Positions 1 to 64,000 of a stretch of 64,000 bases of DNA are shown here, in pieces (positions within the stretch are counted from its first letter, which is position 1; the number at the start of each line of letters is the position of its first letter). The translations under genes were made by a program, and so were the position numbers. The DNA comes from a virus (lineage: Duplodnaviria > Heunggongvirae > Uroviricota > Caudoviricetes): the IMG/VR virus record IMGVR_UViG_2541047879_000001, one strand, 5' to 3'. The notes under the pieces were generated by a model. The model did not search any database. It had not been told where the DNA came from and saw nothing but the letters and a program-made list of their open reading frames with translations.

Positions 1-796
1 TCAGTTTGCGGATCAGCGCCTGGTCTGTGCCGAACGCTGCCGAGCCGGGGTTATATGACCAGCCCACATCCGGTGTCATGGTTCTGGTGCCATCTGAATA
101 TGTGGTCACCGGCATTTCTCTGACTTCTCCGGTCTGTTTATCCACGCCAGCCTCAACATTGCGGGTGGAGAGATGATCCTCACCGGATGAAACGGATAAC
201 CCCATTGCATCCAGACGGGCCTGAGACAATGGCCGCACACGGCAGCGACAGTTCCAGCCATTGGGCGGGTAGTGAGTATTCCAGAACGGATCATCATAGC
301 GGAATACCAGCCCGTTAAGGGCGGAATGTGCCGGGCGGGTGCGGCTGTCCATCACCGCCACATACTGCCAGAACGGATGCGTGTCCGTGTTGTTCATCAT
401 CTGCGTGTAACGCCCGGCATTGTAAGCCACACGGGTGTTCACGTTGTAAATCAGCGCCAGACGGCGGGGGCTGCCAAGCTGCACTTCTTCCGCGTTCCCT
501 GCACTGTCCACCACAATCTGCTTTCCCCACCATCCCAGCTTTTGCAGGCGGGGTGTCAGCGTGCGGATAAATGTTTTCTGTGAAATGCCCTCATCAACAG
601 CACGCTGCACTTCCGCCTGTAGTGTGGTCAGTACGTCCAGGCGTGCCACTTTTGCCGCCGTGAATGAACGGGCATGAACATCCGCGTCTGTTTCGAACCA
701 GTTCCAGCTGATATGCTCCCCTTTGGCGCGGAAGTATGCCACCGCCTCTTTTGAGGGAAGCGTGGCGGCATAACCTAAATCAATCCCCTGTGTCAT
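1..796 (-). CDS. Mu F-like head morphogenesis protein (partial, C-terminus beyond window start)
   Basis: Own reverse-strand translation from ATG 796-794: MTQGIDLGYAATLPSKEAVAYFRAKGEH... with ...RPAHSALNG...YPPNGWNCRCRV motif typical of the Mu F / SPP1 gp7 family; frame open to position 1; not in ORF track because it runs off the window. Confidence 0.7.
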   Translation of the reverse strand, partial: MTQGIDLGYAATLPSKEAVAYFRAKGEHISWNWFETDADVHARSFTAAKVARLDVLTTLQAEVQRAVDEGISQKTFIRTLTPRLQKLGWWGKQIVVDSAGNAEEVQLGSPRRLALIYNVNTRVAYNAGRYTQMMNNTDTHPFWQYVAVMDSRTRPAHSALNGLVFRYDDPFWNTHYPPNGWNCRCRVRPLSQARLDAMGLSVSSGEDHLSTRNVEAGVDKQTGEVREMPVTTYSDGTRTMTPDVGWSYNPGSAAFGTDQALIRKL

Positions 797-2378
797 CCAG
801 CATCCCCTTCATTTCCGCAGCGAACATGGCATCACTGAGCAGCGTCATCAGGCGGGAATCATCCATTTCACGATAAAGGGCAGGCAGGTCTGCCAGCGCA
901 TCCGCCAGCCCCCGCGTTCTGATGGCATCAATGACCGGCTCCAGTACCGGGTCGATGGCCTCCTGTAAGCGGCGGGCAGGCACCGCGTCCCCCATATCAT
1001 CCAGTTCATCACGCGGCGTGCTTTTCGCTTCCGGCAGTCTGGCTGACAGCGCCGTCTGCTCTGTTTTTTCCTGTTTTTCCGGTGGTGTTTCCCTGTCGGT
1101 CTGAGCCGGTTCATTGCCACTCTGACGGACACGGAATATGGCTTCACCGGGCGTGGGCTGCGGAATACCGGTCTGCTCCCGTATCCAGGGATCAGAAATA
1201 TCCATCCCCGTACTGAGCTGCATCACCGCACTGGTGATTTTGGTGATATCACCTGGTTCTTTGGTCTGGAAGCAGATACGTGGCAGACGGCGGATATCAA
1301 TAGTGTGCGTGGTGTTCAGGGCGTACAGCGGATACACCAGATCGCGGTTCAGGGTTGCAGCCAGCTGCCGTAAATCAGAATCCCTGATTTCCCGGCGCAC
1401 CTCGTTATGCACCTCACCCAGCGAGCGCGCGCCTTTGTCTCCGGCTTCCGTGGTCAGCGTGCCGCCGAGTATTGCTTTGGAGATGGAACGCTCCCCCCAC
1501 GAAATCATGGTTTCAAATGGATCGGCCTGACCGTTTGCTGCCGCCTGAAATTCCAGCGACATCCCGGCCGGGATGATCCCGCCTGTACGTCGCCCGATAT
1601 CCATCACCGCCCGCATCAGGGCGCTTTTCTGCTCCGGTGTTGCCCCGGACGGGTATTTCCCGACCTTCATCGGCAGTCCGTACACCTCCAGAAATTCGGC
1701 CAGATCGCGCACGGAATAGTTTTTGAAAATGAACGGCCAGATAAGCGTCCTGACAAGCCCCGTTGCGCCACCGTAACCGGTCCGTGAACGTGACTGATGC
1801 ACTATCCAGCCAAAAGGCTGAAACGCCACCCCGGCATGGCTGCCGTCACGCAGCCGCAGTTCGCTCAAATCATCCGGGTTAAGGCAGAAATGCCCGCTGT
1901 CACGCCAGCGGATGGCGCGGATGATGTGCATTTTACCGAGCATCCCGTGCTCAATTTCCATGCAGGAATAGCCCTTCAGGATGGCATCCGTGGCGTCAAA
2001 CAGCATGGCATCAAACCAGTCTGCGGAATGCAGATATTCGTCGAGCATTTCCGCGTCCTTTTTCTCATTCGCGCTGGCGTTCGGTGGCGGCTCAATACTC
2101 CATGGCACCCCCTGAATGGCAAGACGTCGCTTGCCCAGCTCCGCAAAAAGGTGGGTGTCCTTTTCTTCAATGTCAGCCGCCAGATCGGACTGGGCAATCA
2201 GGTCGCCACGTTCAGCCCCCCGAAGGCACTGCGCCGCCCGGTTCGGGGTGATACCCGAGGCGGGATGCTCAACATAACGGCTGGCAATCTGCGGAATATC
2301 CAGCGCGGTACTCTGCATCTCCGGGTCAAAGGAGAGAGGTTTTCCGTCAAGATCAATTATGCGTCCCACTACCAGCAC
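780..2378 (-). CDS. Portal protein (Mu gp29/H-like, DUF935 family)
   Basis: 532-aa ORF; N-terminus GRIIDLDGKP and overall similarity to Mu-like portal proteins; sits between terminase large subunit and F as in Mu. Confidence 0.8.
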   Translation of the reverse strand: MLVVGRIIDLDGKPLSFDPEMQSTALDIPQIASRYVEHPASGITPNRAAQCLRGAERGDLIAQSDLAADIEEKDTHLFAELGKRRLAIQGVPWSIEPPPNASANEKKDAEMLDEYLHSADWFDAMLFDATDAILKGYSCMEIEHGMLGKMHIIRAIRWRDSGHFCLNPDDLSELRLRDGSHAGVAFQPFGWIVHQSRSRTGYGGATGLVRTLIWPFIFKNYSVRDLAEFLEVYGLPMKVGKYPSGATPEQKSALMRAVMDIGRRTGGIIPAGMSLEFQAAANGQADPFETMISWGERSISKAILGGTLTTEAGDKGARSLGEVHNEVRREIRDSDLRQLAATLNRDLVYPLYALNTTHTIDIRRLPRICFQTKEPGDITKITSAVMQLSTGMDISDPWIREQTGIPQPTPGEAIFRVRQSGNEPAQTDRETPPEKQEKTEQTALSARLPEAKSTPRDELDDMGDAVPARRLQEAIDPVLEPVIDAIRTRGLADALADLPALYREMDDSRLMTLLSDAMFAAEMKGMLDDTGD

Positions 2379-4033
2379 CCCCGTTCAAATTCATGATATG
2401 CCTCATCGTCATCACGATAACCGCCCTCCATTGCCCGCGACCGCTCCGGCAGCGCCTGACAGGCTGATTCATCCAGGATGAATCCCTCCATGTATGACGC
2501 CCGGTTTGCCATACAGAGTGCCACGGCAAAATCACCATGGCGGCGGGCGTTCGCAGCCGTTGCGTTCTGGTCCTTCGTGCGCCCCTTGTCGATTTGCGGG
2601 ATACCATTCACCACCTTCACATGGCGCAAATCATCAAGCGTGGTCTGATGGCGGGCGACGAGGATATTCTGATCTTCAAACTCGGCTTTCAGTTTTGGCA
2701 TCCACTCGCCGTACCACTTCGGCGACAACATCACGCAGTCGATGATGTCCGGGCCAAAGGCCAGCAGTGCGGCTTCTGCCAGATAGCCGCCGTTACCGGT
2801 GGCGTCGAACGCCGCACCGACCAGCGCCGGAACGCGGGTCAGGATGTACATCATCACCTGTTCCTGCTGGGCATACGGCAGGTTGCGCAGCTCCACGCGA
2901 AACACCTCGCGCTTTGCCAGGGATTCGGTGATTTCCAGCAGCACAAAGCAGGACAGGTCACCGGTGCGGGCAAAGTCTTCCCCGAAGCTGAAGCGGGAAC
3001 GGGGATTTAATTTCTCTAAAAGCGGTTTTAAATGTTCTTCACACCAGGTTAAAACTTCCGATTCACGCAGCCATGCGGCACGGCTGATGAAGTTGTCCGG
3101 GGCTTCAAACGTCAGAATCGGGATGTCGCGGATCATCGCCATTTCAATAAGCGCGTGAGGAATATAGGCACCGCCGGATTTTTTCGGGATACAGCCGTAT
3201 TCCTCGTCGGCATCCTCACGGGTCGGGGCGTTTTTGTAGAGATCATCACGCCATTTCTGCTCGCTTTCCGGTGACCATTCCTGATCGGTGACGTAACAGA
3301 TACGACGGTACAGCCCGTCCGCAATGGCATCATCCAGGGTTATGCGGTGGACGCTGTAATCCTTGCGCCCCTCGCGGGCTTCCTGAATGTACTGATTAAA
3401 CAGATTATCGACGCCGTTATGCGTGGAGATAATACGCACGCGCGCGCCCCACATAGTGAGCGCCATTGCCGCCTTGAGAAGCTCATCCAGTGACTCGTGG
3501 AACGCGGCTTCATCAATCACCACATCCCCCTGAAGGCCGCGCAGGTTTGACGGACGGGAAGACAGTGCCTGAATTTTGAATCCACTGTTCGGAAAGCGGA
3601 TCATGTAGGTCAGAATTTCTTCTTTTTTATCCCGATCCCAGAAGGTCTGCTCATACACATCAGCATCCGCCAGCTGGTTAAAGGCGCGGGAGAACAGGGC
3701 GCAGGCAGAAATATATTCCAGCGCCATCTCCTGCTTTGATCCCACATAAAACACATTGCGGCCACCACGACGCTTCGGTTTTGCAGCAGTAATGACGTTA
3801 CGCCCGGCTTCCGCCCAGGTAAGACCGGTGCGGCGGGATTTTTCCGCAATGCAGACCTGACTTTCATCCTCAAACCAGCGGGCCTGATAATCCAGAAACA
3901 CCGGCATATCACCGGGCAAATCAAGTCTGTCCGGCACATCCACGCCCAGCAGGGCTTTTTCACCGGACAGATCAATTTTGCGGGGAGGCGTCATTTGTAT
4001 CAGTGAAGGAGACGTTTCTTTGGCTTTGTTCAT
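2369..4033 (-). CDS. Terminase large subunit (Mu gp28-like)
   Basis: 554-aa ORF directly upstream of the portal gene with 10-nt overlap; ATPase/nuclease-sized; Mu gene order. Confidence 0.75.
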   Translation of the reverse strand: MNKAKETSPSLIQMTPPRKIDLSGEKALLGVDVPDRLDLPGDMPVFLDYQARWFEDESQVCIAEKSRRTGLTWAEAGRNVITAAKPKRRGGRNVFYVGSKQEMALEYISACALFSRAFNQLADADVYEQTFWDRDKKEEILTYMIRFPNSGFKIQALSSRPSNLRGLQGDVVIDEAAFHESLDELLKAAMALTMWGARVRIISTHNGVDNLFNQYIQEAREGRKDYSVHRITLDDAIADGLYRRICYVTDQEWSPESEQKWRDDLYKNAPTREDADEEYGCIPKKSGGAYIPHALIEMAMIRDIPILTFEAPDNFISRAAWLRESEVLTWCEEHLKPLLEKLNPRSRFSFGEDFARTGDLSCFVLLEITESLAKREVFRVELRNLPYAQQEQVMMYILTRVPALVGAAFDATGNGGYLAEAALLAFGPDIIDCVMLSPKWYGEWMPKLKAEFEDQNILVARHQTTLDDLRHVKVVNGIPQIDKGRTKDQNATAANARRHGDFAVALCMANRASYMEGFILDESACQALPERSRAMEGGYRDDDEAYHEFERGCW

Positions 4034-4281
4034 CAGGCTTTACCTGTCAGAATGCTTTTGATTCGGAACTCAAGCTCTTCAGTCATCACGTCCACGCCAC
4101 TCAACTCATCAGTGACAGCCTCTGCCAGCAGCGAATGCAGTTGTTCCAGGGATATTTCCCCGGCAATGCTGAGTTCAGTCAACTCACGACACGCTTTTAT
4201 GGTTTCAGGAGGTAACTGTGTTGCAAGACTGAATGCCTTCTGATGAGCACTACTCATCAGTGAGCGGTTATCTGTTACCAC
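4033..4281 (-). CDS. Small phage protein sharing a C-terminal motif with the upstream DUF3486-like protein
   Basis: 82-aa ORF ending ...AVTDELSGVDVMTEELEFRIKSILTGKA, paralogous to the C-terminus of the 193-aa protein at 4292-4873. Confidence 0.5.
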   Translation of the reverse strand: MVTDNRSLMSSAHQKAFSLATQLPPETIKACRELTELSIAGEISLEQLHSLLAEAVTDELSGVDVMTEELEFRIKSILTGKA

Positions 4282-4291
4282 GATTCACCTC

Positions 4292-4873
4292 CTACGCCTT
4301 ACCAAGCAGCATCTGCCTGATACGGAATTCTATCTGCTCGCTCATGCCATCCACGCCGCGCAACTCGTCGGTGACGGCGTTCGCCATCTCTTCAGCAAAT
4401 GCGGCCCGGATTTCTTTTTCACGCTTAATGCTGCGCTCGGCGGCACTTTCCGCACGCTGTGCCGACAGGAGGATGTCCTTAATAAGGCGCATATCCACAT
4501 CGCTGTCGCTGTTCAGGGATTCGGTGGCAGCACGCAGACGGCGGTACATCAGGGCGCGGGACATTTCCAGAATCAGTGCCGTGGTTTCACCGGTCGGCTT
4601 GTCCCCCAGTTCGGCCATCATGGCTTTTGTCTGCTCGCGTAAATCACGCAGGTTACGGGCAATCAGCTCATTACGGGAGGCCTCCCGGCTGATGGCCGCC
4701 GGTGAAAGCTGCTGCTCTTCCGGCAGACCCGCCTCACGGATCAGGCGGTTGATTTCCTCGCGGATCTGGACCTGCGTCAGGCGTTTTTCACGCAGCATTT
4801 CCAGCAGCGGCTTACGGATGCTGTCGGGGAGCAAATCCACCTTGCGTACACGGCCACGCGTTGGCTTATCCAT
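4292..4873 (-). CDS. Mu gp27-like protein (DUF3486-like; putative terminase small subunit)
   Basis: 193-aa ORF immediately upstream of terminase large subunit; N-terminal basic/HTH-like region; Mu synteny. Confidence 0.55.
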   Translation of the reverse strand: MDKPTRGRVRKVDLLPDSIRKPLLEMLREKRLTQVQIREEINRLIREAGLPEEQQLSPAAISREASRNELIARNLRDLREQTKAMMAELGDKPTGETTALILEMSRALMYRRLRAATESLNSDSDVDMRLIKDILLSAQRAESAAERSIKREKEIRAAFAEEMANAVTDELRGVDGMSEQIEFRIRQMLLGKA

Positions 4874-4875
4874 CG

Positions 4876-5166
4876 TTACCCCCTTGCGCGTGGTTTCTTC
4901 ACACCCGGAACGGTGGCGCGGCCTTCCGCCACATCCTGACCCCGGCCGGTCAGTTCAACGATGAAATAACCGTTAACAAGCGTGCGCTTACGCACCAGTC
5001 CCTGCTCGGCAAGCCAGGCAATATGGGTATGCACGGTGTCGCGGGACACGCGGTGGCCGTAATCATCCAGGCAGTCCTGAAGCACGGATTCGCCCAGTTC
5101 GCCGTTGTAATCCGCCAGCGACCGCAGAATGACAAGACGCTGATCTTCAGTAATGAAATCACTCAT
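4876..5166 (-). CDS. Mu gp26-like phage protein
   Basis: 96-aa ORF in operon, position equivalent to Mu gp26. Confidence 0.45.
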   Translation of the reverse strand: MSDFITEDQRLVILRSLADYNGELGESVLQDCLDDYGHRVSRDTVHTHIAWLAEQGLVRKRTLVNGYFIVELTGRGQDVAEGRATVPGVKKPRARG

Positions 5167-5470
5167 TGTGTTTTTTCCTTACAGCCTGCTCCAGCAGCAG
5201 TTCGTTCTGGTGGGAGACGGATTTCAGGGTGGCATTGGTGGCCTTAAGCTCACCGCGCAGGGTGGTGATTTCGATATTGAGTCTGTTCACCTCCTGCTGC
5301 GTGGGCAGGCCGGAAATCCGGCTCTCCACCCGCTCAACCCGGTCGGAGAGTTTTTCAAAGGCCTCGCGGGGGACAAAGGTTTTGCGCATCAGCGCCATAA
5401 AGATCCCCCCGGCCGTGGCCGTTGCCGACAGGATCGGCACGACATAATCTTTAACGATGCTGATCCACAT
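5159..5470 (-). CDS. Small membrane/coiled-coil phage protein (Mu gp25-like)
   Basis: 103-aa ORF with N-terminal hydrophobic segment (ILSATATAGGIFMALM) followed by coiled-coil-like sequence. Confidence 0.45.
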   Translation of the reverse strand: MWISIVKDYVVPILSATATAGGIFMALMRKTFVPREAFEKLSDRVERVESRISGLPTQQEVNRLNIEITTLRGELKATNATLKSVSHQNELLLEQAVRKKHNE

Positions 5471-5678
5471 GACCGGCCTCCATGATGCTCTGGCAGTTCA
5501 CACAACGGATGGCATCCGGCACGGCAACCAGACGGGCGGCCGGAATGTCACCCCCGCAGTCTGCGCATACACGCCTGCCCGGAGTATCCTCCACCCGGCA
5601 CTTACGTGTCAGCCGGTCACAAAGGGCGCGTTCTGTTGCCCGCTCCATGACTGCCTGAGCACAATCTGAATCATCCAT
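5451..5678 (-). CDS. TraR/DksA-family C4 zinc-finger protein
   Basis: CADCGGDIPAARL...CVNC motif; start chosen at ATG 5678 (MDDSDCAQ...) preceded by AAGGA; the track ORF extends to 5744. Confidence 0.6.
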   Translation of the reverse strand: MDDSDCAQAVMERATERALCDRLTRKCRVEDTPGRRVCADCGGDIPAARLVAVPDAIRCVNCQSIMEAGHVDQHR

Positions 5679-5688
5679 ACCTTTTTCC

Positions 5689-6060
5689 TTACTTCGTCTT
5701 TCCTGCCGGAACAGCAGACGTTCCGGCCATATCAGTAAATTCATGCTGTCGCCGTACCTCCAGACGGCGGATGCTGGCCTTGTCCACGTTGCAGTTCTTA
5801 ATCACCGCCAGCAGTTGCAGGTTGTAAGTGACCGATGCGCCAAACGTGAACGGCTGCGGCACAGAAGGGACCAGACAGTCAGCCAGCCATTCAGCGGGGA
5901 TCGGCACCGGCTTCACCGGCACGTATTTCACAGACGGCCCGCCGCACCCGGTCAGCCACATCATCAGGCACAGGAACAGCGGCCGCAGGCACCGTTGCCA
6001 GCGACCGGCGGACAATGCTCTGCTGTTCCTCGCTGTGCTGCATGTTCTGCTGTTTTTCAT
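5689..6060 (-). CDS. Putative o-spanin (Rz1-like outer-membrane lipoprotein)
   Basis: Frame overlapping the 3' end of the i-spanin candidate; basic n-region, hydrophobic core and lipobox LTGC, proline-rich mature part; start uncertain (6060 or 5964). Confidence 0.4.
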   Translation of the reverse strand: MKNSRTCSTARNSRALSAGRWQRCLRPLFLCLMMWLTGCGGPSVKYVPVKPVPIPAEWLADCLVPSVPQPFTFGASVTYNLQLLAVIKNCNVDKASIRRLEVRRQHEFTDMAGTSAVPAGKTK

Positions 6061-6241
6061 TCGTGGCCGCCTTACTGATTTGTGAAATGAGTTGCAGGGT
6101 GCGTTGCTGGTTTGCCAGCACCAGACGGGCTTCGTCCCGTTCACGCACAAGCACATGATTATTGTCCTCAAGGCGCTGCGTCTTCTGGTGCATTCCCCAT
6201 ACCACGGCAGCCAGCACACTCATCACCCCCAGCGCCGCCAT
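5891..6241 (-). CDS. Putative i-spanin (Rz-like)
   Basis: Start at ATG 6241 preceded by GGAGG 4 nt upstream; N-terminal TM segment MAALGVMSVLAAVVW then coiled-coil-like periplasmic region; downstream of endolysin. Confidence 0.45.
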   Translation of the reverse strand: MAALGVMSVLAAVVWGMHQKTQRLEDNNHVLVRERDEARLVLANQQRTLQLISQISKAATNEKQQNMQHSEEQQSIVRRSLATVPAAAVPVPDDVADRVRRAVCEIRAGEAGADPR

Positions 6242-6353
6242 ACAGCCTCCGGCAATCAGGGCTGGTAAGGGATTATTCACCGCAGCCACAGCACACCCCG
6301 CAGCACCACAACAGCACACAGCAGCGCAATCATGAGCGGTCGCCAGAAACGGT

Positions 6354-6854
6354 TCAGACTTTCGGCAAGTCGTAACGACATAACCATTCATCCGCCGAAC
6401 GGCGGGCCTCAAGACCGGGGAGTTTCACCCCCTTTGAATAAATCCAGCGGATATACTGCTTACAGGACGCGGGCATCTGCCCGGCATTGATAAGGCGCAG
6501 GAGCGTGGAGTTGCGAAAGTTCGTTTCACCGGCCCAGAAAATCCAGGAGGCCAACGCCACCGTCTGACCACGGGTAAGCGGCACCTGAACATGACGATCG
6601 ATAGCCGCAAAGGCCCATTTCATGTCCTTTTCCAGCAGCTCCAGACACTCTTCATCAGTTTTTGTCATCCCCGGTTTCACATCCGGGCCGGTATGGCCGT
6701 AACAGATGGTGGGGGTGCCGGTGGGATCAATGTACGTGGTGTTTTCTTTCCCTTCCCAGTAGCCGGTGTAGTGCGTGGCAATGGTGAACGTCCCGGCTCC
6801 GGCCAGAACAAGGGCAATCAGCTTTTTACGCAGGGGTGCGGGGAGTTTTGGCAT
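6354..6854 (-). CDS. SAR endolysin (phage lysozyme, GH24-like)
   Basis: 166 aa; N-terminal signal-anchor-release-like segment LIALVLAGAGTFTIA and catalytic region TICYGHTG resembling phage 21 R-type lysozymes. Confidence 0.8.
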   Translation of the reverse strand: MPKLPAPLRKKLIALVLAGAGTFTIATHYTGYWEGKENTTYIDPTGTPTICYGHTGPDVKPGMTKTDEECLELLEKDMKWAFAAIDRHVQVPLTRGQTVALASWIFWAGETNFRNSTLLRLINAGQMPASCKQYIRWIYSKGVKLPGLEARRSADEWLCRYDLPKV

Positions 6855-6925
6855 TGTTACGCTGTCTCATGGTGTTCTCTGAGTCAGCGTAACCGTGGGA
6901 AAAAGTGGGCAGGATTTGCGGAATA

Positions 6926-7348
6926 TCAGAAAAGCCGGGGCTGCGTGCGTTCCTGATGCAGGCGGCGCTGGTTACGGATAACGGAGTAAATCTGCGTCTC
7001 TGACATCTGGTAGTGGCGGCGCAGGGTTTCAATTTTTTCGCCCTGGCTCCAGCGGGAAAAAATCTCATTATTGCGCAGTTCGGTGAAAAGGGATTCACCG
7101 ACCGGGAGATAATAACCACGCCCGCCCATGTACCCGGCCTGTGCGGCCGCAACTTTACGGGCAAGCATTCCCGCCTGAGCAGGTTCAATCCCCTGACGGT
7201 GCAGTTCAGCACTGATCACATCAACCAGGTCCCGCAGCGTGCCGGGCCAGTTCTTTTTCAGCTCATCATCAGGAATATCATCCAGACGGTCAATCAGCGC
7301 GTGCAGCTGTTCGCTGTCACCAAACATGCTCATCTGTGTTTCAGCCAT
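6926..7348 (-). CDS. Mor/C-family transcriptional activator
   Basis: 140 aa; C-terminal HTH region IETLRRHYQMSETQIYSVIRNQRR resembles Mu Mor/C; located between GemA-like gene and lysis genes. Confidence 0.7.
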   Translation of the reverse strand: MAETQMSMFGDSEQLHALIDRLDDIPDDELKKNWPGTLRDLVDVISAELHRQGIEPAQAGMLARKVAAAQAGYMGGRGYYLPVGESLFTELRNNEIFSRWSQGEKIETLRRHYQMSETQIYSVIRNQRRLHQERTQPRLF

Positions 7349-7418
7349 ACCCGCCTCCGGTCATCATTACACAGGGCAAGTTTAAAATAAAAATCCCGCG
7401 CTGTGGCGGGATTTGGAG

Positions 7419-7931
7419 TTAACGGGGGAATGATTTTTCATACAGCCTGCAAACGCGCTCATAACTTATCACTGTACGCGCTGACATCCCCAGCACATCC
7501 AGCATTTTGCGGCGGTGCCAGCGTTTGAGACGCTCCAGCACATCAGAGGCCAGTGCGGGGTGTTGCTCCAGCCACTGCCAGTTAGCCACACCTTCACCGC
7601 CGTTCTGCGCGGCCGTCTGCGATTTCACCCAGCGGTTAATGGCGTTTTCCCCGCCATCAGCGATAAAGCCCTGCCGGTGCATCACTTTCCAGATGGCGCG
7701 AATTTTGGCGGTCACCGTCCCCGGTTTTAAGGCCCGGTTAACCGGCTTCTGACGCACTTTAAAACCGCGTTTTTTGAAAACATCCAGCACGCGGGATAAC
7801 TCATCCGGTGACATATCCCGGCAACTGGGTTTGCCGGTGGCTGCCAGTAGTACGGATGTGTAGGTCTCATGGTCAAGCTGTAGATCGCGTTTTGCGACAT
7901 GTATTAAGGTAATCAGGGAAGCGCGATTCAT
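7419..7931 (-). CDS. GemA-like protein (Mu gp16 family)
   Basis: 170-aa ORF immediately upstream of the Mor-like gene, Mu synteny. Confidence 0.55.
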   Translation of the reverse strand: MNRASLITLIHVAKRDLQLDHETYTSVLLAATGKPSCRDMSPDELSRVLDVFKKRGFKVRQKPVNRALKPGTVTAKIRAIWKVMHRQGFIADGGENAINRWVKSQTAAQNGGEGVANWQWLEQHPALASDVLERLKRWHRRKMLDVLGMSARTVISYERVCRLYEKSFPR

Positions 7932-7995
7932 TATCGTGTCTCCGTAACAACAGGCGGCATGGCAACGCCGCCCGGATAAAACTAAAGGTATCGAT

Positions 7996-8406
7996 ATGAA
8001 AATAGATTACGATGAAGTATTAAGTATTCTCACAACTTTTCAGGATGCTGAAACACCTTTCCTTACACTACAGGATCTGGGCATGGCTGAGGCAGAAGGA
8101 GAGGAAAAGGATAAAAAAGTTTTTCATCTTATGCTTCTCGCTGATAATGGCTCAATTGTTAATGGTGATATGCAGTCAGAAACACCCAAATATATTGGTT
8201 TCTTTTTCCATTCTCTGGGCGTTGGTTTCAGAAACACGCCCATTATGCTTACCCAGCAGGGGCATGATTTAGCTAACGCCCTGAGAAAAAAACCAATCCT
8301 TGAAAGAATCAAAAAGGAGTTTACAGACGCACCATTTGATCTAATTAAAGAAGTTACCAAATCAATGTTAACCAGGTTCGTCAAAGAACGTATTGGGATT
8401 GACTGA
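7996..8406 (+). CDS. Hypothetical protein (AT-rich, opposite strand to surrounding operon)
   Basis: 136-aa ORF, ATG start; only plus-strand gene inside the minus-strand Mu-like operon; visibly lower GC. Confidence 0.45.
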   Translation: MKIDYDEVLSILTTFQDAETPFLTLQDLGMAEAEGEEKDKKVFHLMLLADNGSIVNGDMQSETPKYIGFFFHSLGVGFRNTPIMLTQQGHDLANALRKKPILERIKKEFTDAPFDLIKEVTKSMLTRFVKERIGID

Positions 8407-8676
8407 ACAACTTAATTCAGCCAGTAATCGCAGGGCGGCGACAGCCGCCTGCTTGTCACTTCTTTTAGCTATTTCCGCAAGAGTATGCACAATCCATAAC
8501 GGACTTAACGCCACGGCTGAATCCAGAATCATGTCATCCATAATAATTTCTGGCATATCCCGCTTGTCACATTCTTTATCCATAAAAGAAACGAATTTCT
8601 CTGCATCTTCCGGTTTCATGCCTCCGGCGATAAGGATTTTGCGATATTCATAAGACGATCTTAATTCAATACTCAT
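8368..8676 (-). CDS. Hypothetical protein
   Basis: 102-aa ORF convergent with and overlapping 7996-8406 by 39 bp. Confidence 0.4.
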   Translation of the reverse strand: MSIELRSSYEYRKILIAGGMKPEDAEKFVSFMDKECDKRDMPEIIMDDMILDSAVALSPLWIVHTLAEIAKRSDKQAAVAALRLLAELSCSVNPNTFFDEPG

Positions 8677-8691
8677 TATTCACCTGCCTGC

Positions 8692-9084
8692 TTAATCTGT
8701 TTCCAGTGCTTTGCTACGGGCTATAGCCTCACATTCAAAAAATACCGACTCCGGCACGCGCTCTTTTAATTCACGAACAAGGAAATCATTAACGCGTTCA
8801 TGACGTCTTATATTTCTTTCCTTTTCCTCCTGGCGCAATACAGCAAGGCGGTATTCAACAGCCCGGCGTTGTTTCTGAAAGACAGCCAGTGCTTTTCTGG
8901 CAGCATTACGCCATGCATCATCGCCACATGGTGCGTATTCAAGCTGAAATTTAATCTCTTCAATAGTTTCTTTGATTTTTGCCAGCAAGCTAAGACAGTC
9001 GCTTATTGTCTCCAGCTTTTCATTATCAATATAACTTCTCACGCATTCACCTCCCGTAATTCCGGTAAAGCCGAAATATGACAC
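8692..9084 (-). CDS. Hypothetical protein
   Basis: 130-aa ORF in accessory block; charged coiled-coil-like C-terminus. Confidence 0.4.
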   Translation of the reverse strand: MSYFGFTGITGGECVRSYIDNEKLETISDCLSLLAKIKETIEEIKFQLEYAPCGDDAWRNAARKALAVFQKQRRAVEYRLAVLRQEEKERNIRRHERVNDFLVRELKERVPESVFFECEAIARSKALETD

Positions 9085-9368
9085 CAGTGCGTCACCTGTC
9101 CGTCTTCATCTTCAAGGCAGGCTCCGGTTTCTTCATCAACAAAAAAGCCTTCATACCCCATATGGCCGATGCGCAGCTCCTGACGGTGACCATACTGAAC
9201 AATCAGCACGACAGCCTCCATATCAGGTGGGAAAGCATCATTCAGTGAATGCCAGGGATAACCGCGTAAATCCCCGAAATAAACACCGGTCAGCGTTCCG
9301 CCACAGAGCGGCATTCCGGCGGCACACACAAGAGGTTCATCTGATTCAACAAATAAGGTCGTTATCAT
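9039..9368 (-). CDS. Hypothetical protein
   Basis: 109-aa ORF, translationally coupled to upstream gene (ATGA overlap at 9365-9368). Confidence 0.4.
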   Translation of the reverse strand: MITTLFVESDEPLVCAAGMPLCGGTLTGVYFGDLRGYPWHSLNDAFPPDMEAVVLIVQYGHRQELRIGHMGYEGFFVDEETGACLEDEDGQVTHWCHISALPELREVNA

Positions 9369-9916
9369 GGCGTTAACTCCCGTAATACAGCGTCCTCGGC
9401 AGTCCGGCGACGGTAATAAACTGCGTGAGCAGAATGTTCAGATATTCCAAACTTTTCGCCAATTTCCCGGAATGACAGACGGCGTGGGTAATCGGAATCA
9501 CGCAGCGCACGTATAAGACGTACATCATCATCAGATATGCGCGTGCCGGGGCGTAACTCTCCGCACTTTGTTAATCCAGCACCAATCATTCCTGCCCGAC
9601 ATCTGACAGAATCTTTATTACGTCCGAGATATTCTCCCATTTGCTGGCAGGTCATTGTTCTGGCATTTTTTCGAATAAACTTATCTTCATCAGGTGTAAA
9701 TCTTGGGTGTTTATATTTCAGTAACTCCGGGTATGAACTGCGCAATACACCAGTCCGGTTATATACAGCCCAGACAGTTCTTTTTATTCTGGCAGCAATA
9801 TCCTTAACCGGGGTGGATGAATAAAGCGCAATCAGTAGCGCATCTTCTTCAGGTGTCCACGCGCGGACATGAGCGGGTGTACGACCTTTTCGCCCCATGT
9901 GTTGTAAAATCATCAT
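9365..9916 (-). CDS. Putative DNA-binding protein with two Myb/SANT-like repeats
   Basis: 183 aa; repeats RAWTPEEDALLIALY...IAARIKRTVWAVYNR and PRFTPDEDKFIRKN...MGEYLGRNKDSVRCR fit the W/F-T-P-E/D-E-D Myb pattern; C-terminal HTH-like segment. Confidence 0.5.
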   Translation of the reverse strand: MMILQHMGRKGRTPAHVRAWTPEEDALLIALYSSTPVKDIAARIKRTVWAVYNRTGVLRSSYPELLKYKHPRFTPDEDKFIRKNARTMTCQQMGEYLGRNKDSVRCRAGMIGAGLTKCGELRPGTRISDDDVRLIRALRDSDYPRRLSFREIGEKFGISEHSAHAVYYRRRTAEDAVLRELTP

Positions 9917-9919
9917 ACA

Positions 9920-10435
9920 TCACCCCCTGACTCGCTTTTCGGCAGCATAAAACTCATCAGACAGAATTTCGGTCATTTTCCGTTTTGCGGAATCATCTTC
10001 GCACTGAAGATAAATCACATTGTCAACGCAGAACCAGTTCACGGGACCATACAATATTGCTGAGAAGTCAATACCCAGCCAGAACAACAGGGCATCGGTT
10101 CTGGCATACGTGACGGGCGAATATTCACGCCACAGACTGTTCAGTTCATCAGAGGCAACACGCAGGGCTTTAGGGATACGTGATGTGCGCGGTGTGCAGC
10201 TCCAGCCATTCGACGCAGTCGGTTTTCGCCATAAGTCGCGATGAAAAGGATATTTGTCCTCCGTAAAACGCAGTCCCTTAAAACAAAAACCACTGATACT
10301 GAATTCAAATACCGACCGGCACGCAACATTCAGCACGGCCTCAAGGCGTTTCGCCTCATCTTTTACCGTCTGGCAGTCCTGCTGGTATTTTTGCCACGCA
10401 GCCAGCGCGGAAGGGTTTGATGTTTTAAAGAACAT
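9920..10435 (-). CDS. Hypothetical protein
   Basis: 171-aa ORF in Mu-like accessory (semi-essential) region. Confidence 0.45.
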   Translation of the reverse strand: MFFKTSNPSALAAWQKYQQDCQTVKDEAKRLEAVLNVACRSVFEFSISGFCFKGLRFTEDKYPFHRDLWRKPTASNGWSCTPRTSRIPKALRVASDELNSLWREYSPVTYARTDALLFWLGIDFSAILYGPVNWFCVDNVIYLQCEDDSAKRKMTEILSDEFYAAEKRVRG

Positions 10436-10968
10436 TACGCCACCTCCGCAGATATCCCGGCAGGCGCTGCTGTCCGGTCAACAATCAGGTAGCGCAGAAC
10501 ACGCGCGGTGATATTCCAGCCGCTTAAACCGCAGATGATGACACCCAGGCGAATGTCGATATACGCCATCACAAACTGGGGCACGCCTTCTTTCATGGCC
10601 TGCTCATCAACTTCAGCCACCACATAAACGGTTTCACAGGTCAGAACGCCCTGAGCAAATTCCCACGCCATCGACGGAATATCATGCCCCTCAATCCATG
10701 GCAGGGATTTTCTGAAGCTGCACCACTGAACATCATCAGCCGCAGATTCCTGTCTGCATTTGCGACGAATCGGCTGCACCGGGCGGGGACGCGGAATATC
10801 ATAAAAACCGTTACATTCCGTCAGCACCCCGGCATCAACCGCATCACGCAGAAAATAAACCATGGAGGATGGCGGCATATTCATTTTTTCAGCCAGTACG
10901 CCGCAGGTCAGACGCCCGTAAATACTCAGCCAGTTTTTAACCCCTTCAAGCACTTTTGCATCAATCAT
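10435..10968 (-). CDS. Hypothetical protein (possible winged-helix N-terminus)
   Basis: 177-aa ORF; start overlaps upstream stop. Confidence 0.45.
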   Translation of the reverse strand: MIDAKVLEGVKNWLSIYGRLTCGVLAEKMNMPPSSMVYFLRDAVDAGVLTECNGFYDIPRPRPVQPIRRKCRQESAADDVQWCSFRKSLPWIEGHDIPSMAWEFAQGVLTCETVYVVAEVDEQAMKEGVPQFVMAYIDIRLGVIICGLSGWNITARVLRYLIVDRTAAPAGISAEVA

Positions 10969-10971
10969 GAA

Positions 10972-11514
10972 TTATTCCTCCGTCAGCGCCACATATTCAG
11001 AATGTTTAATTTCCTGGCATTCTTCAGGAATACATCCGTTTATTTCCCTGCCATAAGCGCCCACTTTAAACACCACGCACAGGGCATCACGGGAGAACGA
11101 AGGGGTCCACCAGGAGTCCGTGTTAAACATGGAGGGGATTCTCATTACCCCCAGCTTTTCACAGAGCCAGACAAGGAAATCAGGACGCTTTCTTAACTCG
11201 CGTTCAGCGGCTTCAATCATTGCGGCAATCGCCGGTCCTTCAGGGCATGACTCATCAGGTCTGGCTATAAAGCACTGTCCGCCACCGATAAAAGCCACAT
11301 CATCGCGCTTACGCCAGCCCGCAGGCAGAGCACCGGCAAAATAAAACTCACTGATTCTGTCCATGGCGAACGGCTTTAAGCGCAATCCGGCAGCGCCTGT
11401 ATTTTTCAGTAATGTCCGAAGAATACTGTTGCGTAGCGGTAAAACAGCCTGTTGATATTTGGTGAAATATTTATTTGTCTGCACACGGTCTAATTTGAAA
11501 TAAAAATATGCCAT
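10972..11514 (-). CDS. Hypothetical protein
   Basis: 180-aa ORF downstream of Gam-like gene. Confidence 0.45.
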   Translation of the reverse strand: MAYFYFKLDRVQTNKYFTKYQQAVLPLRNSILRTLLKNTGAAGLRLKPFAMDRISEFYFAGALPAGWRKRDDVAFIGGGQCFIARPDESCPEGPAIAAMIEAAERELRKRPDFLVWLCEKLGVMRIPSMFNTDSWWTPSFSRDALCVVFKVGAYGREINGCIPEECQEIKHSEYVALTEE

Positions 11515-11611
11515 ATTTCCGATTCCTTATTTTCAGCTTTCAGGCGCAAGCAGTCCCCTGACGCGAGCGCCATAATTAAAATGAAGTGATATTTAAATAA
11601 TTAATGCGGTG

Positions 11612-12142
11612 TTATTTATTCAGTCCGGCATCCTGTTCAAAAGGCTCGACATAAAAACTTTCAGCGCCTTTATTCACCTTTATACCGGCAATGCCTTTCA
11701 CCGCATCCGGCTCCGCCAGGACGGCTTCCTTGTTCACTTCCTCTTTCGTGCGGATGAATCGCTCAAGCCCCATACGGCGCAGCGTGTCAATCACACCTTC
11801 CACATCACGGCTGACGCTGCATGATGGCGTTCCCAGCCGCCATGACACCGTTCCGGTGGTCAGATTGGCAGTTTTGGTTTTGCCGCCGTTCGTCAGCTCA
11901 TCACGGTTGGTTTTACACCAGTCCTGAATCCCTTTAAAAAGCACTTTGATTTGCTTTTTAAGATTTTCAATCTGCGGCGTATAACGGGCGGTGATTTCTG
12001 CCACTTCATCATTCATCGCCGTTTCCAGGCGCAGCGCCTCTCGCTGAATATCGCCCAGGGTGCGGATATCGCGGCTGACTTCTTCGCGGGTCTGCGGTGC
12101 GGCCTCGGCTACAGCCTTTAATTTTGTAACGCGTTTTGCCAT
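11612..12142 (-). CDS. gam: Gam-like host-nuclease inhibitor (Mu Gam family, DNA end-binding)
   Basis: 176 aa; strong similarity to Mu Gam across the whole length (e.g. RLETAMND..., CKTNRDELTNGGKTKTANL, RFIRTKEEVNKEA). Confidence 0.85.
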   Translation of the reverse strand: MAKRVTKLKAVAEAAPQTREEVSRDIRTLGDIQREALRLETAMNDEVAEITARYTPQIENLKKQIKVLFKGIQDWCKTNRDELTNGGKTKTANLTTGTVSWRLGTPSCSVSRDVEGVIDTLRRMGLERFIRTKEEVNKEAVLAEPDAVKGIAGIKVNKGAESFYVEPFEQDAGLNK

Positions 12143-12153
12143 TTTGTTTTTCC

Positions 12154-12474
12154 TTATTGCAATGTATCTGGTGCGTTCTGCAAGGAGCGGCGCTCAATGC
12201 TGCTTTTCACCCCCAGAGCCTGCATGGAACCCTGAAGTTCATCTGTCAGAAACTGAATAATTGTGGGGCTGTGATATTTAAGAATTTGCGCATAAACATC
12301 ACATGGGCCTGTCGGTCTGTTCTCCGTATCACGTTCGATTTTTACAGTGGCAGTAACCCCCTCCGTGATTTCCTGACTATCATTACCGGCTGGCTTTACT
12401 TCATGCATTACGTGGTTAAATTCAAAAATAACGCGTACTTTGCTCATGGAATTACCCCTGCTGATTAAATTCAT
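12154..12474 (-). CDS. Hypothetical small protein (paralogous N-terminus with 12452-12724)
   Basis: 106 aa, starts MSKVRVIFEF. Confidence 0.4.
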   Translation of the reverse strand: MNLISRGNSMSKVRVIFEFNHVMHEVKPAGNDSQEITEGVTATVKIERDTENRPTGPCDVYAQILKYHSPTIIQFLTDELQGSMQALGVKSSIERRSLQNAPDTLQ

Positions 12475-12724
12475 TACCGTTAATAACCCCGGAAGCCATG
12501 CCCCTGTCTTTCATGAATGCACTGGCTTTCATTGCCACAAGCTCTGCGAAGTTTCTGCTTTCCGCGAGCATAACCCCCCCAAAAATCATGGCGGGTCCAT
12601 CACCTTTCTGCTTTATCCCGGTTGAACGTATGTCCAGACTTACCCCCATGCGCACTGTTCCATCAGCGTTTTTATGGATAACGTGCTCCTTATATTCGAA
12701 AATAATGTGTACGACTTTACTCAT
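12452..12724 (-). CDS. Hypothetical small protein
   Basis: 90 aa, starts MSKVVHIIFEY. Confidence 0.4.
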   Translation of the reverse strand: MSKVVHIIFEYKEHVIHKNADGTVRMGVSLDIRSTGIKQKGDGPAMIFGGVMLAESRNFAELVAMKASAFMKDRGMASGVINGNEFNQQG

Positions 12725-13002
12725 CCTCTGGTCCTCGTTCTGTTTGGATAACTGACCCGGCGTCTGACCTCACGGCAGAACCGAATCATGGCATTAAAGG
12801 CTTCTTCCTCCGTCACCGCTTCCGGTATCCCCGGAACCAGTAACTGCTCCTGTTCATCACGTCCATGACGCGCCATAACCTCAATCACATGCCGTACCGT
12901 GGCAGGCTTTCCGGCAACTATCGGCAATGCACCTTCCGGCAGGACGTAACCAAACTCAATAAGACCACTCGACCACGCCCATGCAATGAGATTTTTTTTC
13001 AC
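12721..13002 (-). CDS. Hypothetical small early protein
   Basis: 93-aa ORF, coupled (overlapping stop/start) in early operon. Confidence 0.35.
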   Translation of the reverse strand: MKKNLIAWAWSSGLIEFGYVLPEGALPIVAGKPATVRHVIEVMARHGRDEQEQLLVPGIPEAVTEEEAFNAMIRFCREVRRRVSYPNRTRTRG

Positions 13003-13003
13003 C

Positions 13004-13270
13004 TCACACCTCCCAGTAAACCGTGCAGCCGCTGATGCGGGTGGCCTTCACACGGCGGCGCAGGCCGTTGGTCTGTATGGTGATTTCAATTTCACCGGTT
13101 CCCTGCACGTTGCCTACCGGCGGCGTGGTTTTCAGTGCAAAACGTTGCGGATAGCGCTTACTGCGTTCCAGTACCGCACCGGCAAGTTCGGTCAGACGGC
13201 GCGCGCTGTTCAGGGAGTCGAATAAATTCATTTTGTTACCGCAGGATTGCATATTCATATAACACCTCAT
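13004..13270 (-). CDS. Hypothetical small early protein
   Basis: 88-aa ORF in tightly packed operon. Confidence 0.35.
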   Translation of the reverse strand: MRCYMNMQSCGNKMNLFDSLNSARRLTELAGAVLERSKRYPQRFALKTTPPVGNVQGTGEIEITIQTNGLRRRVKATRISGCTVYWEV

Positions 13271-13498
13271 TTAGCTGACTTGTTTCGCACCAACAGAACG
13301 GCATATTCCGCTGTAAACTTCTGTCGCACCTTCGCGATCAAGTCCGGCAGATATCACCATTCGTGTGCGGTCATTAAATTCAAAAAGTAAATCGCCACAT
13401 TCTTTATTTTCGGCCAGTGAAATCACCTTCACGTTATCGAAATTAACCAGGTAAAAGCGTCCGTAAATATCAGGAATATTAAATACCGCCATAATCAC
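13271..13498 (-). CDS. Hypothetical small early protein
   Basis: 75-aa ORF directly downstream of B-like gene. Confidence 0.35.
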   Translation of the reverse strand: MIMAVFNIPDIYGRFYLVNFDNVKVISLAENKECGDLLFEFNDRTRMVISAGLDREGATEVYSGICRSVGAKQVS

Positions 13499-14436
13499 AC
13501 CTGTGAGAGTAATTCAGGGTTGGTATAAACCTCTTTAAAGGCCGCATTAATATGTTTTTCTGTCAGCGCCGCGCCTTCACCGCTGGCGGTGAGCCACGCC
13601 TGGTTAAGCGTATGTGTCAGAACGCGTAACGCTCCCGGCTTTTCAGCGATAGCCTGCATGACGGCCAGCTCGGCCTCACCACTGATCCCCCACGCCATGG
13701 CAATGGCCAGCACATCCGCCTTTTTGGCCTTGCGAAGTTGTTTTGTACGGGCAAGACGGCTGAACAGGCGCGATAAATCATCAAAGGCGCGGCGTCCACC
13801 TTTAAACAATCCGCGCGGGTTACCAATAAGCACCATCCCGATCCCCGTGGCGTCCTGAATTGCCCGGAGTTGCTCCAGACCGTCAATACCAAGATGATCC
13901 GCCTCATCCACAATCACCAGTCCACGCGTTCCCATCAGGCGACGGCGGATGGCGCGGGATAATGCCCCTTTGTTCGCGCGGGTGTAATCAATCCCCAGCG
14001 CATCGGCCAGCTCCAGCAGACACTCCGTGACGCTGGAGTGCGCGGGTGACAGGGTGATCATCCAGGTGTTTGGTTGCTCCTGGCAGTAATTACGGGCAGT
14101 GGCCGTTTTACCCACACCCGGTACGCCCACAATAACGTTAATACAGCCCATCAGGCGAACCGCCTGAAACAGTGCGCGCAGCTCCTGGACTGTCTGAGTT
14201 TCCACAAACTGCGGCGGTTCCGGCAGTGCGCTTTGTTTATTCCAGTTCTCATACCAGGAGCGCAGGGAAGCAGCCACAGCAGCGTTATCGCCTTTATATT
14301 TTCCCTTACGGAAAGCCGATAATGTGCCGTCGGAAATTCCCGCCTCTCTGGCGATGGCATACTGCGTCAGTACGCCGCCATCAATAAGTTCATCAATGGT
14401 CTTGATTACATCGTTAATATCGGTCATATTATTCAC
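13495..14436 (-). CDS. MuB-like transposition ATPase (target DNA activator B)
   Basis: 313 aa; Walker A GVPGVGKT; near-colinear similarity to Mu B (PEPPQFVETQTV..., GLVIVDEADHLG...). Confidence 0.85.
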   Translation of the reverse strand: MNNMTDINDVIKTIDELIDGGVLTQYAIAREAGISDGTLSAFRKGKYKGDNAAVAASLRSWYENWNKQSALPEPPQFVETQTVQELRALFQAVRLMGCINVIVGVPGVGKTATARNYCQEQPNTWMITLSPAHSSVTECLLELADALGIDYTRANKGALSRAIRRRLMGTRGLVIVDEADHLGIDGLEQLRAIQDATGIGMVLIGNPRGLFKGGRRAFDDLSRLFSRLARTKQLRKAKKADVLAIAMAWGISGEAELAVMQAIAEKPGALRVLTHTLNQAWLTASGEGAALTEKHINAAFKEVYTNPELLSQV

Positions 14437-14509
14437 CTCGCTTGAGACAGCATTCTCCGAGACTGAAACCTCAAATAACCTGAGTCACCCCTCGGGTTAT
14501 TTTTTTATT

Positions 14510-16600
14510 TCAGGCCAGCGGATCACTTTCTTTTAATTTCGCTTCGAGCAACTGCAATCCCCGCTGGAAATTACGCTCGTATTCTTCATCAGGTTCATCG
14601 TCAGCGACCGGTTGCTGAACGGTCACCGTATTACCCACAGGGCGGTATATGTTTTCCAGCCAGGGCTCCTGCGGCTTGTGCTCCAGCACGTTGACAACCT
14701 CATCCTCGGCATCACGGATTTTTTCCTCTGCGCGTTTACGCATGCCTTTAAGGCGCTGCTGCTGTTTGTAGTATTCCGCGCTGACAGGGAAGGCTTCGCG
14801 TTTATTGCCGTCCCATACCGCCTCGCAAATCACGCTGCCATCCGGGCGGCGCACGGTAATTCGTTCGGCATCATGAATGTCATAGCTGATAAGTACCTTA
14901 CGGCCATGCTCGTCACGCAGCTCGGGCGCGTAGTAAATATTATTCAGCCAGCGTATTTCACAGCGTCTTACAGGGCGCTCCACCATCGGCCGGAACATAT
15001 CCCGCAGTTCAACATCGGACAGCCATTCAATTTCCGTGTCCTCTTCCGCCAGGCGTTTTTTTCTGAACTCCGCCGGGCTGTAATGTTTACCGTTCGGCTT
15101 CATGGGTAATTCATCGTGCGGCCGGTTGTTGTACCACTCAACACCGTCACGAATGGCATCAATCAGTTCAGACCAGGACGGTAAATCACGCATCGCTGAC
15201 TGCTGCCGGGCGTTCAGCCGTTTGCCCTGTTGCAGGGCACTGAATGCCGAGCGTAAATCGCGGTTGGTTTTACGTAACGTCTCGCGATCTGCTCCTTTCC
15301 CGAAATAGGTGCGGTATTTACGGGCTATGCGCATCGGTAATGTGCGGTTAAGCCGTTCGATAATGCCCCGTCCCTGCGGATTACCGGCAATCCCTGTCGG
15401 GTGATTAATCCCCAGTCGTGGCAGTATCCCCACAATCTCCTTATCCAGGACGTCGGCGGTTTCCCCGGAGCCATTATCCGAGTAATACAGAAACGGTTTG
15501 CCATGATGGCGAATACCGTGCTGTATGGCACCGGCTACGGCGAAAACATTTTCAGCCAGGTCAAGGCTCCAGCCCACCACAAAGCGCGTGCCACCGTCGA
15601 TAACAAAGGTCACTTCCGGTGCGAATGGCCGCCCGTGAACCGGGTGCGCGCATTTCAGCTTCATGCCGTGACCGTCACCAATCCAGACATAATTCACCGG
15701 CATTCTGGACCAGTCGCGGCGCGTGAATCCCTCAAGCTGACGGTATTCACTGCCAGTTACCCGGCCTTTTTGTTTCACCACTTCCGGCAGTTTCTTCATT
15801 GCGCGGCGAATGGTGTCATAAGAGGGCATGATATCGAGCATATAAGGCTCATCAGCGTGCCGGTGCTGCCATTCAGCAACAAAATCCTCGTAAGCCTCGG
15901 TCATTGGTCGGCCGTTTGACTGGCGATACTGCGCCAGAAATTCGGGCAGCCAGTTAATATCTTCGGCTTTTATTTCCTGGCGTTTACCCGGTGCCAGTAA
16001 AAGCAGGCGTTCAGCGGCGTTCTGTGCCTTGTTAAAGGCCGCAATCCAGCGTTTCAGCGTGATTTCACTCAACGCGCGGCTGTTTCCCTTTTTGGCGTTC
16101 GCCGTCTCAACCATTGCCACAATGCGCTCGTCCAGTTGTGATCGTGCCAGGCTGTTAACGAGGAACCGGATAGCCTTAGCGCAACTAAAGCCGGGTTGTT
16201 GCGCGATTTTCAGCACCTCGCTGACGATCGCTATTCGTGCCTCTGCCACTTTACGTTGGTTTTCAGTCAGGGCATTGAGGCGTTCGACCATCAGTTGGGG
16301 TGATCCGCGATATGCCTCCACCGCATCAACCACGGCAGGTGAGCGTCTGGCCTTTGTCACCACCGGAGCCGGTGATTCATCGGCTTTTTGCGTCATCAGT
16401 TGCAGGGCGTAGCGTTCACGTAATGCCTGCTGCGTCACTTCAGGTAAACAGTCGATGCTGTATTCAGTTGCTTTAGAGCCTGAGCGACGACGGGAACAAC
16501 AGCTTTTCCCTTGTACGTAACGTTGTAATGCCTGGCGAATACCTTTTGTTGTAGCAGGCATTCCGGGCGCGCCAATCAGTTCTTTTGCAATGACATACAT
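14510..16600 (-). CDS. MuA-like DDE transposase
   Basis: 696-aa ORF between ner-like and B-like genes; size and position of Mu transposase A. Confidence 0.85.
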   Translation of the reverse strand: MYVIAKELIGAPGMPATTKGIRQALQRYVQGKSCCSRRRSGSKATEYSIDCLPEVTQQALRERYALQLMTQKADESPAPVVTKARRSPAVVDAVEAYRGSPQLMVERLNALTENQRKVAEARIAIVSEVLKIAQQPGFSCAKAIRFLVNSLARSQLDERIVAMVETANAKKGNSRALSEITLKRWIAAFNKAQNAAERLLLLAPGKRQEIKAEDINWLPEFLAQYRQSNGRPMTEAYEDFVAEWQHRHADEPYMLDIMPSYDTIRRAMKKLPEVVKQKGRVTGSEYRQLEGFTRRDWSRMPVNYVWIGDGHGMKLKCAHPVHGRPFAPEVTFVIDGGTRFVVGWSLDLAENVFAVAGAIQHGIRHHGKPFLYYSDNGSGETADVLDKEIVGILPRLGINHPTGIAGNPQGRGIIERLNRTLPMRIARKYRTYFGKGADRETLRKTNRDLRSAFSALQQGKRLNARQQSAMRDLPSWSELIDAIRDGVEWYNNRPHDELPMKPNGKHYSPAEFRKKRLAEEDTEIEWLSDVELRDMFRPMVERPVRRCEIRWLNNIYYAPELRDEHGRKVLISYDIHDAERITVRRPDGSVICEAVWDGNKREAFPVSAEYYKQQQRLKGMRKRAEEKIRDAEDEVVNVLEHKPQEPWLENIYRPVGNTVTVQQPVADDEPDEEYERNFQRGLQLLEAKLKESDPLA

Positions 16601-16601
16601 A

Positions 16602-16850
16602 TCATGACGCCTTTCTCATATAGCTCTTAACCTGGTATCGACTGGGCCAGATTTCTTCAGGTGATACCCCAAGAGCATCAGCAATTATTTGCTGATACGG
16701 TCGGCAAGGAGTACGTAATACGCTTTTCAGCGAATCCCTGCTGTAACCAGCCTTTAAAGATAAAGAGCGCAGTGATAAGCCAGCCATGTGTAAGCGCGCC
16801 TTGATGATTTCAGGCGGCCAATCGTGATCTGAAACTTCTCTTCTACTCAT
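16602..16850 (-). CDS. ner: Ner-like DNA-binding protein (Ner/Nlp family)
   Basis: 82 aa; C-terminal IIADALGVSPEEIWPSRYQ matches the Ner signature. Confidence 0.8.
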   Translation of the reverse strand: MSRREVSDHDWPPEIIKARLHMAGLSLRSLSLKAGYSRDSLKSVLRTPCRPYQQIIADALGVSPEEIWPSRYQVKSYMRKAS

Positions 16851-17041
16851 ACTTCCTCTATTCTAAAAAGTTACCCGCGCGGATATTCGTGCGGATATCT
16901 GTACGGGTAAATAATGCATCACCAAAAATACCAAATCAAGGTATTTTTGGTATTTTTGGCTAATTTTTGCTTTTATCCTTATTTTTCAATTGGATAAATA
17001 GAAAGAAACCTTTCCTTAGAAAAGCACCAAGAGGTATCTTT
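16851..17041. promoter_or_regulatory. Divergent early/repressor promoter-operator region between ner-like and c-like genes
   Basis: AT-rich 190-bp intergenic region with palindrome CCAAAAATACC (16922-16932) / GGTATTTTTGG (16940-16950) plus an extra direct copy TATTTTTGG. Confidence 0.4.
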
Positions 17042-17572
17042 ATGTCGCAGGGAAAAGAACCTGTTATTGAACGTATTGGAATGCTTACAAAGCGCTACCC
17101 TTCAAGAAGTGCAGCTGCCAGAGCGTGGGGAATCAATATCAACACATTAAACAGCTATTTCAAGGGAGGACAAACACAACCAGCCCCCAGAGAAAGTATC
17201 CTTATACGAATTTCTGAAAGTGAAGGCGTTAGTCTTGAGTGGCTTAAAGAGGGCAAGGGTGAATTACCAAACGATATTGGTATTTATGGTAATTTTGGTT
17301 GTTCTGGTGATAAGGGAGATCAGCTTACACAGATGCTTTCATTCCTTACGAAAGACGAACGAGAACAGTTAACCAATCTCCTTGCTCGCAAAGGTGTAGA
17401 GACGGTTCTGACACTGCTGAATAAAGAAAACCAGGATTTATTACAACTAGAAGGCAGGAAGCGCCTGGCTGCGTTGATGATTGTAGATATGCCAGACGAT
17501 TGCGTCAGAGAGATTTTGGAAAAAACCGAGACAAGTAGGCAATCAAATCCGGTAGAATCTAAAGCGGGTTAG
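17042..17572 (+). CDS. Phage repressor (Mu c-like, HTH DNA-binding)
   Basis: Start at ATG 17042 (MSQGKEP...) with AAGAGG 7 nt upstream; divergent from ner/A/B as in Mu; track ORF starts further upstream at 16967. Confidence 0.6.
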   Translation: MSQGKEPVIERIGMLTKRYPSRSAAARAWGININTLNSYFKGGQTQPAPRESILIRISESEGVSLEWLKEGKGELPNDIGIYGNFGCSGDKGDQLTQMLSFLTKDEREQLTNLLARKGVETVLTLLNKENQDLLQLEGRKRLAALMIVDMPDDCVREILEKTETSRQSNPVESKAG

Positions 17573-17764
17573 TTTGGCGAGGCTGGCCCGTATGTTAGTT
17601 GCCATATAGATTTAATGAAGTTTTAAACGCTTTAAAAAGTTGAGATCGCAGTATCAAAAGTTTTGCCGATTTTAGAATAAACGATTAATTATTGCACAAT
17701 CGATATCAAATAGACTTTAAGCGCTCATCCAGACATCACCTGTTTTATTTCAGTATCTTACAGG

Positions 17765-17822
17765 TGATTTCACCTCCTTTCACTAAAACCCTCGTTGGTA
17801 TCAAATGATTCACCTGGTTACA
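17765..17822. repeat. Prophage left end with transposase-binding-site-like repeats
   Basis: TGATTTCACC (17765-17774) and TGATTCACC (17806-17814), resembling the Mu A-site core TGNTTCAY, within 60 bp of the junction; dbpA reading frame resumes at ~17823. Confidence 0.5.
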
Positions 17823-18330
17823 CGGTAGCGCCCGTGTACTGGTTGCTACTGATGTTGCTGCGCGTGGTCTGGATATTAAATCGCTTGAGCTGGTGGTGAA
17901 CTTTGAGCTGGCGTGGGACCCTGAAGTTCATGTACATCGCATCGGTCGTACAGCTCGTGCAGGAAATAGCGGTCTGGCGATCAGTTTCTGTGCTCCGGAA
18001 GAAGCACAGCGGGCCAATATCATTTCTGACATGTTGCAGATAAAACTTAACTGGCAAACGCCGCCAGCTAATAGTTCCATTGTGCCGCTGGAAGCAGAAA
18101 TGGCAACGTTGTGTATCGATGGCGGGAAAAAAGCCAAAATGCGCCCGGGTGATGTATTAGGTGCACTGACAGGAGATATCGGGCTTGATGGCGCAGATAT
18201 TGGCAAAATCGCCGTGCATCCGGCGCATGTCTATGTCGCGGTCCGTCAGGCTGTTGCTCATAAAGCATGGAAACAGTTACAGGGCGGGAAGATTAAAGGA
18301 AAAACGTGCCGGGTGCGGTTATTAAAATAA
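17823..18330 (+). pseudogene. dbpA: dbpA 3' fragment (ATP-dependent RNA helicase DbpA), disrupted by the Mu-like prophage
   Basis: Translation [46 protein letters not shown]...CRVRLLK equals the DbpA C-terminal ~170 aa; no N-terminal part upstream. Confidence 0.85.
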
Positions 18331-18378
18331 TGAAATGTTGAATTGCCGGGTGCAAGAGTAAACATCTTATTCGGGATT

Positions 18379-18451
18379 GCCGGATGCGACGCTGGCCGCG
18401 TCTTATCCGGCCTCCATAAGAGTAGCCCGATACGCTTGCGCATCGGGCGCT
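18379..18451. repeat. REP-type extragenic palindromes between dbpA and ttcA
   Basis: GCCGGATGCGACGCTGGCCGCGTCTTATCCGGCC followed by a second palindrome GCCCGATACGCTTGCGCATCGGGC. Confidence 0.5.
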
Positions 18452-18458
18452 ATCCTGG

Positions 18459-19394
18459 TTATTTCACTTCAACCACATTCAGTCGTAACTCATCCAACTG
18501 ATTTTCATCTTCTTCTGGCTGCCAGCCCGCCGGTTGTAGTGGGATCTCTTCGCGATCAAACGCCAGATCACCCCCGTTAACCACTTCAGAACCGTGGGTA
18601 ATGCCTTTAAAATCGAACAGGTTGGTATCGCACAGATGCGACGGCACCACATTCTGCATCGCGCTGAACATCGTCTCGATACGCCCTGGATAACGTTTAT
18701 CCCAGTCACGCAACATGTCAGCAATCACCTGACGTTGCAGGTTAGGCTGTGAACCGCACAGGTTGCACGGAATAATCGGGAACGCTTTTGCATCGGCAAA
18801 TCGCTGAATATCTTTCTCGCGGCAGTAGGCCAGCGGACGAATAACGATATGTTTGCCATCATCGCTCATCAGTTTCGGAGGCATACCTTTCATCTTGCCG
18901 CCGTAGAACATATTTAAGAACAACGTTTGCAGGATATCGTCACGATGGTGACCCAACGCGATCTTCGTCGCCCCCAGTTCCGTTGCGGTACGATAAAGGA
19001 TACCGCGACGAAGGCGAGAACACAGTGAGCAAGTGGTTTTGCCCTCTGGAATCTTCTCTTTCACGATACCGTAAGTATTCTCTTCAACAATCTTGTACTC
19101 AACGCCCAGCTTTTCAAGATACTCGGGCAGAACGTGTTCCGGGAAGCCCGGTTGCTTTTGATCGAGGTTAACAGCCACCAGCGAAAAATTGATTGGCGCG
19201 CTTTGCTGCAAATTGCGCAGAATCTCCAGCATGGTATAGCTGTCTTTACCCCCGGAGAGGCAAACCATGATGCGATCGCCTTCTTCAATCATATTGAAGT
19301 CAGCAATGGCTTCGCCCACGTTACGACGCAGACGTTTTTGTAATTTGTTCAGGTTGTATTGTTCTTTCTTTGTAATTTGTTGATTTTCTTGCAT
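18459..19394 (-). CDS. ttcA: tRNA 2-thiocytidine biosynthesis protein TtcA
   Basis: 311 aa, SGGKDS PP-loop and CxxC motifs; full-length match to E. coli TtcA. Confidence 0.9.
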
Positions 19395-19445
19395 TATTTC
19401 AGTTCTCTGGTACTAAATGGGGCAAATTGGGGGCAAACTTTGCAA

Positions 19446-20681
19446 CTACGATAACCGCGCATTCAACATGGCTATCTGTTCGTCGTTCATGTCATCAATC
19501 CACATACCGTAAATTTCATACACCATCTGCGCAGTTTCATGCCCCATTTGGCTGGCTATAAATGCCGGGTTCGCTCCTGCCGTCAACAGCCAGCAGGCAA
19601 AAGTATGCCGCGTATGGTACGGATTACGGCGGCGAATACCAGCACGTTTTACTGCTGCATTCCACCTTGCCCCCAAACTGCTTACCGAGTAATAAGGTTT
19701 TTGTTTTCCGTTACACACCCTGGGCATGAAAACAAAATGCAGTTTTTGCTTTTCGGTTCTGCCGTACTCCCGATGATAAAAGGTGATTTCGCTTTTGCGA
19801 TGATGCCCGGTCAGTTTGTATTGCTCCTTCAGTGCTTCAAGAGCAGGCTGCAGTAGTGTTACTGTTCGGATCCCGGCATTTGTTTTTGGGGGACCGAACA
19901 TATCAAGTATCGTCAGGTTTCTTCTGACATTCACTATTCCCTTTTCGAGATCCACATCCTCCCACGCCAGAGCTGCCAGTTCCCCGTGACGAAGTCCTGA
20001 GTAAACGGCAAATTTCCACAAGTTCTGGCTCTGTCCTTTTTCACTTTCCATTAATGCATTGAATTCTGTTTTAGATAACGGATCAGGCTTTATTCTGTTT
20101 CGCTGTAATTTTTTTACTCCTTCAAATGGTTTGGTTGATATAAATCCCGACTGATACGCAAAACGCAACAGCGAACAGAGCAGGGCGATATAGTTATCAA
20201 CTGTGCGCACGGTTCTTCCTTTTTTGTTGGATCTTGGATTATCCAGGTAAAGCGTTTCTCCATGCAGCAGTTCATTCCGGTAGTTTAAGATATCGCTATA
20301 ACGAATATGTGATATCGGGGTACTTTCACAAATTATTATTCTGAGTGTTTTTAATTGTGATTTCGTTTTCTTCATTGTGTTTGTTGTTAACTCTGTCTCT
20401 TTAATTTTTGTCCAGATATCACAAAGCTCTCCGAACGTTTTTATGACTCTCGTTGTCACCATTTTTGCCCCAGTGCTGGACTGGGGAAAACGTCTTAAAT
20501 ACTCAAATTCACCGGAGTTTATTTCATGAACTATCAGCGCTCTTAAATTTCCGGCCTTTTTAATATTACTGTTTGTAATCTCCCAGCCTTTTAATGTTTC
20601 CCGACATCGTTTTCCTCGAAACATGAACCAGATGCGAATGTATCTACCTCTAATCTCGACACCTGTTGGTAATTTAGACAT
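19446..20681 (-). CDS. intR: Prophage integrase (tyrosine recombinase)
   Basis: 411 aa; C-terminal catalytic region with R...HTRHTFA...Y motifs; adjacent to ttcA as in Rac. Confidence 0.85.
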   Translation of the reverse strand: MSKLPTGVEIRGRYIRIWFMFRGKRCRETLKGWEITNSNIKKAGNLRALIVHEINSGEFEYLRRFPQSSTGAKMVTTRVIKTFGELCDIWTKIKETELTTNTMKKTKSQLKTLRIIICESTPISHIRYSDILNYRNELLHGETLYLDNPRSNKKGRTVRTVDNYIALLCSLLRFAYQSGFISTKPFEGVKKLQRNRIKPDPLSKTEFNALMESEKGQSQNLWKFAVYSGLRHGELAALAWEDVDLEKGIVNVRRNLTILDMFGPPKTNAGIRTVTLLQPALEALKEQYKLTGHHRKSEITFYHREYGRTEKQKLHFVFMPRVCNGKQKPYYSVSSLGARWNAAVKRAGIRRRNPYHTRHTFACWLLTAGANPAFIASQMGHETAQMVYEIYGMWIDDMNDEQIAMLNARLS

Positions 20682-20682
20682 A

Positions 20683-20898
20683 TCATGAGTCTTTGATAAA
20701 CTGATTTATCTTTGGATAGTTGTACCAGATAATCCCTCGTTTGCTGTCTGGCTTACCTAAAGGAGATACTCGTTTGAAGTGGAAGCCCTCCACCCAACAG
20801 TTCTGGCGGTATGCTTCAATTTGTCTGGCCCCCAGACCAGTGCGAAGCATCAGGCCGTATTCAACCATCCACTCTTCATTAAAGATTACTTGTGCCAT
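20683..20898 (-). CDS. Excisionase-like protein (YdaQ/XisR-like)
   Basis: Start chosen at [10 protein letters not shown]...; directly upstream of integrase. Confidence 0.6.
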
Positions 20899-20976
20899 CG
20901 CATCACCTCTGGCAGGCGCCAATGTTAGACTGAAATTGACGCCCGATGTTGATTATTAATAATCAGCTATGAAGTT

Positions 20977-21186
20977 TTAATTTGAATACAATGCAATTCT
21001 CGAGGACTGAAGTTTCTCGCAATTAAAATTTATCAGTTTTACTTTCTGCTCTCTGGAAACGCCTGCTTCTTTTTTACCTGAGAGCATTTTTTCGTATTCT
21101 GATTTCGTTAGTTTAGATTTTGAATATCTTGTCCAGTTAGTAGGAGTGCCACCTTCCTTTTCAATAGTGGCGGTAATTTTATACAT
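20977..21186 (-). CDS. Small Rac protein (YdaC-like)
   Basis: Start chosen at MYKITATIEKEGG...; 69 aa. Confidence 0.4.
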   Translation of the reverse strand: MYKITATIEKEGGTPTNWTRYSKSKLTKSEYEKMLSGKKEAGVSREQKVKLINFNCEKLQSSRIALYSN

Positions 21187-21373
21187 GAACACCTCCATTA
21201 TTATTTCCAGTGGTTCGTTTATTCCATCTTTCGAGTGCTTCTTTTTCACTTCCACCATAACCGGTTCGGGATTCGCATCCGTTACACTTCGCTCGGTAAT
21301 ATCCTGAAATGGCTTTCACCGTTACTGATGGACAACCACAAAATGGACATGGTTTAACATTGTCATATCTCAT
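21179..21373 (-). CDS. ralR: Restriction alleviation protein (RalR/Lar-like)
   Basis: 64 aa from MRYDNVKPCPFCGCPS...CNGCESRTG; zinc-ribbon motifs; upstream of recT. Confidence 0.6.
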   Translation of the reverse strand: MRYDNVKPCPFCGCPSVTVKAISGYYRAKCNGCESRTGYGGSEKEALERWNKRTTGNNNGGVHV

Positions 21374-21429
21374 AATTTTTCTCATAAAAAATATTTCAAG
21401 TTGGCGGTGCATTACACCGCCAGGCTGAA

Positions 21430-22239
21430 TTATTCCTCTGAATTATCGATTACACTGTATTCCCCGGTTAATACAGAGGAATCTGCAGGATCGATTGTCA
21501 GTGGTTCCTTTTCATCCATTGATACTGCACGCTGGATCTCAATTGATACGGGCAGATATTTGAACAGGCGACGAATAGCCGTTTTCTTTGCCATTTCTTC
21601 CCAGTGAGTTACCCACGGCCCGTTATTACCAGCTTTACTCAGGCTGCGCACCAGCTCAATCTGTTTGCGCGTCATAACTTCAAACTGAGTACCTCCGTCT
21701 TTCAGTCTTGCGACAGCATAGACGTGGGTAACCGGGGCATCTTCGTTTTCTCCCGGGCGGTGTATTAACTTTTCATCAAGGCCAAATTCGAAGCTAAACT
21801 CGTCACCTTCACGGACAACACGGGCTGACAGGCTGGCGATTTGACCAGAACGGCGAGCCAGATCAATCATGCCGCGATAGCCAATGATTAGCTGAACGTT
21901 CTTTTTACCGCTCTTTTCGTTTTTATTACCAAAAGGCAGTAAATATGCATGACCGAGGGCGCTACCTGGCTCAAGTCCGAGCTGTGAACACTGTACGATC
22001 GCACTGACAAAACTCATAGTGTCACAGTTTCCTAACGCCGGAACTTTACGAATTTCTGTGGTGGCGATACGGATCATACGTTCAGCCGTCATATGGCGTG
22101 GAAGAGCTGCTGCCAGTTGCTCTTTCATTGATGGCTGGTTAATAAAACTAATCACGTCGCTATTTTTAACTGCTGCTGGTGCACGGTTTCCCTGAGTTTT
22201 TTGCAGATCGGCTTTTGCGATTGGTGGTTGCTTAGTCAT
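21430..22239 (-). CDS. recT: RecT single-strand annealing recombinase
   Basis: 269 aa from [13 protein letters not shown]...; full-length match to E. coli RecT. Confidence 0.85.
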
Positions 22240-24832
22240 TTGCATATTCCTTAGCCCAGCGGGGCAGTGATAATGTCTTAATAGCTGGCCATTCATCGGT
22301 ATTCAGGCAGTCAGACAGGGTTCGCAGATTGCGGTGATATTCCTGTTGACCTGCCAGTTTTGCTTCTTCGCCCATCATGAAAATTTCAACCGGATAACGT
22401 CCGCATTCAATAGTTGTGCTGGCAACCAGAAAAACGAAAGTTGGCTGCACTCCAAACTGTGCTTCATAACCGTCACTGTAGAATGCATCCTGAACGTGAT
22501 AGCGGTAGTCGTAATAAGCGGTTTTGAATCGTTGAATATCCGCCGTAGTTTTCACGTCCATGATCCAGTGAAATTCAGGGATAATTTTGTCCGGACGGCA
22601 CCGACACAAAATTCCTGTTTCAGGATCTTCCCAGTAAATTGATGATTCAGCGTGTCCGGCGCTTTCAACAAGCCATTGCCCCAGCGGCAAAGCCATAACG
22701 CTTTGATACATGAGTTCAATTTTCCGGCCTTCTTCCGCAGTGATAACCGTTTTTCCTGTGCTTGCGCATTCCATCAGAAACGCTTTCTCTTCTTCTTTTC
22801 CGGCGTTTGTACGGCGGTTAAATTCAGGTGCTACGATAAAGCGGTTACTGAATTCTTCCGGTTCAAGTACCCGGCAGTGGAAAGCAGTTCCTAAATCGAG
22901 CGTTTTTGTCTTTGTGGTGTCCACGGGGGCATTTTTACGCCACAAATATAGTGCCGGAGTATCAGCAATGTCATCGAGCTGAGACTTACTGATACCGGGA
23001 CCCGCGTGGTAATTCTCATTCGAAATTCCGTAATAAATACCTGGCTCTATGTCTTCTACGATTACGGGATCTGCGACTTCGCCAGTTTCATCACTGCAAT
23101 CGCGATGCGGATCGCTGCCAGCATTCTCATTGTGCGGATGTTCAGCGCCTTCCATTTCCTCCGGATCATTTTCCTTAGCTTCAACCTGACTCTCTTCAGC
23201 GAATGTTTCCTGGTATGTTGCGTCGCCCATCACCGCACCACAGTCAGGGCAGTTATCCCCGCCAGTCTGGCCGCAGGCATTGCAGGCTATTTCCGGTTCC
23301 TGTTGCACTACTGGCTCAGGTTGATTCATATCTGGGCTGGTTTTTTCCGTTTCTGGCTGGTTCTGGTACACACAATCGCGAGTCTGGATCCCCTTTACCC
23401 ATTTCGGATCGTTCGGGTCGCTAATTCCGTCAACAAATTCACCACGTGATGCAGCAAGCAATTTATCGGCATCGACAGGATTTTTTGATGGAATGTTTTT
23501 CCGGGCTTCATGGAGTTCTGCCCGCAGTTCCTGATATTTCGCATCAACAGAATTTACCTGTGACTGAGCATCCAGCGGCTGCGTGTCCTGATGATGTTCA
23601 GTTGCGTCCGGTTCCATTGTTTCAGCCTCTCCCTGTTCAACTGCCGTTGTTCCAGATGGTTGCGGTTTTTCTTCATCATCCTGTTTTCCTTCTTCTGTTA
23701 CTCGCTGCGGCATCGGGGCAGAGGAGCGACCGCAGGCAATATCCACGATTTCCGGATCAGGGTTGGCATGATCGGTTTCAGTCAGTACTTTGTTCAGATA
23801 TTCAGTGACGTGCGCGGGGATGACCTCGATCCCAATTGGTGCTTCTTTTACGGACGCAACCACGATGGCGCGGGAATAATCCAGCCCGCCAGGCATGGTG
23901 ATGAATTTGTCGCGGAAAACAGAAAAGGGCGGTTTATTTTCAGCGATAATTTCCTCAATGCGTTTAGCGTGTGCCGGATGAAGGTTATAGATGTCCAGAT
24001 CCATTGAACGGGCCAGTACGCCAGTGGCTACGTCGCGCGCCAGTGACGTCAGATCGTGTACGAAACTTTCGCCGCGATCGGTGAGGTTTCCGCCGCCAGC
24101 ATTAGCACCGGAAGCCGTGCGAGTGATGTGTGAAACACGATTACCCTTCATCCACTCTTTTGTCAGCAGTCCTCGATCGGTGTAGTCAGCGTTCAGGTAT
24201 GCTTCGAAAAAAGCAGTTATCAGTCCCAGGTTTGAATTACCAGGATTAGGGAAAACTTTGTCAGTGTCACGAACCAGTTTGTGGAGTTCGCGAATTTCCA
24301 GCGGGTCGAGCAGGCTGGTTTTGTGGGAAACAGCCAGGGCAGTAACAGCCGGTAGTTCTTCAGCCCGAGCAATGTGTAATGCCTGGAGTCCGTCGCGTGA
24401 AACGTGCGTTACCGGTTTTTCGCTGCCGTGTTGAGCAAGCCAACGAATGGGCAGTTCCTGGCCAGAAATTGGGAGTAGCATATTCTCCTCAATCTCAGTC
24501 ATGTCTTCGCCGTTGACGTTGGTATTGCCTTGATAGTGAGCGTTGTCTGGTGCTGCTCCCGGTTTTAGTTCCCATGTCATGGAGTCTTTGCTGAGTTGAT
24601 AGCGTTCACTCCAGGTAAAATCGATCTCACCTTCAGCGGGCAGGTCATTAACGACAGGAAAATTCGTGGCAACAGCTTTAAAATAGCTGCTCAGTTTTTT
24701 ACCTGACTTAACGATCAGGTAGTCCAGAGTGGCACAGGTCGATTCAAAATCGTTGCTTGCCCACAGGACGACGTCAGGTTCACCGGATGATTTTTTCGCT
24801 TTCCGTAACAGGAAGAGTGGTTTTGTGCTCAT
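22232..24832 (-). CDS. recE: RecE exonuclease VIII
   Basis: 866-aa ORF overlapping recT start; length and sequence match RecE. Confidence 0.85.
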
Positions 24833-24933
24833 TGTTTTTTAACCTCAACTCAGATTAAAATTCGTTTTGTTCAGTGAATGATCTTGCCGGATACACACTG
24901 TTCATAGCCTGCGCCATACGCAGGCTATTTCTT

Positions 24934-25209
24934 TCAGATTTCACCTTTTAATTTCATTGCAATTAGAGTTGCCAGAAATTCGGCTTTTTTTTCTGCGGGC
25001 AGATTCTTTCCGATATGCACCAGGCACATTTTTTTGACACCTTCATCAAGTGTTTTTACGTTGCCTGATGGACCATCGATATCAACCACAGTGAATGGGG
25101 TTTCTTTATTTTCTGTTTTAATTACGTAGCCAATGCGCTTTCCTTCCAGATTCACCTCGTGAACAATGTCATCGGTAGTTACAACAGTGGCTTCATAATT
25201 GGTAATCAT
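24934..25209 (-). CDS. racC: RacC-like protein
   Basis: 91 aa from MITNYEATVVTTDD... Confidence 0.5.
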   Translation of the reverse strand: MITNYEATVVTTDDIVHEVNLEGKRIGYVIKTENKETPFTVVDIDGPSGNVKTLDEGVKKMCLVHIGKNLPAEKKAEFLATLIAMKLKGEI

Positions 25210-25453
25210 GTTTTTCTCCTTAATTAAGGTTGAGCGAATACCTGCCATTTCTGGCATAAATTCAGTTTCGAATAGTCAATTAATTAAAGTTCATGTGCCA
25301 TCTGGTCTTTTTCGGCACAAGCTTCACTGCAATATTTTCTCGGTTCGTCTTTTGATAAAATCCCGTGCATGAAGTGAAGCATTCTTTCAATAGCTTTGCT
25401 TTCTTCAACGTCTTTTTTGCAAAGGTGGTAAGCACATTTTATTTTCTTAGTCA

Positions 25454-25675
25454 TCACCATGACTCCGCCTTTACAGGTAAACCATCACGACCGAGGAAGA
25501 CTTTAATCATGCGGTCAGTAATGCATGTTTTTGTGGTCAGGTTACGAATATATAGTTTTCGCTTTTTAATATTGTTTGCCGAGGCAATATATGTCCGGCC
25601 TTCATGAAGAACATAATCGCCAGGAGTCACACACTGACGTGGTATTTCATCAGTTCCGAAGTGATGTGCAATCAT
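25454..25675 (-). CDS. kilR: KilR-like cell-division inhibitor
   Basis: 73 aa from [29 protein letters not shown]... Confidence 0.55.
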
Positions 25676-26116
25676 AATTATCTCCATTTTTACAAATGAA
25701 CTTTGTTGATGCGGTGCCTGGTGCCTCCAGGTGACTGCAACCAGTTAACAATTACAGTCGGCTTTCCCACCCAAACCAATAAGGACTAACATGACTTTTA
25801 ACTGTGCCACGTGCGCTTAGCCGCATTCACCGCATCACAAAATTCACTTTAAAAAGGGCGGACATCAGCCGAACTTCAAGAAAAAAACTGATGCCGCCAG
25901 GACTACACACAGCAATGTCGTTATTTACAACCGGAGGCGCACTCCCACCATTTAAATTTAACAGACAAGACCGACTCTTTATGGATATCGGAAATGCGCC
26001 TTCGTGTTGTGCCCGGTTTTATTTCACCACCTCCGGGCTTCGGTGGTCTCGGCTATACCCCTACAGCGAGAGCTTGTGTTAACATTTCAATACCCTTACA
26101 GTTGAGAGTTATTGAT

Positions 26117-26605
26117 ATGTTGGATGTATTTACTCCATTGTTGAAACTTTTTGCTAACGAGCCACTCGAAAGACTTATGTATACGATTATCATTTTTGGT
26201 CTCACTCTCTGGCTGATACCGAAAGAGTTTACTGTCGCATTCAATGCTTATACTGAAATACCTTGGCTCTTTCAGATTATCGTTTTTGCCTTTTCTTTCG
26301 TGGTCGCCATTTCCTTCTCAAGATTGCGAGCACATATTCAAAAGCATTATTCATTACTACCAGAGCAACGAGTATTGCTTCGTTTATCTGAGAAAGAAAT
26401 CGCTGTATTTAAAGATTTCCTTAAAACAGGAAATCTTATTATCACTTCTCCTTGCCGTAACCCGGTTATGAAAAAATTAGAACGGAAGGGCATCATTCAA
26501 CATCAGAGTGATAGCGCAAACTGTTCTTATTATCTCGTCACCGAAAAATACTCCCATTTTATGAAGTTATTCTGGAACAGCAGGAGTAGACGTTTTAATC
26601 GTTAG
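26117..26605 (+). CDS. sieB: Superinfection exclusion protein B
   Basis: 162 aa from MLDVFTPLLKLFANEPLE...; two hydrophobic segments; the track ORF starts further upstream at 25994. Confidence 0.75.
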   Translation: MLDVFTPLLKLFANEPLERLMYTIIIFGLTLWLIPKEFTVAFNAYTEIPWLFQIIVFAFSFVVAISFSRLRAHIQKHYSLLPEQRVLLRLSEKEIAVFKDFLKTGNLIITSPCRNPVMKKLERKGIIQHQSDSANCSYYLVTEKYSHFMKLFWNSRSRRFNR

Positions 26606-26757
26606 CTTACTGTGTGCTTCTCCAACCATCGGCGCGCACCAGTTTCGGTTTTAAATGTTTTGCTTTTGGTATACGTCATGGCAGTGAACGTTCCATCCTG
26701 GTTGGGGAACACGCCGCACACCAGGGATTCGTTGTTGACGAGGTCGATTTTTTGCAT
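26602..26757 (-). CDS. Small protein (YdaF/YdaG-region, 51 aa)
   Basis: Own translation MQKIDLVNNESLVCGVFPNQDGTFTAMTYTKSKTFKTETGARRWLEKHTVS; below track size cutoff. Confidence 0.3.
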   Translation of the reverse strand: MQKIDLVNNESLVCGVFPNQDGTFTAMTYTKSKTFKTETGARRWLEKHTVS

Positions 26758-26767
26758 TTTGCGAATC

Positions 26768-26902
26768 TCACATCTTGTAGCTACGTATAGCGACTTCTGC
26801 CTGCCAGAGATCCCAGTCGTTGCTGCGTAAAGCCTGCACAGCCTGGTTGTAAGTGATACCGCAACAATCCATCAAATACTGAACTACTTCGTAATGCACC
26901 AT
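26768..26902 (-). CDS. Small protein (YdaG-like, 44 aa)
   Basis: Own translation MVHYEVVQYLMDCCGITYNQAVQALRSNDWDLWQAEVAIRSYKM; below track size cutoff. Confidence 0.35.
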   Translation of the reverse strand: MVHYEVVQYLMDCCGITYNQAVQALRSNDWDLWQAEVAIRSYKM

Positions 26903-26934
26903 CTTATCTATCCCCTTAACGCCGGGTGGCGGAA

Positions 26935-27090
26935 CTAACTGCTGCACTGCAAAATTTGAATCCCGCCGTCATGTTCATACGCCTCGGGCTGGCTACTTAA
27001 CCCCTGACCACTGCCTGGTAACTCGAAGTATTGCCCGGCGTTCTGTGGGGCGGGGTGGGTTGGTAGGTATATAATGTACTTTGTGTTCAT
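26935..27090 (-). CDS. Small protein (51 aa)
   Basis: MNTKYIIYLPTHPAPQNAGQYFELPGSGQGLSS... within 72-aa track ORF. Confidence 0.3.
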   Translation of the reverse strand: MNTKYIIYLPTHPAPQNAGQYFELPGSGQGLSSQPEAYEHDGGIQILQCSS

Positions 27091-27189
27091 CATTGTAAAG
27101 TACTTTAAGTACCTTTTATGTATAAAAAAATGAGACGGGATAAAGTGAAGCACAAACCCGGAGGGGGACGCTACCGGATTTATGCTGGT

Positions 27190-27609
27190 TTAAGAGGCTT
27201 TTTGTTTTTTCTTTCGTGCTAACTCTTCGTAAATTGCATTGTACTTCTGTTTTTTCTCCTCAAGAGTTTTTAAAAGTTCATCTGTCTCACTGTCAGGGAG
27301 CTCGTCCAGAAGGTCAATGATGATTTTTTGTCTTGGATTTAACTCCTGATAGAAACGTATCTGTCCACTTTCTTCTGTATCCTCTCCCAAAAGATAGGTT
27401 GGTGTTGTTCCAATGAGTGTTGCTAATTCCCTTAATTTCTCTCGGCGAGGAATTGTTTCACCATTAAACCATTTGCTAACCGCTTTTGGTGTTAATTTCA
27501 TTCGACGGGCAATTTCTGCCTGCCTTCCATGTTGTTCATAACCAGCGTTTTCACAGGCTAGCGCAAGCCTACTGGCGAACTCTTTACGCGCTTTATCTTC
27601 ATGAACCAT
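27190..27609 (-). CDS. racR: Prophage repressor (RacR-like, CI-type HTH)
   Basis: 139 aa with HTH (RRMKLTPKAVSKWFNGETIP); divergent from ydaS-like gene. Confidence 0.65.
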   Translation of the reverse strand: MVHEDKARKEFASRLALACENAGYEQHGRQAEIARRMKLTPKAVSKWFNGETIPRREKLRELATLIGTTPTYLLGEDTEESGQIRFYQELNPRQKIIIDLLDELPDSETDELLKTLEEKKQKYNAIYEELARKKKQKAS

Positions 27610-27688
27610 AAGTTCAATGATATTCGCTCTTGAATGTACTGTCAGTTCTGTTATAGCATGTACTCAAAGTTCACATTGTGAGGATGAT

Positions 27689-27943
27689 ATGAACCAGAAA
27701 ACACTTGAAGATGTAATCAAAACTGTTCGCGTTTCTGTTGTGGCCGACGTTTGTGGTGTCAGCCAAAGAGCAATCTACAAATGGATGGATAACGGAAAAT
27801 TGCCTCGCACAGAATATACCGGCGAAACAAATTACGCTGAAAAAATCGCTCATGCATCAAACGGATTATTTTCTGCCGATGCAATTTTAACTATTGGCAG
27901 AAATAAAACTACTACGAAAAAGCTGATGGGAGTTGATTCATGA
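27689..27943 (+). CDS. ydaS: Cro-like HTH regulator (YdaS-like)
   Basis: Start at ATG 27689 (MNQKTLEDV...) with HTH DVCGVSQRAIYKWMDNGKLP; divergent from racR. Confidence 0.65.
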   Translation: MNQKTLEDVIKTVRVSVVADVCGVSQRAIYKWMDNGKLPRTEYTGETNYAEKIAHASNGLFSADAILTIGRNKTTTKKLMGVDS

Positions 27944-28362
27944 AAATCAAGCATGAGCACATCGAATCAGTGTTGTTAGCCCTGGCAGCCGAAAAAGGGC
28001 AGGCGTGGGTCGCTAACGCAATTACTGAAGAATATCTGCGCCAGGGGGGCGGCGAATTGCCCCTGGTACCAGGCAAGGACTGGAACAATCAGCAGAATAT
28101 CTATCATCGTTGGTTGAAAGGTGAAACGAATGCGCAAAGGGAAAAAATTCAGAAACTGATCCCTGCGGTTCTGGCAATTCTTCCTCGCGAGCTGCGTCAC
28201 CGACTCTGCATCTTCGATACCCTGGAACGCCGTGCATTACTGGCGGCACAGGATGCACTGAGTACGGCAATTGATGCGCATGATGATGCAGTCCAGGCCG
28301 TTTACCGTAAAGCACATTTCAGCGGCGGCGGTTCTCCTAGCGATTCTGTCGTAGTGCATTGA
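27940..28362 (+). CDS. ydaT: YdaT-like protein (CII-position regulator)
   Basis: 140-aa ORF overlapping ydaS stop (ATGA). Confidence 0.6.
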   Translation: MKIKHEHIESVLLALAAEKGQAWVANAITEEYLRQGGGELPLVPGKDWNNQQNIYHRWLKGETNAQREKIQKLIPAVLAILPRELRHRLCIFDTLERRALLAAQDALSTAIDAHDDAVQAVYRKAHFSGGGSPSDSVVVH

Positions 28363-28406
28363 TTGAAATTAATCGTACCGAACTGTTTTGTTCGGTATCA
28401 GTTAAA

Positions 28407-28827
28407 TGTAACGCTGCGAGCGTTACAAGGTGAAAACAAATGGCTTCAAACTGGATAAAGCTCGAAGTTATTACGCCGGATAAGCCGGAAATATTCAGGC
28501 TTGCTGAGATTCTGAATATTGATCCAGATGCCGCATTAGGGAAAGTCATTCGCTTCTGGGCATGGGCGGATCAACAAATGATAGACGGTAACGCAGAGTG
28601 TAACGCTCGAGGCGTTACAAAAAGTGCAATAGACCGTATCACTTTTATGGCTGGTTTTGCTGATGCGTTAATTCAGGTTGGATGGCTGGTCGAAAGTGAT
28701 GGAGTGCTTTCACTACCAAACTTTGAGCGTCATAACGGAAAAAGCTCGAAAAAACGGGCGGTTACAAACGAGAGAGTTACAAAAATACGCGAACTGAAGC
28801 GAAAAGGTAACGCTGCCAGCGTTACAC
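28407..28827. repeat. Three copies of a 21-bp palindrome TGTAACGC-N5-GCGTTACA (candidate iterons/ori or operator sites)
   Basis: Copies at 28407-28427, 28599-28619 and 28807-28827 plus half-sites GTAACGC (28589) and GTTACA repeats (28761-28783); one copy upstream of and two within the ydaU-like gene. Confidence 0.5.
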
Positions 28828-29228
28828 AAACGGATCAAAAAGCGTTACCAGAGGAAGAGGAAGAGGAAGATATAAATACTGATCTCCCCCTAAATCCCCC
28901 TCGGCAAAAACGAGCGTCTAAACAATTCGAGCCGGAGGCCATTGCTCTGCCCGACTGGTTGCCAGAAACACTCTGGAATGAGTGGGTCCAGTTCAGGCAG
29001 GCATTGCGAAAACCGATTCGAACGGAGCAGGGCGCTAACGGGGCGATACGGGAACTGGAAAAATTCCGCCAGCAGGGTTTTACCCCTGAGCAGGTGATTC
29101 GACACAGCATCGCCAATGAATACCAGGGCTTGTTCGCGCCGAAAAGTGTTCGGCCTGAGACGTTGCTCCGACAGGTTAACACTGTCTCGTTTCCGGACAG
29201 TGCGATCCCGCCAGGCTTCAGGGGGTAA
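28440..29228 (+). CDS. ydaU: Replication protein (YdaU-like, lambda O-position)
   Basis: 262-aa ORF upstream of the DnaC-like gene; contains the palindromic repeats. Confidence 0.6.
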   Translation: MASNWIKLEVITPDKPEIFRLAEILNIDPDAALGKVIRFWAWADQQMIDGNAECNARGVTKSAIDRITFMAGFADALIQVGWLVESDGVLSLPNFERHNGKSSKKRAVTNERVTKIRELKRKGNAASVTQTDQKALPEEEEEEDINTDLPLNPPRQKRASKQFEPEAIALPDWLPETLWNEWVQFRQALRKPIRTEQGANGAIRELEKFRQQGFTPEQVIRHSIANEYQGLFAPKSVRPETLLRQVNTVSFPDSAIPPGFRG

Positions 29229-29234
29229 CTGACC

Positions 29235-29981
29235 ATGAAAAATATTGCGACAGGCGGCGTTCTGGAACGTATCCGCAGACTGGCCCCGCCACATGTAACC
29301 GCGCCATTCAGGACGGTGGCGGAGTGGCGCGAGTGGCAACTTGCAGAAGGCCAGAAACGTTGCGAGGAGATCAATCGCCAGAATCGTCAGTTGCGGGTGG
29401 AAAAAATTCTGAATCGCTCCGGCATCCAGCCGTTGCACCGCAAATGCTCGTTTTCGAATTACCAGGTGCAGAACGACGGCCAGCGATACGCGTTGAGCCA
29501 GGCGAAATCCATCGCCGATGAACTGATGGTCGGGTGTACAAATTTTGCGTTTAGCGGAAAACCTGGTACCGGAAAAAACCATCTGGCGGCGGCTATCGGG
29601 AATCGCCTGCTGAAAAACGGTCAGACAGTGATTGTGGTTACCGTGGCTGATGTTATGAGTGCTCTACACGCCAGCTATGACGACGGGCAATCAGGCGAAA
29701 AATTTTTGCGGGAACTGTGCGAAGTGGATCTGCTGGTTCTTGATGAAATTGGCATTCAGCGCGAGACAAAAAACGAGCAGGTGGTACTGCACCAGATTGT
29801 TGATCGCCGGACAGCGTCGATCCGCAGCGTGGGGATGCTGACAAACCTGAACTATGAGGCCATGAAAACATTGCTCGGCGAGAGGATTATGGATCGGATG
29901 ACCATGAACGGCGGGCGATGGGTGAATTTTAACTGGGAGAGCTGGCGCCCGAATGTTGGTCAGCCAGGAATTGAGAAGTAA
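29235..29981 (+). CDS. ydaV: DnaC/IstB-like AAA+ helicase loader (YdaV-like)
   Basis: 248 aa; Walker A GKPGTGKNHLAAAIG and Walker B LLVLDEIG. Confidence 0.8.
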   Translation: MKNIATGGVLERIRRLAPPHVTAPFRTVAEWREWQLAEGQKRCEEINRQNRQLRVEKILNRSGIQPLHRKCSFSNYQVQNDGQRYALSQAKSIADELMVGCTNFAFSGKPGTGKNHLAAAIGNRLLKNGQTVIVVTVADVMSALHASYDDGQSGEKFLRELCEVDLLVLDEIGIQRETKNEQVVLHQIVDRRTASIRSVGMLTNLNYEAMKTLLGERIMDRMTMNGGRWVNFNWESWRPNVGQPGIEK

Positions 29982-30003
29982 TTTTTACCGGGAGGAAATT
30001 TTA

Positions 30004-30729
30004 ATGGAGACCGTTTTTGACGCACTGAAAGCAATGGGAAAAGCCTCTTCCCAGGAAGTGGCAGCACGTCTGGGAATGACCCGGGATGAGGCGATTAACG
30101 AGCTGTGGAAACTGAAGCGTCGTGGGGAAGCTGATAACAAGGGCCCGATGTGGTGGTTGACTCAAACCGACGAAAACGCATCTGTAGCACAGGCTTCTAA
30201 AGTGACAGCGCAAATGCTGATCGAGGCGATTGAACAGCATGGCCCTAAAGCGGCTGATGAACTTGCACTGATATTCAGAATTACTTCCCGCAGGGTGAAC
30301 TCATCGCTGGCTATGGCCATCAGCAAAGGTCGTCTGATTCGCGTAAATCAGAACGGTAAATTTCGTTACTGCCTGCCGGACGGTAATTTACCAGCAGAGC
30401 CGAAAGTTGTATCGGTAGTGAAAACACCTGGTAAAGGCTTTCCTCAGCCAGCCGGTGTTGCGTTACCAGTACAGGAAGCGGCAACACAGGAAGAAATTAA
30501 AACAGATACTGTGGGGGACATTGTGCAGTCACTACCATCGTTCACTGAAACGCGAGCCAATGACCTGATTATACCATCGCTGCAAATGGCAAACCGCGAA
30601 CTGCGCCGGGCGAAAAGTTATGTCCAGAAGTGGGAGCGAGTCTGCGCCGCGCTGCGTGAGCTGAACAAGCACCAGGATATTGTCCGTCAGATTGTCGATT
30701 CCTCCAGTCGTATTGTGTCGGAAAAGTGA
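30004..30729 (+). CDS. Hypothetical protein (YdaW-position, winged-helix-like N-terminus)
   Basis: Start at ATG 30004 (METVFDALKAMGK...). Confidence 0.5.
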   Translation: METVFDALKAMGKASSQEVAARLGMTRDEAINELWKLKRRGEADNKGPMWWLTQTDENASVAQASKVTAQMLIEAIEQHGPKAADELALIFRITSRRVNSSLAMAISKGRLIRVNQNGKFRYCLPDGNLPAEPKVVSVVKTPGKGFPQPAGVALPVQEAATQEEIKTDTVGDIVQSLPSFTETRANDLIIPSLQMANRELRRAKSYVQKWERVCAALRELNKHQDIVRQIVDSSSRIVSEK

Positions 30730-30745
30730 TTCCTGGGGAGGGCTT

Positions 30746-31168
30746 ATGGCAAAAGTATTTACACAGGAAGAGCGAGAAAAAATTAAAGGGCAGATTGTTG
30801 ATCTTGTACGCCAGAGCGGGCGAGAGACGTTACGACAACTGGAAGCTAAAACGGGGGCGACAAGATATCTGATAAGCGCTCTTGCTAGGGAGTTGGTTGC
30901 GAATGGTGATGTATACAACTCTGGCTATGGGTTATTTCCGTCTGAGCAGGCACGTCAAGACTGGCAAAACGCCCGCAAAAAACTATCGAGGGCAAAGGTG
31001 AAGAAACCAGTTGTGGTTGATCTGGACCTTATTTGGTCATTACCAGACGGAGAAATACGTCGCTACGACAGGCGTCTGAACATAATTTGCCGTGAGTGCC
31101 GGAAGAGTGAAGTTATGCAGCGTGTATTAGCATTCTATCAGGGAAATGTTCGGTATTTATTGAAGTGA
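30746..31168 (+). CDS. Hypothetical protein
   Basis: Start at ATG 30746 (MAKVFTQEEREK...); 140 aa. Confidence 0.45.
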   Translation: MAKVFTQEEREKIKGQIVDLVRQSGRETLRQLEAKTGATRYLISALARELVANGDVYNSGYGLFPSEQARQDWQNARKKLSRAKVKKPVVVDLDLIWSLPDGEIRRYDRRLNIICRECRKSEVMQRVLAFYQGNVRYLLK

Positions 31169-31377
31169 CGAGATTAAAGACCATTAATTCATATGTGAAT
31201 TGACAGTTTCATGGCACAGGATACGGCTAGCGTGGTTGTCTGTTTTGTGCCAGGGGCGGGCCTAACTAAGTTCACACAACATTGATTATTGAAGATTAGG
31301 TCAGAAATAAATAGGTTATTTTGATAATTTAGTTACGTTAGAATGCCGCAGTGTACAAAGTAAAAATGAGGAATAAT

Positions 31378-32739
31378 ATGACTCGGAGTGAAATAAACGT
31401 CTGGGATAAGAGACGAGGCACCAATAGTCATCGTGTGGAGGAGATTCGATCTGAAGCTCAGCACGACCTTTCTCGACTGATTCACTCGTCTGCTTTCAGA
31501 CGATTGCAATCCAAAACACAGGTTCTTGGTCTGGGTGAAAGTGATTTCTACCGCACACGACTGACTCATTCTATGGAAGTCGCACAAATCGGTTCAGGTC
31601 TTCTTGCTAAGCTGAAAATAAAATATAAAGGTAAAGAGCAAGAGCAATTTTTACCAGATAACGATCTTATGCAGGCAGTATGTCTCGCACATGATATTGG
31701 ACATCCTCCATTTGGTCACGGCGGTGAGGTAGCTCTTAACTACTGTATGCAGGATTACGGTGGTTTTGAAGGAAACGGTCAGACACTTCGCATTCTCTCG
31801 AAACTAGATAAGTATACCGTTGAACACGGACTCGATCCTACACGCAGACTTCTGCTAGGCATACTGAAATATCCGGTTAAATACTCGGATCTAGTGGTTA
31901 CAAAAGACAGAATCCCGGCCACTATCGGATCGCCGAACTGGCTCTTTAAGTCATCTGATTTTAAACCTCCAAAATGCTATCTAGATTCAGAATGCGATGT
32001 TGTAGAATTTGCTCTTTCACCATTTACTGAACAGGATCGGAGGCTTTTTACTTCCGTTGAAGATGGTCAAACTAAATCCGATCATAAAAAAGCTTCTTAT
32101 AAAGCTCTCGATACAACCATCATGGATCTTGCCGATGAAATTTCGTATTCGCTGCACGATTTGGAGGATGCTATTTCTCTCGGAATGGTGACACGAGAAA
32201 TGTGGATGGAGCATTTCAGTGAATATGAAACCCTATTTACTAACTGCCATGGAGAAACATTTTCCGCAACATGTGAATCTGTCGCGGATAGCCTTTTTGG
32301 TGAAAGTTACAAGAGAAAAGAGTGCATCGGGATGCTGGTTCACCTGATGATTACAAGCGTTGAGCTTATTACAAAGAATCCAGCATTCGAATGTGGCATG
32401 CTCAAATATAATGCGGTCCTTCCGGAAGCGGTCGAAGCACTACGGTTGAAAATTTTCAAACTGGTCAAAAATAAAGTAATTAAGCATGAAAATGTACAGC
32501 AGCTTGAATTCAAGGGACAAAAGTTGATTGTTGAGCTTTTCGGTGTGCTGGCTAACGATCCGTGTCGGTTTCTACCGGCATCAACGAGGGAAATTTACGA
32601 GCGGCAGACTAGCTTGGACGAGAAGGCTGGTATGCGAGTCATTTGCGACTATGTTTCAGGGATGACTGATGACTATGCAACAAAGCTTTATGAGAAGATC
32701 CTTATTCCACGCAAAGGGTCTATTTTTGACCATCTCTAA
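31378..32739 (+). CDS. HD-domain dGTP triphosphohydrolase-like protein (Dgt family); candidate antiphage dNTP-depletion enzyme
   Basis: N-terminal SSAFRRLQSKTQV...RLTHSMEVAQIG and HD motif VCLAHDIGHPPFGHGGE matching dGTPase family; start at ATG 31378 with GAGGA 5 nt upstream; AT-rich gene in accessory island. Confidence 0.8.
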   Translation: MTRSEINVWDKRRGTNSHRVEEIRSEAQHDLSRLIHSSAFRRLQSKTQVLGLGESDFYRTRLTHSMEVAQIGSGLLAKLKIKYKGKEQEQFLPDNDLMQAVCLAHDIGHPPFGHGGEVALNYCMQDYGGFEGNGQTLRILSKLDKYTVEHGLDPTRRLLLGILKYPVKYSDLVVTKDRIPATIGSPNWLFKSSDFKPPKCYLDSECDVVEFALSPFTEQDRRLFTSVEDGQTKSDHKKASYKALDTTIMDLADEISYSLHDLEDAISLGMVTREMWMEHFSEYETLFTNCHGETFSATCESVADSLFGESYKRKECIGMLVHLMITSVELITKNPAFECGMLKYNAVLPEAVEALRLKIFKLVKNKVIKHENVQQLEFKGQKLIVELFGVLANDPCRFLPASTREIYERQTSLDEKAGMRVICDYVSGMTDDYATKLYEKILIPRKGSIFDHL

Positions 32740-33149
32740 TGCGGCAAGAATGATGCTCTGAGTTCAATTGACCTATAAACATTAACCAAGGCATCTACCA
32801 GGGGGATATCAAATCCCCCCATTCTGAATTTGTTCGTGCAGAATCGGTGAACGTTCTCATCTGAGCGTTAAACGCCAATAATCGTTGATCTACATTGATC
32901 ATTAATACACCTTAATACCATTAGCGTCTTACTCCGTTATGAGAACAAACGCGAACTGACCTGCCCCCAGTATTAGTGACCTTCAGCTACGGTAACTTGT
33001 CCGCTTCGTGCCAGAAGCGGACATCCATAGAGAAATAAGCGATCAGTTCTTAAATTTGTTGTGATTTTTTGATTTTTTTGTATTCGCAAAGGGATTTGTG
33101 TTGGTTGTATAATTACCTAATATTCATACAGTTGAATGGGAGATGTGGG

Positions 33150-34043
33150 ATGAAGTTCTCGTACAGACATGGTTTTGATCCTGAGTATAATAAAAAGCCG
33201 ATACGGGAAGATGCTCCAGAGTGGCTTCGCTCTTTATTTTTTGTAACTGTCCTCGATAATTTTTTGTACATTGATGGTGATAGCCGCATTACGAATGATG
33301 AGAACAAGCCGTTGGGTATTAAGGCTTTGATCGAGCGACTTTGCGCAGAGAATGGTCAAGAAACAGATCATGAGGATTTCGATTCATGGTACTGCTATGA
33401 TGCTTTGAAAGCGCGTTTGCAACATATGCGTTGGTTTCAATTTTATGATGCTGTTGAGATTATCGGAGATCTATTAAGAAAAAGAGATGTAGAAAGAGGC
33501 CATACTTGGGGTAAGAAGGCATTAGAAGACATTACTTTTACATCATATCGTCAGAAATTGAACGAGTTATTCGCATCTCGAAATATTGACTGGAAAATGA
33601 ATTCTGCTGGTAGGTTAGAAACACCACTACCAAATGAATTAGAACAAAAAATCGATGAAACTAACAACTTATTGCAAGACCAGTTTGAACCTGCAAGGAG
33701 GCACTATGTGAAAGCCCGGGCTTTTGCATTAGGTGCGCATAAGGATCCAGAAAATTCCATAAAAGAATCAATAAGTGCAATAGAAAGCATGTGTCGGACT
33801 TATTATCCTTCAGCCTCAACCTTGGGCGATGTATTAAAACTGATGAGAAAAGAAAACACTATCTCACCTATGCTTTTAACGGTGATAGAGAAATTTTACG
33901 CTTATACAAATGCAGAGCCAGCAGTAAGACATGGTAGCAACAAGGTTTCTTCTGTCTTGGAATACGATGCTGAATTCGTGTTGCATATATCAGCAGCATT
34001 TATTAGAACAATAATACAAAGAAAAGCTGTTTTGGATAACTAA
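33150..34043 (+). CDS. Hypothetical protein, possibly Abi-like (helical, contains Rx6H motif RAFALGAH)
   Basis: Start at ATG 33150 (MKFSYRHGFDPEY...) preceded by candidate -10 TATAAT (33108-33113); AT-rich; domain assignment unverified. Confidence 0.5.
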   Translation: MKFSYRHGFDPEYNKKPIREDAPEWLRSLFFVTVLDNFLYIDGDSRITNDENKPLGIKALIERLCAENGQETDHEDFDSWYCYDALKARLQHMRWFQFYDAVEIIGDLLRKRDVERGHTWGKKALEDITFTSYRQKLNELFASRNIDWKMNSAGRLETPLPNELEQKIDETNNLLQDQFEPARRHYVKARAFALGAHKDPENSIKESISAIESMCRTYYPSASTLGDVLKLMRKENTISPMLLTVIEKFYAYTNAEPAVRHGSNKVSSVLEYDAEFVLHISAAFIRTIIQRKAVLDN

Positions 34044-34283
34044 GTCAGACTTACAGCCAACTGACTGTCTCTTATTATTCAAAACATAATAATGTTAGGT
34101 CCGCTTATCGCACATCAGGGACAACCATACTCAAATCTCCCACATTGCAGGAGATTTGAGTGTGAACACGTCACCGTGGAACAAAGACTGTATCATCGGT
34201 CAAAAAAGACCTGGTTATCTAGCAAAAACTTTTAACATACCAACAAACTTAATTTATTTAAATGCTATTAATACAACTAATGT

Positions 34284-35510
34284 TTAAAATATATATTTTA
34301 TATCAACCCAATTTTTAGCATTATTGTCAACTAAAGTAACGCTATGTCCATGACTTGAATTTATAGCATCGATTACTGATTGTGATGGGTGTCCATGTGA
34401 ATGACCATCCGACTGAGCTATAAACAAAACATTATCAAAATCCGCAATTATTTTTTGATTGAAATTTAATTCCGAACCATGATGAGGTAATGTCATCACC
34501 CTTACCGTTTTAATCACTTTTGAATAGAATTCAGCCCATTTATTATAATACAATGATGTATTAAGCTTTGAGTCACCTGTTAATAAAACAGATCTAATTC
34601 CTTTATCTCTATCAAAGAGAAAATGTCGCTCAACCCGACTATTTCTAAAACTAAACCACTCACGAGAAGGCTCATTAACAATTTTCATCTCAGCTTCTTG
34701 ATTATTAATAATCAAGAGATTGATTGATATTACATTATGATCGCCAGCAAGTTTTAAATAACACTCGCGTAATTTCTTTCTTTCCCCCGTGCTAGTTAAT
34801 ATTTTAAGCATTTTTTTCTTACTTAACTCAGTAAAACCATTTTCTATTAACTGCTGACTGAAAATTTCAATTTTCTTACGTGAACGGGGCGGTATCCAAG
34901 AAATAAATGACATTAGTGTATCAGTTTTGTTTTCCCCAATCCTTTTAACCAACCAACGGTTACATTCAACATCTCCTTTGGAGTCAGATATTTTCATTGG
35001 TAAGCTTACAGCGCTATCCTTAATGTTTTCACTATTAAATATAGGAGGGTCAAAATTATCATCAATATCACAGGGGTAAAGCAAAGATATATCTGCCTCA
35101 GGCAACCTTGATTTTATCCATTTGACAGGATCAATGAGAAATTCCATAAAAAGACCTGACGTAGAATTAGAGCATAGCTCCGATGCAATTAAGTAATAGC
35201 TATCATGGATATCTAGGTATGGTAATACAACCTTGCGTATTTTGTTATCTACAAGCTGACATAAATGGTCAAATCCATTTATATGGTCTGAATCCAAATG
35301 AGAGATGTATACCACATCAATATATTTCTCATCAATATTAAAGAGAGATTTAGCCACATCCATCTCCCTACGCAACGCATTTAATTGGTCACTTCCGCAG
35401 TCATACACATAACTGTAAAGCAAACTACCATCCCTTCCCCTCAGTCCGCCTAAACTAAATCCACCCTGGCCAACGGGAAACAATCTTTTATGAAATACTT
35501 CTCCGCTCAT
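34284..35510 (-). CDS. Standalone metallo-beta-lactamase-fold hydrolase (ComEC/Rec2-type MBL domain, putative nuclease)
   Basis: 408 aa; motifs PVGQGG, HLDSDHINGF (HxDxDH-type metal site) and LPHHGS characteristic of the ComEC-type MBL domain; no TM segments; AT-rich. Confidence 0.7.
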   Translation of the reverse strand: MSGEVFHKRLFPVGQGGFSLGGLRGRDGSLLYSYVYDCGSDQLNALRREMDVAKSLFNIDEKYIDVVYISHLDSDHINGFDHLCQLVDNKIRKVVLPYLDIHDSYYLIASELCSNSTSGLFMEFLIDPVKWIKSRLPEADISLLYPCDIDDNFDPPIFNSENIKDSAVSLPMKISDSKGDVECNRWLVKRIGENKTDTLMSFISWIPPRSRKKIEIFSQQLIENGFTELSKKKMLKILTSTGERKKLRECYLKLAGDHNVISINLLIINNQEAEMKIVNEPSREWFSFRNSRVERHFLFDRDKGIRSVLLTGDSKLNTSLYYNKWAEFYSKVIKTVRVMTLPHHGSELNFNQKIIADFDNVLFIAQSDGHSHGHPSQSVIDAINSSHGHSVTLVDNNAKNWVDIKYIF

Positions 35511-36224
35511 ATATCCTTCTTACACCCTAACGTGATCATAAAATTGTCTTAAAGTTAAGTTTAAAGCTAAAAAGTCACAGCTCATTCCAACTCGTGAGCA
35601 ATAGGAATGTATATTCAATCAGTTAGAGGATCAACCCGATTTTCTCTAATGAGATTTCGCAACGCAGTACGAACAGCAGCTACTTCTGCCATCTCATTAA
35701 CAACCACACTGGACTACAATCCCCTAAGTTCTACAGACTGTAACCATATCCTCTTCACAGAAATAATCTGATTAATGCTGAAGGTCATCTTTCTCGACGC
35801 GAATGTATGACATAACAACCTCAGTTAATTATCTTTCGATAGAAAAATACCTTCACAAAAGGTTTAAGCAACCCATCACAAGACAACACGCTAAGCTTGC
35901 CTTGTAAGCGTCCTGCTTAACCGAACAGTTCGCTTTCAGAGGATCTCCGGAGAACAGCTCCGATGCCTTATAAGGCCAATGCTCGCTCCTCGCTCACTGC
36001 GGACCTAAGGTTTGGTCAGCTTGTTCGCACTCTGCCAAAAGCGGGAGTTACTCCCATTCGGTGTTAATCAATGTAGAGCAGATCAATCAACGACAAAGAA
36101 AATGAGAGGCATATCACTACTCATATGAAAATTATTGTAGTAAAGTGAGCCGTAAGTTCATCATTTATAAATCATATAGCATATATGTTATATCAATTTT
36201 AATTTAAATGGCAGAATAATTACC

Positions 36225-36929
36225 ATGGAAAAAATTAAAACTCCTTGTCCATATTGTAAAGGTGAAAAAAATTGCCACATAATAGGCCATAAAAAAAGAG
36301 AATGGAGTGAGGATGATGGGGGCAACTATTTTTGGGCTGAAAGTGAATACAAATTATTAGAGTGTATGGGGTGCGACGGAATATTTACATATATTAAATC
36401 CCGTCACAGTGAAGATTACGACATTGAAAGAGATGAGTCAGGCTATGATTGTATGGTATATAACTATCATATATCAACATATCCCACTCAAGAGCAAGAA
36501 GAGATTAGACCAACTTGGTTTGGTGAGACATTAAACAAAGATCGTCAGCTGTATGTAATAATGAACGAAATGTACATCGCATTTCAAAATAAATCATTCA
36601 TTTTAGCGGCGATTGGACTTAGAACTATTTTTGACAGAACAGTTGAGGTTCTAAATATTCATCCAGGATATACATTAGGCCAGAAGGTTGACATTCTTAA
36701 AGAGGAAGGTTTTATTGGGGAAACAGAAAGGAGCCAACTTAAAATTGTAACCGAAGCTGGCAACTCAGCTGCACACAGGACATGGGCACCGAACGAAACT
36801 GAATTTAAATCGCTTTTGGTAATTATAGAAAATTTTGTAATGCGAACAATACTAAAAAATGAGGATATATTTAAGATTACAGAAAAATTACCTGCGAAAT
36901 ATCCAAGACCTCCCAAAAAGCAAGAATAA
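36225..36929 (+). CDS. Zinc-ribbon / DUF4145-like (HEPN-superfamily-like) protein
   Basis: 234 aa; N-terminal CPYC...CMGC zinc ribbon; C-terminal AAIGLRTIFDRTVE...GNSAAHRTW resembling DUF4145; AT-rich. Confidence 0.6.
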   Translation: MEKIKTPCPYCKGEKNCHIIGHKKREWSEDDGGNYFWAESEYKLLECMGCDGIFTYIKSRHSEDYDIERDESGYDCMVYNYHISTYPTQEQEEIRPTWFGETLNKDRQLYVIMNEMYIAFQNKSFILAAIGLRTIFDRTVEVLNIHPGYTLGQKVDILKEEGFIGETERSQLKIVTEAGNSAAHRTWAPNETEFKSLLVIIENFVMRTILKNEDIFKITEKLPAKYPRPPKKQE

Positions 36930-37367
36930 TGTACGTAAGTGTAAATAGAGCTAAGAGATTATATATTGACTCTGGTTATCTCTATTAGCACATGCTTTTT
37001 GTAATGCCTTAACTGATTATTTAAACTCCTGTCAGCTTTTCGCTCAAAGCGGACTAAAGTGTTGGCTTGTGACTGACTTAGCGCATTTAAGGAAGTGGTG
37101 GTGGTGACGGGGTGTTGTGTCCCATTTCCACAGAATAAATCAGAGAAACTATAGCGGCTGTAATGGCAATCTATGGTCTTGCTATTGCTCTTATGGATCA
37201 CCTTTCTGATTGATTTCATATTGGCGAGGTAACGGGAGTTAAGTAGAATAGCTGCGGGTGCTTGAGGCTGTCTGCCTCGGGCATGAACACCAAAGGCAGA
37301 TAGAGAAAAGCCCCAGTTAACATTACGCGTCCGGCAAGACGCTTAACATTAATCTGAGGCCACATCT

Positions 37368-37616
37368 ATGCTTTGCATACGTAGATTAGCCTCTTACCGA
37401 CCAAAAGGTCAAGGAGAAGCAGGCTATGAAGCAGCAAAAGGCGATGTTAATCACCCTGATCGTCATCTGTTTAACCGTTATAGTGACGGTACTGGTAACG
37501 AGGAAAGACCTCTGCGAGGTACGAATCCGAACCGACCAGACGGAGGTCGCTGTCTTCACAGCTTACGAACTTGGGGAGTAAGAGGACCAGCGGGGAGAAA
37601 TCCCCGCAACCTCTGA
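37368..37616 (+). CDS. mok: mok-like overlapping reading frame of hok locus
   Basis: 82-aa frame starting 58 nt upstream of hok and overlapping it in another frame, as in hok/sok loci. Confidence 0.45.
   Translation: MLCIRRLASYRPKGQGEAGYEAAKGDVNHPDRHLFNRYSDGTGNEERPLRGTNPNRPDGGRCLHSLRTWGVRGPAGRNPRNL
37426..37581 (+). CDS. hok: Hok/Gef-family type I toxin
   Basis: Own translation MKQQKAMLITLIVICLTVIVTVLVTRKDLCEVRIRTDQTEVAVFTAYELGE (51 aa, below track cutoff), near-identical to E. coli Hok proteins; SD AAGGAG upstream; 3' hairpin GCGGGGA-GAAA-TCCCCGC at 37590-37607. Confidence 0.85.
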   Translation: MKQQKAMLITLIVICLTVIVTVLVTRKDLCEVRIRTDQTEVAVFTAYELGE

Positions 37617-38044
37617 TGTATTATGCATCCTCAACGCAGCCACAGTTAACCTGATTGGCGGGTTTACTTCATCTGTAAATATTTTTATAAAAATAATGCC
37701 CACGCACAGCATAAAACAAAAAGTATTACAGATAAAAAAGGAACGTAATGTACAGATTTGTTGTTTTCCATATTTACTCACCTTAATATGATTAACCCTG
37801 ATAGGGCTGTTATTTCAGCGGTTTTCAAATGAGATATTATGGTGATCTGACAAATTTGCATAACATTAAAATTTAATTTGTTTAACCGCTTTTAATAATA
37901 AGCGTTGTTTGTATCCCAGCAATCTGTTGTTTGGTTTTTATTCCATTAAGGTGGGGGCTTTACACTGGAACCAGTTTATTTATACTTTATACGTCAGCCT
38001 GAACAACTGGCATCTGCTGCACTGCGCCATCGAGAGATTGAGAA

Positions 38045-38644
38045 ATGGCGCATATACAACTGGTCAAACAAACTTCTTCTGGTTTACTTCTCCCGGCGAC
38101 GCCGGAGAGTTGCGATTTTCTGCATCAAATCAAAATAGGTGAGTGGATACACGCAGACTTTAAGCGTGTGCGTAACTACGCATTCCACAAGCGTTTTTTC
38201 AAACTCCTGCAACTGGGATTCGATTACTGGACTCCGGTCGGTGGGGCGATCACGCCTCGCGAACGAGAACTGCTGTCTGGTTTCGTTGATTACCTGTGCG
38301 AATCAGTTGGTCGGGAACACACGCCAGCCCTGAGTGATGCCGCAGAGCAATACCTTAACACCGTTGCGACTCGTAGAACCCGGGATACGGCGTTGCTAAA
38401 GTCGTTTGAGGCTTTCCGCGAGTGGGTAACCATTCAGGCCGGATTTTACACCGAGCATATTTATCCGGACGGTAGCCGTGGGCGTCGGGCAAAATCCATC
38501 GCTTTTGCGAATATGGACGAAGTCGAGTTTCAGCAGGTTTATAAATCTGTACTGAATGTGCTGTGGAACTGGATTCTGTTCCGTAAATTCTCCTCTCAGG
38601 AGGAAGTTGAAAATGTGGCCGCACAACTACTGGAGTTTGCGTAA
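38045..38644 (+). CDS. Nin-region protein (DUF1367-like)
   Basis: 199-aa ORF upstream of ybcO-like and Q-like genes; family assignment from memory of similar prophage proteins. Confidence 0.5.
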   Translation: MAHIQLVKQTSSGLLLPATPESCDFLHQIKIGEWIHADFKRVRNYAFHKRFFKLLQLGFDYWTPVGGAITPRERELLSGFVDYLCESVGREHTPALSDAAEQYLNTVATRRTRDTALLKSFEAFREWVTIQAGFYTEHIYPDGSRGRRAKSIAFANMDEVEFQQVYKSVLNVLWNWILFRKFSSQEEVENVAAQLLEFA

Positions 38645-38934
38645 TGGTGAATTTACGTAAAGCGGCTAAAGGCCAGATGTGCCAGATCAGAATCCCTGGC
38701 TACTGCAATCACAATCCCGAAACCTCTGTGCTGGCGCATTACAGGCTGGCGGGGACGTGCGGAACAGCGACAAAACCACACGATATGCAGGCGGCGATAG
38801 CCTGTAGCTCATGCCACGATCTAATCGACGGGCGGGTAAAAACCAGCGATTACACCAAAGAAGAATTGCGCCTGATGCATGCTGAAGGGGTTTTTCGCAC
38901 ACAAGAAATCTGGAGAAAGAAAGGTCATTTATGA
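38644..38934 (+). CDS. YbcO-like putative nuclease (DUF1364)
   Basis: 96 aa; MxxLRKAAKGQMCQIRIPGYCNHNPETSVLAHYRL...ACSSCHD closely resembles DLP12 YbcO. Confidence 0.65.
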   Translation: MVNLRKAAKGQMCQIRIPGYCNHNPETSVLAHYRLAGTCGTATKPHDMQAAIACSSCHDLIDGRVKTSDYTKEELRLMHAEGVFRTQEIWRKKGHL

Positions 38935-39473
38935 TTTACCCAACGAATACAGGAAAAAGCGGAGAACACCTTCGCCTCACCACGCTGGAAAGTGTCTGGA
39001 TTCAGGGAAAACTACGTATGTGGGGGCGCTGGTCGTATATTGGCGGTGGCAGGTCAGGGAATATGTTCAATCAGTTGTTGGCATCCAAAAAACTGACGAA
39101 AACAGCCATTAATGAAGCCCTGCGCAGAATGAAAAAAGCGGGAATAGAGAAAGCTGAGCTGGAAGCGTTTTTGCGAGAGATGATCAACGGCAAGCAAAAG
39201 AGCTGGCTGGCGCATTGTACTGATGCAGAGGCGTTATGTATTGATCGAGTCATAAGTGAGGTGCTGGCAGAGCATCCAGGATTGATTTGCATTCTCCGGC
39301 AACGCTATGAAGGGCGGGGGATGACTAAGCGCAAAATGGCTGAATTGCTAAATGATGCACACCCAGAGTGGTGTTTTAGCACATGCGAAAAACGGATTGC
39401 TAATTGGTTAGCTGTTGCTGAGTATGCCCTATATATTCCCATGCGTGAATCATTTGCTGAGAAAATGGCTTGA
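38931..39473 (+). CDS. Putative late-gene antiterminator Q
   Basis: 180-aa ORF at the Q position (after nin genes, before terminator and lysis cassette); cysteine-containing C-terminal half; assignment mainly positional. Confidence 0.5.
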   Translation: MIYPTNTGKSGEHLRLTTLESVWIQGKLRMWGRWSYIGGGRSGNMFNQLLASKKLTKTAINEALRRMKKAGIEKAELEAFLREMINGKQKSWLAHCTDAEALCIDRVISEVLAEHPGLICILRQRYEGRGMTKRKMAELLNDAHPEWCFSTCEKRIANWLAVAEYALYIPMRESFAEKMA

Positions 39474-39552
39474 TTTCTTACGTATAAACTGCTTCAATTT
39501 TGCTATGCTTCGCAAAGCTGTATCGCGAGGCGGATTGCAGACATGGACATCG

Positions 39553-39581
39553 TAAAAAAACCGCTTAATGCGGTTTTTTTA
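39553..39581 (+). terminator. Intrinsic terminator-like hairpin downstream of Q
   Basis: AAAAAAACCGC-TTAAT-GCGGTTTTTTT: GC stem flanked by A-tract and T-tract. Confidence 0.55.
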
Positions 39582-39902
39582 CGTCAGGAAAGCAGGGGAG
39601 AATGCTGCTAGTTGGGCAACTGGTCTTTCTGCTCCAAATTATAACAGAGACCAGTTATAGTTTCGGTGCTGTGTTTTTTTTACAATATTGTGATAACACA
39701 TTGCTGGCGGGAGTTTTGATATTTCTTGGCAGGGGCTGATGATGCGTTATCCTGATGTCGTCAACTCATATAAAATGAGATGAGAGATCATTGCAGGGTG
39801 GTTTGTAATTCGCTGTTTAGCGGGACAATATGTTGTCTGATACAAGACACCCGACGCCTCAGATTACTATAATAAAGACGAAGCATCCTTTGTATTGACC
39901 AA

Positions 39903-39927
39903 CCGCCTGTTTAGGCGGTTCTTTTTG
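39903..39927 (+). terminator. Intrinsic terminator (candidate tR')
   Basis: CCGCCT-GTTT-AGGCGG followed by TTCTTTTT. Confidence 0.5.
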
Positions 39928-40458
39928 GGCTGGTTTATTGTATGCCAAATGATTATTAAAAAGGTTGTGTTAATAACAAAACCCGAAATAATATGCCTGC
40001 ATATTTTTATCTTGCTTATATTCTGCATATTGTGCATAGCAGGCTCATCCCTGCAATCAAAACTGTATGATGAGTATTTTTTGTTTTCCTTTTTTCCAGT
40101 CATCTGATGATGACCTGCTTCTTTTTAATCCGGATCGACATCAGTTTTTTAAGATAATTCCTGCGAGTTATATGCATAAATACCACAAACTCCGCATTTT
40201 ATGTGGTTGGGAGTTGCCGGGCGCGCAGTGAGTTTGCTAAGAAAACTCCTGCATGGTGAATCCCCCTGTGCGGTGGGGTGATACCATTAACCTTTTCTGT
40301 CGCCGACAGGTATCACGAACATTTTGTTCACCGGGAGGCACCCGGCACCATGCACTTCAATAGATTCTCTCCACATTATGGATATTCTTTCAGAATATCC
40401 CACGCAGACTTTGTGTAAATGTTAACAAATGTGCGTTTTATTTGATCTGATTCGCTGT

Positions 40459-40488
40459 TTGAGCGTCCAAAACAACGGTATATATAAT
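40459..40488 (+). promoter_or_regulatory. Candidate sigma70 promoter of TolA-like moron
   Basis: -35 TTGAGC (40459-40464), 18-bp spacer, -10 TATAAT (40483-40488), ~30 nt before start codon 40518. Confidence 0.45.
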
Positions 40489-40517
40489 CCTTTACTATAT
40501 GACATATGTGAGGAAAA

Positions 40518-40946
40518 ATGGGTTTTCGTAGCGCATCAATTCTTACGTTGATTATTAGTGGGATTATTATCGGGTGCACTGATGCTGTATCGACAAATTA
40601 TCATGACCGTACATCATATTACTCCGATAAAGCAATAGAGACACAGTATGTGAGTTCATCTGAACGTACTTCTGATGTTAGTGAGGATATCCGTCTGTAT
40701 GCCCATCAAATCAAGAGCGCCATCGAAAAACAGTTCGGGGATGCGAGTAAGTATTCAGGAAAAGAGTGTACACTGAGAATGCATATGGCCCCGAATGGCC
40801 TTCTACTGGAGGTTAAAAGAGAAAGTGGAGACCTCGATTTATGTCGTGAAGCGATGAATGCGATAAAGAATGCTGATATACCTGCCCCCCCTTCGCCGGA
40901 AGTATATAAAGTATTTCAAAATGGGGTGCTGGATTTTAAACCCTGA
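40518..40946 (+). CDS. Lipoprotein with TolA C-terminal domain III-like fold
   Basis: 142 aa; signal peptide with lipobox IIGC; C-terminus YAHQIKSAIEKQFGDASKYSGKECTLRMHMAPNGLLLEVKRESGDLDLCREAMNAIKNADIPAPPSPEVYKVFQNGVLDFKP aligns closely with the E. coli TolA C-terminal domain. Confidence 0.7.
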   Translation: MGFRSASILTLIISGIIIGCTDAVSTNYHDRTSYYSDKAIETQYVSSSERTSDVSEDIRLYAHQIKSAIEKQFGDASKYSGKECTLRMHMAPNGLLLEVKRESGDLDLCREAMNAIKNADIPAPPSPEVYKVFQNGVLDFKP

Positions 40947-41096
40947 TATTTATTGTTTTGTAATAAACGGTTTCGGCTTAGGTTTGTTCTGACACAGCTA
41001 CGGCACTGAGCTAAATTTAGCGGATAGTCAGCTCTGAGCCAGTGGCGGACGTAACAACTACTATTGCTGAGATTTTAATGGATTGAGGAGCAAGAA

Positions 41097-41492
41097 GTGG
41101 GATTAAAGAAAATCGTTATGTTGACTTTTTGGGTCGGTTTTGTTGCGGGATGCACACCTTTACACCCTTCAGATTGCCACAAAACTACTGCTACAGGTAG
41201 TTGCAGTTCAGGACGCTGGGATGATCAGGATGAATGGGGGGCGCAAGCGCGGGGAATCAGAGCTGCAATTAATGCCAAACTTGATGAGCCGCATAACTGG
41301 AAAGGGAAAAAATGCAGGTTGCATATGGAATTCTCTCAGGATGGCACGGCGTTAAAAATATCTACCAGTAACGGTGATAAAGCCTATTGCGAAGCGATAA
41401 AGTCCGCAGCTCATAAAGCCAAATTTCCGGCCTTCAACAATCCGGAAGTCTACAGAGATTTTCAGAAATCTGGCTTTGACATGCGAGGTTAG
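41097..41492 (+). CDS. Second TolA domain III-like lipoprotein (divergent paralogue)
   Basis: 131 aa; GTG start with GAGGAG SD; lipobox VAGC; C-terminus KKCRLHMEFSQDGTALKISTSNGDKAYCEAIKSAAHKAKFPAFNNPEVYRDFQKSGFD follows the same pattern. Confidence 0.6.
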   Translation: MGLKKIVMLTFWVGFVAGCTPLHPSDCHKTTATGSCSSGRWDDQDEWGAQARGIRAAINAKLDEPHNWKGKKCRLHMEFSQDGTALKISTSNGDKAYCEAIKSAAHKAKFPAFNNPEVYRDFQKSGFDMRG

Positions 41493-41617
41493 CTCTTCAA
41501 TTACTATATCTCATTCATAGCAAACTGACAGATTTGATGATGTTCTATATACGAAACCTGTGATGTCAAGTCTGAGCTAATACAAATAAACATAATATCA
41601 GAGAAATACATTTTATT

Positions 41618-41641
41618 AGCTCGCTACGGCGAGCTTTTTAT
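41618..41641 (+). terminator. Intrinsic terminator closing the moron, upstream of holin
   Basis: AGCTCGC-TACG-GCGAGCT followed by TTTTTA. Confidence 0.55.
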
Positions 41642-41743
41642 ATTGCATCGTCTCCAGCATATATATCAATTAAGGCTCTGATTGATGTGTCTGAAAGCCT
41701 ACACATAATAACTATGCCATCCGTTCCGTGCGGAGGTGAGGCT

Positions 41744-41959
41744 ATGAAATCCATGGACAAAATTTCAACAGGCATTGCCTACGGCACCTCCGCAGGCAGT
41801 GCTGGCTACTGGTTTTTACAGTTGCTCGATAGAGTAACTCCGTCACAGTGGGCTGCAATCGGTGTGCTGGGTAGTCTGGTATTTGGCCTGCTGACGTACC
41901 TGACAAACCTTTATTTCAAGATTAAAGAAGATAAGCGCAAGGCTGCGAGAGGTGAATAA
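41744..41959 (+). CDS. Class II holin / pinholin (S21-like)
   Basis: 71 aa from [28 protein letters not shown]...; dual-start MKSM motif; two TM segments. Confidence 0.8.
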
Positions 41960-42456
41960 TGCCTCCATCATTACGAAAAGTCGTTGCTGCTGCTATTGGT
42001 GGCGGAGCAATTGCTATAGCATCAGTGTTAATCACTGGCCCAAGTGGTAACGATGGTCTGGAAGGTGTCAGCTACATACCATACAAAGATATTGTTGGTG
42101 TATGGACTGTATGTCACGGGCATACAGGAAAAGACATCATGCTCGGTAAAACGTATACCAAAGCAGAATGCAAAACACTCTTGAATAAAGACCTTGCCAC
42201 GGTCGCCAGACAAATTAACCCGTACATCAAAGTCGATATACCGGAAACAACGCGCGGCGCTCTTTACTCATTCGTTTACAACGTGGGTGCTGGCAATTTC
42301 AGAACATCGACGCTTCTTCGCAAAATAAACCAGGGCGATATCAAAGGCGCATGTGATCAGCTACGTCGCTGGACATATGCTGGCGGTAAGCAATGGAAAG
42401 GTCTCATGACTCGTCGTGAGATTGAGCGTGAAATCTGTTTGTGGGGTCAGCAATGA
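41959..42456 (+). CDS. SAR endolysin (R21-like lysozyme)
   Basis: 165 aa; N-terminal SAR domain [18 protein letters not shown] and catalytic region closely matching phage 21 R. Confidence 0.85.
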
Positions 42457-42917
42457 ACAGAGTAACCGCGATTATCTCCGCTCTGGTTATCTGCATCGTC
42501 GTCTGCCTGTCATGGGGTGTTAATCATTACCGTGATAACGCCATCGCCTACAAAGAACAGCGCGACAAAAATGCCAGAGAACTGAAGCTGGCGAACGCGG
42601 CAATTACTGACATGCAGATGCGTCAGCGTGATGTTGCTGCGCTCGATGCAAAATACACGAAGGAGTTAGCTGATGCGAAAGCTGAAAATGATGTTCTGCG
42701 TGATGATGTTGCCGCTGGTCGTCGTCGGTTGCACATCAAAGCAGTCTGTCAGTCAGTGCGTGAAGCCACCACCGCCTCCGGCGTGGATAATGCAGCCTCC
42801 CCCCGACTGGCAGACACCGCTGAACGGGATTATTTCACCCTCCGGGAACGACTGGTAATGATGCAGGCCCAACTTGAAGGTGCTCAGCAATACATAACCG
42901 AGCAGTGTTTAAAGTAA
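42453..42917 (+). CDS. i-spanin Rz
   Basis: N-terminal TM ([14 protein letters not shown]) and coiled-coil periplasmic domain; contains embedded Rz1 frame. Confidence 0.7.
42673..42858 (+). CDS. o-spanin Rz1 (embedded lipoprotein)
   Basis: 61 aa in +1 frame inside Rz; lipobox VVGC; proline-rich mature peptide [16 protein letters not shown]. Confidence 0.7.
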
Positions 42918-43054
42918 AATCTTAACTACAATATGATTCATTTTGATGATTGTTTCATAAGGAACAGTGAAGTAAGATCTAAGAGGAGTTAAATTTTATA
43001 CAGTATAATCATAATATTGCAGCAAGGTGGTTATAATTGAAAGAATATTTAGAT

Positions 43055-44512
43055 ATGAATACATCTCATGTAAGAGTTGTTACTCATATGTGTGGGTTCC
43101 TGGTTTGGCTCTATAGTCTTTCAATGTTGCCACCAATGGTTGTAGCATTGTTTTATAAAGAAAAAAGCCTGTTCGTTTTCTTTATAACTTTCGTTATATT
43201 TTTTTGCATTGGTGGCGGAGCGTGGTATACAACTAAGAAATCTGGCATTCAATTACGTACCCGTGATGGGTTTATTATAATTGTAATGTTTTGGATTTTG
43301 TTTTCTGTTATTAGTGCATTCCCTTTATGGATTGACTCAGAACTTAATTTAACGTTCATTGATGCTCTGTTTGAAGGGGTTTCTGGAATAACAACAACAG
43401 GAGCAACTGTAATTGATGATGTTAGTTCATTACCTCGGGCATATTTGTACTATCGGTCACAGTTAAATTTTATAGGTGGTTTAGGAGTTATTGTTCTGGC
43501 GGTTGCTGTATTGCCATTATTGGGTATTGGTGGTGCAAAGCTTTATCAGTCAGAAATGCCGGGGCCATTTAAGGATGACAAACTCACTCCCCGCCTGGCC
43601 GATACGTCACGGACACTGTGGATAACTTATTCTTTATTAGGTATTGCTTGTATTGTCTGTTATAGACTTGCAGGAATGCCTTTGTTTGATGCTATTTGTC
43701 ACGGGATTTCCACAGTTTCGCTTGGTGGTTTCTCAACTCATAGCGAGAGTATCGGATATTTTAATAACTATTTGGTTGAGCTGGTGGCTGGTTCTTTTTC
43801 CCTGCTATCGGCTTTCAACTTCACTCTTTGGTATATTGTTATTAGCAGGAAAACGATAAAACCTTTAATCAGAGATATTGAACTTCGTTTCTTTCTGTTA
43901 ATAGCCTTAGGGGTGATCATTGTTACCTCTTTCCAGGTCTGGCATATAGGTATGTATGACTTGCATGGAAGTTTTATTCATTCGTTTTTTCTTGCCAGCT
44001 CCATGCTCACTGATAATGGTTTAGCTACGCAGGATTATGCAAGTTGGCCCACGCACACGATAGTGTTTTTGCTGTTGTCAAGTTTCTTTGGGGGATGTAT
44101 AGGTTCAACTTGTGGTGGAATTAAGTCACTTCGATTTCTTATACTTTTCAAACAAAGCAAACACGAGATAAATCAGCTTTCTCATCCCAGAGCGTTGTTG
44201 AGTGTAAATGTAGGAGGGAAGATAGTTACAGATCGTGTAATGAGGTCTGTATGGAGTTTCTTTTTTCTTTATACTCTCTTCACGGTGTTTTTTATACTGG
44301 TGTTAAATGGTATGGGATATGATTTTCTTACATCATTTGCAACAGTGGCTGCATGTATTAATAATATGGGATTAGGTTTTGGGGCTACTGCATCGTCATT
44401 CGGAGTGCTTAATGACATTGCAAAATGTTTAATGTGCATAGCTATGATTCTTGGTCGCCTTGAAATTTATCCTGTTATTATATTGTTTTCAGGTTTTTTT
44501 TGGCGCTCCTAA
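43055..44512 (+). CDS. trkG: Trk-system potassium uptake protein TrkG
   Basis: 485 aa from MNTSHVRVVTHM...; multi-TM TrkH-family protein matching Rac trkG; AT-rich cargo gene. Confidence 0.85.
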   Translation: MNTSHVRVVTHMCGFLVWLYSLSMLPPMVVALFYKEKSLFVFFITFVIFFCIGGGAWYTTKKSGIQLRTRDGFIIIVMFWILFSVISAFPLWIDSELNLTFIDALFEGVSGITTTGATVIDDVSSLPRAYLYYRSQLNFIGGLGVIVLAVAVLPLLGIGGAKLYQSEMPGPFKDDKLTPRLADTSRTLWITYSLLGIACIVCYRLAGMPLFDAICHGISTVSLGGFSTHSESIGYFNNYLVELVAGSFSLLSAFNFTLWYIVISRKTIKPLIRDIELRFFLLIALGVIIVTSFQVWHIGMYDLHGSFIHSFFLASSMLTDNGLATQDYASWPTHTIVFLLLSSFFGGCIGSTCGGIKSLRFLILFKQSKHEINQLSHPRALLSVNVGGKIVTDRVMRSVWSFFFLYTLFTVFFILVLNGMGYDFLTSFATVAACINNMGLGFGATASSFGVLNDIAKCLMCIAMILGRLEIYPVIILFSGFFWRS

Positions 44513-44649
44513 TATATGGCTGATTTATAATTGTGAGTTTAATATTATGTTGACTCACTCATTGATCCAATACCTAACTTTACCAGCAACCCCTCCGTCC
44601 CCAGTAGCACTGGCTGCTGGGGTGCGTTTTATTCATAAAGCAAGGCTGT

Positions 44650-45441
44650 ATGAGCGAGAAATTAAAGATAGTCTATCGCCCATTACAAGAATTGTCACCG
44701 TATGCGCACAACGCCAGGACGCACAGCCCTGAGCAGGTGGCACAACTGGTAGAAAGTATTAAGCAATTCGGCTGGACTAATCCGGTGCTGATTGACGAAA
44801 AGGGCGAAATTATTGCGGGTCACGGTCGTGTTATGGCGGCTGAAATGCTCAAAATGGATTCTGTTCCGGTCATTGTTCTGTCTGGCCTGACGGATGAGCA
44901 GAAAAAGGCGTACCGCCTGGCAGATAATCGCCTGCCGATGAATGCTGGCTGGGATGAAGATCTGTTGCGGATGGAGCTGTCGGACCTAATCAATGCTGAT
45001 TTTGATGTCTCCCTGACAGGCTTCATCCCGACAGAAATTGATGAACTGTTGACGGATGTTTTGCCCGGTACAGGAAATGAGGAGGAGCCGTATACGACGA
45101 AAATTGATACGCCTGTTTATGAGCCGTCGGGCGGTAAACCGGATATCAGTGAACTGTACGACGATACGAAAACTCAGGAGCTGATCAGCCGGATACGTTC
45201 GGCGTCCCTTGAGCCTGATATTGAGAAATTCCTCCTGTGTGCGGCAGAACGTCACACGGTGTTTAATTTCAGCAGAATTGCGGACTATTACGCTCACGCC
45301 CCCTCTGAAATTCAGTGTTTTTTCGAGGAGTCGGCGCTGGTGATCATTGATTATCAGCAGGCTATTGAAAATGGATTTGTCCGGATGACGCAGCGCATGG
45401 TGGAGATCATGCATGGTGGTGAGGAGGAGGAATATGCGTGA
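44650..45441 (+). CDS. ParB-like nuclease domain protein (intact YnaK-like)
   Basis: 263 aa; N-terminal ParB/sulfiredoxin-like motif ...PVLIDEKGEIIAGHGRVMAA... Confidence 0.7.
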   Translation: MSEKLKIVYRPLQELSPYAHNARTHSPEQVAQLVESIKQFGWTNPVLIDEKGEIIAGHGRVMAAEMLKMDSVPVIVLSGLTDEQKKAYRLADNRLPMNAGWDEDLLRMELSDLINADFDVSLTGFIPTEIDELLTDVLPGTGNEEEPYTTKIDTPVYEPSGGKPDISELYDDTKTQELISRIRSASLEPDIEKFLLCAAERHTVFNFSRIADYYAHAPSEIQCFFEESALVIIDYQQAIENGFVRMTQRMVEIMHGGEEEEYA

Positions 45442-46366
45442 TGATTTTTGCGCCTTTATTCTGACTCACGGGCGACCGGACAAAGTTCTGACTTACCGGA
45501 CGTTGCGTCGTGCTGGCTATACCGGGAAAATTTTTATCGTTGTTGATGATGAAGATAAGACACGGAATCAGTACATGGCTGAATTTGGTGAACAGGTGCT
45601 GGTGTTTTCCAAAGCCGATATCGCCAGTCGTTTTGACGAAGCCGATAATTTCTGTGACCGCCGCTCAATTTTTTACGCCCGTAATGCCTGTTTCGACCTG
45701 GCAAAACTGGTCGGGTGTAAATACTTCATTCAGCTCGATGATGATTATCACGAGTTCCAGTTTCGGGTGGATCGCAACTATGACCAGGCCTATTTTCCGA
45801 TAAGGAAACTGGATGCGATCCTTTCTGAAATGCTGGCGTACTACGAATCAATACCTGCTCTTTCCATCGCTATGTCGCAGGGCGGGGATTTTCTTGGTGA
45901 CAATGGCGGCCATGCTTCGTGGGTGAAACGCAAGGCAATGAACAGCTTTATCTGTTCGGTTGATCGACCGTTCTCATTCATGGGGCGCATTAACGAGGAT
46001 GTGAATACGTACACGAATCTCGGTCGCTGTGGTGAATTGTTTATGACGATCGGTGCTGTCCAGTTAGGGCAGAAACAGACGCAGAAAAACAGCGGCGGAA
46101 TGACCGAGCTGTATCTGGATTCCGGAACCTACGTTAAAAGTTTTTACTCCGTCATGTATGCGCCGTCGTGCGTAAAAATCTCACTGATGGGTGCCAGCCA
46201 TAAACGCATTCACCATCAGGTCACCTGGAACAACGCTGCAGTAAAAATCCTTCACGAAAAATACAGGAAGAAGACACCCTGCATATCAATGGGGGTGACA
46301 AATGATTCCGTATTCGAAAGTCGAGTCTCTGGCAGCGTGCCGGATGACTGCACAACAAATCGCTGA
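45434..46366 (+). CDS. Hypothetical protein (YdaY-position), function unknown
   Basis: Start at ATG 45434 with GGAGGAGG SD; 310 aa; the N-terminal beta-alpha-beta with DDED loosely recalls a GT-A-like fold (unverified). Confidence 0.45.
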   Translation: MRDDFCAFILTHGRPDKVLTYRTLRRAGYTGKIFIVVDDEDKTRNQYMAEFGEQVLVFSKADIASRFDEADNFCDRRSIFYARNACFDLAKLVGCKYFIQLDDDYHEFQFRVDRNYDQAYFPIRKLDAILSEMLAYYESIPALSIAMSQGGDFLGDNGGHASWVKRKAMNSFICSVDRPFSFMGRINEDVNTYTNLGRCGELFMTIGAVQLGQKQTQKNSGGMTELYLDSGTYVKSFYSVMYAPSCVKISLMGASHKRIHHQVTWNNAAVKILHEKYRKKTPCISMGVTNDSVFESRVSGSVPDDCTTNR

Positions 46367-46553
46367 CGTTCTGGATGTTGATCTGAACCGACTGAAAGAA
46401 AATCGGGAAGCAATGACAGATTTTTATGCGGCCATCCGTAAGGGCAGAGCGAAAGGTGAAGCCGAGTTACGAGCGGCATTGTTTAAGCTTGCCAGAAAAG
46501 GGGATGCCTTTGCTCTGCGCGAACTACTCAGGGTGGATAAAAATCAGGACTAA
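46302..46553 (+). CDS. Small hypothetical protein upstream of terminase
   Basis: 83-aa ORF with SD GGGGGTGA; HTH-like segment. Confidence 0.35.
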   Translation: MIPYSKVESLAACRMTAQQIADVLDVDLNRLKENREAMTDFYAAIRKGRAKGEAELRAALFKLARKGDAFALRELLRVDKNQD

Positions 46554-46556
46554 CTG

Positions 46557-47651
46557 ATGAGCAGACCGGACTGGGGGGCGTTGCAGCAGGAGTATATTGC
46601 TGAATACACCCGCTCCGGTATATCTCCGGTGGCATGGTGTGAAGCAAGGGGACTGAATTACGCAACAGCCCGTCGTTACATCAAAAAAACTCCGAAAAAT
46701 GCGCAGACAGAAATGTGCAAAACTGCGCAAAAAAGTGCGCAGAAAAAATCTGCGCAGACTGCACAAAAGCGGAACGAAAAATCTCAGGAAAAAAAGCCAG
46801 TATTCGATGCGGGCCTGAATGAGGGCGACGCGGAGGAATTTTCGTTCTGTCCCGATGAATTCGGCATTTCTGACCAGCAGGCTAAGTTTGCGATGCTTGT
46901 TGCTCAGGGTAAAAAGCCGACAGAGGCGTACCGACTAGCCGGTTATGAGGGGCAAGGTGCGACAGCTAACAGCAACGCCAGTCGTATGCTTAGAAATGCC
47001 AGGGTTTTTCGCGCTATCAGCTACTTCCGCAATCAGTACCAGAAACGCTATACCGCAGACCTGGATTTACTAGTGAGTCAGTTGATGGCTATTGTCCTGG
47101 CCGACCCCAATCAGCTTGCACAATTTCGCCGTGTTAACTGCCGTTATTGCTGGGGCGAGAATCATCTCTACCAGTGGCGCGATATAGCAGAATTCGACAA
47201 GGCAGCGGCGCAGGCTTCCAGAGATGGCAAACCCGAACCGGAATATGGAGGCCTCGGCTTTGTTGATAACGCCATACCCAATCCGGACTGCCCGAAGTGC
47301 TGCGGTGAGGGAACGGGACAGCTTTATATGGCTGATACCACTCTGCTTGATGGGGATGCGCGGCAATTATATGCAGGGGCAAAATTCGGAAAATTCGGCG
47401 TTGAGATCCTGCTGGAGGATAAGGCTGCCGCCCGGCGTGAATTGTTGCGTTTGTTTTCTGCTGGCGGGGCTTTATGTGCAGATAAACGGCTACAGGAACT
47501 GGAAATTGAACGGCGCAGAATGGAAAACCAGAAGCTGCGCAAAGAGATCGAAACGGTGGAAGATAATGAACATCCCCAGCCTGTGGCGATCAATATTAAT
47601 GTGGTTGATGCCAGAGTAAGGAGTGATGAAGATGATCTCTCCGACGCTTAA
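46557..47651 (+). CDS. Putative terminase small subunit
   Basis: 364 aa directly upstream of terminase large subunit; N-terminal HTH-like region, basic linker, C-terminal coiled coil. Confidence 0.55.
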   Translation: MSRPDWGALQQEYIAEYTRSGISPVAWCEARGLNYATARRYIKKTPKNAQTEMCKTAQKSAQKKSAQTAQKRNEKSQEKKPVFDAGLNEGDAEEFSFCPDEFGISDQQAKFAMLVAQGKKPTEAYRLAGYEGQGATANSNASRMLRNARVFRAISYFRNQYQKRYTADLDLLVSQLMAIVLADPNQLAQFRRVNCRYCWGENHLYQWRDIAEFDKAAAQASRDGKPEPEYGGLGFVDNAIPNPDCPKCCGEGTGQLYMADTTLLDGDARQLYAGAKFGKFGVEILLEDKAAARRELLRLFSAGGALCADKRLQELEIERRRMENQKLRKEIETVEDNEHPQPVAININVVDARVRSDEDDLSDA

Positions 47652-48933
47652 TGTGCCTCAGGCGCGATTTCTTTCAATGCCCCATAAATTTAAAGCCTAT
47701 ATTGCTGGTTTTGGCTCGGGCAAAACATGGGTTGGGTGTGGCGGCATATGCAAGGGGATTTGGGAGCATCCAGGTATAAATCAGGGATATTTTGCGCCAA
47801 CGTATCCCCAAATTCGCGATATTTTTTACCCTACAGTGGAAGAAGTTGCTGCTGACTGGGGATTGAACGTAAAAATTAATGAGGGAAATAAAGAGGTTCA
47901 CTTTTATTACGGACGCCAGTATCGGGGAACCACTATCTGCAGATCGATGGAGAAGCCACAAACGATCGTCGGTTTCAAAATTGGTAATGCGTTGGTGGAT
48001 GAACTGGACATTTTGCCGAAGGAAAAAGCCAGAACGGCGTGGCGCAAGATAATTGCACGTATGCGTTATAAGATTGATGGACTTCGCAACGGTATTGACG
48101 TTACAACCACGCCGGAAGGATTCAAATTTGTCTACGAGCAGTTTGTTAAAGCCGTGCGTGAAAAAACAGAGCTGGCCTCACTGTATGGTCTGGTGCAGGC
48201 ATCTACTTTCGATAATGAAAAGAACCTGCCAGCAGATTACATTCCTTCGCTTCTTGAATCATACCCTCCAGAGCTGATTAAAGCCTATCTTCGAGGACAG
48301 TTTACTAACCTGACAAGTGGTACTGTTTACCATCAGTTTGACCGGAAACTGAATAATTGCGAAGAAGTGGAGCAGCCAGGGGAGCCGATTTATATTGGGA
48401 TGGATTTTAACGTTGGAAAGATGGCGGGAATCGTCCATGTGCTGCGTTTGGGGCTTCCATGTGCGGTAACTGAAATCATCAATGCCTACGATACGCCGGA
48501 TATGATCCGCATCATTAAAGAACGCTTCTGGCTGTATGATGGGAATGATTACCGGAAAGTGAGGGAAATTTATATTTATCCAGATGCTTCCGGGGATTCC
48601 AGAAAATCAAGTAACGCAAGTACGACGGATATAGCCCAGCTTAAGCAGGCTGGTTTTAACGTTGTGGTGAACAGCTCGAACCCGCCAGTAAAAGATCGCG
48701 TTAACTCAATGAATGCAATGTTCTGCAATGCCAATGGTGAGCGTCGCTATAAAGTTAATGTGAAGCGTTGCCCGTTATATGCCGAATCTCTGGAGCAACA
48801 GGTCTGGGATGAGAAGGGGGAGCCTGATAAAAAATCTGGCAATGATCACCCGAATGATGCCGGAGGTTATTTCATCGTTAAGCAATTCCCTATTGTCAAA
48901 CCGACCGGAAGAGTCACATCACTTCGGATTTAA
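47626..48933 (+). CDS. Terminase large subunit
   Basis: Walker A GFGSGKT near N-terminus, acidic nuclease motifs downstream; AAGGAG SD; start 47626 or 47632. Confidence 0.75.
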   Translation: MKMISPTLNVPQARFLSMPHKFKAYIAGFGSGKTWVGCGGICKGIWEHPGINQGYFAPTYPQIRDIFYPTVEEVAADWGLNVKINEGNKEVHFYYGRQYRGTTICRSMEKPQTIVGFKIGNALVDELDILPKEKARTAWRKIIARMRYKIDGLRNGIDVTTTPEGFKFVYEQFVKAVREKTELASLYGLVQASTFDNEKNLPADYIPSLLESYPPELIKAYLRGQFTNLTSGTVYHQFDRKLNNCEEVEQPGEPIYIGMDFNVGKMAGIVHVLRLGLPCAVTEIINAYDTPDMIRIIKERFWLYDGNDYRKVREIYIYPDASGDSRKSSNASTTDIAQLKQAGFNVVVNSSNPPVKDRVNSMNAMFCNANGERRYKVNVKRCPLYAESLEQQVWDEKGEPDKKSGNDHPNDAGGYFIVKQFPIVKPTGRVTSLRI

Positions 48934-48935
48934 TT

Positions 48936-50342
48936 ATGGCTGATATATCAACACCCAACCTCGACTATAACGATATGCTGGAGGCGTGGGATATTAACGA
49001 CGCACTGATGGGCGGTACGCTTGAAATGCGCAGGCAGGGGGAAAATTATCTCCCAAAATGGCCTAACGAAGATGAAGACGCTTATAAAAAACGCCTGTCT
49101 GTGGCTACGCTACTTCCTGTGTATGAAGAAAGCATCAAGCAAAATATTGGGCGCATATTTGCAGAGCCGACAGTATTGAGTGAGGAAACGCCGGCAAAAA
49201 TCAGGGAATATGCAGAAAATATCGACATGGAGGGGAGCCGACTGGATGTGTGGGCGCAGCAATTTTTCAGCCTCGCATTTCAGTATGGTGTGGCACATGC
49301 GCTGGTGGACTATCCACGAACGGATATGAAAGAGATTCGTACAAAAGCCGATGAAAACGCGACCGGTGGTCGTCCGTACGTTACGATGCTGAATCCACGC
49401 CAGGTTATTGGATGGAAATCGAAAGTTGAAAAAGGGAAAGTTGTTCTCACTGATTTGCGTATAAAAGAGGTCATCATTATTGATGGTGATGATTTCGGGC
49501 AGAAGAAGGTGGAGCAGATCCGCCATATTATGCCCCGTCGAGTTGAAATTTATCGACGTAGCGAAGGCACTAATGGCGAATCTGTCTGGACGCTTCATGA
49601 GTCATGGAATACCAGCCGTGATGATATTCCTCTGGTAACACTGTACACGAAGAAAACAGGATTTATGCGTGGTACACCGCCATTGCTTAATCTTGGCTTG
49701 CTGAATATCAAGCACTGGCAAAGCCAGAGCGAGCAGGACAATATTCTTCATGTTACCCGCGTTCCATTGCTGGTGGCCTACGGGCTGGACAGGAATGAAG
49801 AACTGACGGTTGGTGCATCCACCGCTACGATTTTTGAGGACAGAACAAAAAATGGCCTCGAATATGTTGAACATAGTGGCGCAGCGATAGAATCTGGCGA
49901 AACATCACTTGAGAAGCTGGAAAATCAGATGCGTCATGCCGGCGCTAAACTTCTGCGTGCTGAAAATACATCCACCAAATCTGTTGATCAGACTAATGAA
50001 GAGCGAATGCAGGAAAACTCGCCGCTTTATACAATGGCGAACTCCCTCGAAGATGCCCTCGATAATATTCTCCAGATAATGGCGGAATGGATCGGAGAGA
50101 GTTGCGGTGGCAATGTGGATGTGCGCACTGAACTGGATGTATCTGCCCAGGTGTTTGACTCATCCTCCGCGCTGGCTGTTCAGTCATTGCGTCAGGGCGG
50201 TGATATACGTCAGATTGATGCGGTTCGGGTGTTGCAGGCGTTGAAATTTATCGATCAGGATTCCCGTCCAGAGGAAGTGATCGATGAATTAAAAAATCAG
50301 AGTGTAATGCTGATGGAAATCAATGATGCAAACCGTGAATGA
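48936..50342 (+). CDS. Portal protein
   Basis: 468-aa ORF immediately after terminase large subunit; packaging-module synteny. Confidence 0.65.
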   Translation: MADISTPNLDYNDMLEAWDINDALMGGTLEMRRQGENYLPKWPNEDEDAYKKRLSVATLLPVYEESIKQNIGRIFAEPTVLSEETPAKIREYAENIDMEGSRLDVWAQQFFSLAFQYGVAHALVDYPRTDMKEIRTKADENATGGRPYVTMLNPRQVIGWKSKVEKGKVVLTDLRIKEVIIIDGDDFGQKKVEQIRHIMPRRVEIYRRSEGTNGESVWTLHESWNTSRDDIPLVTLYTKKTGFMRGTPPLLNLGLLNIKHWQSQSEQDNILHVTRVPLLVAYGLDRNEELTVGASTATIFEDRTKNGLEYVEHSGAAIESGETSLEKLENQMRHAGAKLLRAENTSTKSVDQTNEERMQENSPLYTMANSLEDALDNILQIMAEWIGESCGGNVDVRTELDVSAQVFDSSSALAVQSLRQGGDIRQIDAVRVLQALKFIDQDSRPEEVIDELKNQSVMLMEINDANRE

Positions 50343-51438
50343 ACGGCTGCGTGATGAATCAATTGCTCATGCAGTCTGGATATCCCGCTATAGCACTGGC
50401 GTGGCTGCCAGAATGGTGAAAATACTGAATGACAGCGATGCGGAACTTACTGCTCGCCTGCTGATAGCACTGGACAGCCTCGATCCAGGTAATTTTACCG
50501 TTAAGCGCCTGGAGTCACTTCTGGCGAGCGTCAGAAAGGTTAACCGCACTGCTATTAACAGCATGTTTACCAGTCTCTCCGGAGAGCTGAACGAGCTGGC
50601 AATTTATGAGGCTGGTTATCAGTTAAGTCTGTTTGATTCTATGCTACCTGATTTTGTTGCTGATGTTCACCCTCTGGTTGGTATCTCTCCTGATGCACTT
50701 TATGCCGCTGCAATGGCGCGACCATTCCAGGGACGACTGCTCAGTGAGTGGGCCTCAGATCTTGAGGCGGATCGGCTCAGACGCATAACAAATACAGTGC
50801 GTCAGGGTTTTTTGCTGGGGGATACCAATGAGCAGATCGCAAGAAAAATTCGGGGACATGTCAGTAAGGGATTTCAGGATGGTGCATTGCAGATGAGCCG
50901 GGCTAATGCGGCCAGCATTGCAAAAACAGCGGTTGGACATCTTGCTGCTACTGCCCGTGAGAGTTTTGCCAGCGCGAATAATGATTTGATTAAGGGTAAG
51001 CAATGGTTATCAACGCTTGATAATCGTACTACGCCACAATGTCGAATCAGGGATCGCCTCAAATATACGCTGAATAATAAACCTGTAGGTCACAGCGTGC
51101 CTTATTTGCAGGGGCCGGGAAAAATTCATTTCTGCTGCCGCTCAACGGAAACGTTCATTCTGAAATCAGCGAAGGAACTGGGTATTGATGTTCGCGATAT
51201 TTCCCCGGCTGAGCGGGCCAGCATGGATGGCGTGGTGGCCGGAGATACAACCTACAGGGAATGGTTTTTGCGTCAGCCTTACACCAGACAAAAACAGATT
51301 GTGGGGGAAACCCGAGCAAAGCTGATTCGGGATGGTGGTATGTCGCCAGATGAATTTTACACCGATAAAGGCGAATGGCTGACGCTGAAGCAGCTCCGTG
51401 AGCGTGATGCACAGGTATTCAGAAAAGCAGGGATTTAA
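50323..51438 (+). CDS. Head morphogenesis protein (Mu F / SPP1 gp7-like domain)
   Basis: 371 aa; motif TTPQCRIRDRL...HSVPYLQGPGKIHFCCRS matches the Mu F family signature. Confidence 0.6.
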   Translation: MMQTVNERLRDESIAHAVWISRYSTGVAARMVKILNDSDAELTARLLIALDSLDPGNFTVKRLESLLASVRKVNRTAINSMFTSLSGELNELAIYEAGYQLSLFDSMLPDFVADVHPLVGISPDALYAAAMARPFQGRLLSEWASDLEADRLRRITNTVRQGFLLGDTNEQIARKIRGHVSKGFQDGALQMSRANAASIAKTAVGHLAATARESFASANNDLIKGKQWLSTLDNRTTPQCRIRDRLKYTLNNKPVGHSVPYLQGPGKIHFCCRSTETFILKSAKELGIDVRDISPAERASMDGVVAGDTTYREWFLRQPYTRQKQIVGETRAKLIRDGGMSPDEFYTDKGEWLTLKQLRERDAQVFRKAGI

Positions 51439-51542
51439 ATAAATCATTTATTACAACAGGCTACCTTCGGGTGGCCTTTTTTATTGCTGCGATCCGGATG
51501 GTGAGCAGCGTAACTGTCGGAAGACTTAAACCAGGTACTAAT

Positions 51543-52307
51543 ATGAAACTGAAAACGGTCGAGATTAACGGAAAACAATACGCAGAAATTGATACTGCTG
51601 GCCTGCCAGTTTATGTGCACGACGATGGTAAAGAAATTGGCTTCGATGCACCGCTGGCGACAAAAAAAATTACAGAGCTTAATGGCGAGGCAAAAAATCA
51701 TCGCCTGGCTAAAGAAGCTGCAGAGGAAAAACTGGCTAAGTTTGCCGCTATCGAAGACCCGAAGAAGGCGATCGAGGCACTGGAAATGCTGTCAAAAATC
51801 GACCAGAAAAAGCTGCTCGATGCGGGACAGGTTGACCAGGTTAAGGCAGAAATTACGAAAAATTTTCAGCAGCAATTAGATGAAGAAAAGCAACGCTCTC
51901 AGATGCTGGAGAAGCAGCTTTACGATTCTATGATTGGCGGTAGTTTTGCGGGTTCAAAATATATTGCCGATAAAATTGCGATCCCGGCAGATTTATTACA
52001 AGCCCGCTTCGGGCAGGCATTCAAAGTGGAAGAAGGGAGGATCGTTGCTTATGACGCTTCCGGCAACAAAATTTATTCCCGCGCGAAGCCTGGCGAACTG
52101 GCGCAGTTTGATGAGGCGCTGGAGTTCCTTGTCGAAAATTACCCTCAGAAAGACTACATCCTGAAAGCCAGTGGCAACAATGGCGGCGGCTCCCGTCCGA
52201 CACAGCATGATATTGGTCAGAAAACGATGAAACGCTCTGCTTTTGATGCACTGGATGTTGCAGGTAAGCAAAACGCATTGAAAGACGGTATCACAATCGT
52301 TGATTAA
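51543..52307 (+). CDS. Putative scaffolding/head protein
   Basis: Start at ATG 51543 (MKLKTVEINGK...); charged, coiled-coil-rich; located between morphogenesis and capsid genes. Confidence 0.5.
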   Translation: MKLKTVEINGKQYAEIDTAGLPVYVHDDGKEIGFDAPLATKKITELNGEAKNHRLAKEAAEEKLAKFAAIEDPKKAIEALEMLSKIDQKKLLDAGQVDQVKAEITKNFQQQLDEEKQRSQMLEKQLYDSMIGGSFAGSKYIADKIAIPADLLQARFGQAFKVEEGRIVAYDASGNKIYSRAKPGELAQFDEALEFLVENYPQKDYILKASGNNGGGSRPTQHDIGQKTMKRSAFDALDVAGKQNALKDGITIVD

Positions 52308-52405
52308 CACATTTGTCAGCTTCCGGATGGGAGCTGGTGTCAGGGCTGGATAGCTCATTACTCCATCTATTCACAATTACGCAAATTTTTAAGGAATATT
52401 TAATT

Positions 52406-53545
52406 ATGGCTGGAAATACCCTGACCGGGTTGATCCCGACTATTTATACCGCCCTGGATGTTGTATCCCGTGAGCAGGTAGGTTTTATCCCTGCGGTAGC
52501 AAAAAACGCAAAAGCTGACGCCGCAGCAAAAGATCAGACGGTAACCGCGCCAGTTGCGCCTGAGGCGAAAACCGAAGATATCGTACCGGGGCCGTCAGCT
52601 CCGAATACCGGTGATCAAAATATTGGCACTGTTGATGTAAAAATTACTAAATCCAAAATGGCACCGGTTAAATGGAATGGTGAAGAACAACTGGCTCTTG
52701 GCCCTTCAGGGACTTACAACACCATTCTGGCTGATCAGTTCAAGCAGGCTTTTCGCGCCCTTGCAAACGAGGTTGAGGCTGATCTTGGTGCGTTGTATTT
52801 CGGTGCTTCCCGCGCCGTGGGAACCGCAGGGACAACGCCGTTTGGTGTTAAAGATGATCTTTCTGATGCTGCTCTGGCTCGTCAGGTTCTGGAGGATAAC
52901 GGCGCACCGACAACCGATCTGCAGATGGTGCTTGGCTCCACTGCCATTGCTAATTTGCGCGGAAAACAGTCTGTATTGTTTAAAGTGAATGAATCCGGCA
53001 CTGAACAGCTACTGCGTGAGGGCGTGTTGGGGCGTCTGGAGGGATTCAATATTCACAGTTCGGCAGGTGTGAAACGAGCGCCAAAGGTTGCTGCAACTGG
53101 TTATCTCGTGAATGGAGAGAAAAAAGAAGGCGATGTTCTTATTTCCATTGATACTGGTTCGGGGAGTATTTCTGCAGGTCAGATTGTTACGTTCGCTGGT
53201 GATCCGAATCAGTATGTTGTGGCAGCAGCGACCAGCAATCTGATTACTCTTGCAGCGCCCGGACTGCGTCAGGATCTGGCCGATGATACTGCCATCACAG
53301 TTGTTGGGGCCTTTACGGCAAATATGGCGTTTGATCGCAACGCGTTTCTGCTGGCATCCCGTACTCCGGCAATGCCGGAAGGTGGCGATAATGCTGATGA
53401 TGTAATGAATGTTACGGACCCGATTTCAGGGATTACGTTCCAGATTGCACTGTATCGTCAGTATCGCCAGGTGCGCTATGAAGTTGGACTGGCATGGGGT
53501 GTTTCATCAGTGAAGCCGGCACATGGTTGTCTGATTCTTGGTTAA
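52406..53545 (+). CDS. Putative major capsid protein
   Basis: Start at ATG 52406 with AAGGA SD; 380 aa; followed by strong terminator; position in head module. Confidence 0.55.
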   Translation: MAGNTLTGLIPTIYTALDVVSREQVGFIPAVAKNAKADAAAKDQTVTAPVAPEAKTEDIVPGPSAPNTGDQNIGTVDVKITKSKMAPVKWNGEEQLALGPSGTYNTILADQFKQAFRALANEVEADLGALYFGASRAVGTAGTTPFGVKDDLSDAALARQVLEDNGAPTTDLQMVLGSTAIANLRGKQSVLFKVNESGTEQLLREGVLGRLEGFNIHSSAGVKRAPKVAATGYLVNGEKKEGDVLISIDTGSGSISAGQIVTFAGDPNQYVVAAATSNLITLAAPGLRQDLADDTAITVVGAFTANMAFDRNAFLLASRTPAMPEGGDNADDVMNVTDPISGITFQIALYRQYRQVRYEVGLAWGVSSVKPAHGCLILG

Positions 53546-53553
53546 ACATTCAA

Positions 53554-53576
53554 ACGGGGCTTCGGCCCCATTTTTA
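53554..53576 (+). terminator. Intrinsic terminator after capsid gene
   Basis: GGGGC-TTCG-GCCCC followed by ATTTTT. Confidence 0.6.
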
Positions 53577-53587
53577 ATGGGGGGCAT

Positions 53588-53764
53588 ATGGCCGGATTAA
53601 CTAAAGAGCAAAGAGCACAGCGTGAAGCCGCACAAAAAACGCAAATTGAGTTAGTGGTTATGGTGACCGATTATCAGATGTTTCCCGGCGCACCAACTAT
53701 CGCTAATGTTCATCCTGATGAAGTTGACAACTGGAAGGCTATGGGCTGGAAAACTCAGGAGTAA
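53588..53764 (+). CDS. Small hypothetical head-module protein (58 aa)
   Basis: Own translation MAGLTKEQRAQREAAQKTQIELVVMVTDYQMF...; fills gap between capsid and next gene. Confidence 0.3.
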   Translation: MAGLTKEQRAQREAAQKTQIELVVMVTDYQMFPGAPTIANVHPDEVDNWKAMGWKTQE

Positions 53765-53767
53765 CAC

Positions 53768-54163
53768 ATGATCACTTACGTGACCTGTGATGACGTTGAT
53801 AATGCGTTTGGGAACGCCTGGACGAGTGAGAACGCTAAAAATAAAGCTGTTTTAATGGCTAATGCCTGGCTTAATGGCTTCAACCTGAAAATTAACCCAT
53901 CCCGTATTCCGGAAGAGGTAAAACTTGCGGGAGCATATGCAGCCAGAATTGCCTCATTCGGTAAGTTGTTTCAGCAGAAAAATGATTCTGGCGTTGTTAT
54001 CAGTAAAGCCGTGTCGGCTGACGGGGTCAGTGTATCGAAATCATTTTCTGAGTTGCCAGCAAACAGCACTGCATTGCTTGAACCCGATTTACAGCTTGCG
54101 ATAGCACTGCTGAAACCGTACGGACTTAGTCGCTCACAAGTCAGGGTTGTGAGGGGGGGATAA
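53768..54163 (+). CDS. Putative head-tail connector/head completion protein
   Basis: 131-aa ORF in tightly coupled structural operon. Confidence 0.45.
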   Translation: MITYVTCDDVDNAFGNAWTSENAKNKAVLMANAWLNGFNLKINPSRIPEEVKLAGAYAARIASFGKLFQQKNDSGVVISKAVSADGVSVSKSFSELPANSTALLEPDLQLAIALLKPYGLSRSQVRVVRGG

Positions 54164-54546
54164 TGGGGCTTCGTGAAGAGATTCAGTCAGAGGTTGCCGC
54201 TGCTTTTGATGAGGATTTAACGGACGCCGTGAGTGATTTTTCTGGTTCTTACGTTACGCACCGGCACTGGGATCCTGTGACGGAAACTGGCGGCGAATCC
54301 ACCGCAATCTATACCGGGCGAGGCGTGTTGACACGTTATAAGCTGGGCAGAATTGATGGGATTAATATTTTGCATGGTGACCTTAAATTAACCGCTCTGG
54401 TATGCGAGGTTACGGATAAACCAGCTGTCGACCATATTATTGAGATTTATGATCCTGTATCAAGGCAGTTACAACGATACGAGGTAATTACAGCAAGTGT
54501 AGATCCTTCCGCATCAGTTTACTCTATCCAGTTAAGGAGAGCGTAA
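54163..54546 (+). CDS. Putative head-tail joining protein
   Basis: 127-aa ORF, overlapping stop/start. Confidence 0.45.
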   Translation: MGLREEIQSEVAAAFDEDLTDAVSDFSGSYVTHRHWDPVTETGGESTAIYTGRGVLTRYKLGRIDGINILHGDLKLTALVCEVTDKPAVDHIIEIYDPVSRQLQRYEVITASVDPSASVYSIQLRRA

Positions 54547-54927
54547 ATGGCAAAGGCATGGGATATAGAACCGTCAATATTTGCCGGGATGATTGAGGAA
54601 GATGTAGGGCTGAAGATTCGCTACATCGCTATTCAGATTCTTACTGCTATTGATATTGCTGCTCCGGTTGATACCGGACGTTTCAGAAATAACAACCTGG
54701 TGTCGTTACAGCATCCCGATTTTGGTATATCTGATAACGTGGATCCGAACGGTACGATTGCTGTTCAGCGTGGGATCGGGGTTATTTCGAAAGCTGCAAA
54801 TTACGGAGTTATTTATATCCAGAATAACCTTCCTTATGCAGAGGCTCTTGAAAACGGTCATTCACAACAAGCGCCAACTGGCGTGTATGCCAACGCTTTT
54901 CATGGTGTTTTACAGGCTTACAAATGA
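54547..54927 (+). CDS. Putative tail completion/neck protein
   Basis: 126-aa ORF in operon. Confidence 0.45.
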   Translation: MAKAWDIEPSIFAGMIEEDVGLKIRYIAIQILTAIDIAAPVDTGRFRNNNLVSLQHPDFGISDNVDPNGTIAVQRGIGVISKAANYGVIYIQNNLPYAEALENGHSQQAPTGVYANAFHGVLQAYK

Positions 54928-55316
54928 CGTTTACTGAAATCAGAAATACGGTTATTTCCAGAATGACGGCACAGACGATTATTGATGGAAAAGACGTATT
55001 GTATCCGAACGCGCCAACGTTCGATCCTTCCGGTAAGTTAATCTGGGCGCGGTTAAGTAATATTCCCGGGCAGGCTGGAGTTAATGAAATTGGCGCGGGG
55101 CCGATTGTTTATCGCACGGGGATAATCATTATTCAGTTATTTGTCCCCGCAGGTTCTGGTTCAAAACTCATTACTGAGACAGCCGATAAATTGCGGGAAC
55201 TGTTTGAGTTTCAGGATGACGATCGTCTCAGTTACCAGGCTGTTTCCTCAATAGCCGTTGGCGAAAAGAATGGCTGGTTCCAGCTTAATCTTCAAATTCC
55301 ATATCGCGCGCTCTAG
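54924..55316 (+). CDS. Putative tail terminator/neck protein
   Basis: 130-aa ORF in operon. Confidence 0.45.
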   Translation: MTFTEIRNTVISRMTAQTIIDGKDVLYPNAPTFDPSGKLIWARLSNIPGQAGVNEIGAGPIVYRTGIIIIQLFVPAGSGSKLITETADKLRELFEFQDDDRLSYQAVSSIAVGEKNGWFQLNLQIPYRAL

Positions 55317-55342
55317 CGCAATTAATGACATAGGAGGCTCCT

Positions 55343-56305
55343 GTGAGTTCAGGTGCAAAGGTTATCTCGGCATTTATCCGGGAGACGGTTGCAGGCACTA
55401 CGCCAGCAAGTGGTGACTGGAGTTTATTAAAACGCACAAGCTGGGGAGTAAAACCCACCCAGAATAAAGGCGAAAATAATGAGATTGGTGGCTCCCGGAT
55501 GGCTCAGGGGGCGACGCCTGGCACTGTGGATGTCGGCGGTGATGTTGGTACCAAATTTCGCTGGGGTCAACATGATGATTTTCTTGCATCCTGTTTCGGC
55601 GCGGAATGGTCAGGCGATTCTCTGACAATGGGGAATGAGCGAATAACATTTTCTCTGGCGACCTATGCGTCCGATGTCGGAATTGCCTCTGTCGTCAGAG
55701 GAGCGCAGGTTGGCTCATGGAAAATGCAGATCCCTAACGACGGCGATATTACAGTGACCGTAACCTTTGCCGGACTGGACTGGGAATCAAAGGCCGATGA
55801 TACGAATTTTATCAAAGGCGAACCTGTGGATAGTGCAGGAAAGCTACGTTATTCGTTTAAGGAGGTTTCAGCAGTAAGCCTGAATGGTGTTGCCGGAGGT
55901 AACGGTTTTTGTATCGACAGTTTTGATATTCAGTTCGATAACAAACTCCAGACACAGCGTTGTATCGGGACTGGCTCGCCTTATGCAGGAGCAAATATTC
56001 CGACTACTTTTACACCGTCCGGTACGGTGACGCTTTCATGGTCTAAAGCCGCGTGGGAAATCTGGAGTAAAACACTGACTGGAGAAACAGTTCCGTTCAG
56101 CTTCACGCTTTCGAATGGAGAGGGGGCATACACTTTCAGTTTCCCGAAGGTTCAGGTGTCAGGTGAATGGCCTGATGGGGGTAATAGCGACATTATCCAG
56201 GTTCAATTGAGCATTACCGCAGCAGATGAAGCACCTACGATAACCAGAAAAAAAAATTCCCCGGCTGCCGTGATCGCAAAAGCCAGTGCTGAGGCGATTA
56301 GTTGA
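55343..56305 (+). CDS. Putative major tail (tube) protein
   Basis: 320 aa, GTG start with AGGAGG SD; position before chaperone G/GT and tape measure. Confidence 0.6.
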   Translation: MSSGAKVISAFIRETVAGTTPASGDWSLLKRTSWGVKPTQNKGENNEIGGSRMAQGATPGTVDVGGDVGTKFRWGQHDDFLASCFGAEWSGDSLTMGNERITFSLATYASDVGIASVVRGAQVGSWKMQIPNDGDITVTVTFAGLDWESKADDTNFIKGEPVDSAGKLRYSFKEVSAVSLNGVAGGNGFCIDSFDIQFDNKLQTQRCIGTGSPYAGANIPTTFTPSGTVTLSWSKAAWEIWSKTLTGETVPFSFTLSNGEGAYTFSFPKVQVSGEWPDGGNSDIIQVQLSITAADEAPTITRKKNSPAAVIAKASAEAIS

Positions 56306-56353
56306 TTTTCCGTTATTCCTCCTGTGGTACTGCCCTACAGGGGGACGCATTGA

Positions 56354-56815
56354 ATGAGGTTATGGATGTTTATTCTTAATCAGAAAATTATCATTGGTGG
56401 AGAACGCTGGTTTACGCCAATGAAGGACTTAAAACCTGTAGACGGGTTAAAACTGTTGGTGGCAAGCAGCGATAACGATCAGTATCGCTCCCGTAATGCA
56501 TTAATCCGTCGCCACATTGAGAAAATGGATGCCAGTTTGCACGTCGGAACGAAGGAGTTTGATATTTCAAAGGTTTCCGAGGTGGATTCTGTTGATGATT
56601 TACTCATTGATAATGCCGCTCGTTATCTGCTGAAAGACTGGAAAGGGGTTGGTGAACTGGTTAATGGTGTTGAGGTTGCACTGGAATATACGGCAGAACG
56701 AGGGATCGCGCTGCTTAAGCAGAATCCAGAGTTGTACTGGCAGATCCTTGCAGAAGCAGCCAGCATCGCCCAGGGTAAAGAGCAGCAGAAGCAGGATACG
56801 ATAAAAAAGCCATAG
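56354..56815 (+). CDS. Tail assembly chaperone G
   Basis: ORF ending just after slippery heptamer A AAA AAG; position before tape measure; start uncertain (56354/56366/56420). Confidence 0.55.
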   Translation: MRLWMFILNQKIIIGGERWFTPMKDLKPVDGLKLLVASSDNDQYRSRNALIRRHIEKMDASLHVGTKEFDISKVSEVDSVDDLLIDNAARYLLKDWKGVGELVNGVEVALEYTAERGIALLKQNPELYWQILAEAASIAQGKEQQKQDTIKKP

Positions 56816-57123
56816 CTGCCCAGCGGTGGTTATCGGAGTTCGGGGGAGAAAGGGGGGAAAAGGCAAGATGGAAGCGAGAAAAACTCAGGTTGCCACCGAT
56901 ACCGGAACCAGAAATAGACCCGGTGCTTAAGGAGTTGTTGTACGCCTATTCGGTAATATCCCGTGCCCGACGTTATGCTGGAATGGCTGGGGTGCCTTTG
57001 CCTTTATCTCTGACAGAGATAAATGAATATTTAGCCACTCATCCGGTATTGATTGAGCGCGATGAATTTGAAGCAGTGATCTTTGCACTGGATGACCAGT
57101 ATTTTCAGGAGCAGTGTGTGTAG
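56803..57123 (+). CDS. T segment of tail assembly chaperone GT (reached by -1 frameshift)
   Basis: -1 frame open from 56779 to 57123, overlapping end of G; slippery site A AAA AAG at 56803-56809. Confidence 0.5.
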   Translation, partial: KKAIAAQRWLSEFGGERGEKARWKREKLRLPPIPEPEIDPVLKELLYAYSVISRARRYAGMAGVPLPLSLTEINEYLATHPVLIERDEFEAVIFALDDQYFQEQCV

Positions 57124-57243
57124 TTGTTAATTACGTACACTCTGTTACAGAGATGTGATGGTGTCTTTAATTAAATCGATGATGCTCCTGGAGAAAAGCA
57201 TTGCGTGACCTCGTAATCGCTATATCTACTATTATGTCGCCTG

Positions 57244-57270
57244 AAACCCACTTCGCGGTGGGTTTTTTGT
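57244..57270 (+). terminator. Terminator-like hairpin between GT and tape measure gene
   Basis: AAACCCAC-TTCGCG-GTGGGTTT followed by TTTTGTTG. Confidence 0.45.
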
Positions 57271-57288
57271 TGTCAGGAGTTTTAATAA

Positions 57289-60200
57289 ATGGCAGAGCAA
57301 ACCTCGCGTCTCGCAATAATTATTGATAGCACTGGAGCGAAAAATAATGCTGACAATCTGACCTCCTCATTAGTCAAAATGACGCAGGCTGGGGAAACTG
57401 CTGCAAATAGCGCAGGGAAAGTGACTAAGGCAACAGAAGATGAGAAGAACGCGCTCGCAAAATTAAAAGCAGCTATTGATCCAGTTGGTGCCGCAATTGA
57501 TACTGTCGGTCGACGCTATTCTGAATTAAAGAAATTTTTCGATAAAGGGCTTATTGATAAAGAAGAATATGAATTTCTTGTCCGTAAACTTAATGAAACC
57601 ACAGAGGAATTGAGCGGGGTTGCGCAAGCGCAGAGAGAAGCCGAGAAGGCCGGAAAACTTGCTGCCACCCAGCAGGAAGCGCAGGCTCAGGCCTTTCAAA
57701 GAATGCTGGACAAGATCGACCCTCTGGCTGCGGCGCTAAGAAATCTTGAACAACAGCATGATGAACTTAATGCTGCGTTTGCATCCGGGAAAATAAATGG
57801 TTCTCAGTTTGAGAATTATAGCCGAAAAATACAGGAAACACGGCGAGAGCTTACCGGAGAGGCTCAGGCAGAGCGAGAAGCAGCAAAAGCGCATGATGAA
57901 CAGGTTGTTGCTTTGCAACGTCTGATTGCTCAACTTGATCCTGTCGGAACTGCTTTTAATCGTCTGGTAGAACAACAGAAACAGCTCAATGAAGCAAAAG
58001 CTAAGGGGATGCTTTCTCCTGAAATGTATGAGGAGCTTTCTGGAAAACTTCGTGCTATGCGGAGTGAGCTTGAGGTTACTCAATCACAATTAAGCAAAAC
58101 CGGAATGTCGGCAAAACAAACGGCTTTTGCTATGCGCATGTTGCCTGCACAAATGACGGATATTGTTGTTGGGTTGTCCACTGGTCAGTCGCCATTTATG
58201 GTGTTAATGCAGCAGGGCGGCCAGCTAAAAGATATGTTCGGTGGGATTGGCCCGGCGATCAAAGGTGTAGGTTCTTATGTGCTGGGATTAATTAATCCTT
58301 TTACCCTGGCCGCAGCAGCCGTTGGGGTCTTAGGACTGGCTTACTATAAAGGCTCTCAGGAGCAGGACGAATTTAATAAATCTCTTATTCTTACCGGAAA
58401 TCAGTTGGGGACAACCAGCGGGCAATTGGGCGATATAGCTCAACGTGCCGGGAATGCGGCTGATTCGACAACTGGTGCTGCGGCGGCAGTATTAAATCAG
58501 CTTGTGCGTTCGGGAAAGGTAGCGAGCAGTTCGCTGGAGCAAGTGACGACAGCGATAGTAAAAACGAGCGAAGTAACAGGAATATCAACCGAACAACTGG
58601 TTAATGACTTCAATGAAATTGCAAAGGATCCTGTCAGTGCCATATCAAAACTTAATGATCAGTACCATTTTCTGACACTTGCGACTTATAACCAGATTAA
58701 GGCGCTACAGGATGAAGGGAACCAGCAGGAGGCCGCCCGCATTGCGACAGAAGAATACTCATCCTCAATGATCCAGCGCACCAACCAGATTAAAGAAAAT
58801 CTTGGTTATCTTGAGACTGCATGGAAAGCTGTCGCAGACTCCGCAAAATGGGCATGGGATTCCATGCTGGATATTGGCCGTGAGGCCTCCCTTGATCAAA
58901 AAATCTCAGATGTTCTCCGTCAAATTGATGAAATAGAAAAAAATACCCGACCCGGAGTTTTCGGGTTAGGTGGCATTGGAGATGGCGGAGCTCAAAATAA
59001 AAGGCTGGCACGATTAAAGCAGCAATTGGGCGTACTTCAAGCAGAAAAAATTGCTCAGGACGTACTAAATTCATCAATAAACGATTACAACAAGCGACAA
59101 CAGGAAGGAATTGAACTCAGACAGAGAGCAGATGCCTTTTCAAAACAATATCAGACCCGGGAGCAGCAGAGAGCTAGTGAACTTGCAAAACTGGAAAAGC
59201 TAAAGAATCAGTATTCAAAGGAAGAATATAATAATCTTATCGCTCAAATAAATGAGCGTTATAAAGATCCAAAGCAACCAAAGGCGAAAGGTTATTCTGA
59301 TGATGCAGCCCAACGAATGATTGATCATCTGAATCAACAGAATGCGTTACTAAGTTCACAAGCTGAGTTGACCGTTAAATTAAGTTCCTCTGAACAGGAA
59401 CTGGTTAAGTGGCGTCAGCGGATTGCCGACCTAGAGTCACGACCATCATCGAAATTAACCCAGGATCAGAAATCGCTTCTCTTCCACCGGGAAGAAATAA
59501 CCGCGTTGATGGAGAAAAATGTTGCGATTGAAAAGAATAACAGGCTAATCAAGGAATCCGCCGAAATAACAGCATGGCGTGATTCATTGCAGGCTTCGAT
59601 TGATAATCGTCAGCAGGGGTATGATATTCAGATTGCTGGTTATGGGGTTGGCGATAAAAATCAGCAACGCCAGCAGGAATTACTGCGGATTGAACATGGA
59701 TATAACAATCAGCGTCTGCAACTTGAACGTGACTATGCAGATAAATCCCGTGGAATGTCAGATCATGTTTTTCAAGAGAAAATGCAGGCTCTGAATGATG
59801 CTCTGGAACGGGAAAAAGAAATTGTCAGACAGAAAAACGAGCAACTCGATATTCAGGCAGGAGACTGGGTTAGTGGTGCCTCCCAGGGATTCAATAACTG
59901 GCTGGATGACACTAAGGATATCAGTGAGCAGATAAAATCAACCACGACTCAGATGTTTGATGGGATGACCGATGCGCTGGGTGATTTTGTCACGACAGGC
60001 AAGGCAAATTTTCGTTCTTTCGCTACTTCCGTGATTTCGGATCTTAGTCGAATGGCATTAAAGGCTTCAATTACTGGGATTTTCGACAGCATTAGTAACA
60101 GTTCTTCTGGGGGGATTTTAGGAACTATCGGGAGTGCTATTAGTAAATTTATTCCGAATGCAAAGGGCGGTGTTTATGAGTCTCCGTCATTGAGCACGTA

Positions 60201-60522
60201 TTCGAACGGTATTTATGATTCCCCGCAATTTTTTGCTTTTGCAAAAGGGGCTGGTGTTTTTGGTGAGTCTGGACCGGAAGCCATTATGCCATTAACACGA
60301 ACTTCCGATGGTTCTCTTGGTGTCAGAGCTATTAATAGTAAAAGTGGTAATGGAGGCGGAGATATTACCTATGCCCCTGTATACCAAATCACTATTCAAA
60401 ATGACGGCCAGAATGGAGAGATTGGCCCTCAGGCAATAAAAGCACTTATGGGGATGGTTGATCAGCGGGTGCAGGGCAATCTGTTAAATATGCGACGTGA
60501 TGGGGGAATATTAAGTGGCTAA
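57289..60522 (+). CDS. Tail tape measure protein
   Basis: 1077 aa, long coiled-coil N-terminal half, hydrophobic/Gly-rich C-terminal part; AGGAG SD. Confidence 0.85.
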
Positions 60523-60853
60523 TACGGAAGAATTTCACTGGTTACCAGAGGATGGAATGAAAACAGAAAATAAACCATCGATAAAAACTGTAAGATTTGG
60601 CGATGGTTATGAGCAACGAAGTCCAAATGGACTTAATCATTCTCTGCGCGTTTTCACCTGTGATTTCAAAGTTGAGGCGAATGAACGTGATTCATTTGAA
60701 AAATTTTTAGCCCGGCATGAAGGCTATAAATCTTTTTTTTGGCGCCCGCCGGGTATTAACAGAAAAATCAGAGTGGTGTGTCGAACGTGGTCAGCGACAG
60801 AACATATCACCTATACAGATTTTTCGTGTCAGTTTGACGAAGTGGTGATCTGA
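60515..60853 (+). CDS. Minor tail protein M (lambda M-like)
   Basis: [10 protein letters not shown] and [13 protein letters not shown] match lambda gpM; alternative start ATG 60557. Confidence 0.7.
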
Positions 60854-61551
60854 TGCAGGACATACAACAGGAAACGCTGAATGAATGCATTCGTGCGGAG
60901 CAGTCGGCCAGCGTGGTGCTCTGGGAAATCGACCTGACCGAGGTAGGCGGGGATCGCTACTTTTTCTGTAATGAGCAGAACGAAAAAGGTGAGTCTGTCA
61001 CCTGGCAGAGTCGGCAGTATCAGGCCTATCCCATTCAGGGGAGTGGATTTGAGATGAACGGCAAGGGCAGTGCTGCCCGTCCGACACTGACGGTCTCTAA
61101 CCTGCACGGCATGATCACCGGGATGGCGGAAGATCTGCAGAGTCTGGTCGGCGGAACGGTGGTCCGGCGTAAGGTTTACGCCCGCTTTCTGGATGCGGTG
61201 AACTTCGTCAACGGAAACAGCGAAGCCGATCCGGAGCAGGAGGTGATCAGCCGCTGGCGCATCGAGCAGTGCAGCGAACTGAGCGCGGTCAGTGCCTCTT
61301 TTGTACTGTCCACGCCGACTGAAACGGATGGCGCTGTTTTTCCGGGACGAATCATGCTGGCCAACACCTGCACCTGGACCTATCGCGGCGATGAGTGCGG
61401 TTATAGCGGTCCGGCTGTCGCGGATGAATATGACCAGCCAACGTCCGATATCACGAAGGATAAATGCAGCAAATGCCTGAGTGGCTGTAAGTTCCGCAAT
61501 AATGTCGGCAACTTTGGCGGCTTCCTTTCCATTAACAAACTTTCGCAGTAA
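60853..61551 (+). CDS. Minor tail protein L (lambda L-like)
   Basis: 232 aa, near-identical to lambda gpL ([12 protein letters not shown]...FLSINKLSQ). Confidence 0.8.
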   Translation: MQDIQQETLNECIRAEQSASVVLWEIDLTEVGGDRYFFCNEQNEKGESVTWQSRQYQAYPIQGSGFEMNGKGSAARPTLTVSNLHGMITGMAEDLQSLVGGTVVRRKVYARFLDAVNFVNGNSEADPEQEVISRWRIEQCSELSAVSASFVLSTPTETDGAVFPGRIMLANTCTWTYRGDECGYSGPAVADEYDQPTSDITKDKCSKCLSGCKFRNNVGNFGGFLSINKLSQ

Positions 61552-61556
61552 ATCCC

Positions 61557-62300
61557 ATGACAGAGACAGAATCAGCGATTCTGGCGCACGCCCGGCGATG
61601 TGCGCCAGCGGAGTCGTGCGGCTTCGTGGTGAGAACGCCGGAGGAGGAAAGATATTTTCCCTGCGTGAATATCTCCGGTGAACCGGAGGATTATTTCCGG
61701 ATGTCGCCGGAGGACTGGCTGCAGGCCAAAATGCAGGGTGAGATTGTGGCGCTGGTCCACAGTCACCCCGGTGGTCTGCCCTGGCTGAGTGAGGCCGACC
61801 GGCGGCTGCAGGTGCAGAGTGATTTGCCGTGGTGGCTGGTCTGCCGGGGGGCGATTCACAAATTCCGCTGTGTGCCGCATCTCACCGGGCGGCGCTTTGA
61901 GCACGGGGTGACGGACTGTTACACGCTGTTCCGGGACGCTTACCATCTGGCGGGGATTGAGATGCCGGATTTTCATCGCGAGGATGACTGGTGGCGTCAC
62001 GGTCAGAATCTCTATCTGGATAATCTGGAGGCCACAGGGCTGTATCAGGTGCCGTTGTCAGCGGCGCAGCCGGGCGATGTGCTGCTGTGCTGTTTTGGTT
62101 CATCGGTGCCGAATCATGCCGCTATTTACTGCGGCGACGGCGAGCTGCTGCACCATATTCCTGAACAACTGAGCAAACGAGAGAGGTATACCGACAAATG
62201 GCAGCGACGCACACACTCCCTCTGGCGTCACCGGGCATGGCACGCATCTGCCTTTACGGGGATTTACAACGATTTGGCCGCCGCATCGACCTTCGAGTGA
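61557..62300 (+). CDS. Tail assembly protein K (lambda K-like, JAB/MPN + NlpC/P60)
   Basis: MTETESAILAHARRCAPAESCGFVV... matches lambda gpK. Confidence 0.8.
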   Translation: MTETESAILAHARRCAPAESCGFVVRTPEEERYFPCVNISGEPEDYFRMSPEDWLQAKMQGEIVALVHSHPGGLPWLSEADRRLQVQSDLPWWLVCRGAIHKFRCVPHLTGRRFEHGVTDCYTLFRDAYHLAGIEMPDFHREDDWWRHGQNLYLDNLEATGLYQVPLSAAQPGDVLLCCFGSSVPNHAAIYCGDGELLHHIPEQLSKRERYTDKWQRRTHSLWRHRAWHASAFTGIYNDLAAASTFE

Positions 62301-62869
62301 AAACGGGGTCCGAAGCCATCCGGGCGCTGGCCATGCAGATCCCGGCATTTCGTCAGAAACTGAGCGACGGCTGGTATCAGGTACGGATTGCCGGGCGGGA
62401 CGTCAGCACGTCCGGGTTGACGGCGCAGTTACATGAGACTCTGCCTGATGGCGCTGTGATTCATATTGTTCCCAGAGTCGCCGGGGCCAAGTCAGGTGGC
62501 GTATTCCAGATTGTTCTGGGGGCTGCCGCCATTGCCGGATCATTCTTTACTGCCGGAGCCACCCTTGCAGCATGGGGGGCAGCCATTGGGGCCGGTGGTA
62601 TGACCGGTATCCTGTTTTCTCTCGGTGCCAGTATGGTGCTCGGTGGTGTGGCGCAGATGCTGGCACCGAAAGCCAGGACGCCCACGGCAGCAAGTACAGA
62701 TAACGGCAAACAGAACACCTATTTCTCCTCACTGGATAACATGGTTGCCCAGGGCAATGTTCTGCCCGTTCTGTACGGTGAAATGCGCGTGGGGTCGCGG
62801 GTGGTCTCTCAGGAGATCAGCACGGCAGACGAAGGGGATGGTGGTCAGGTTGTGGTGATTGGTCGCTGA
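62198..62869 (+). CDS. Tail assembly protein I (lambda I-like)
   Basis: 223 aa, near-identical to lambda gpI. Confidence 0.75.
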   Translation: MAATHTLPLASPGMARICLYGDLQRFGRRIDLRVKTGSEAIRALAMQIPAFRQKLSDGWYQVRIAGRDVSTSGLTAQLHETLPDGAVIHIVPRVAGAKSGGVFQIVLGAAAIAGSFFTAGATLAAWGAAIGAGGMTGILFSLGASMVLGGVAQMLAPKARTPTAASTDNGKQNTYFSSLDNMVAQGNVLPVLYGEMRVGSRVVSQEISTADEGDGGQVVVIGR

Positions 62870-62928
62870 TGAAAAACGTTTATGTGAAACCGCCTCCGGG
62901 CGGTTTTGTCGTTTATGGAGCGTGAGGA

Positions 62929-64000
62929 ATGGGTAAAGGCAGCAGTAAGGGGCATACCCCGCGCGAAGCGAAGGACAACCTGAAATCATCCCAGATGCTG
63001 AGCGTGATAGACGCCATCAGTGAAGGGCCGGTTGAAGGTCCGGTGGACGGATTAAAAAGTGTGCTGCTGAACAGTACGCCGGTGCTGGACAGTGAGGGGA
63101 ATACCAACATCTCCGGCGTCACGGTGGTGTTCCGGACCGGTGAGCAGGAGCAGACACCGCCGGAGGGATTTGAATCCTCCGGCTCCGAGACGGTGCTGGG
63201 TACGGAAGTGAAGTACGACACGCCGATTACCCGGACCATCACGTCGGCAAACATCGACCGTCTGCGCTTTACCTTCGGTGTGCAGGCACTGGTGGAAACC
63301 ACCTCAAAGGGGGACCGGAATCCGTCGGAAGTCCGCCTGCTGGTTCAGATACAGCGTAACGGTGGCTGGGTGACGGAAAAAGACATCACCATTAAGGGCA
63401 AAACCACCTCGCAGTATCTGGCCTCGGTGGTGGTGGGTAACCTGCCGCCGCGCCCGTTCAATATACGGATGCGCAGGATGACGCCGGACAGCACCACAGA
63501 CCAGCTGCAGAACAAAACGCTCTGGTCGTCATACACCGAAATCATCGATGTGAAACAGTGCTACCCGAACACGGCACTGGTCGGCGTGCAGGTGGACTCG
63601 GAGCAGTTCGGCAGCCAGCAGGTGAGCCGTAATTATCATCTGCGCGGGCGCATTCTGCAGGTGCCGTCGAACTATAACCCGCAGACGCGGCAATACAGCG
63701 GTATCTGGGACGGAACGTTTAAGCCGGCATACAGCAACAACCCGGCCTGGTGTCTGTGGGATATGCTGACCCACCCGCGCTACGGCATGGGGAAACGTCT
63801 TGGTGCGGCGGATGTGGACAAATGGGCGCTGTATGTCATCGGCCAGCATTGCGATCAGTCGGTGCCGGACGGTTTTGGCGGCACGGAGCCGCGCATCACC
63901 TGTAATGCGTACCTGACCACACAGCGCAAGGCGTGGGATGTGCTCAGTGATTTCTGCTCGGCGATGCGCTGTATGCCGGTATGGAACGGGCAGACGCTGA
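62929..64000 (+). CDS. Tail tip host-specificity protein J (partial, continues beyond window)
   Basis: Own translation MGKGSSKGHTPREAKDNLKSSQMLSVIDAISEGPVEGPVDGLKS... matches lambda gpJ N-terminus; no stop before window end, hence absent from the ORF track. Confidence 0.85.
   Translation, partial: MGKGSSKGHTPREAKDNLKSSQMLSVIDAISEGPVEGPVDGLKSVLLNSTPVLDSEGNTNISGVTVVFRTGEQEQTPPEGFESSGSETVLGTEVKYDTPITRTITSANIDRLRFTFGVQALVETTSKGDRNPSEVRLLVQIQRNGGWVTEKDITIKGKTTSQYLASVVVGNLPPRPFNIRMRRMTPDSTTDQLQNKTLWSSYTEIIDVKQCYPNTALVGVQVDSEQFGSQQVSRNYHLRGRILQVPSNYNPQTRQYSGIWDGTFKPAYSNNPAWCLWDMLTHPRYGMGKRLGAADVDKWALYVIGQHCDQSVPDGFGGTEPRITCNAYLTTQRKAWDVLSDFCSAMRCMPVWNGQTL

What the first reader, a model, noticed from the sequence alone, without database searches (positions are those of the whole stretch)
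31378..32739. Prophage-encoded HD-domain dGTPase
Clear Dgt-family motifs; defensive dGTPases that deplete dGTP during infection are a described antiphage mechanism. Location inside the prophage island, low GC and a hairpin at 32801-32819 after the gene argue for cargo rather than the chromosomal housekeeping dgt.
Basis: partly seen in the sequence, partly recalled or inferred. Interest (0 to 1): 0.55.

Follow-up and report, generated by a model that had tools for sequence, protein, structure and literature searches.

The report
Prophage-borne anti-phage dGTPase, already annotated
The gene is a real, intact copy of a known phage-defence enzyme that starves invading viruses of the DNA building block dGTP. 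It rides as cargo in an E. coli prophage, and public databases already name the identical protein this way, so the finding is correct but ordinary.

Summary
Window 31378-32739 (+) is an intact 453-aa ORF with a GAGGA ribosome-binding site. It has HD and HD_assoc domains and every catalytic residue of the dGTP triphosphohydrolases.

- It scores 560 bits on NCBIfam NF041026 "anti-phage deoxyguanosine triphosphatase" (cut-off 400), but only 149 on the E. coli-type Dgt model (cut-off 405).
- It is 55% identical over its full length to the experimentally validated Shewanella Sp-dGTPase (PDB 9P8W), and 26% identical to housekeeping Dgt.
- E. coli RM9513, one of the genomes carrying the identical gene, also has the normal dgt at mtnN-dgt-degP.
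- The gene sits in a low-GC, hypervariable cargo slot of a Rac-site lambdoid prophage.
- The same 1.7-kb cassette (97% nt) lies next to type I RM and DarTG in a non-prophage island of E. coli 1303. Close relatives sit on other mobile elements.

The cited hairpin exists but is unremarkable and is not a canonical terminator.

RefSeq already annotates the identical protein (WP_021554374.1) as an anti-phage dGTPase, and PADLOC recognises it. Nothing here is new beyond one more untested allele. Enzyme activity and phage protection remain unmeasured for this allele.

The parts
31378..32739 (+). Anti-phage dGTPase CDS (453 aa, including the stop codon): HD domain at residues 61-133 and HD_assoc at 348-439.
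   Evidence: ORF list. Pfam, PADLOC dGTPase 478 bits, NCBIfam NF041026 560 bits against a cut-off of 400. The RefSeq CDS in identical DNA has the same coordinates.
31368..31372 (+). Shine-Dalgarno GAGGA, 5 nt upstream of ATG 31378.
   Evidence: Read directly from the sequence. No such motif precedes the alternative GTG at 31351.
31567..31569 (+). Codon for H64, the first metal-ligand histidine (RLTHSMEV), equivalent to E. coli Dgt H69.
   Evidence: Invariant column in alignment A1. Numbering taken from the BLASTP alignment.
31690..31728 (+). Codons for HDIGHPPFGHGGE. This holds the HD motif (H105, D106) and the catalytic H114/E117 dyad. Sp-dGTPase D101, whose D101A mutation abolished defence, aligns to D106.
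   Evidence: Alignment. The D101A result comes from Tal et al., bioRxiv 10.1101/2021.04.26.441389. The HE dyad is described in PMC12265719.
32134..32136 (+). Codon for D253 (LADEISY), the fourth metal ligand, equivalent to E. coli Dgt D268.
   Evidence: Invariant column. Numbering.
31247..32957 (+). Mobile 1.7-kb cassette: 131 bp upstream, the CDS, and 218 bp downstream. It is 97.1% identical to a segment of a non-prophage island in E. coli 1303.
   Evidence: megablast. Exact boundaries by blastn. Context of the 1303 copy.
32801..32819 (+). It is not followed by a T-run.
   Evidence: Sequence. Fold z = -1.0, with 29 of 200 shuffles as stable. Not called by the terminator scan.
31169..37255 (.). 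Low-GC (38.6%) hypervariable cargo slot of the lambdoid prophage, between the DUF977 gene and sok/hok. It holds the dGTPase, an AbiJ-like gene, an MBL-fold gene and a DUF4145 gene.
   Evidence: GC. Different cargo occupies the same slot in other Rac-like prophages. sok RNA at 37256-37431.
19285..64000 (.). Rac-site (ttcA-adjacent) lambdoid prophage that carries the gene. It runs from intR through the replication, lysis, head and tail genes and continues past the end of the window.
   Evidence: Co-linearity with annotated E. coli RM9513. Tail genes at 54-64 kb. Intact terminase, portal and capsid-sized ORFs.

Best explanation
The gene encodes a single-protein anti-phage dGTP triphosphohydrolase of the Sp-dGTPase family, carried as accessory cargo (a moron) in a lambdoid prophage. 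By homology, the HD-domain enzyme probably forms a hexamer like Sp-dGTPase. It would use a metal bound by H64, H105, D106 and D253, together with the H114/E117 dyad, to cleave dGTP into deoxyguanosine and triphosphate. That removes dGTP from the pool, so a superinfecting phage cannot replicate its DNA, and the lysogen and its prophage are protected. Shown here: the gene is intact, it belongs to the family, its catalytic residues are conserved, it lies on mobile elements next to defence genes, and it is under purifying selection. Inferred from relatives: the substrate, the oligomeric state, and protection itself. Unknown: how activity is restrained in uninfected cells and during the prophage's own induction.
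For: Family models: NF041026 560 bits (cut-off 400), NF003701 558 bits (cut-off 383), PADLOC dGTPase 478 bits. The best solved structure is 9P8W, which is Sp-dGTPase (E 9.5e-152, 55% identity over residues 10-453). This exceeds the >=45% identity line above which Tal et al. found 53% of homologues next to known defence systems. All catalytic residues are invariant. dN/dS is 0.15 against the 97.7%-identical E. coli 1303 allele. The gene sits in a prophage cargo slot that holds different genes in other Rac-like prophages. The same cassette lies next to type I RM and DarTG in E. coli 1303. The 94%-identical Proteus hauseri copy is in an integrase-flanked island beside smpB with Mrr and type I RM genes. 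The 86% and 80% relatives lie beside conjugation genes. 64 of 92 E. coli family matches are on plasmids of about 70-115 kb, and a P1-like phage (Punavirus) carries a 68%-identical copy. RefSeq names the identical protein an anti-phage deoxyguanosine triphosphatase.
Against: No activity or plating data exist for this allele. The closest relative that Tal et al. cloned, from Enterobacter sp. ODB01 (92% identical over the 133 aa available), was by elimination one of the two of six constructs that gave no protection. However, that construct begins at the equivalent of M98 and so lacks the N-terminal 97 residues, including H64. No convincing sigma-70 promoter was found in the 209 bp upstream (best match 8 of 12), so expression in the lysogen is unproven. 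A dGTP-depleting enzyme inside a prophage that appears intact raises an unresolved self-compatibility question.
Confidence: 0.88

Rival explanations
1. It is a second housekeeping dGTPase that trims the dNTP pool for replication fidelity, as E. coli Dgt does, and has no dedicated role in phage defence.
For: It has the same fold and catalytic residues as Dgt. Tal et al. note that more distant family members may be housekeeping genes.
Against: It is only 26% identical to Dgt and scores 149 bits against a cut-off of 405 on the Dgt equivalog model. The canonical dgt is present at mtnN-dgt-degP in a genome with the identical prophage gene. Only 91 of 5426 complete E. coli genomes match the gene by blastn; the copies whose context was inspected are in a prophage or an integrative island, and 64 of the 92 matches are on plasmids.
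Confidence: 0.04
2. It is one component of a multi-gene system, working either with the adjacent AbiJ-like, MBL-fold and DUF4145 genes or as a Clover-like CloA with a regulatory partner.
For: The four genes share one low-GC block that is found complete in only 9 E. coli genomes. The neighbours hit PADLOC candidate-defence models.
Against: The cassette moves alone. The copies in E. coli 1303, Proteus, Dickeya and the P1-like phage lack these neighbours. A 407-nt gap and opposite gene orientations separate the neighbours. Sp-dGTPase works as a single gene and hydrolyses dGTP on its own in vitro. No nucleotidyltransferase gene lies next to it, and CloA structures match at only 76-83 bits.
Confidence: 0.05
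3. It is a decaying, non-functional passenger gene.
For: No promoter was identified. One P1-like phage copy is split by a frameshift.
Against: The reading frame is intact, all catalytic residues are present, a good ribosome-binding site precedes it, and dN/dS is 0.15 between alleles in different elements.
Confidence: 0.03

Closest known systems
Sp-dGTPase of Shewanella putrefaciens CN-32 (Tal et al. 2022; crystal structure PDB 9P8W, Yamaguchi et al. 2025)
   Same: Full-length collinear alignment at 55% identity. Same HD plus HD_assoc architecture, identical HDIGHPPFGHGGE active-site block, single-gene organisation, and location on mobile or defence DNA.
   Different: 45% of residues differ. 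This gene lies in a lambdoid prophage rather than next to an RM system. Hexamer formation, dGTP specificity and phage range are untested for this allele.
E. coli G177 dGTPase (Tal et al.; it protected E. coli against phages)
   Same: Same species and family: 74% identity over the first 133 residues, which is the only part of the sequence available here.
   Different: A different allele.
E. coli housekeeping Dgt (PDB 4X9E, 6OIY)
   Same: HD-domain dGTP triphosphohydrolase with the same metal ligands and HE dyad (H69, H117, D118, H126, E129, D268 aligned to H64, H105, D106, H114, E117, D253).
   Different: 26% identity. Dgt is 505 aa, with a 41-residue insertion after the active-site block and other indels. 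It is a core gene at a fixed locus and falls far below the family cut-off.
Clover CloA/CloB and the octameric Vibrio Vdg dGTPases
   Same: Nucleotide-depleting HD-domain defence dGTPases.
   Different: Weak sequence matches (CloA 76-83 bits, Vdg 149 bits) against 509 bits for Sp-dGTPase. There is no CloB-type nucleotidyltransferase neighbour.

Membership tests
Anti-phage dGTPase (Sp-dGTPase family; NCBIfam NF041026 / PADLOC dGTPase) | Scores above the curated family cut-off over the full model length. | tested here: met
   NF041026 560.1 bits against a cut-off of 400, model positions 1-424 of 425. PADLOC PDLC02374 478 bits.
Anti-phage dGTPase (Sp-dGTPase family; NCBIfam NF041026 / PADLOC dGTPase) | HD plus HD_assoc architecture with intact H...HD...D metal ligands and the HE catalytic dyad. 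| tested here: met
   Pfam PF01966 and PF13286. H64, H105, D106, H114, E117 and D253 are invariant.
Anti-phage dGTPase (Sp-dGTPase family; NCBIfam NF041026 / PADLOC dGTPase) | At least 45% identity to Sp-dGTPase over at least 90% of the length (the line Tal et al. draw for the defence-associated group). | tested here: met
   254/459 = 55% identity over residues 10-453. The criterion is quoted.
Anti-phage dGTPase (Sp-dGTPase family; NCBIfam NF041026 / PADLOC dGTPase) | Located in defence islands or on mobile elements. | tested here: met
   Prophage cargo slot. The same cassette lies beside type I RM and DarTG. The Proteus copy lies beside Mrr and type I RM genes.
Anti-phage dGTPase (Sp-dGTPase family; NCBIfam NF041026 / PADLOC dGTPase) | Hydrolyses dGTP to deoxyguanosine and triphosphate, and depletes dGTP in infected cells. 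| not testable with these tools
   Needs an enzyme assay and LC-MS of nucleotide pools.
Anti-phage dGTPase (Sp-dGTPase family; NCBIfam NF041026 / PADLOC dGTPase) | Confers phage resistance that depends on the HD motif. | not testable with these tools
   Needs plaque assays with wild type and a D106A mutant.
Anti-phage dGTPase (Sp-dGTPase family; NCBIfam NF041026 / PADLOC dGTPase) | Hexameric assembly, as in PDB 9P8W. | not tested
   No multimer modelling was run. It is inferred only from the 55% identity.
Housekeeping Dgt (NCBIfam NF003429, E. coli type) | Scores above the equivalog cut-off and is collinear with the 505-aa Dgt. | tested here: not met
   149.3 bits against a cut-off of 405. 26% identity with 27% gaps.
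Housekeeping Dgt (NCBIfam NF003429, E. coli type) | Core gene at the conserved mtnN-dgt-degP locus. | tested here: not met
   The gene lies in a prophage. The canonical dgt occupies that locus in RM9513, which also carries the identical prophage gene.
Clover (CloA dGTPase + CloB nucleotidyltransferase) | An adjacent CloB nucleotidyltransferase partner gene. | tested here: not met
   The neighbours are a DUF977 gene and an AbiJ_NTD4-like gene, with no NTase. CloA chains match at only 76-83 bits.

The most novel reading that the evidence does not exclude
The dGTPase itself is conventional. The 6-kb low-GC slot it occupies (31169-37255) may be a four-gene defence mini-island. Its other three genes are an AbiJ_NTD4/PDC-S32-like protein, a 408-aa MBL-fold protein with weak LmuA/Avs1a-like similarity, and a zinc-ribbon DUF4145 protein. 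These could be uncharacterised anti-phage genes. Separately, the resident prophage may have a way of escaping its own dGTP depletion when it is induced.
Probability: 0.25. Interest if true: 0.35.

Novelty: already known. Interest (0 to 1): 0.13.

Why it matters
It adds little beyond confirming the annotation. It is a tidy example of a nucleotide-depletion defence gene travelling as a self-contained 1.7-kb cassette between a lambdoid prophage, an integrative defence island, conjugative elements and P1-like phage-plasmids. That is useful for cataloguing prophage-borne immunity in E. coli. The one open biological question is how a prophage that must replicate its own DNA tolerates a dGTP-destroying enzyme.

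Tried and rejected
- **Promoter search:** neither the tool scan nor a relaxed scan of 31169-31377 found a convincing sigma-70 site; the best match was 8 of 12.
- **Terminator search:** nothing was called downstream of the gene on the + strand. A stronger hairpin at 32998-33023 (z = -3.7) also lacks a T-run and lies outside the conserved cassette.
- **Rfam scan of 30500-38000:** it found only sok, so there is no leader or riboswitch.
- **Repeat search for cassette-flanking direct or inverted repeats:** nothing convincing, so the transfer mechanism is unresolved.
- **Literature search for the exact protein accession:** no paper.
- **Sandbox file layout:** two scripts failed because fetched loci are bundled several to a FASTA file. 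An apparent second dGTPase hit "in L002" was in fact the P1-like phage locus L004 in the same file.
- **Considered and rejected:** housekeeping Dgt, Clover CloA, a multi-gene system with the neighbours, and a pseudogene (see rival explanations).
- **Deliberately not run:** the large protein-database searches and structure prediction. A solved structure at 55% identity and curated family models had already settled the question.

Full report
**Observation**

The window has an ORF ending at 32739 on the + strand. It can start at GTG 31351 (462 aa) or ATG 31378 (453 aa). ATG 31378 is the better start for three reasons. GAGGA at 31368-31372 lies 5 nt upstream. RefSeq places the CDS at exactly these coordinates in identical DNA. 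Similarity to the closest solved homologue begins at residue 10.

The protein has a Pfam HD domain (residues 61-133) and an HD_assoc domain (348-439).

**Family assignment**

- NCBIfam gives 560.1 bits on NF041026 "anti-phage deoxyguanosine triphosphatase" (cut-off 400) and 557.7 bits on NF003701 (cut-off 383).
- Every housekeeping dGTPase equivalog model falls far below its cut-off. The E. coli-type Dgt model NF003429 gives 149.3 bits against 405.
- PADLOC's dGTPase model gives 478 bits.
- Among solved structures the best match is 9P8W (E 9.5e-152). E. coli Dgt (4X9E) reaches only 100 bits, the CloA chains 76-83 bits, and the octameric Vibrio Vdg 149 bits.
- The Data Availability statement of PMC12265719 identifies 9P8W as the Shewanella putrefaciens CN-32 dGTPase. 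That is Sp-dGTPase, the enzyme Tal et al. showed to deplete dGTP and block T7. Its defence is lost in a D101A mutant.
- BLASTP gives 254/459 = 55% identity over residues 10-453. This is above the 45% line at which Tal et al. found homologues enriched next to defence systems (58 of 110).

**Comparison with housekeeping Dgt**

E. coli RM9513 carries a 100%-identical copy of the prophage gene. It also has the canonical 505-aa dgt between mtnN and degP. The two proteins are 26% identical with 27% gaps.

In a four-way alignment the metal ligands and catalytic dyad are invariant. H64, H105, D106, H114, E117 and D253 correspond to Dgt H69, H117, D118, H126, E129 and D268. Dgt has a 41-residue insertion after the active-site block that the defence-type proteins lack.

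A neighbour-joining tree of 29 sequences puts the window protein in an enterobacterial clade with E. coli 1303, Proteus hauseri, Dickeya oryzae and a MAG. That clade is sister to the one containing Sp-dGTPase, and Dgt is the distant outgroup.

**Genomic context**

The window is E. coli.
- Bases 1-17822 are a Mu-like prophage.
- ttcA follows.
- From intR at about 19285 a Rac-site lambdoid prophage runs through the replication genes (ydaV, DUF1627, DUF977), lysis genes, terminase, portal, capsid and tail genes. It continues beyond the window end.

The dGTPase lies directly after the DUF977 gene. It is in a 6-kb stretch (31169-37255) of 38.6% GC, against 47% for the rest of the prophage. The stretch ends at sok/hok.

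In other Rac-like prophages the same slot holds quite different cargo:
- DUF262 plus an AAA ATPase plus a hypothetical protein in KO11FL.
- A Dcm methyltransferase, an O-methyltransferase and an ATPase in an O111:H8 strain.
- QueH in strain 446.

**Mobility**

A 1711-bp segment (31247-32957) holds 131 bp upstream, the CDS and 218 bp downstream. It recurs at 97.1% identity in E. coli 1303 and similar strains. There it lies outside any prophage, between a short integrase fragment and a type I RM operon that encloses DarTG.

Between the two alleles dN/dS is 0.15 (20.5 synonymous and 11.5 non-synonymous differences), which indicates purifying selection.

Among 185,579 species-representative genomes the closest relatives are:
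- Proteus hauseri (94% aa), directly after a P4-type integrase next to smpB, with Mrr and type I RM genes within 8 kb.
- Dickeya oryzae (86%), beside VirB3/VirB4.
- An Enterobacteriaceae MAG (80%), beside TraC.

Of 5426 complete E. coli genomes, 91 match the gene by blastn (92 matches in all). Seventeen match at 95% nucleotide identity or more: 11 of these cover the whole 2.1-kb query including the DUF977 flank at 99% or more, as in the Rac-slot copy of RM9513, and 6 are the ~97% cassette form seen in the E. coli 1303 island. The other 74 are about 66% identical. Across all matches, 64 lie on plasmids of about 70-115 kb. A Punavirus (P1-like) phage carries a 68%-identical copy, split by a frameshift. 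All of these are annotated "anti-phage deoxyguanosine triphosphatase" in RefSeq.

**The hairpin**

GGGGGAT-atcaa-ATCCCCC at 32801-32819 is real. However, 29 of 200 dinucleotide shuffles fold at least as well (z = -1.0). It has no following T-run and the terminator scan does not call it. It lies inside the conserved cassette but is weak evidence for anything. No sigma-70 promoter of note lies upstream, and Rfam finds no RNA element in the cassette.

**Mechanism**

What the sequence shows is an intact, selectively maintained, mobile HD-domain enzyme with a complete dGTPase active site.

What is inferred from Sp-dGTPase:
- It hydrolyses dGTP to deoxyguanosine and triphosphate.
- It assembles as a hexamer.
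- It starves superinfecting phages of dGTP.

Regulation is unsettled even for the model enzyme. T7 escape mutants map to the RNA-polymerase modifiers gp5.7 and gp0.7, yet purified Sp-dGTPase is active on its own. How the resident prophage replicates on induction despite the enzyme is not addressed by any data here.

**A caveat**

Tal et al. cloned six dGTPases and four protected. By elimination from their Table S5, the Enterobacter sp. ODB01 construct did not. It is the closest to this protein, at 92% identity over the 133 residues available. But it starts at the equivalent of M98, so it lacks the first 97 residues including H64. The E. coli G177 enzyme, 74% identical over its first 133 residues, did protect.

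**Verdict**

The identical protein (WP_021554374.1) is already named an anti-phage dGTPase by the standard annotation pipeline and is recognised by PADLOC. No paper mentions the accession, and this allele remains untested experimentally. The finding is ordinary: a known single-gene defence system in a typical prophage cargo slot.

Noticed in passing
window 33147-34043 (+): A 298-aa protein downstream of the dGTPase. It just passes Pfam AbiJ_NTD4 (34.3 bits against a cut-off of 34) and hits the PADLOC candidate family PDC-S32 at 115 bits. RefSeq calls it hypothetical. It may be an uncharacterised abortive-infection-type gene.
   Followed up: partly
window 34284-35510 (-): A 408-aa MBL-fold metallo-hydrolase in 33% GC DNA. 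It has weak similarity to the MBL proteins of the LmuA, Avs1a, DRT and 6A-MBL defence systems, but no partner gene of those systems lies next to it.
   Followed up: partly
window 36225-36929 (+): A DUF4145 protein. The ORF can be read as 234 aa with an N-terminal CxxC...CxxC zinc-ribbon-like segment, whereas RefSeq annotates only the C-terminal 158 aa. With the two genes above it forms a block found complete in only 9 of 5426 E. coli genomes.
   Followed up: partly
window 34100-34211: A 112-bp remnant of the 5' end and upstream region of a P4-type integrase gene, with a 15-bp inverted repeat at 34126-34164. The same piece (90% identical) lies just upstream of the dGTPase cassette in the E. coli 1303 island. 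This suggests the prophage slot was assembled from fragments of such an island.
   Followed up: partly
window 31169-37255 versus L005, L006, L007: The position between the DUF977 gene and hok/sok or the nin genes is a hypervariable cargo slot in Rac-like prophages. Other strains carry DUF262 plus an AAA ATPase plus a hypothetical protein, or a Dcm methyltransferase plus an O-methyltransferase plus an ATPase, or QueH.
   Followed up: partly
window 1-17822: Part of a Mu-like transposable prophage (Mu transposase, DUF935 portal-like and Gp27-family genes; 54-59% GC over its first 8 kb). It ends at 17822, next to the 3' part of dbpA and just upstream of ttcA. Two unrelated prophages therefore sit about 1.5 kb apart.
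   Followed up: partly
window 37256-37581: A hok/sok type I toxin-antitoxin module marks the right edge of the cargo slot (Rfam sok 105 bits; hokD-like 51-aa ORF at 37426-37581).
   Followed up: no
window 32998-33023: A 10-bp GC-rich hairpin (-18.4 kcal/mol, z = -3.7) just outside the conserved dGTPase cassette and upstream of the AbiJ-like gene. It has no T-run and its function is unknown.
   Followed up: no
window 47623-48933: The terminase large-subunit ORF is intact here. The otherwise 99.9%-identical region of E. coli RM9513 is annotated as a pseudogene with an internal stop. The prophage in this window may therefore still be able to package DNA.
   Followed up: no

What the first reader, a model, noticed from the sequence alone, without database searches (positions are those of the whole stretch)
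33150..34043. Uncharacterised 297-aa protein with possible Abi/HEPN features
AT-rich gene with a good candidate promoter and strong flanking hairpins (32998-33024 upstream, 34131-34159 downstream). It is helical, contains an Rx6H motif (RAFALGAH) and has an N-terminus (MKFSYRHGF...) reminiscent of AbiJ-type abortive-infection proteins, but the assignment is unverified.
Basis: inference. Interest (0 to 1): 0.55.

Follow-up and report, generated by a model that had tools for sequence, protein, structure and literature searches.

The report
Prophage AbiJ-like HEPN defence candidate
This is a real, rarely carried prophage gene for a two-domain protein, a fast-evolving N-terminal "sensor" joined to a HEPN ribonuclease-type domain, that most likely kills phage-infected cells; it belongs to a catalogued but untested family, so it is a sound but fairly ordinary defence candidate.

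The parts
33150..34043 (+). Coding sequence of the 297-aa AbiJ-NTD4/HEPN protein (stop codon included)
   Evidence: ORF list and sequence. The start MKFS is conserved in 38 homologs. dN/dS is 0.13 against the Dickeya ortholog. PADLOC PDC-S32 matches at E 1.6e-33 over residues 1-291.
33150..33677 (+). N-terminal domain, residues 1-176: AbiJ_NTD4, the presumed sensor/regulatory domain. It is a six-helix bundle with short strands.
33678..34040 (+). C-terminal HEPN-fold domain, residues 177-297: helices 177-194, 200-218, an insert helix 225-235, 240-255, the loop 256-270, and helix 271-296
33744..33797 (+). Helix-2 conserved stripe: D199, N202, K205, E206, S209, E212 and R216. E212-x3-[KR]216 fits the HEPN 'Ex3[KR]' motif.
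   Evidence: D199, N202, K205, E206 and E212 are invariant in alignments A1 and A3. Position 216 is K/R in 37 of 38 close and 26 of 38 distant homologs. The motif definition comes from PMC3710099.
33927..33932 (+). Codons for R260-H261, the invariant 'RH dyad' in the helix 3-helix 4 loop. This is the predicted catalytic His with a relocated Arg.
   Evidence: Invariant in A1 and A3. Present in 252 of 266 relatives by a strict pattern. hhalign to an Achromobacter relative with R-T-x4-H and Gly at position 260 gives 97.6% probability. P0153 shows the same swap.
33031..34099 (+). The DNA unit that travels with the gene: 119 nt upstream, the CDS, and 56 nt downstream
   Evidence: blastn shows 83.6% identity to the Dickeya chrysanthemi locus L010 over exactly this span. 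The right edge coincides with the start of the integrase-remnant homology at 34100.
33108..33113 (+). Candidate -10 hexamer TATAAT, with a weak -35 TTCGCA at 33083-33088 and a 19-nt spacer
   Evidence: Read from the sequence. Both hexamers are also present in the Dickeya upstream region. The consensus scan did not call it.
33138..33142 (+). Ribosome-binding site GGGAG, 7 nt before the ATG
   Evidence: Read from the sequence. It is identical in Dickeya.

Best explanation
The gene encodes a stand-alone, single-protein anti-phage abortive-infection effector of the AbiJ type. The variable N-terminal AbiJ-NTD4 domain keeps the protein inactive until it recognises a phage-made component. The C-terminal HEPN domain then becomes active, probably through a change in oligomeric arrangement that brings two active-site loops together. 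It cleaves cellular and phage RNA without a metal ion, which stops translation and phage production. The active site is a variant of the HEPN site. H261 is the catalytic histidine. R260, next to it, replaces the usual arginine found 4-6 residues upstream. The helix-2 residues N202, K205, E206 and E212, and H185 on helix 1, complete the pocket.

Shown here: the ORF, the two-domain architecture, the HEPN fold, the conservation pattern, the arginine relocation, the lack of a partner gene, and the setting in mobile elements and defence islands.

Inferred: RNase activity, activation by a trigger, oligomerisation, and the abortive-infection phenotype.
For: Architecture:
- Pfam AbiJ_NTD4 and a full-length match to PADLOC PDC-S32 at E 1.6e-33.

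A catalytic-type conservation pattern:
- D199, N202, K205, E206, E212, R260 and H261 stay invariant down to 20-25% identity.
- The RH dyad is present in at least 252 of 266 relatives.
- These residues lie where the HEPN active site is expected, on helix 2 and in the H3-H4 loop (PMC3710099).
- Two independent relatives with Gly at 260 have an Arg upstream in canonical register: Achromobacter L017 (hhalign 97.6%) and P0153. This pattern fits selection for an arginine at the site.

Sensor and effector asymmetry: the N-terminal domain averages 37% pairwise identity against 55% for the C-terminal domain, and the C-terminal domain is the more conserved in 98% of pairs.

Stand-alone gene: no neighbour is conserved across nine lineages, and the mobile unit holds only this gene.

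Defence context:
- It sits between an anti-phage dGTPase (NF041026, 560 bits) and MBL, DUF4145 and hok/sok cassettes.
- The same prophage slot in another strain holds AbiH and SIR2 genes.
- Homologs lie next to Hachiman, a SIR2-TPR protein, PemK with an AAA_15/21 ATPase and a PLD nuclease, and at the end of a P2-like prophage.

Precedents: SadR, an Abi_C protein, is an RNase whose HEPN motif is needed for defence (PMC13590631). HepS is a solo HEPN abortive-infection protein in the equivalent slot of a lambdoid prophage (PMC13043305).
Against: - No member of the AbiJ-NTD4 or PDC-S32 family has been tested in the literature searched.
- The canonical Rx4-6H motif is absent at the expected position, so RNase chemistry is extrapolated.
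- Pfam Abi_C is not matched by this protein, and only below threshold by 4 of 38 homologs.
- AbiJ_NTD4 is matched only 0.4 bits above its threshold.
- Foldseek against the PDB gave nothing significant. No solved structure is related by sequence.
- The spatial clustering of the conserved residues was inferred from helix periodicity and the published HEPN anatomy. It was not measured on coordinates.
- The promoter evidence is weak.
- The gene is in only 10 of 5,426 complete E. coli genomes, so there is no population-level evidence of benefit.
Confidence: 0.6

Rival explanations
1. The HEPN domain is not catalytic. The protein would be a binding or regulatory accessory factor of the prophage, for example an RNA- or protein-binding regulator or a superinfection-exclusion factor. 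HEPN folds such as MtlR or the substrate-binding domains of nucleotidyltransferases work this way.
Against: Seven polar residues are invariant at 20-25% identity, including a His-Arg pair at the expected active-site loop. Relatives show compensatory relocation of the Arg. The genomic company is defence genes and toxins, not metabolic operons.
Confidence: 0.15
2. It is a toxin whose main role is addiction or stabilisation of the mobile element. This could be a toxin-antitoxin-like module, including a type III system with an RNA antitoxin as in AbiF or AbiV, and not phage defence as such.
For: HEPN toxins are common in TA systems, and AbiV and AbiF are type III TA systems (PMC13064643). The gene lies beside hok/sok and, in homologs, near PemK and HicB/PIN modules.
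Against: There is no tandem-repeat array or known RNA family upstream or downstream. The unit shared with Dickeya carries only 119 nt upstream and 56 nt downstream, with no second ORF. No small partner gene is conserved in nine lineages.
Confidence: 0.1
3. It works only as part of a multi-gene system with its window neighbours, the dGTPase upstream or the convergent MBL-fold gene downstream.
For: In all 10 E. coli genomes that carry the gene, the dGTPase and the MBL gene flank it at 99.8-99.9% identity.
Against: Those 10 genomes share one near-identical prophage segment, so the linkage is not independent evidence. The dGTPase module occurs without this gene in E. coli 1303 and many other strains, and its homology ends at 32957. 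An integrase-gene remnant separates the gene from the MBL cassette. Homologs in other genera have neither neighbour.
Confidence: 0.05
4. It is an inactive relic: an intact reading frame with no current function in E. coli.
For: The gene is rare (10 of 5,426 genomes), AT-rich and recently acquired, with weak promoter evidence. One strain has it cut after 133 nt, at 33282, with an IS3 element next to the breakpoint.
Against: dN/dS is 0.13 against an ortholog with dS 0.61. All family-invariant residues are intact. The ribosome-binding site and -10 hexamer are conserved with Dickeya.
Confidence: 0.05

Closest known systems
PADLOC phage-defence candidate PDC-S32 / NCBI 'AbiJ-NTD4 domain-containing protein' (Pfam PF18863 family)
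   Same: There is a full-length HMM match (PDLC04997, E 1.6e-33, residues 1-291). Homologs carry this NCBI name. The architecture is the same: AbiJ_NTD4 plus a C-terminal HEPN domain.
   Different: Nothing differs at family level. This protein belongs to a divergent gammaproteobacterial branch whose N-terminal domain only just passes the Pfam threshold, while core members score 78-127 bits. The family is a prediction: the PDC systems are 145 untested 'guilt-by-embedding' candidates.
AbiJ (Abi-859) of Lactococcus and the Abi_C (PF14355) family, including S. aureus SadR
   Same: It is a single polypeptide with a variable N-terminal domain and a C-terminal HEPN domain, as classified by Anantharaman et al. 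2013, who define AbiJ-NTD4 as fused to the AbiJ HEPN. It has a defence role. SadR is an RNase, and its RNEYGDAH motif is essential for defence.
   Different: This protein does not match the Abi_C model at E <= 1, and the best homolog scores 21.9 bits against a cutoff of 24. It lacks the R-polar-x3-5-H motif and has an adjacent R260-H261 instead. Only 3 of 2,815 Abi_C proteins carried AbiJ-NTD4 in the SadR survey.
HepS of Salmonella prophage Gifsy-1
   Different: There is no sequence relationship. HepS has a canonical R100-x4-H105 motif. Its trigger (the tail-tip protein J) and its target (tRNA anticodon loops) are known, whereas neither is known here.
HEPN families with non-canonical active sites (AbiV, AF0298-type HEPN-T, Parep1/8)
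   Different: In those families it is the His that moves, or the Arg is lost with replacement from elsewhere in the sequence. Here the Arg moves within the same loop to the position next to the His.
Death-fold domains (CARD, PYD, DED, DD), including bacterial CARD/death-like domains

Membership tests
AbiJ_NTD4 (Pfam PF18863) | HMM match at or above the curated gathering score (34 bits) | tested here: met
   34.4 bits, E 3.8e-8, residues 1-170 against profile positions 1-148 of 152. This is marginal for this sequence. All 38 homologs match (best 5e-18), and distant relatives found through the C-terminal domain score up to 127 bits.
PADLOC PDC-S32 (phage defence candidate) | Full-length match to the PDC-S32 HMMs | tested here: met
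   PDLC04997 at E 1.6e-33 (residues 1-291) and PDLC04996 at E 2.7e-26.
PADLOC PDC-S32 (phage defence candidate) | Demonstrated protection against phage | not testable with these tools
   The PDC systems are explicitly untested candidates. No paper mentions PDC-S32.
HEPN superfamily | [quoted passage not shown] | tested here: met
HEPN superfamily | [quoted passage not shown] | tested here: not met
   H261 is invariant at the expected place, but positions 255-257 are never Arg. The invariant Arg is R260, adjacent to the His. The only Rx4-6H matches in the protein, at residues 112 and 190, are non-conserved and expected by chance.
HEPN superfamily | Conserved acidic residue in helix 2, typically as Ex3[KR] | tested here: met
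   E212 is invariant. Position 216 is K/R in 37 of 38 close and 26 of 38 distant homologs. E206 is also invariant.
Abi_C / AbiJ HEPN (Pfam PF14355) | HMM match at or above the gathering score (24 bits) | tested here: not met
   This protein has no match at E <= 1. Four of 38 homologs match below threshold. The best is P0081 at 21.9 bits, E 2e-4, residues 244-296 against profile positions 30-82 of 83.
Abi_C / AbiJ HEPN (Pfam PF14355) | R-polar-x3-5-H RNase motif (SadR: RNEYGDAH) | tested here: not met
   The corresponding stretch here is T-N-A-E-P-A-V-R-H. A homologous relative does carry R-T-P-G-V-G-H in register (hhalign 97.6%).
Abortive-infection system (functional class) | Infected cells die or arrest without releasing phage; protection only at low multiplicity of infection | not testable with these tools
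   This needs phage challenge experiments.
Type III toxin-antitoxin Abi (AbiF/AbiV/ToxIN type) | Tandem-repeat RNA antitoxin gene next to the toxin gene | tested here: not met
   TRF found only trivial 2-copy repeats. No direct-repeat arrays were found. No Rfam match lies near the gene.
Death-fold superfamily (for the N-terminal domain) | Six-helix bundle superposable on CARD, PYD, DED or DD domains | tested here: inconclusive

The most novel reading that the evidence does not exclude
The AbiJ-NTD4 domain is a prokaryotic death-fold (CARD/PYD-like) six-helix bundle fused directly to an RNase. The protein would then be a one-polypeptide 'death domain plus executioner'. A phage cue would drive death-fold-type higher-order assembly, which pairs the HEPN loops and switches on an active site with a relocated arginine (the RH dyad). 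That would add a very large bacterial family (over 4,000 clusters at 50% identity) to the death-fold world, and define a new HEPN active-site geometry.
Probability: 0.12. Interest if true: 0.75.

Novelty: new member of a known kind. Interest (0 to 1): 0.4.

Why it matters
AbiJ-type proteins have been known genetically since the 1990s, yet a 2026 review states that no mechanistic information is available for AbiJ (PMC13064643). The AbiJ-NTD4/PDC-S32 branch is very large and has never been tested in the literature searched.

An E. coli prophage copy carried on a compact 1.07-kb self-contained unit is a convenient model. Cloning it would test whether this candidate family really defends against phage. 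It would identify the trigger sensed by the fast-evolving N-terminal domain. It would also show whether a HEPN site with the arginine moved next to the histidine is an active RNase.

The locus also documents a cassette-style defence hotspot after the DUF977 gene of Rac-like prophages.

Tried and rejected
Rejected as chance and not conserved.
- **The hairpins as the gene's terminators.** Rejected. They lie outside the unit shared with Dickeya, have no T-run, and belong to an inter-cassette element and an integrase 5' remnant. A possible inverted-repeat relation between 32997-33022 and 34099-34124 is only 73% complementary. A pattern search gave nothing above chance.
- **Sequence links to solved structures.** None were found for the whole protein, the N-terminal domain or the C-terminal domain.
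- **Foldseek against the PDB.** Not significant.
- **NCBIfam and PHROGs.** No usable match for this protein.
- **Phage genomes.** Only three weak partial tblastn hits.
- **Literature.** Nothing on PDC-S32 or on experimental work with AbiJ-NTD4. The bacterial death-domain paper does not mention AbiJ.
- **A bona fide Pfam Abi_C protein for profile comparison.** The attempt failed. tblastn against plasmids returned only AbiJ-NTD4-type or unannotated proteins. It did yield the Achromobacter relative with a canonical motif.
- **Type III TA and multi-gene readings.** Considered and rejected.
- **Distances between conserved residues.** I could not measure them because model coordinates are not exposed to the scripting tool.

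Full report
**1. The observation.**
A GGGAG ribosome-binding site lies 7 nt upstream of the ATG. The start M-K-F-S is conserved in all close homologs. The gene has 38.1% GC in a window of 47.8%. Against the Dickeya chrysanthemi ortholog (86% amino-acid identity), dN/dS is 0.13 at dS 0.61, so it is a real gene under purifying selection.

Both hairpins exist and are much more stable than shuffled controls. 32998-33023 has dG -18.4 kcal/mol (z -3.9). 34126-34164 has dG -22.5 kcal/mol (z -7.0).

The Rx6H motif RAFALGAH (R190-H197) is present but carries no information. Shuffles of this protein contain 1.63 Rx4-6H motifs on average, and 83% contain at least one. R190 is kept in 14 of 38 close homologs and H197 in 9 of 38. 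Each is kept in only 2 of 38 distant ones.

The promoter claim reduces to a perfect TATAAT at 33108-33113 with a poor -35 at a 19-nt spacing. The consensus scan called nothing upstream and found no more sites than chance.

**2. What the protein is.**
Pfam matches AbiJ_NTD4 (PF18863) over residues 1-170 at 34.4 bits against a cutoff of 34. PADLOC matches the candidate family PDC-S32 over the full length at E 1.6e-33. NCBIfam and PHROGs give nothing useful.

A search of 5.8 billion proteins found 128 homologs at E <= 0.001. Nearly all carry PF18863, several are named 'AbiJ-NTD4 domain-containing protein', and a few have a faint Abi_C hit. Scanning 38 diverse homologs, all match AbiJ_NTD4 (best 5e-18). 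Only 4 match Abi_C, all below threshold.

**3. The active site.**
A profile of the C-terminal domain alone found 4,186 cluster representatives in a library of 1.84 billion proteins, 3,009 of them at E <= 1e-10. Members at 20-25% identity score 78-127 bits on AbiJ_NTD4, so they are the core of that Pfam family.

Across close and distant members, the invariant residues are D199, N202, K205, E206, E212, R260, H261 and A274. H185 is nearly invariant.

[quoted passage not shown] A conserved acidic residue lies in helix 2, typically as Ex3[KR]. In the model, helix 2 is 200-218 and helix 3 ends at 255. E212-x3-[KR]216 fits the second motif, and H261 sits where the catalytic His should be.

The canonical arginine is missing, however: positions 255-257 are never Arg. 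An invariant Arg sits directly before the His instead. This 'RH dyad' is present in 252 of 266 retrieved relatives by a strict pattern. Most of the remaining 14 are flank variants or truncated proteins.

Two relatives are informative. An Achromobacter plasmid protein with an AbiJ_NTD4-like N-terminus aligns to the domain profile with 97.6% hhalign probability (E 2.8e-12). The motif region is ungapped...IYIWRNRTPGVGHGG... against ...FYAYTNAEPAVRHGS.... It therefore has a canonical R-T-x4-H, with Gly at the position of R260. P0153 reads YAYRSSEPAVGHGS: again Gly at 260, with an Arg reappearing upstream.

I read this as relocation of the catalytic arginine within one loop. It argues that R260 and H261 are active-site residues and that this is a working enzyme, not a degenerate HEPN. 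That the conserved residues cluster in space is inferred from helix periodicity (199, 202, 205/206, 209, 212/213, 216 lie on one face) and from the published anatomy. I could not measure distances on the model.

**4. Stand-alone gene and mobile context.**
blastn against related loci resolves the region into cassettes.
- The dGTPase module (31247-32957) occurs without this gene in E. coli 1303.
- Homology to the Dickeya locus runs exactly from 33031 to 34099.
- 34100-34211 is the upstream region plus the first 50 nt of a 200-aa recombinase gene that holds only a Phage_integrase domain. That gene is present in about 790 E. coli genomes.

So the downstream hairpin belongs to the integrase remnant. 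The upstream hairpin lies in a 73-nt junction segment. A copy with 87-94% identity (partial in one genome) recurs in 11 other E. coli genomes. In one of these, strain NADC1036, it lies between a hypothetical gene and an AbiH-family gene in the same slot after the DUF977 gene, with a SIR2-family gene nearby.

The gene is in only 10 of 5,426 complete E. coli genomes, always in the same near-identical Rac-like prophage segment.

In eight other lineages no neighbour is conserved, and the settings are mobile elements or defence islands:
- Pseudomonas lundensis: Hachiman and an integrase.
- Dickeya: a region with TraD, MobA and TA genes.
- Burkholderia: near a resolvase.
- A metagenome contig: HicB/PIN genes.
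- Pantoea: an integrase, PemK, an AAA_15/21 ATPase and a PLD nuclease.
- Pseudoalteromonas: a SIR2-TPR protein.
- P. aeruginosa: the end of a P2-like prophage, next to the portal gene.
- Klebsiella: small unknown ORFs.

No tandem repeats or known RNA families lie near the gene, so a type III antitoxin is unlikely.

**5. Mechanism.**
The best-supported reading is a single-protein abortive-infection RNase of the AbiJ type.

The N-terminal domain evolves faster than the HEPN domain: 37% against 55% mean pairwise identity, with the HEPN domain the more conserved in 98% of pairs. This fits a sensor under arms-race pressure joined to a conserved effector, as proposed for the AbiJ N-terminal domains.

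Experimental precedents are SadR and HepS. SadR is an Abi_C RNase whose motif mutants lose both activity and defence. HepS is a solo HEPN protein in the equivalent accessory slot of a lambdoid prophage. It is inactive until it binds a tail-tip protein, and then cleaves tRNA.

The trigger, the substrate, the oligomeric state and the phenotype are all inferred for this protein. Lactococcal AbiJ escape mutants map to a single-strand annealing protein, but that protein is not shown to share this N-terminal domain.

**6. Comparison and novelty.**
The protein is a member of a catalogued but untested family: PF18863, PDC-S32, and the 'AbiJ' HEPN group of Anantharaman et al. 2013. The PDC systems are 145 untested candidates found by their embedding in known systems. 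I found no experimental paper on this family.

It fails two membership criteria for Abi_C proper: the Pfam threshold and the R-polar-x3-5-H motif. It meets the fold criterion and the helix-2 criterion for HEPN. I file it as a new member of a known kind. The RH dyad appears to be an undescribed family-wide variant.

**7. An unexpected lead.**

The scores are modest for a helical bundle. There is no sequence support. The bacterial death-domain survey does not mention AbiJ. I treat this as a resemblance worth testing, not a finding.

**8. Verdict.**
This is a sound, fairly ordinary defence candidate. Interest is moderate, resting on a tractable E. coli model for an untested, very large family and on an unusual active-site arrangement.

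Noticed in passing
window 32978-33025 (hairpin 32998-33023); L015 3501-3548; L016 3501-3547; L001 9076-9109: A roughly 48-nt hairpin element recurs at 87-94% identity (a partial copy in one genome) in 11 other E. coli genomes. In strain NADC1036 it lies between single-gene cassettes of the same prophage slot (hypothetical gene, hairpin, AbiH, hypothetical gene, SIR2, after DUF977). A 35-nt match also occurs 2 kb downstream of the Klebsiella homolog. It may be a terminator or a cassette-junction element.
   Followed up: partly
window 34100-34211 (inverted repeat 34126-34164): This is a remnant of the upstream region plus the first 50 nt of a 200-aa tyrosine recombinase that has only the catalytic domain (Phage_integrase, E 2e-17). 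The intact gene is in about 790 E. coli genomes and sits next to variable cargo: a dGTPase in E. coli 1303, and a 326-aa unknown protein plus hokD in strain UK_Dog_Liverpool. Its 15-bp inverted repeat overlaps the recombinase start codon. A role in cassette exchange or inversion is possible.
   Followed up: partly
window 31351-32739 (+): An anti-phage dGTPase (NCBIfam NF041026 at 560 bits; PADLOC dGTPase at E 8.7e-145) lies directly upstream. It is a separate mobile module (31247-32957) found without the AbiJ-like gene in other strains.
   Followed up: partly
window 34284-35510 (-): A 408-aa MBL-fold protein has weak C-terminal similarity to the MBL components of defence systems: PADLOC LmuA at E 2.7e-12, and Avs1a and DRT-associated MBL at about 1e-6 to 1e-8. 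It is AT-rich (33% GC) and is another stand-alone defence candidate.
   Followed up: no
window 36225-36929 (+): A 234-aa protein has an N-terminal Cys-rich zinc-ribbon-like segment (CPYC...C...H, CMGC) and a C-terminal DUF4145 domain, which is classed as a HEPN family (Pfam E 3.2e-11; PHROG 1305). It has no PADLOC match. This is a second HEPN-type candidate in the same island.
   Followed up: no
window 37256-37581 (+): A hok/sok type I toxin-antitoxin module (Rfam sok at 105 bits; Pfam HOK_GEF at E 5e-21) closes the island, before the DUF1367 gene at 38045.
   Followed up: no
P0255 (539 aa), P0249 (245 aa), L018:1372-1767 (131 aa): The RH-dyad HEPN domain occurs in other architectures. One is AbiJ_NTD4-HEPN followed by a methyladenine-glycosylase-like domain. 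Another has an N-terminal histidine-phosphatase (His_Phos_1) domain in place of NTD4. A third is a solo 131-aa protein on an Alisedimentitalea plasmid.
   Followed up: no
L009 (E. coli 1919D3) 4293-5521, corresponding to window 33282: In one strain, homology to the window ends at 33282, 133 nt into the gene, and an IS3-family element lies next to the breakpoint. The rest of the island, and more, is missing there.
   Followed up: no
window 1-7000 and 61000-64000: The window ends have 56-59% GC, well above the prophage interior (about 38-50%). They were not examined.
   Followed up: no

What the first reader, a model, noticed from the sequence alone, without database searches (positions are those of the whole stretch)
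35511..36224. 715-bp ORF-free spacer between the MBL and DUF4145 genes
No ORF of 60 aa or more on either strand in a prophage that is otherwise tightly packed. The spacer contains a 9-bp inverted repeat pair TAATGAGAT...ATCTCATTA (35648-35699) and a GGGAGT/ACTCCC hairpin. It could hold divergent promoters, a non-coding RNA (for example an antitoxin or guide-like RNA) or a decayed gene.
Basis: seen in the sequence. Interest (0 to 1): 0.45.

Follow-up and report, generated by a model that had tools for sequence, protein, structure and literature searches.

The report
Defence-cassette junction plus decayed small gene
The "empty" 714-bp gap holds a broken copy of a small conserved gene and a pair of 24-bp recombination-type sites; these sites mark the joint between two swappable anti-phage gene cassettes, a repeat first seen in phage P2 and shown here to be widespread.

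Summary
The spacer 35511-36224 is ORF-free as described, but it is neither empty nor a structured RNA gene.

- **Decayed gene.** 35615-35813(-) is a pseudogene of a conserved 65-aa enterobacterial protein. It carries an in-frame TAA at codon 14 and a 1-nt insertion.
- **Cassette junction.** 35981-36046 is a composite of two 24-bp sites 18 nt apart: GTCCGCn-TGAGCGA-rrAGCGGAC on the minus strand and a TGTGCCA-type sister site on the plus strand. These are the cores of the inverted repeats annotated around the phage P2 Z/fun region (Nilsson et al. 2004). Here they bound the MBL cassette and the DUF4145 cassette of a Rac-like prophage. The same DUF4145 cassette, with the same ends, sits in an e14 prophage.
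- **No RNA family.** Rfam and RNAalifold give nothing.

Across about 250 loci, cassettes run TGTGCCA(+)…cargo…TGAGCGA(-). Homology breakpoints map to the invariant 7-nt centre. A 200-aa tyrosine recombinase gene sits at a fixed distance between the two sites, and a truncated remnant of it lies at 34097-34211.

Inferred, not shown: this recombinase swaps cassettes through the sites. Known repeat, under-described system; moderate interest.

The parts
35511..35614 (-). Gap between the pseudogene stop and the MBL start. It holds a 5-bp hairpin (35580-35584 / 35595-35599) followed by a T-run on the minus strand. It is a possible weak terminator of the small gene and the presumed site of the MBL promoter.
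   Evidence: Read from the sequence. It does not pass the terminator or promoter consensus scan. This stretch is not conserved with the other small-gene loci. Inference only.
35615..35813 (-). Pseudogene of a conserved 65-aa protein (WP_021560858 / WP_001146352 family). ATG at 35811-35813, in-frame TAA at 35772-35774 (codon 14), 1-nt insertion near 35728, original stop at 35615-35617.
Evidence: 81% DNA identity to the intact CDS L005:5006-5203 and 72% to L006:5006-5203. 34 protein clusters in Enterobacterales are 61-98% identical to the intact form.
35814..35901 (-). Ribosome-binding site (GAGG) and proximal upstream region of the small gene, with a weak promoter-like TTGCTT-N17-TATTTT.
   Evidence: Conserved with E. 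coli RM10042, E. whittamii, Citrobacter and Enterobacter loci. The promoter was read by eye and is below the scan threshold.
35902..35980 (-). Cargo-side extension of about 80 nt next to the TGAGCGA site (ATTGGCCTTATAAG…CTCTGAAAGCGAAC…GCTTACA). It is conserved as primary sequence and its role is unknown.
   Evidence: It recurs next to unrelated cargo: a 65-aa gene, a giant DEAD/DEAH helicase, a NYN gene on Klebsiella phage-plasmids, and metagenomes. There is no consensus RNA structure and no consistent ORF.
35981..36004 (-). TGAGCGA-type 24-bp site (GTCCGCAGTGAGCGAGGAGCGAGC), the right end of the MBL cassette.
   Evidence: Position-weight-matrix score 22.5, with 0 hits in 50 shuffles. It has the same core as the 'right inverted repeat' of GenBank AJ512680 and the P2 Z region.
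36005..36022 (.). 18-nt spacer between the two sites of the junction.
   Evidence: 18 nt is the modal spacing of TGAGCGA(-)/TGTGCCA(+) pairs, which make up 39 of 43 distinct adjacent pairs.
36023..36046 (+). Degenerate TGTGCCA-type 24-bp site (GTTCGCACTCTGCCAAAAGCGGGA), the left end of the DUF4145 cassette.
   Evidence: Position-weight-matrix score 16.1. Homology with the e14 prophage of strain EC11 begins inside this site, at 36031.
36047..36224 (+). AT-rich 5' region of the DUF4145 gene, where its promoter is presumed to lie.
   Evidence: 89% identical to the region upstream of the DUF4145 gene in EC11. No consensus promoter was found.
36225..36929 (+). DUF4145 gene, the cargo of the right-hand cassette.
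   Evidence: Pfam PF13643 E = 3e-11 and PHROG 1305.
37031..37054 (-). TGAGCGA-type site (GTCCGCTTTGAGCGAAAAGCTGAC), the right end of the DUF4145 cassette.
   Evidence: score 37.1. Homology with EC11 stops exactly at 37054.
34284..35510 (-). MBL-fold gene, the cargo of the left-hand cassette. Its C-terminal domain resembles LmuA, RT-associated MBL and Avs1a effectors.
   Evidence: Pfam PF00753, plus PADLOC and NCBIfam matches that are all below family cut-offs.
34097..34211 (+). Remnant of the small-recombinase module. It comprises a hybrid site at 34099-34122(-), an 11-bp hairpin over the ribosome-binding site at 34130-34160, and a GTG start at 34162 with about 17 codons of a 200-aa tyrosine recombinase, then a break.
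   Evidence: 90-95% identical to the 5' end of intact 603-nt 'site-specific integrase' genes in about 790 E. coli genomes.
32999..33022 (+). TGTGCCA-type site, the left end of the AbiJ-like (PDC-S32) cassette. Further sites lie at 31238-31261(+) before the dGTPase gene and at 41027-41050(+).
   Evidence: scores 35.2, 23.5 and 22.6.

Best explanation
Shown: the spacer is a patchwork left by cassette traffic in the accessory-gene hotspot of a Rac-like prophage. Reading the plus strand, it holds four things. First, the 5' flank of the MBL gene. Second, a dead copy of a 65-aa gene that elsewhere precedes other effector genes. Third, an approximately 80-nt conserved stretch followed by a 66-bp junction: a TGAGCGA-type 24-bp site, 18 nt, then a TGTGCCA-type 24-bp site. 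Fourth, the 5' flank of DUF4145. The two sites are the cores of the inverted repeats known from the P2 Z/fun region. Each has 7-bp inverted arms (GTCCGCT/AGCGGAC) around a central region whose 7 nt (TGAGCGA or TGTGCCA) are invariant. Cassettes run TGTGCCA(+)…cargo in either orientation…TGAGCGA(-), and neighbouring cassettes are joined by the 66-bp junction. Inferred: the sites are core-type recombination sites. Strand exchange occurs in the 7-nt centre. Because the two ends of a cassette carry different centres in inverted orientation, a cassette is not excised or inverted. Instead it can be swapped between two DNA molecules by one crossover at each end, which is the logic of recombinase-mediated cassette exchange. 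The likely enzyme is a 200-aa tyrosine recombinase with a catalytic domain only. Its gene sits between the two sites in other genomes and survives here only as a stump at 34162-34211. The cassettes in this prophage are therefore probably frozen unless the enzyme is supplied in trans.
For: Pseudogene.
Identity of the sites with annotated P2 repeats: (hit on the 'right inverted repeat' of AJ512680). The literature statement that fun is flanked by inverted repeats enabling site-specific exchange is in PMC8987985, citing Nilsson et al. 2004.
Sites in the window: 7 sites, all within 31.2-41.1 kb, and none in 50 shuffles.
Same cassette with the same ends in another prophage.
Grammar: 120 of 162 distant consecutive pairs are TGTGCCA(+)…TGAGCGA(-). 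39 of 43 adjacent pairs are TGAGCGA(-)-18 nt-TGTGCCA(+) (examples).
Junction of conserved and variable DNA at the site.
Breakpoints: site positions 4 and 8 follow the upstream flank (1% mismatch), while positions 16-17 are unlinked from it (50%), in 139 pairs.
Abundance: more than 120 IMG/VR contigs and 3435 of 5426 complete E. coli genomes, never annotated.
Recombinase: PF00589 only. Its gene lies 40 nt after a TGAGCGA(-) site and 22 nt before a TGTGCCA(+) site in the closely related family. Truncated remnants occur next to sites in the window and in many other loci.
Against: No recombination was observed, and no binding or cleavage data exist here. The breakpoint analysis used sites collected with a pattern that fixed 20 of 24 positions, so it cannot resolve crossovers finer than positions 8-16. 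It also rests on an unknown number of independent events. Most genomes with sites lack the small recombinase (about 795 against 3435 genomes). The sites next to the recombinase gene are the degenerate, low-scoring ones, which would also fit an autoregulatory operator. Distant homologues of the recombinase (58-65% identity) have few recognisable sites. The left end of the MBL cassette and the right end of the dGTPase cassette are not recognisable in the window. I could not read Nilsson et al. 2004, so I do not know how much of this they already showed.
Confidence: 0.7

Rival explanations
1. The 24-bp hairpins are RNA-level punctuation of independent 'moron' transcription units, acting as terminator-like or 3'-end-stabilising stem-loops. 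They promote cassette shuffling only passively, as the sole shared microhomology for homologous recombination (Red/RecT/RecA). This is the classical 'linker' model, as proposed for PeSLs in T4-like phages.
For: The sites lie mostly near gene 3' ends. The nearest downstream ORF is convergent in 57 of 88 cases, typically 30-110 nt away. The arms often differ by C/T where a G-U pair would be kept. PeSLs give a precedent (PMC2839356 and PMC4122927). Many genomes have sites but no small recombinase.
Against: No U-tract follows the stems, and no terminator-like hit was found in the spacer. The loop is as conserved as the stem and comes in exactly two types with a strict orientation grammar and an 18-nt spacing. 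A bare terminator does not need these features. All mapped breakpoints fall in the central 7 nt rather than across the 24-bp identity. The site at 35981-36004 lies upstream of, not behind, the co-oriented genes.
Confidence: 0.2
2. The GC-rich stretch 35880-36060 encodes a structured small RNA (an antitoxin, a guide or a cis-regulatory leader) for the MBL or DUF4145 gene.
For: GC content is locally raised, 48-55% against about 35% in the flanks. The sequence is conserved across genera and lies next to defence genes. The MBL protein weakly resembles an RT-associated MBL of DRT systems.
Against: There is no Rfam match. RNAalifold on 12-13 diverged copies gives -1.4 and -1.8 kcal/mol with no compensatory pair on either strand. 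No reverse transcriptase gene is among the annotated genes around the spacer, and the four flanking genes scanned here have no RT domain. The element occurs next to unrelated or convergent genes. The small gene's putative promoter lies downstream of it.
Confidence: 0.04
3. The sites are operators for a DNA-binding regulator, for example the small recombinase acting as a repressor or an unknown prophage regulator. On this view the spacer is a divergent regulatory region controlling MBL and DUF4145.
For: The layout is 7-bp inverted arms at a fixed spacing. Sites sit 40 nt upstream of the recombinase start, next to a hairpin over the ribosome-binding site. The spacer lies between divergent genes.
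Against: Sites occur equally often between convergent genes and behind genes. They coincide with homology breakpoints. No consensus promoters were found in the spacer.
Confidence: 0.06

Closest known systems
Inverted repeats flanking the Z/fun (Z-region) hotspot of P2-like phages (Nilsson, Karlsson & Haggård-Ljungquist, Mol Biol Evol 2004; GenBank AJ512680 repeat_region features)
   Same: The 24-bp cores are the same: TGTGCCA type on the left and inverted TGAGCGA type on the right. They flank AT-rich foreign ORFs in either orientation. Site-specific recombination was already proposed for them.
   Different: Here the sites lie in a lambdoid (Rac-like) prophage between the replication and lysis genes, not between P2 genes G and FI. 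They form an array of at least four cassettes. The annotated P2 repeats (91-113 bp) extend from the core into the phage backbone, whereas the conserved ~80-nt extension in this window lies on the cargo side. I could not check them against the 2004 paper, which is not held.
Integrons (IntI tyrosine recombinase, attI/attC, gene-cassette arrays)
   Same: Both have arrays of single-gene or few-gene cassettes separated by short imperfect palindromes, with a tyrosine recombinase gene beside the array. Both include recombinase-less arrays, comparable to CALINs.
   Different: The sites are 24 bp with two fixed centres, not 57-141-bp attC sites with R''/L''-L'/R' boxes and GTTRRRY. Cargo has either orientation and probably its own promoters. 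The recombinase is 200 aa with no IntI-specific insertion and scores far below the integron-integrase cut-off (58 against 220 bits). The end arrangement predicts exchange rather than excision as a circle.
Recombinase-mediated cassette exchange with heterospecific lox/FRT sites (an engineering method)
   Same: A cassette is flanked by two sites that share arms but differ in the central spacer, so each end recombines only with its like. The result is a swap of the intervening DNA.
   Different: That is an artificial design built on Cre or Flp. Here it is only an inferred natural analogue with no experimental test.
PeSLs (promoter-early stem-loops) of T4-like phages (PMC2839356, PMC4122927)
   Same: Both are short conserved stem-loop motifs at the borders of variable genes in hyperplastic regions, proposed to mediate modular shuffling.
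   Different: PeSLs combine a promoter and a terminator and are thought to act through homologous recombination. The present sites have no promoter or U-tract, come in two types with a strict grammar, and are linked to a recombinase gene.
FimB/FimE-type small tyrosine recombinases
   Same: Both are about 200 aa, with the catalytic domain only and no N-terminal core-binding domain. There is a weak NCBIfam match to 'tyrosine-type DNA invertase' (25 bits).
   Different: The match is far below the family cut-off (222 bits). No invertible promoter element is involved here.

Membership tests
P2 Z-region inverted repeats (Nilsson et al. 2004) | Sequence match to the annotated left and right inverted repeats | tested here: met
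   The motif query hits the 'right inverted repeat' of AJ512680 and the G-FI gap of P2, Wphi, L-413C and others. The cores were read in L182 and L183. Window sites score 16-37 bits with matrices trained on other loci.
P2 Z-region inverted repeats (Nilsson et al. 2004) | An inverted pair bracketing variable foreign ORFs | tested here: met
   The DUF4145 cassette runs 36023(+)…37054(-), and the same cassette with the same ends is in e14 of EC11. The AbiJ-like cassette runs 32999(+)…34122(-).
P2 Z-region inverted repeats (Nilsson et al. 2004) | Location between the tail genes G and FI of a P2-like phage | tested here: not met
   The window is a Rac-like lambdoid prophage, shown by RalA, ydaV, trkG and a ttcA-side integrase. 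This is therefore an instance of the repeat outside P2.
P2 Z-region inverted repeats (Nilsson et al. 2004) | The repeats act as substrates of site-specific recombination | not testable with these tools
   Only indirect support is available: breakpoints in the 7-nt centre and a linked recombinase gene.
Tyrosine-recombinase core-type site | Inverted binding arms around a short central (overlap) region | tested here: met
   The layout is GTCCGCT-n-TGAGCGA-rr-AGCGGAC. Of 92 distinct 24-mers that passed the hairpin filter, most show these arms and one of the two centres.
Tyrosine-recombinase core-type site | Crossovers confined to the central region | tested here: inconclusive
   The pattern fits this, and the window/EC11 breakpoints agree. 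However, the collection pattern fixed most positions, and the number of independent events is unknown.
Tyrosine-recombinase core-type site | Binding and cleavage by a cognate recombinase | not testable with these tools
   The candidate is the 200-aa PF00589 protein.
Integron | IntI-type integrase | tested here: not met
   The protein has 200 aa. The best NCBIfam match, to the XerA/integron-integrase model, scores 58 bits against a cut-off of 220. Only a 17-codon stump is present in the window.
Integron | attC sites (57-141 bp, R''/L''…L'/R', GTTRRRY) | tested here: not met
   The sites are 24 bp with different consensus sequences.
Structured ncRNA (any Rfam family, or a new one) | A covariance-model match, or a conserved structure with covariation | tested here: not met
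   Rfam; RNAalifold, both strands, 0 compensatory pairs.
65-aa enterobacterial small-protein family (WP_021560858-like) | Homology over the whole coding sequence | tested here: met
   81% DNA identity over the CDS and its upstream region.
65-aa enterobacterial small-protein family (WP_021560858-like) | Intact reading frame | tested here: not met
   TAA at codon 14 and a +1 frameshift, so this copy is a pseudogene.
Intrinsic terminator | GC-rich stem followed by a U-tract | tested here: not met
   No terminator-like site was found in 35400-36330, and no T-run follows the 24-bp sites.

The most novel reading that the evidence does not exclude
The two 24-bp site types and the 200-aa tyrosine recombinase may form a natural cassette-exchange system. 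It would be integron-like in outcome but distinct in its sites, its enzyme and its logic: heterospecific ends and swapping rather than excision. Such a system would move anti-phage and other accessory genes between P2-like phages, lambdoid prophages, e14, phage-plasmids and integrative islands across Enterobacterales. This would explain how defence 'hotspots' in unrelated elements come to share cargo.
Probability: 0.4. Interest if true: 0.8.

Novelty: new member of a known kind. Interest (0 to 1): 0.55.

Why it matters
How defence genes hop between hotspots of unrelated mobile elements is an open question. The P2/P4 hotspot study examined here does not use the words hairpin, palindrome or inverted repeat. 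The 24-bp sites are present in about 63% of complete E. coli genomes and are never annotated. If they are recombination sites for the small recombinase, three things follow. Cassette boundaries could be predicted from sequence. New defence genes could be mined as 'whatever lies between a TGTGCCA(+) and a TGAGCGA(-) site'. The exchange reaction would be directly testable and possibly useful as a tool. For annotation of this window, the practical result is that the gap holds a pseudogene and repeat sites, not an RNA gene.

Tried and rejected
- **Rfam.** Gathering threshold on the whole window and E-value mode on the spacer gave only RalA, sok and STnc100 elsewhere, and nothing in the spacer.
- **RNAalifold.** Both strands of the conserved core gave no structure.
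- **Coding potential of the core.** There is no consistent open frame. Short conserved peptides appear in frames that are broken by 1-nt and 3-nt indels between copies. A hint of 3-periodicity was not convincing.
- **ERIC/REP-type repeat.** Rejected because the ~110-nt core occurs once per genome, in only 113 of 5426 genomes.
- **Natural sub-modules.** Partial matches at 1-434 and 343-714 turned out to be IS3 and IS1 truncations.
- **MBL protein in phage records (tblastn).** No match.
- **54-aa plus-strand ORF.** No family hit.
- **65-aa protein.** No Pfam or PHROG hit and only a sub-threshold NCBIfam match (E = 0.14, 11.8 bits). The AF2 model is confident (pLDDT 94.7, ββββα), but no PDB fold match is better than E = 0.6.
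- **Literature search for the motif as a string.** Only irrelevant hits.
- **Source papers.** Nilsson et al. 2004 and Odegrip et al. 2006 are not held.
- **Promoter/terminator consensus scan.** Nothing above shuffles.

Full report
**Setting.** The window is E. coli DNA carrying a Rac-like lambdoid prophage. Rfam finds RalA at 21002-21180, sok at 37256-37431 and STnc100 at 40221-40407. Identical copies of the region lie in eight complete E. coli genomes, next to ydaV, hokD, the lysis genes and trkG. The finding lies in the accessory-gene stretch between the replication genes and the late genes. The order there is:

- an anti-phage dGTPase, 31351-32739(+)
- an AbiJ_NTD4 / PDC-S32 protein, 33069-34043(+)
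- an MBL-fold protein, 34284-35510(-)
- the spacer
- a DUF4145 protein, 36225-36929(+)
- hok/sok

**Observation.** The spacer 35511-36224 has no ORF longer than 54 aa on either strand. Both are incidental. The inverted repeat lies inside a pseudogene and is absent from intact homologues. The hairpin is not kept in the EC11 copy of the same DNA.

**A decayed gene.** A sensitive DNA search of E. coli genomes matched window 35610-35908 at 81% to a region annotated as a 198-nt 'hypothetical protein' CDS. This lies in lambdoid prophages such as that of RM10042. The same stretch matched at 72% to a gene in the tRNA-Sec island of Nissle 1917. Translation and alignment show that the window copy starts with the same ATG (35811-35813) and ribosome-binding site. 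It then has TAA at codon 14 (35772-35774) and one extra base near 35728. The intact protein family is 65 aa, restricted to Enterobacterales (34 clusters) and strongly conserved. It has no Pfam or PHROG hit and only a sub-threshold NCBIfam match. Its AlphaFold model is confident (pLDDT 94.7; four strands and a helix) but has no significant PDB neighbour. In other genomes the gene precedes a GIY-YIG nuclease gene or a 441-aa gene, or follows an ABC-three-component system.

**Not a structured RNA.**

- The GC-rich part (48-55% GC) upstream of the pseudogene is conserved in Citrobacter, Enterobacter, E. whittamii and E. coli.
- A core of about 110 nt (36010-35902, minus strand) also occurs without the small gene. 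It lies upstream of a giant DEAD/DEAH helicase gene in an island next to ychF. It also lies beside a NYN gene on about 66 Klebsiella phage-plasmids, and in viral and metagenomic contigs.
- Twelve or thirteen distinct copies give no consensus fold on either strand (-1.4 and -1.8 kcal/mol; no compensatory pair).
- No Rfam family matches, and no reading frame is kept.
- The homology between copies has sharp, shared ends.

**The 24-bp sites.** A profile of the core picked up many short extra matches to its first 30 nt, in the gaps between accessory genes of the same loci. They define a 24-mer, GTCYGCT-n-TGAGCGA-rr-AGCGGAC, and a sister type with centre TGTGCCA. Both share 7-bp inverted arms. Their distribution is as follows:

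- A 34-nt query finds the motif in 3435 of 5426 complete E. coli genomes, at 1-7 places each, with no annotated feature under any of the listed hits but one, which lies under an IS66 tnpA gene.
- In the phage collection most hits are P2-like phages, in the gap between the tail-fibre-assembly and tail-sheath genes. One hit falls on a feature annotated 'right inverted repeat' in GenBank AJ512680, the P2-EC46 Z-region.

These repeats come from Nilsson, Karlsson & Haggård-Ljungquist (2004). [quoted passage not shown] I could not read the original. The P2/P4 hotspot paper does not use the words hairpin, palindrome or inverted repeat.

**Sites in the window.** Position-weight matrices trained on loci unrelated to the window find seven sites, all between 31.2 and 41.1 kb. 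None was found in 50 shuffles.

| Coordinates | Strand | Type |
|---|---|---|
| 31238-31261 | + | TGTGCCA |
| 32999-33022 | + | TGTGCCA |
| 34099-34122 | - | hybrid |
| 35981-36004 | - | TGAGCGA |
| 36023-36046 | + | TGTGCCA-like |
| 37031-37054 | - | TGAGCGA |
| 41027-41050 | + | hybrid |

The two sites inside the finding are 18 nt apart.

**Grammar.** In P2, P2-EC46, e14 of strain EC11, a CFT073 island, the ychF island of ST648 and other lambdoid prophages, cargo lies between a TGTGCCA(+) site and a TGAGCGA(-) site. Counted over all fetched loci:

- 120 of 162 distinct pairs of consecutive sites more than 250 nt apart have this arrangement.
- 39 of 43 distinct adjacent pairs are TGAGCGA(-) followed by TGTGCCA(+), with a modal gap of 18 nt.

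The GC-rich centre of the spacer is therefore a standard junction between two cassettes. The DUF4145 cassette shows this directly. The e14 prophage of EC11 carries the same gene. Homology with the window starts inside the left site (36031) and stops exactly at the end of the right site (37054). On both sides, the half of the site away from the cargo follows the local flank.

**Where exchange happens.** I compared 95 distinct TGAGCGA sites from viral contigs.

- In pairs with the same upstream flank but unrelated downstream flanks (n = 139), site positions 4 and 8 agree (1% mismatch). Positions 16-17 are random with respect to each other (50%).
- In pairs with unrelated upstream and the same downstream flank (n = 14), the pattern is reversed.

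Breakpoints therefore lie between positions 8 and 16, that is, in the invariant 7-nt centre. None lies in the equally invariant 3' arm. This is what a tyrosine-recombinase overlap region predicts, and it is not expected if the 24-mer merely supplied microhomology. The caveats are that the collecting pattern fixed most positions and that the number of independent events is unknown.

**A candidate enzyme.**

- A search with 32600-34400 found that 34097-34211 matches the 5' end of a 603-nt 'site-specific integrase' gene at 90-95% in about 790 E. coli genomes.
- The matched stretch comprises a degenerate site, an 11-bp hairpin that covers the ribosome-binding site, the start codon and about 17 codons. 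After that the window diverges.
- The intact protein has 200 aa and only the catalytic domain of the phage-integrase family. It falls below every curated NCBIfam cut-off.
- In close relatives, the gene starts 40 nt after a TGAGCGA(-) site and ends 22 nt before a TGTGCCA(+) site. It therefore occupies the place of the 18-nt junction spacer.
- Truncated remnants of the gene are frequent beside sites.

This fixed linkage makes the protein the obvious candidate recombinase. It is an inference only.

**Mechanism proposed.** The two ends of a cassette share arms but have different centres and are inverted. Recombination between the ends of one cassette is therefore disfavoured. Each end can still recombine with a like site on another element, so two crossovers would swap the cargo. 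This is the logic of recombinase-mediated cassette exchange. The steps that are shown are the sites, the grammar, the shared cassette, the position of the breakpoints and the gene linkage. The steps that are inferred are that the 200-aa protein binds and cuts these sites, and that exchange rather than excision is the outcome.

The main rival is the 'linker' model. In it the hairpins are RNA-level punctuation and recombination is homologous, as argued for PeSLs of T4-like phages. That model fits the frequent location of sites near gene 3' ends. It does not explain the two fixed centres, the orientation rule, the 18-nt spacing or the confinement of breakpoints.

**What remains unexplained.**

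- The role of the ~80-nt cargo-side extension (35902-35980) is unknown. It is conserved next to unrelated cargo.
- The function of the 65-aa protein is unknown, as is whether its loss matters for the MBL gene.
- The position of the MBL and DUF4145 promoters is not established. The consensus scan finds nothing above chance.
- The left end of the MBL cassette and the right end of the dGTPase cassette are missing.

**Verdict.** The most informative content of the spacer is an instance of a repeat described in 2004 for P2, found here in a lambdoid prophage as part of an array of defence cassettes. As an object it is a new member of a known kind. The wider picture is a two-site grammar with a linked small recombinase across many mobile elements. 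As far as I could find, that picture is undescribed, and it is experimentally testable.

Noticed in passing
window 34097-34211: Stump of a 200-aa tyrosine recombinase gene: a site, a hairpin over the ribosome-binding site, a GTG start and about 17 codons. It lies between the AbiJ-like gene and the 3' end of the MBL gene. Intact copies are in about 790 E. coli genomes, always as a 603-nt gene.
   Followed up: yes
window 35902-35980; also L012:4025-4104, L013:4020-4100, L186:5175-5232: An approximately 80-nt sequence on the cargo side of TGAGCGA sites is conserved across genera next to unrelated genes. It shows no RNA structure and no ORF, and its role is unknown.
   Followed up: partly
L005:5006-5203, L006:5006-5203, P0001-P0034: A 65-aa protein family restricted to Enterobacterales has a confident ββββα model (pLDDT 94.7) with no PDB neighbour. 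It is often found just upstream of nuclease-like effector genes (GIY-YIG, MBL) or after an ABC-three-component system.
   Followed up: partly
window 34284-35510: The C-terminal ~100 residues of the MBL-fold protein match PADLOC models LmuA, RT-associated MBL (DRT), PDC-M48B and Avs1a. The N-terminus weakly matches the '6A-MBL' anti-phage enzyme. All matches are below family level, so this is probably an uncharacterised defence effector.
   Followed up: no
window 36225-36929 vs L001:6942-7418: RefSeq annotates the DUF4145 gene as 158 aa in RM9513 and ET490 but as 234 aa in EC11, for nearly the same DNA. The long form starts at 36225, so the start-codon call is inconsistent.
   Followed up: no
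L002:5435 (window 35944/35945) and L003:5001 (window 35853): In related strains, an IS3 and an IS1 element have inserted into this same spacer and deleted one side of it.
   Followed up: partly
window 21002-21180, 37256-37431, 40221-40407: Full-length Rfam matches to RalA (RalR antitoxin), sok (hok/sok) and STnc100.
   Followed up: no
window 41027-41050: A further hybrid 24-bp site (GTCAGCTCTGAGCCAGTGGCGGAC) lies after the 142-aa ORF 40518-40946. This suggests that the cassette array continues toward the lysis genes.
   Followed up: no
L061 (E. coli ST648, island next to ychF), 10-24 kb: At least five junctions of the TGAGCGA/TGTGCCA type separate a giant helicase gene, an AAA ATPase gene and several hypothetical genes. 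This is a long cassette array in an integrative island.
   Followed up: partly
L057:2019-2244 and 7367-7473; L051:1028-1132 and 6399-6438: In two metagenomic contigs, copies of the site or core in direct orientation lie about 5 kb apart. In L051 they lie on both sides of a 1589-aa helicase-like ORF.
   Followed up: partly

What the first reader, a model, noticed from the sequence alone, without database searches (positions are those of the whole stretch)
36225..36929. Zinc-ribbon + DUF4145-like (HEPN-superfamily-like) single-gene unit
N-terminal CPYC...CMGC zinc ribbon fused to a helical C-terminal domain with the GNSAAH motif that I associate with DUF4145, a family linked to restriction and abortive-infection loci. 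It is divergently oriented from the MBL gene across a 715-bp ORF-free spacer, which may indicate co-regulation or a shared system.
Basis: partly seen in the sequence, partly recalled or inferred. Interest (0 to 1): 0.65.

Follow-up and report, generated by a model that had tools for sequence, protein, structure and literature searches.

The report
Prophage zinc-ribbon HEPN defence gene
This is a real, self-contained prophage cargo gene for a zinc-ribbon plus HEPN (DUF4145) protein, built like the recently solved anti-phage RNase RAZR but from a separate, untested clade that lacks RAZR's catalytic arginine, and it is unrelated to the neighbouring MBL gene.

Summary

The window is an E. coli Rac-type prophage. 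RefSeq already labels the product "DUF4145 domain-containing protein".

The gene travels as a ~1-kb cassette (36032-37055, with its own leader). The same cassette sits in two other E. coli prophages, one at the P2 Z/fun position. Relatives form a large family: 1440 clusters at E<1e-10.

The MBL link is not supported. None of 129 other loci has an MBL gene within 10 kb. The MBL gene is itself a separate cassette (34211-36006) found elsewhere without a DUF4145 gene. The "715-bp spacer" is two cassette leaders placed back to back.

The closest known system is RAZR/PD-T7-4 (Nature 2026), which has the same N-terminal zinc ribbon and C-terminal DUF4145 RNase. This clade differs from it:
- it fails the PADLOC PD-T7-4 model;
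- its profile does not find the RAZR chain in the PDB;
- it has T/V/I where RAZR has the essential Arg.

The most likely function is a single-protein abortive-infection nuclease. This is inferred, not shown. Interest is moderate.

The parts
36032..36224 (+). 5' leader of the cassette, with the presumed native promoter and a GGGAG-TTA-CTCCC hairpin at its left edge. It is conserved together with the gene.
   Evidence: Alignment of the window with EC11 (L004) and the O121 P2-like prophage (L005). Similarity starts abruptly near window 36032 and continues into the CDS. The consensus promoter scan found no strong site here.
36225..36482 (+). Residues 1-86: beta-rich Cys4 zinc-ribbon domain, the presumed sensor. 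C8 is at 36246-36248, C11 at 36255-36257, C47 at 36363-36365 and C50 at 36372-36374. The conserved S62-E63-D64 lies here.
   Evidence: The four Cys are at least 94% conserved in 145 family members. The AF2 model has beta-hairpins flanking both CxxC knuckles. This is the most variable domain: 27% mean pairwise identity against 42% for the HEPN domain.
36483..36542 (+). Residues 87-106: interdomain linker with near-invariant P87, P96 and W98.
   Evidence: Family alignment A2.
36543..36854 (+). Residues 107-210: DUF4145 / HEPN-fold helical domain, the presumed nuclease. Invariant R133 and H184 (36774-36776). Near-invariant T134, D137, K154, A178, G179, R185, W187, P189 and E202. T176 sits where RAZR and canonical DUF4145 proteins have Arg.
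36855..36929 (+). Residues 211-234 plus the stop codon: low-confidence basic C-terminal tail (P223 conserved, then K/R-P-P-K-K).
   Evidence: pLDDT is below 55 from residue 211. P223 is conserved in 141 of 145 members.
36930..37055 (+). 3' trailer of the cassette, ending in an imperfect hairpin (GTCAGCTTT-TCGCTC-AAAGCGGAC). It is conserved with the gene in the other two prophage contexts.
   Evidence: Alignment A3. Similarity decays after about window 37055. The consensus scan found no intrinsic terminator.

Best explanation
The gene encodes a stand-alone, two-domain protein carried as a roughly 1-kb AT-rich cargo cassette that moves between prophage accessory-gene hotspots. Its most likely role is a single-protein, abortive-infection-type anti-phage nuclease.

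Proposed steps:
1. The variable N-terminal Cys4 zinc-ribbon domain recognises something made by an infecting phage. By analogy with RAZR this would be a phage protein assembly.
2. That contact is passed through the conserved Pro/Trp linker.
3. It changes the oligomeric arrangement of the C-terminal DUF4145 (HEPN-fold) domains so that a composite active site forms around the invariant His184.
4. RNA is cut, translation stops, and the superinfecting phage fails. This protects the lysogen population and the resident prophage.

Shown here: the domain architecture, the HEPN fold, the conservation pattern, purifying selection, cassette mobility, residence in prophage hotspots, and independence from any partner gene.

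Inferred only: the anti-phage role, the RNase activity, the nature of the trigger and the oligomeric switch.

The active site cannot be the same as RAZR's. The Arg eight residues before the His (RAZR R146, essential for defence) is T/V/I in this whole clade. The invariant R133 and the near-invariant R185 (in the motif H-R-G-W-x-P) are the candidate substitutes.
For: - Architecture and fold.
- RAZR/PD-T7-4 has the same layout: an N-terminal Cys4 zinc ribbon and a C-terminal DUF4145. It is an Abi-type single-stranded-RNA nuclease. Its zinc-finger domain sets phage specificity and is its most variable part (PMC13017515). Here too the zinc-ribbon domain is the more variable one.
- Contexts: the P2 Z/fun position in an O121 prophage. 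The Z/fun locus is cited as a defence locus in PMC13586616; its location between genes G and FI is my own knowledge. Other contexts are a Rac hotspot shared with an anti-phage dGTPase and PDC-S32, about 26 Pseudomonas P2-like prophages between gpS and gpV, and 11 Sphingomonadales loci beside a type IIG restriction enzyme and GajA. There are 47 IMG/VR viral contigs.
- No conserved partner gene.
- GC content is 34.5% against 47.8% for the window.
- dN/dS is 0.15-0.19.
Against: - There is no experimental datum for this clade.
- The query has no PADLOC v2 hit and no NCBIfam hit. The PD-T7-4 model matches only 4 of 145 family members, best E=0.021.
- The canonical HEPN arginine is absent (G179 at -5, T176 at -8), so catalysis is not assured.
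- Known defence genes are rare among immediate neighbours outside a few lineages.
- The gene is rare in E. coli (14 of 5426 complete genomes). It is inactivated by a frameshift or an IS1 insertion in three of them.
- PHROGs labels its family 'DNA binding protein'.
Confidence: 0.55

Rival explanations
1. It is a true RAZR orthologue. It would work exactly as described for PD-T7-4: linear oligomers curve into a 24-mer ring around phage portal or Erf-type rings, and this turns on non-specific cleavage of single-stranded RNA.
For: The domain order is the same. The catalytic His, an interdomain linker and a variable zinc-finger domain are all present. Very divergent full-length homologues do exist that simple searches miss: the L108 paralogue aligns to the family by hhalign at E=6e-20.
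Confidence: 0.15
2. The HEPN-fold domain is not a nuclease. The protein would then be a zinc-dependent nucleic-acid-binding or nucleotide-binding regulator carried by phages (a moron with a regulatory or exclusion role), as the PHROG label 'DNA binding protein' suggests.
Against: H184 and R133 are invariant, and D137, K154, R185, W187 and E202 are more than 90% conserved, across members only 25-40% identical. This pattern fits an active site better than a binding surface. The placement in hotspots matches known defence cargo.
Confidence: 0.15
3. It is the toxin of an addiction-type (toxin-antitoxin-like) module that stabilises the prophage. An unannotated cis-encoded RNA antitoxin would lie in the conserved leader or trailer.
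For: HEPN toxins are common in toxin-antitoxin systems (HepT/MntA appear among the fold hits). The cassette keeps about 190 bp upstream and 125 bp downstream conserved. It sits next to a hok/sok locus.
Against: Rfam finds no family in the flanks. No conserved small ORF or partner gene was found. Frameshifted alleles persist with the flanks intact, and this neither requires nor indicates an antitoxin.
Confidence: 0.1
4. It forms a two-gene system with the divergently transcribed MBL-fold hydrolase, sharing the 715-bp control region.
For: The two genes are adjacent and divergent in this window. In E. coli complete genomes the MBL gene occurs only in this Rac variant: 10 genomes, 9 of them with the DUF4145 gene.
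Against: All those E. coli genomes carry one 99.8%-identical lineage, so they count as a single observation. None of 129 other family loci has an MBL homologue within 10 kb. MBL homologues in Enterobacter, Proteus and a CP4-57-like island have no DUF4145 gene nearby. Each gene has its own cassette boundary inside the spacer, at 36006 and 36032.
Confidence: 0.03

Closest known systems
RAZR (PD-T7-4), the ring-activated zinc-finger RNase of E. coli UMB1727 (Vassallo 2022, PMC9519451; Zhang et al. 2026, PMC13017515)
   Same: Single-gene system of about 220-235 aa. N-terminal Cys4 zinc ribbon, conserved linker, C-terminal DUF4145 domain with a HEPN fold. The conserved His lies about 75 residues into the helical domain. 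The zinc-ribbon domain is the most variable part. Both are carried on mobile DNA in E. coli.
   Different: The PADLOC PD-T7-4 model gives no match. The family profile does not retrieve the RAZR chain from the PDB. The Arg eight residues before the His (R146, essential in RAZR) is T/V/I here. The zinc-ribbon domain is about 20 residues longer. Nothing is known about phenotype, trigger or oligomeric state. The RAZR sequence could not be obtained, so no direct alignment was made.
DS-38 (DefensePredictor, WP_001313577.1) and HEC-08 (Payne et al. 2024)
   Same: Validated single-protein anti-phage systems that combine a HEPN nuclease domain with zinc-binding modules.
   Different: The domain order is reversed: the HEPN domain (DUF3644 in HEC-08; for DS-38 a canonical HEPN motif, read from its sequence) is N-terminal and several zinc fingers are C-terminal. 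They are 366 aa or longer, and HEC-08 has a canonical Rx4-6H motif. The query does not match any PADLOC model.
Generic DUF4145 (PF13643) HEPN family as defined by Anantharaman et al. 2013 (PMC3710099)
   Same: It passes the Pfam threshold. That paper already lists a zinc-ribbon fusion among DUF4145 architectures, and links the family to restriction-modification and Abi contexts.
   Different: This clade belongs to the roughly 20% of the family without the conserved Arg of the motif. It has its own signature, A-G-[SN]-A-A-A-H-R-G-W-x-P.
BxaP (BREX-associated DUF4145 protein, PMC10799925)
   Same: A DUF4145 domain protein shown to protect against phage T4.
   Different: In BxaP the DUF4145 domain is N-terminal, is followed by a HEAT-like domain, and has no zinc ribbon. 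BxaP is embedded in BREX loci.
HepT/MntA-type HEPN toxins (e.g. 5YEP, 7AE2)
   Different: They are two-gene toxin-antitoxin systems controlled by AMPylation. They have a canonical Rx4H motif and no zinc-ribbon sensor.

Membership tests
Pfam DUF4145 (PF13643) | Score above the curated gathering threshold of the family model | tested here: met
   43.6 bits against a cut-off of 23.1, E=3.2e-11, residues 115-201 on model positions 2-87 of 88.
HEPN superfamily | Four-helix up-and-down HEPN fold | tested here: met
HEPN superfamily | Rx4-6H catalytic motif | tested here: not met
   His184 is invariant. Positions -4 to -7 are N/S, G, A and E/D, and position -8 is T/V/I. No Arg lies upstream of the His on that helix in 145 members.
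RAZR / PD-T7-4 | N-terminal Cys4 zinc-ribbon domain | tested here: met
   C8, C11, C47 and C50 are at least 94% conserved. Both CxxC knuckles lie between beta strands in the model.
RAZR / PD-T7-4 | C-terminal DUF4145 domain with the catalytic His (H154 in RAZR) | tested here: met
   H184 is invariant in 145 of 145 members.
RAZR / PD-T7-4 | Catalytic Arg eight residues before the His (R146; R146A abolishes defence) | tested here: not met
   T176 in the query, T/V/I across the clade. A divergent paralogue (L108) has Arg in exactly that aligned column.
RAZR / PD-T7-4 | Match to the family's sequence model or to the solved protein | tested here: not met
   PADLOC PDLC04109 gives no hit for the query, and 4 of 145 members hit with a best E of 0.021. 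The profile A2 against PDB sequences does not find RAZR at E up to 10, although 9Y6U and 9Y9C are present.
RAZR / PD-T7-4 | Abortive-infection phage defence and cleavage of single-stranded RNA | not testable with these tools
   This needs plaque assays and in vitro nuclease assays.
RAZR / PD-T7-4 | Activation by assembling as a 24-mer around phage ring proteins (portal, Erf-like Gp77) | not testable with these tools
   No multimer prediction or experiment was available.
   None of 129 family loci has an MBL gene within 10 kb. None of 5 loci carrying an MBL homologue has a DUF4145 gene.

The most novel reading that the evidence does not exclude
This clade (H-R-G-W-x-P signature, no Arg at -8, an enlarged zinc-ribbon domain) is a distinct, widespread single-protein immune sensor that current defence catalogues miss. 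It would use a non-canonical HEPN active site, with His184 working together with Arg185 and/or Arg133. Its different zinc-ribbon domain would recognise a different class of phage structures from RAZR. That would show that 'zinc ribbon + DUF4145' is a general and diversifiable sensor-effector chassis.
Probability: 0.35. Interest if true: 0.55.

Novelty: new variant of a known kind. Interest (0 to 1): 0.4.

Why it matters
If the cassette does defend against phages, the RAZR principle would extend from one characterised protein to a much larger and sequence-distinct family: at least 1440 clusters at 50% identity, mostly Proteobacteria, many in prophages. The PADLOC and NCBIfam libraries searched here do not recognise that family. 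It would also give a natural test of how a HEPN site works without its signature arginine, and of how exchanging the zinc-ribbon domain retargets the sensor. In practical terms, the analysis shows that this Rac hotspot is a string of independent one-gene cassettes (dGTPase, AbiJ-like, MBL, ZnR-DUF4145, hok/sok) and not an operon-like system.

Tried and rejected
1. Getting the RAZR sequence for a direct alignment. These all failed:
- Searches of PDB sequences with the query and with profiles A1 and A2.
- Screening all 271 retrieved proteins for a fingerprint of published RAZR residues.
- The supplements of three papers.
I did confirm that 9Y6U and 9Y9C are in the PDB copy, through Gp77, so the negative sequence searches carry weight.

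2. DS-38 as a possible identity. Rejected: it is a 366-aa protein with the opposite domain order.

3. MBL partnership. Rejected.

4. H10-H13, where the two genes appear separated in E. coli. These are IS3- and IS1-mediated deletions or insertions, not natural modularity, so I did not use them as evidence.

5. An RNA element in the spacer. Rfam finds only sok, further downstream. RNAalifold on four copies of the MBL leader gave too little covariation to decide.

6. The promoter and terminator consensus scan of the flanks gave nothing above the shuffled expectation.

7. The AFDB Foldseek library was not available.

8. tblastn of the protein against GenBank phages found nothing at E of 1e-5 or better, although IMG/VR holds 47 loci.

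Full report
**What is there**

The ORF at window 36225-36929 (+) exists as described. It has 234 codons, an ATG start, C8-P-Y-C11 and C47-M-G-C50 knuckles, and G179-N-S-A-A-H184. Pfam DUF4145 matches residues 115-201 at E=3.2e-11, 43.6 bits against a cut-off of 23.1. PHROG 1305 matches the whole length at E=5e-29. An AlphaFold2 model built on 14 homologues (pLDDT 83) shows four parts:
- a beta-rich domain at residues 1-86;
- a linker at 87-106;
- a helical domain at 107-210;
- a disordered basic tail.

**Where it sits**

The window is an E. coli Rac-type lambdoid prophage, with recET, racC, kilR and ydaT-ydaV upstream, and hok/sok, DUF1367, YbcO, a Q-like gene and lysis genes downstream. RefSeq annotates the product as WP_029798703.1, "DUF4145 domain-containing protein".

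Between the replication module and hok/sok lies a row of low-GC cargo genes:

| Gene | Evidence | GC |
|---|---|---|
| anti-phage dGTPase | PADLOC E=9e-145 | 43% |
| AbiJ-like protein | PDC-S32, E=1e-33 | 38% |
| MBL-fold hydrolase | Pfam Lactamase_B | 34% |
| this gene | Pfam DUF4145 | 35% |
| whole window | – | 47.8% |

The gene is rare in E. coli. It occurs in 14 of 5426 complete genomes, and 12 of those carry this same Rac variant.

**The unit of inheritance**

The two divergent E. coli alleles lie in quite different prophages. One follows the pinE invertase at the end of a tail-fibre region (EC11, L004). The other lies between the tail-fibre assembly gene and the tail-sheath gene of a P2-like prophage of an O121 strain (L005). 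That is the position of the P2 Z/fun locus; the position itself is my own knowledge, and PMC13586616 names Z/fun as a defence locus.

Alignment shows that similarity begins abruptly near window 36032, which is 193 bp before the ATG. It fades after about 37055. So a roughly 1-kb cassette, made of leader, gene and trailer, is what moves.

**The MBL question**

From the MBL side, blastn shows that window 34211-36006 recurs at 84-90% identity in three unrelated places. This block is the MBL CDS plus a 496-nt upstream leader. The three places are:
- the end of an Enterobacter cloacae prophage;
- a Proteus lambdoid prophage, between Q and the lysis genes;
- a CP4-57-like island.

None of them has a DUF4145 gene.

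From the other side, I collected 80 genome loci and 47 IMG/VR loci that encode family members, plus the two divergent E. coli loci. None of these 129 loci has a homologue of the MBL, AbiJ-like or dGTPase genes within 10 kb.

The 714-bp "spacer" is therefore two cassette leaders back to back, with a junction of about 25 bp. The co-occurrence in E. coli is one clonal lineage at 99.8% identity and counts as a single observation. The apparent separations in strains E1, ET490 and ET979 are IS-mediated.

**The family**

A profile search of 1.84 billion cluster representatives gives 279 hits at E<1e-30, 1440 at E<1e-10 and 2722 at E<1e-3. Most of the best 150 are 210-260 aa and match end to end. In a 145-member alignment the conservation is as follows:
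- invariant: C47, R133 and H184;
- at least 90% conserved: C8, C11, G49, C50, P87, P96, W98, T134, D137, K154, A178, G179, A181-A183, R185, W187, P189, E202 and P223.

The zinc-ribbon domain is more variable than the HEPN domain, at 27% against 42% mean pairwise identity.

The hosts are mainly Gamma-, Beta- and Alphaproteobacteria, with a few Bacteroidota, Acidobacteriota, Chloroflexota and cyanobacterial loci.

Recurrent contexts are:
- about 26 Pseudomonas P2-like prophages, with the gene inserted between gpS and baseplate gene gpV;
- 11 Sphingomonadales loci, next to a type IIG restriction enzyme (DrmMI-like) and GajA.

I also sampled 150 proteins at two genes either side, from 76 dereplicated loci. 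No family occurred more than 7 times. The top families were P2 tail and baseplate genes, resolvases and transposases. Only a handful matched PADLOC models. This is a single-gene element associated with mobile DNA. It is not tightly embedded in classical defence islands.

**Comparison with what is known**

Anantharaman et al. 2013 placed DUF4145 in the HEPN superfamily. They listed zinc-ribbon fusions, and noted that the Rx4-6H motif is conserved in about 80% of members.

The architecture has one characterised prototype, PD-T7-4, found in a functional screen and renamed RAZR. Its properties are:
- an N-terminal Cys4 zinc-ribbon domain that binds ring-shaped phage proteins (the T7 portal and the Erf-like Gp77);
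- a conserved linker;
- a C-terminal DUF4145 RNase with essential R146 and H154;
- activation as a 24-mer, followed by non-specific cleavage of single-stranded RNA and abortive infection.

The present protein shares the layout, the His, a conserved linker and a variable zinc-ribbon domain. It fails the membership tests that could be run:
- The PADLOC PD-T7-4 model does not match it, and matches only 4 of 145 family members, with a best E of 0.021.
- The family profile does not retrieve the RAZR chain at E up to 10, although 9Y6U and 9Y9C are in the database. I checked this with Gp77, which hits at E=1e-142.
- The residue eight positions before the His is T176, and T/V/I across the clade.

That this column is where Arg belongs is shown by a second, very divergent zinc-ribbon-DUF4145 gene found by chance in viral contig L108. 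It passes Pfam DUF4145 (46 bits). It aligns to the family over both CxxC pairs, the SED motif and the HEPN domain (hhalign probability 99.2%, E=6e-20). It reads E-H-R-F-M-G-N-E-A-V-H, with Arg in exactly that column. It too is missed by the PD-T7-4 model and by a PDB search. So "zinc ribbon + DUF4145" is a deep superfamily with several clades. Whether RAZR is another of its clades remains open, because I could not obtain the RAZR sequence.

DS-38 and HEC-08 are validated HEPN-plus-zinc-finger systems with the reverse domain order. BxaP is a DUF4145-HEAT protein of BREX loci.

**Mechanism**

The best-supported reading is a single-protein sensor-effector. The zinc-ribbon domain senses a phage product, and the HEPN domains are rearranged into an active nuclease that arrests translation. 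The fold, the conservation pattern and the contexts are shown here. The activity, the trigger and the oligomeric switch are inferred from RAZR.

Because the signature Arg is missing, either R185 (H-R-G-W-x-P) or the invariant R133 completes the site, or the domain is not a nuclease. I give 0.55 to the defence-nuclease model, and 0.15 to strict RAZR orthology as a narrower version of it. I give 0.15 to a non-catalytic role, 0.10 to a toxin-antitoxin-like module and 0.03 to an MBL partnership.

**Verdict**

DUF4145/HEPN and the single-gene unit hold; the MBL link does not.
- The gene is already annotated at the domain level, and its architecture has a well-studied prototype, so a specialist would not be surprised by it.
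- What is new is a large, untested clade with an altered active site and a different zinc-ribbon domain. I rate it a new variant of a known kind, with interest 0.4.

Noticed in passing
window 34211-36006 (minus strand); leader 35511-36006: The MBL-fold hydrolase gene is itself a mobile one-gene cassette. It has a 496-nt upstream leader that stays 84-90% identical in three unrelated mobile elements (Enterobacter, Proteus, a CP4-57-like island). The leader has no conserved ORF and no Rfam match. It may be a long structured 5' UTR or a non-coding RNA partner. The protein gives weak PADLOC hits to MBL components of Lamassu, DRT, Avs1 and PDC-M48.
   Followed up: partly
window 33147-34043 (+): An AbiJ-like protein. 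Its N-terminal domain matches AbiJ_NTD4. The full length matches the PADLOC candidate PDC-S32 at E=1e-33. It lies between the dGTPase and the MBL cassette.
   Followed up: partly
window 31351-32739 (+): An anti-phage dGTPase (PADLOC dGTPase E=9e-145; HD + HD_assoc domains). It is the first cargo gene of the same Rac hotspot.
   Followed up: no
window 36265-36271 (A7 run in codons 14-16); locus L003 7373-8076: Frog-derived strains ET490 and ET670 carry the gene with a -1 frameshift in this A7 run. Strain ET979 has an IS1 insertion in the gene. The truncated 158-aa product (P0008) is recorded on 122 contigs. Loss-of-function alleles therefore circulate.
   Followed up: partly
L108 4504-5262 (minus strand): One IMG/VR contig carries two very divergent zinc-ribbon-DUF4145 genes about 5 kb apart. 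One belongs to the clade studied here. The other has the canonical Arg eight residues before the His. Neither matches the PD-T7-4 model.
   Followed up: partly
proteins P0081, P0082, P0113, P0123, P0145 and similar (family members of 360-507 aa): Some family members have an extra 100-280 aa N-terminal extension. It gives weak zinc-ribbon-type matches (Lar-like, NMD3-like), which suggests tandem zinc-ribbon sensor modules.
   Followed up: partly
window 37256-37581 (+): A hok/sok type I toxin-antitoxin locus lies immediately downstream of the cassette (Rfam sok 105 bits; Hok ORF at 37426-37581). DNA from about 37056 onward is shared at 90-95% identity with more than 4000 E. coli genomes.
   Followed up: no
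window 35854-35945; loci L002, L003 and hit H3: The spacer between the two cassettes is a repeated target for IS elements: IS3 in strain E1, and IS1A in ET490 and PRO_A-1462. These insertions produced the deletions that make the two genes look separable in E. coli.
   Followed up: partly
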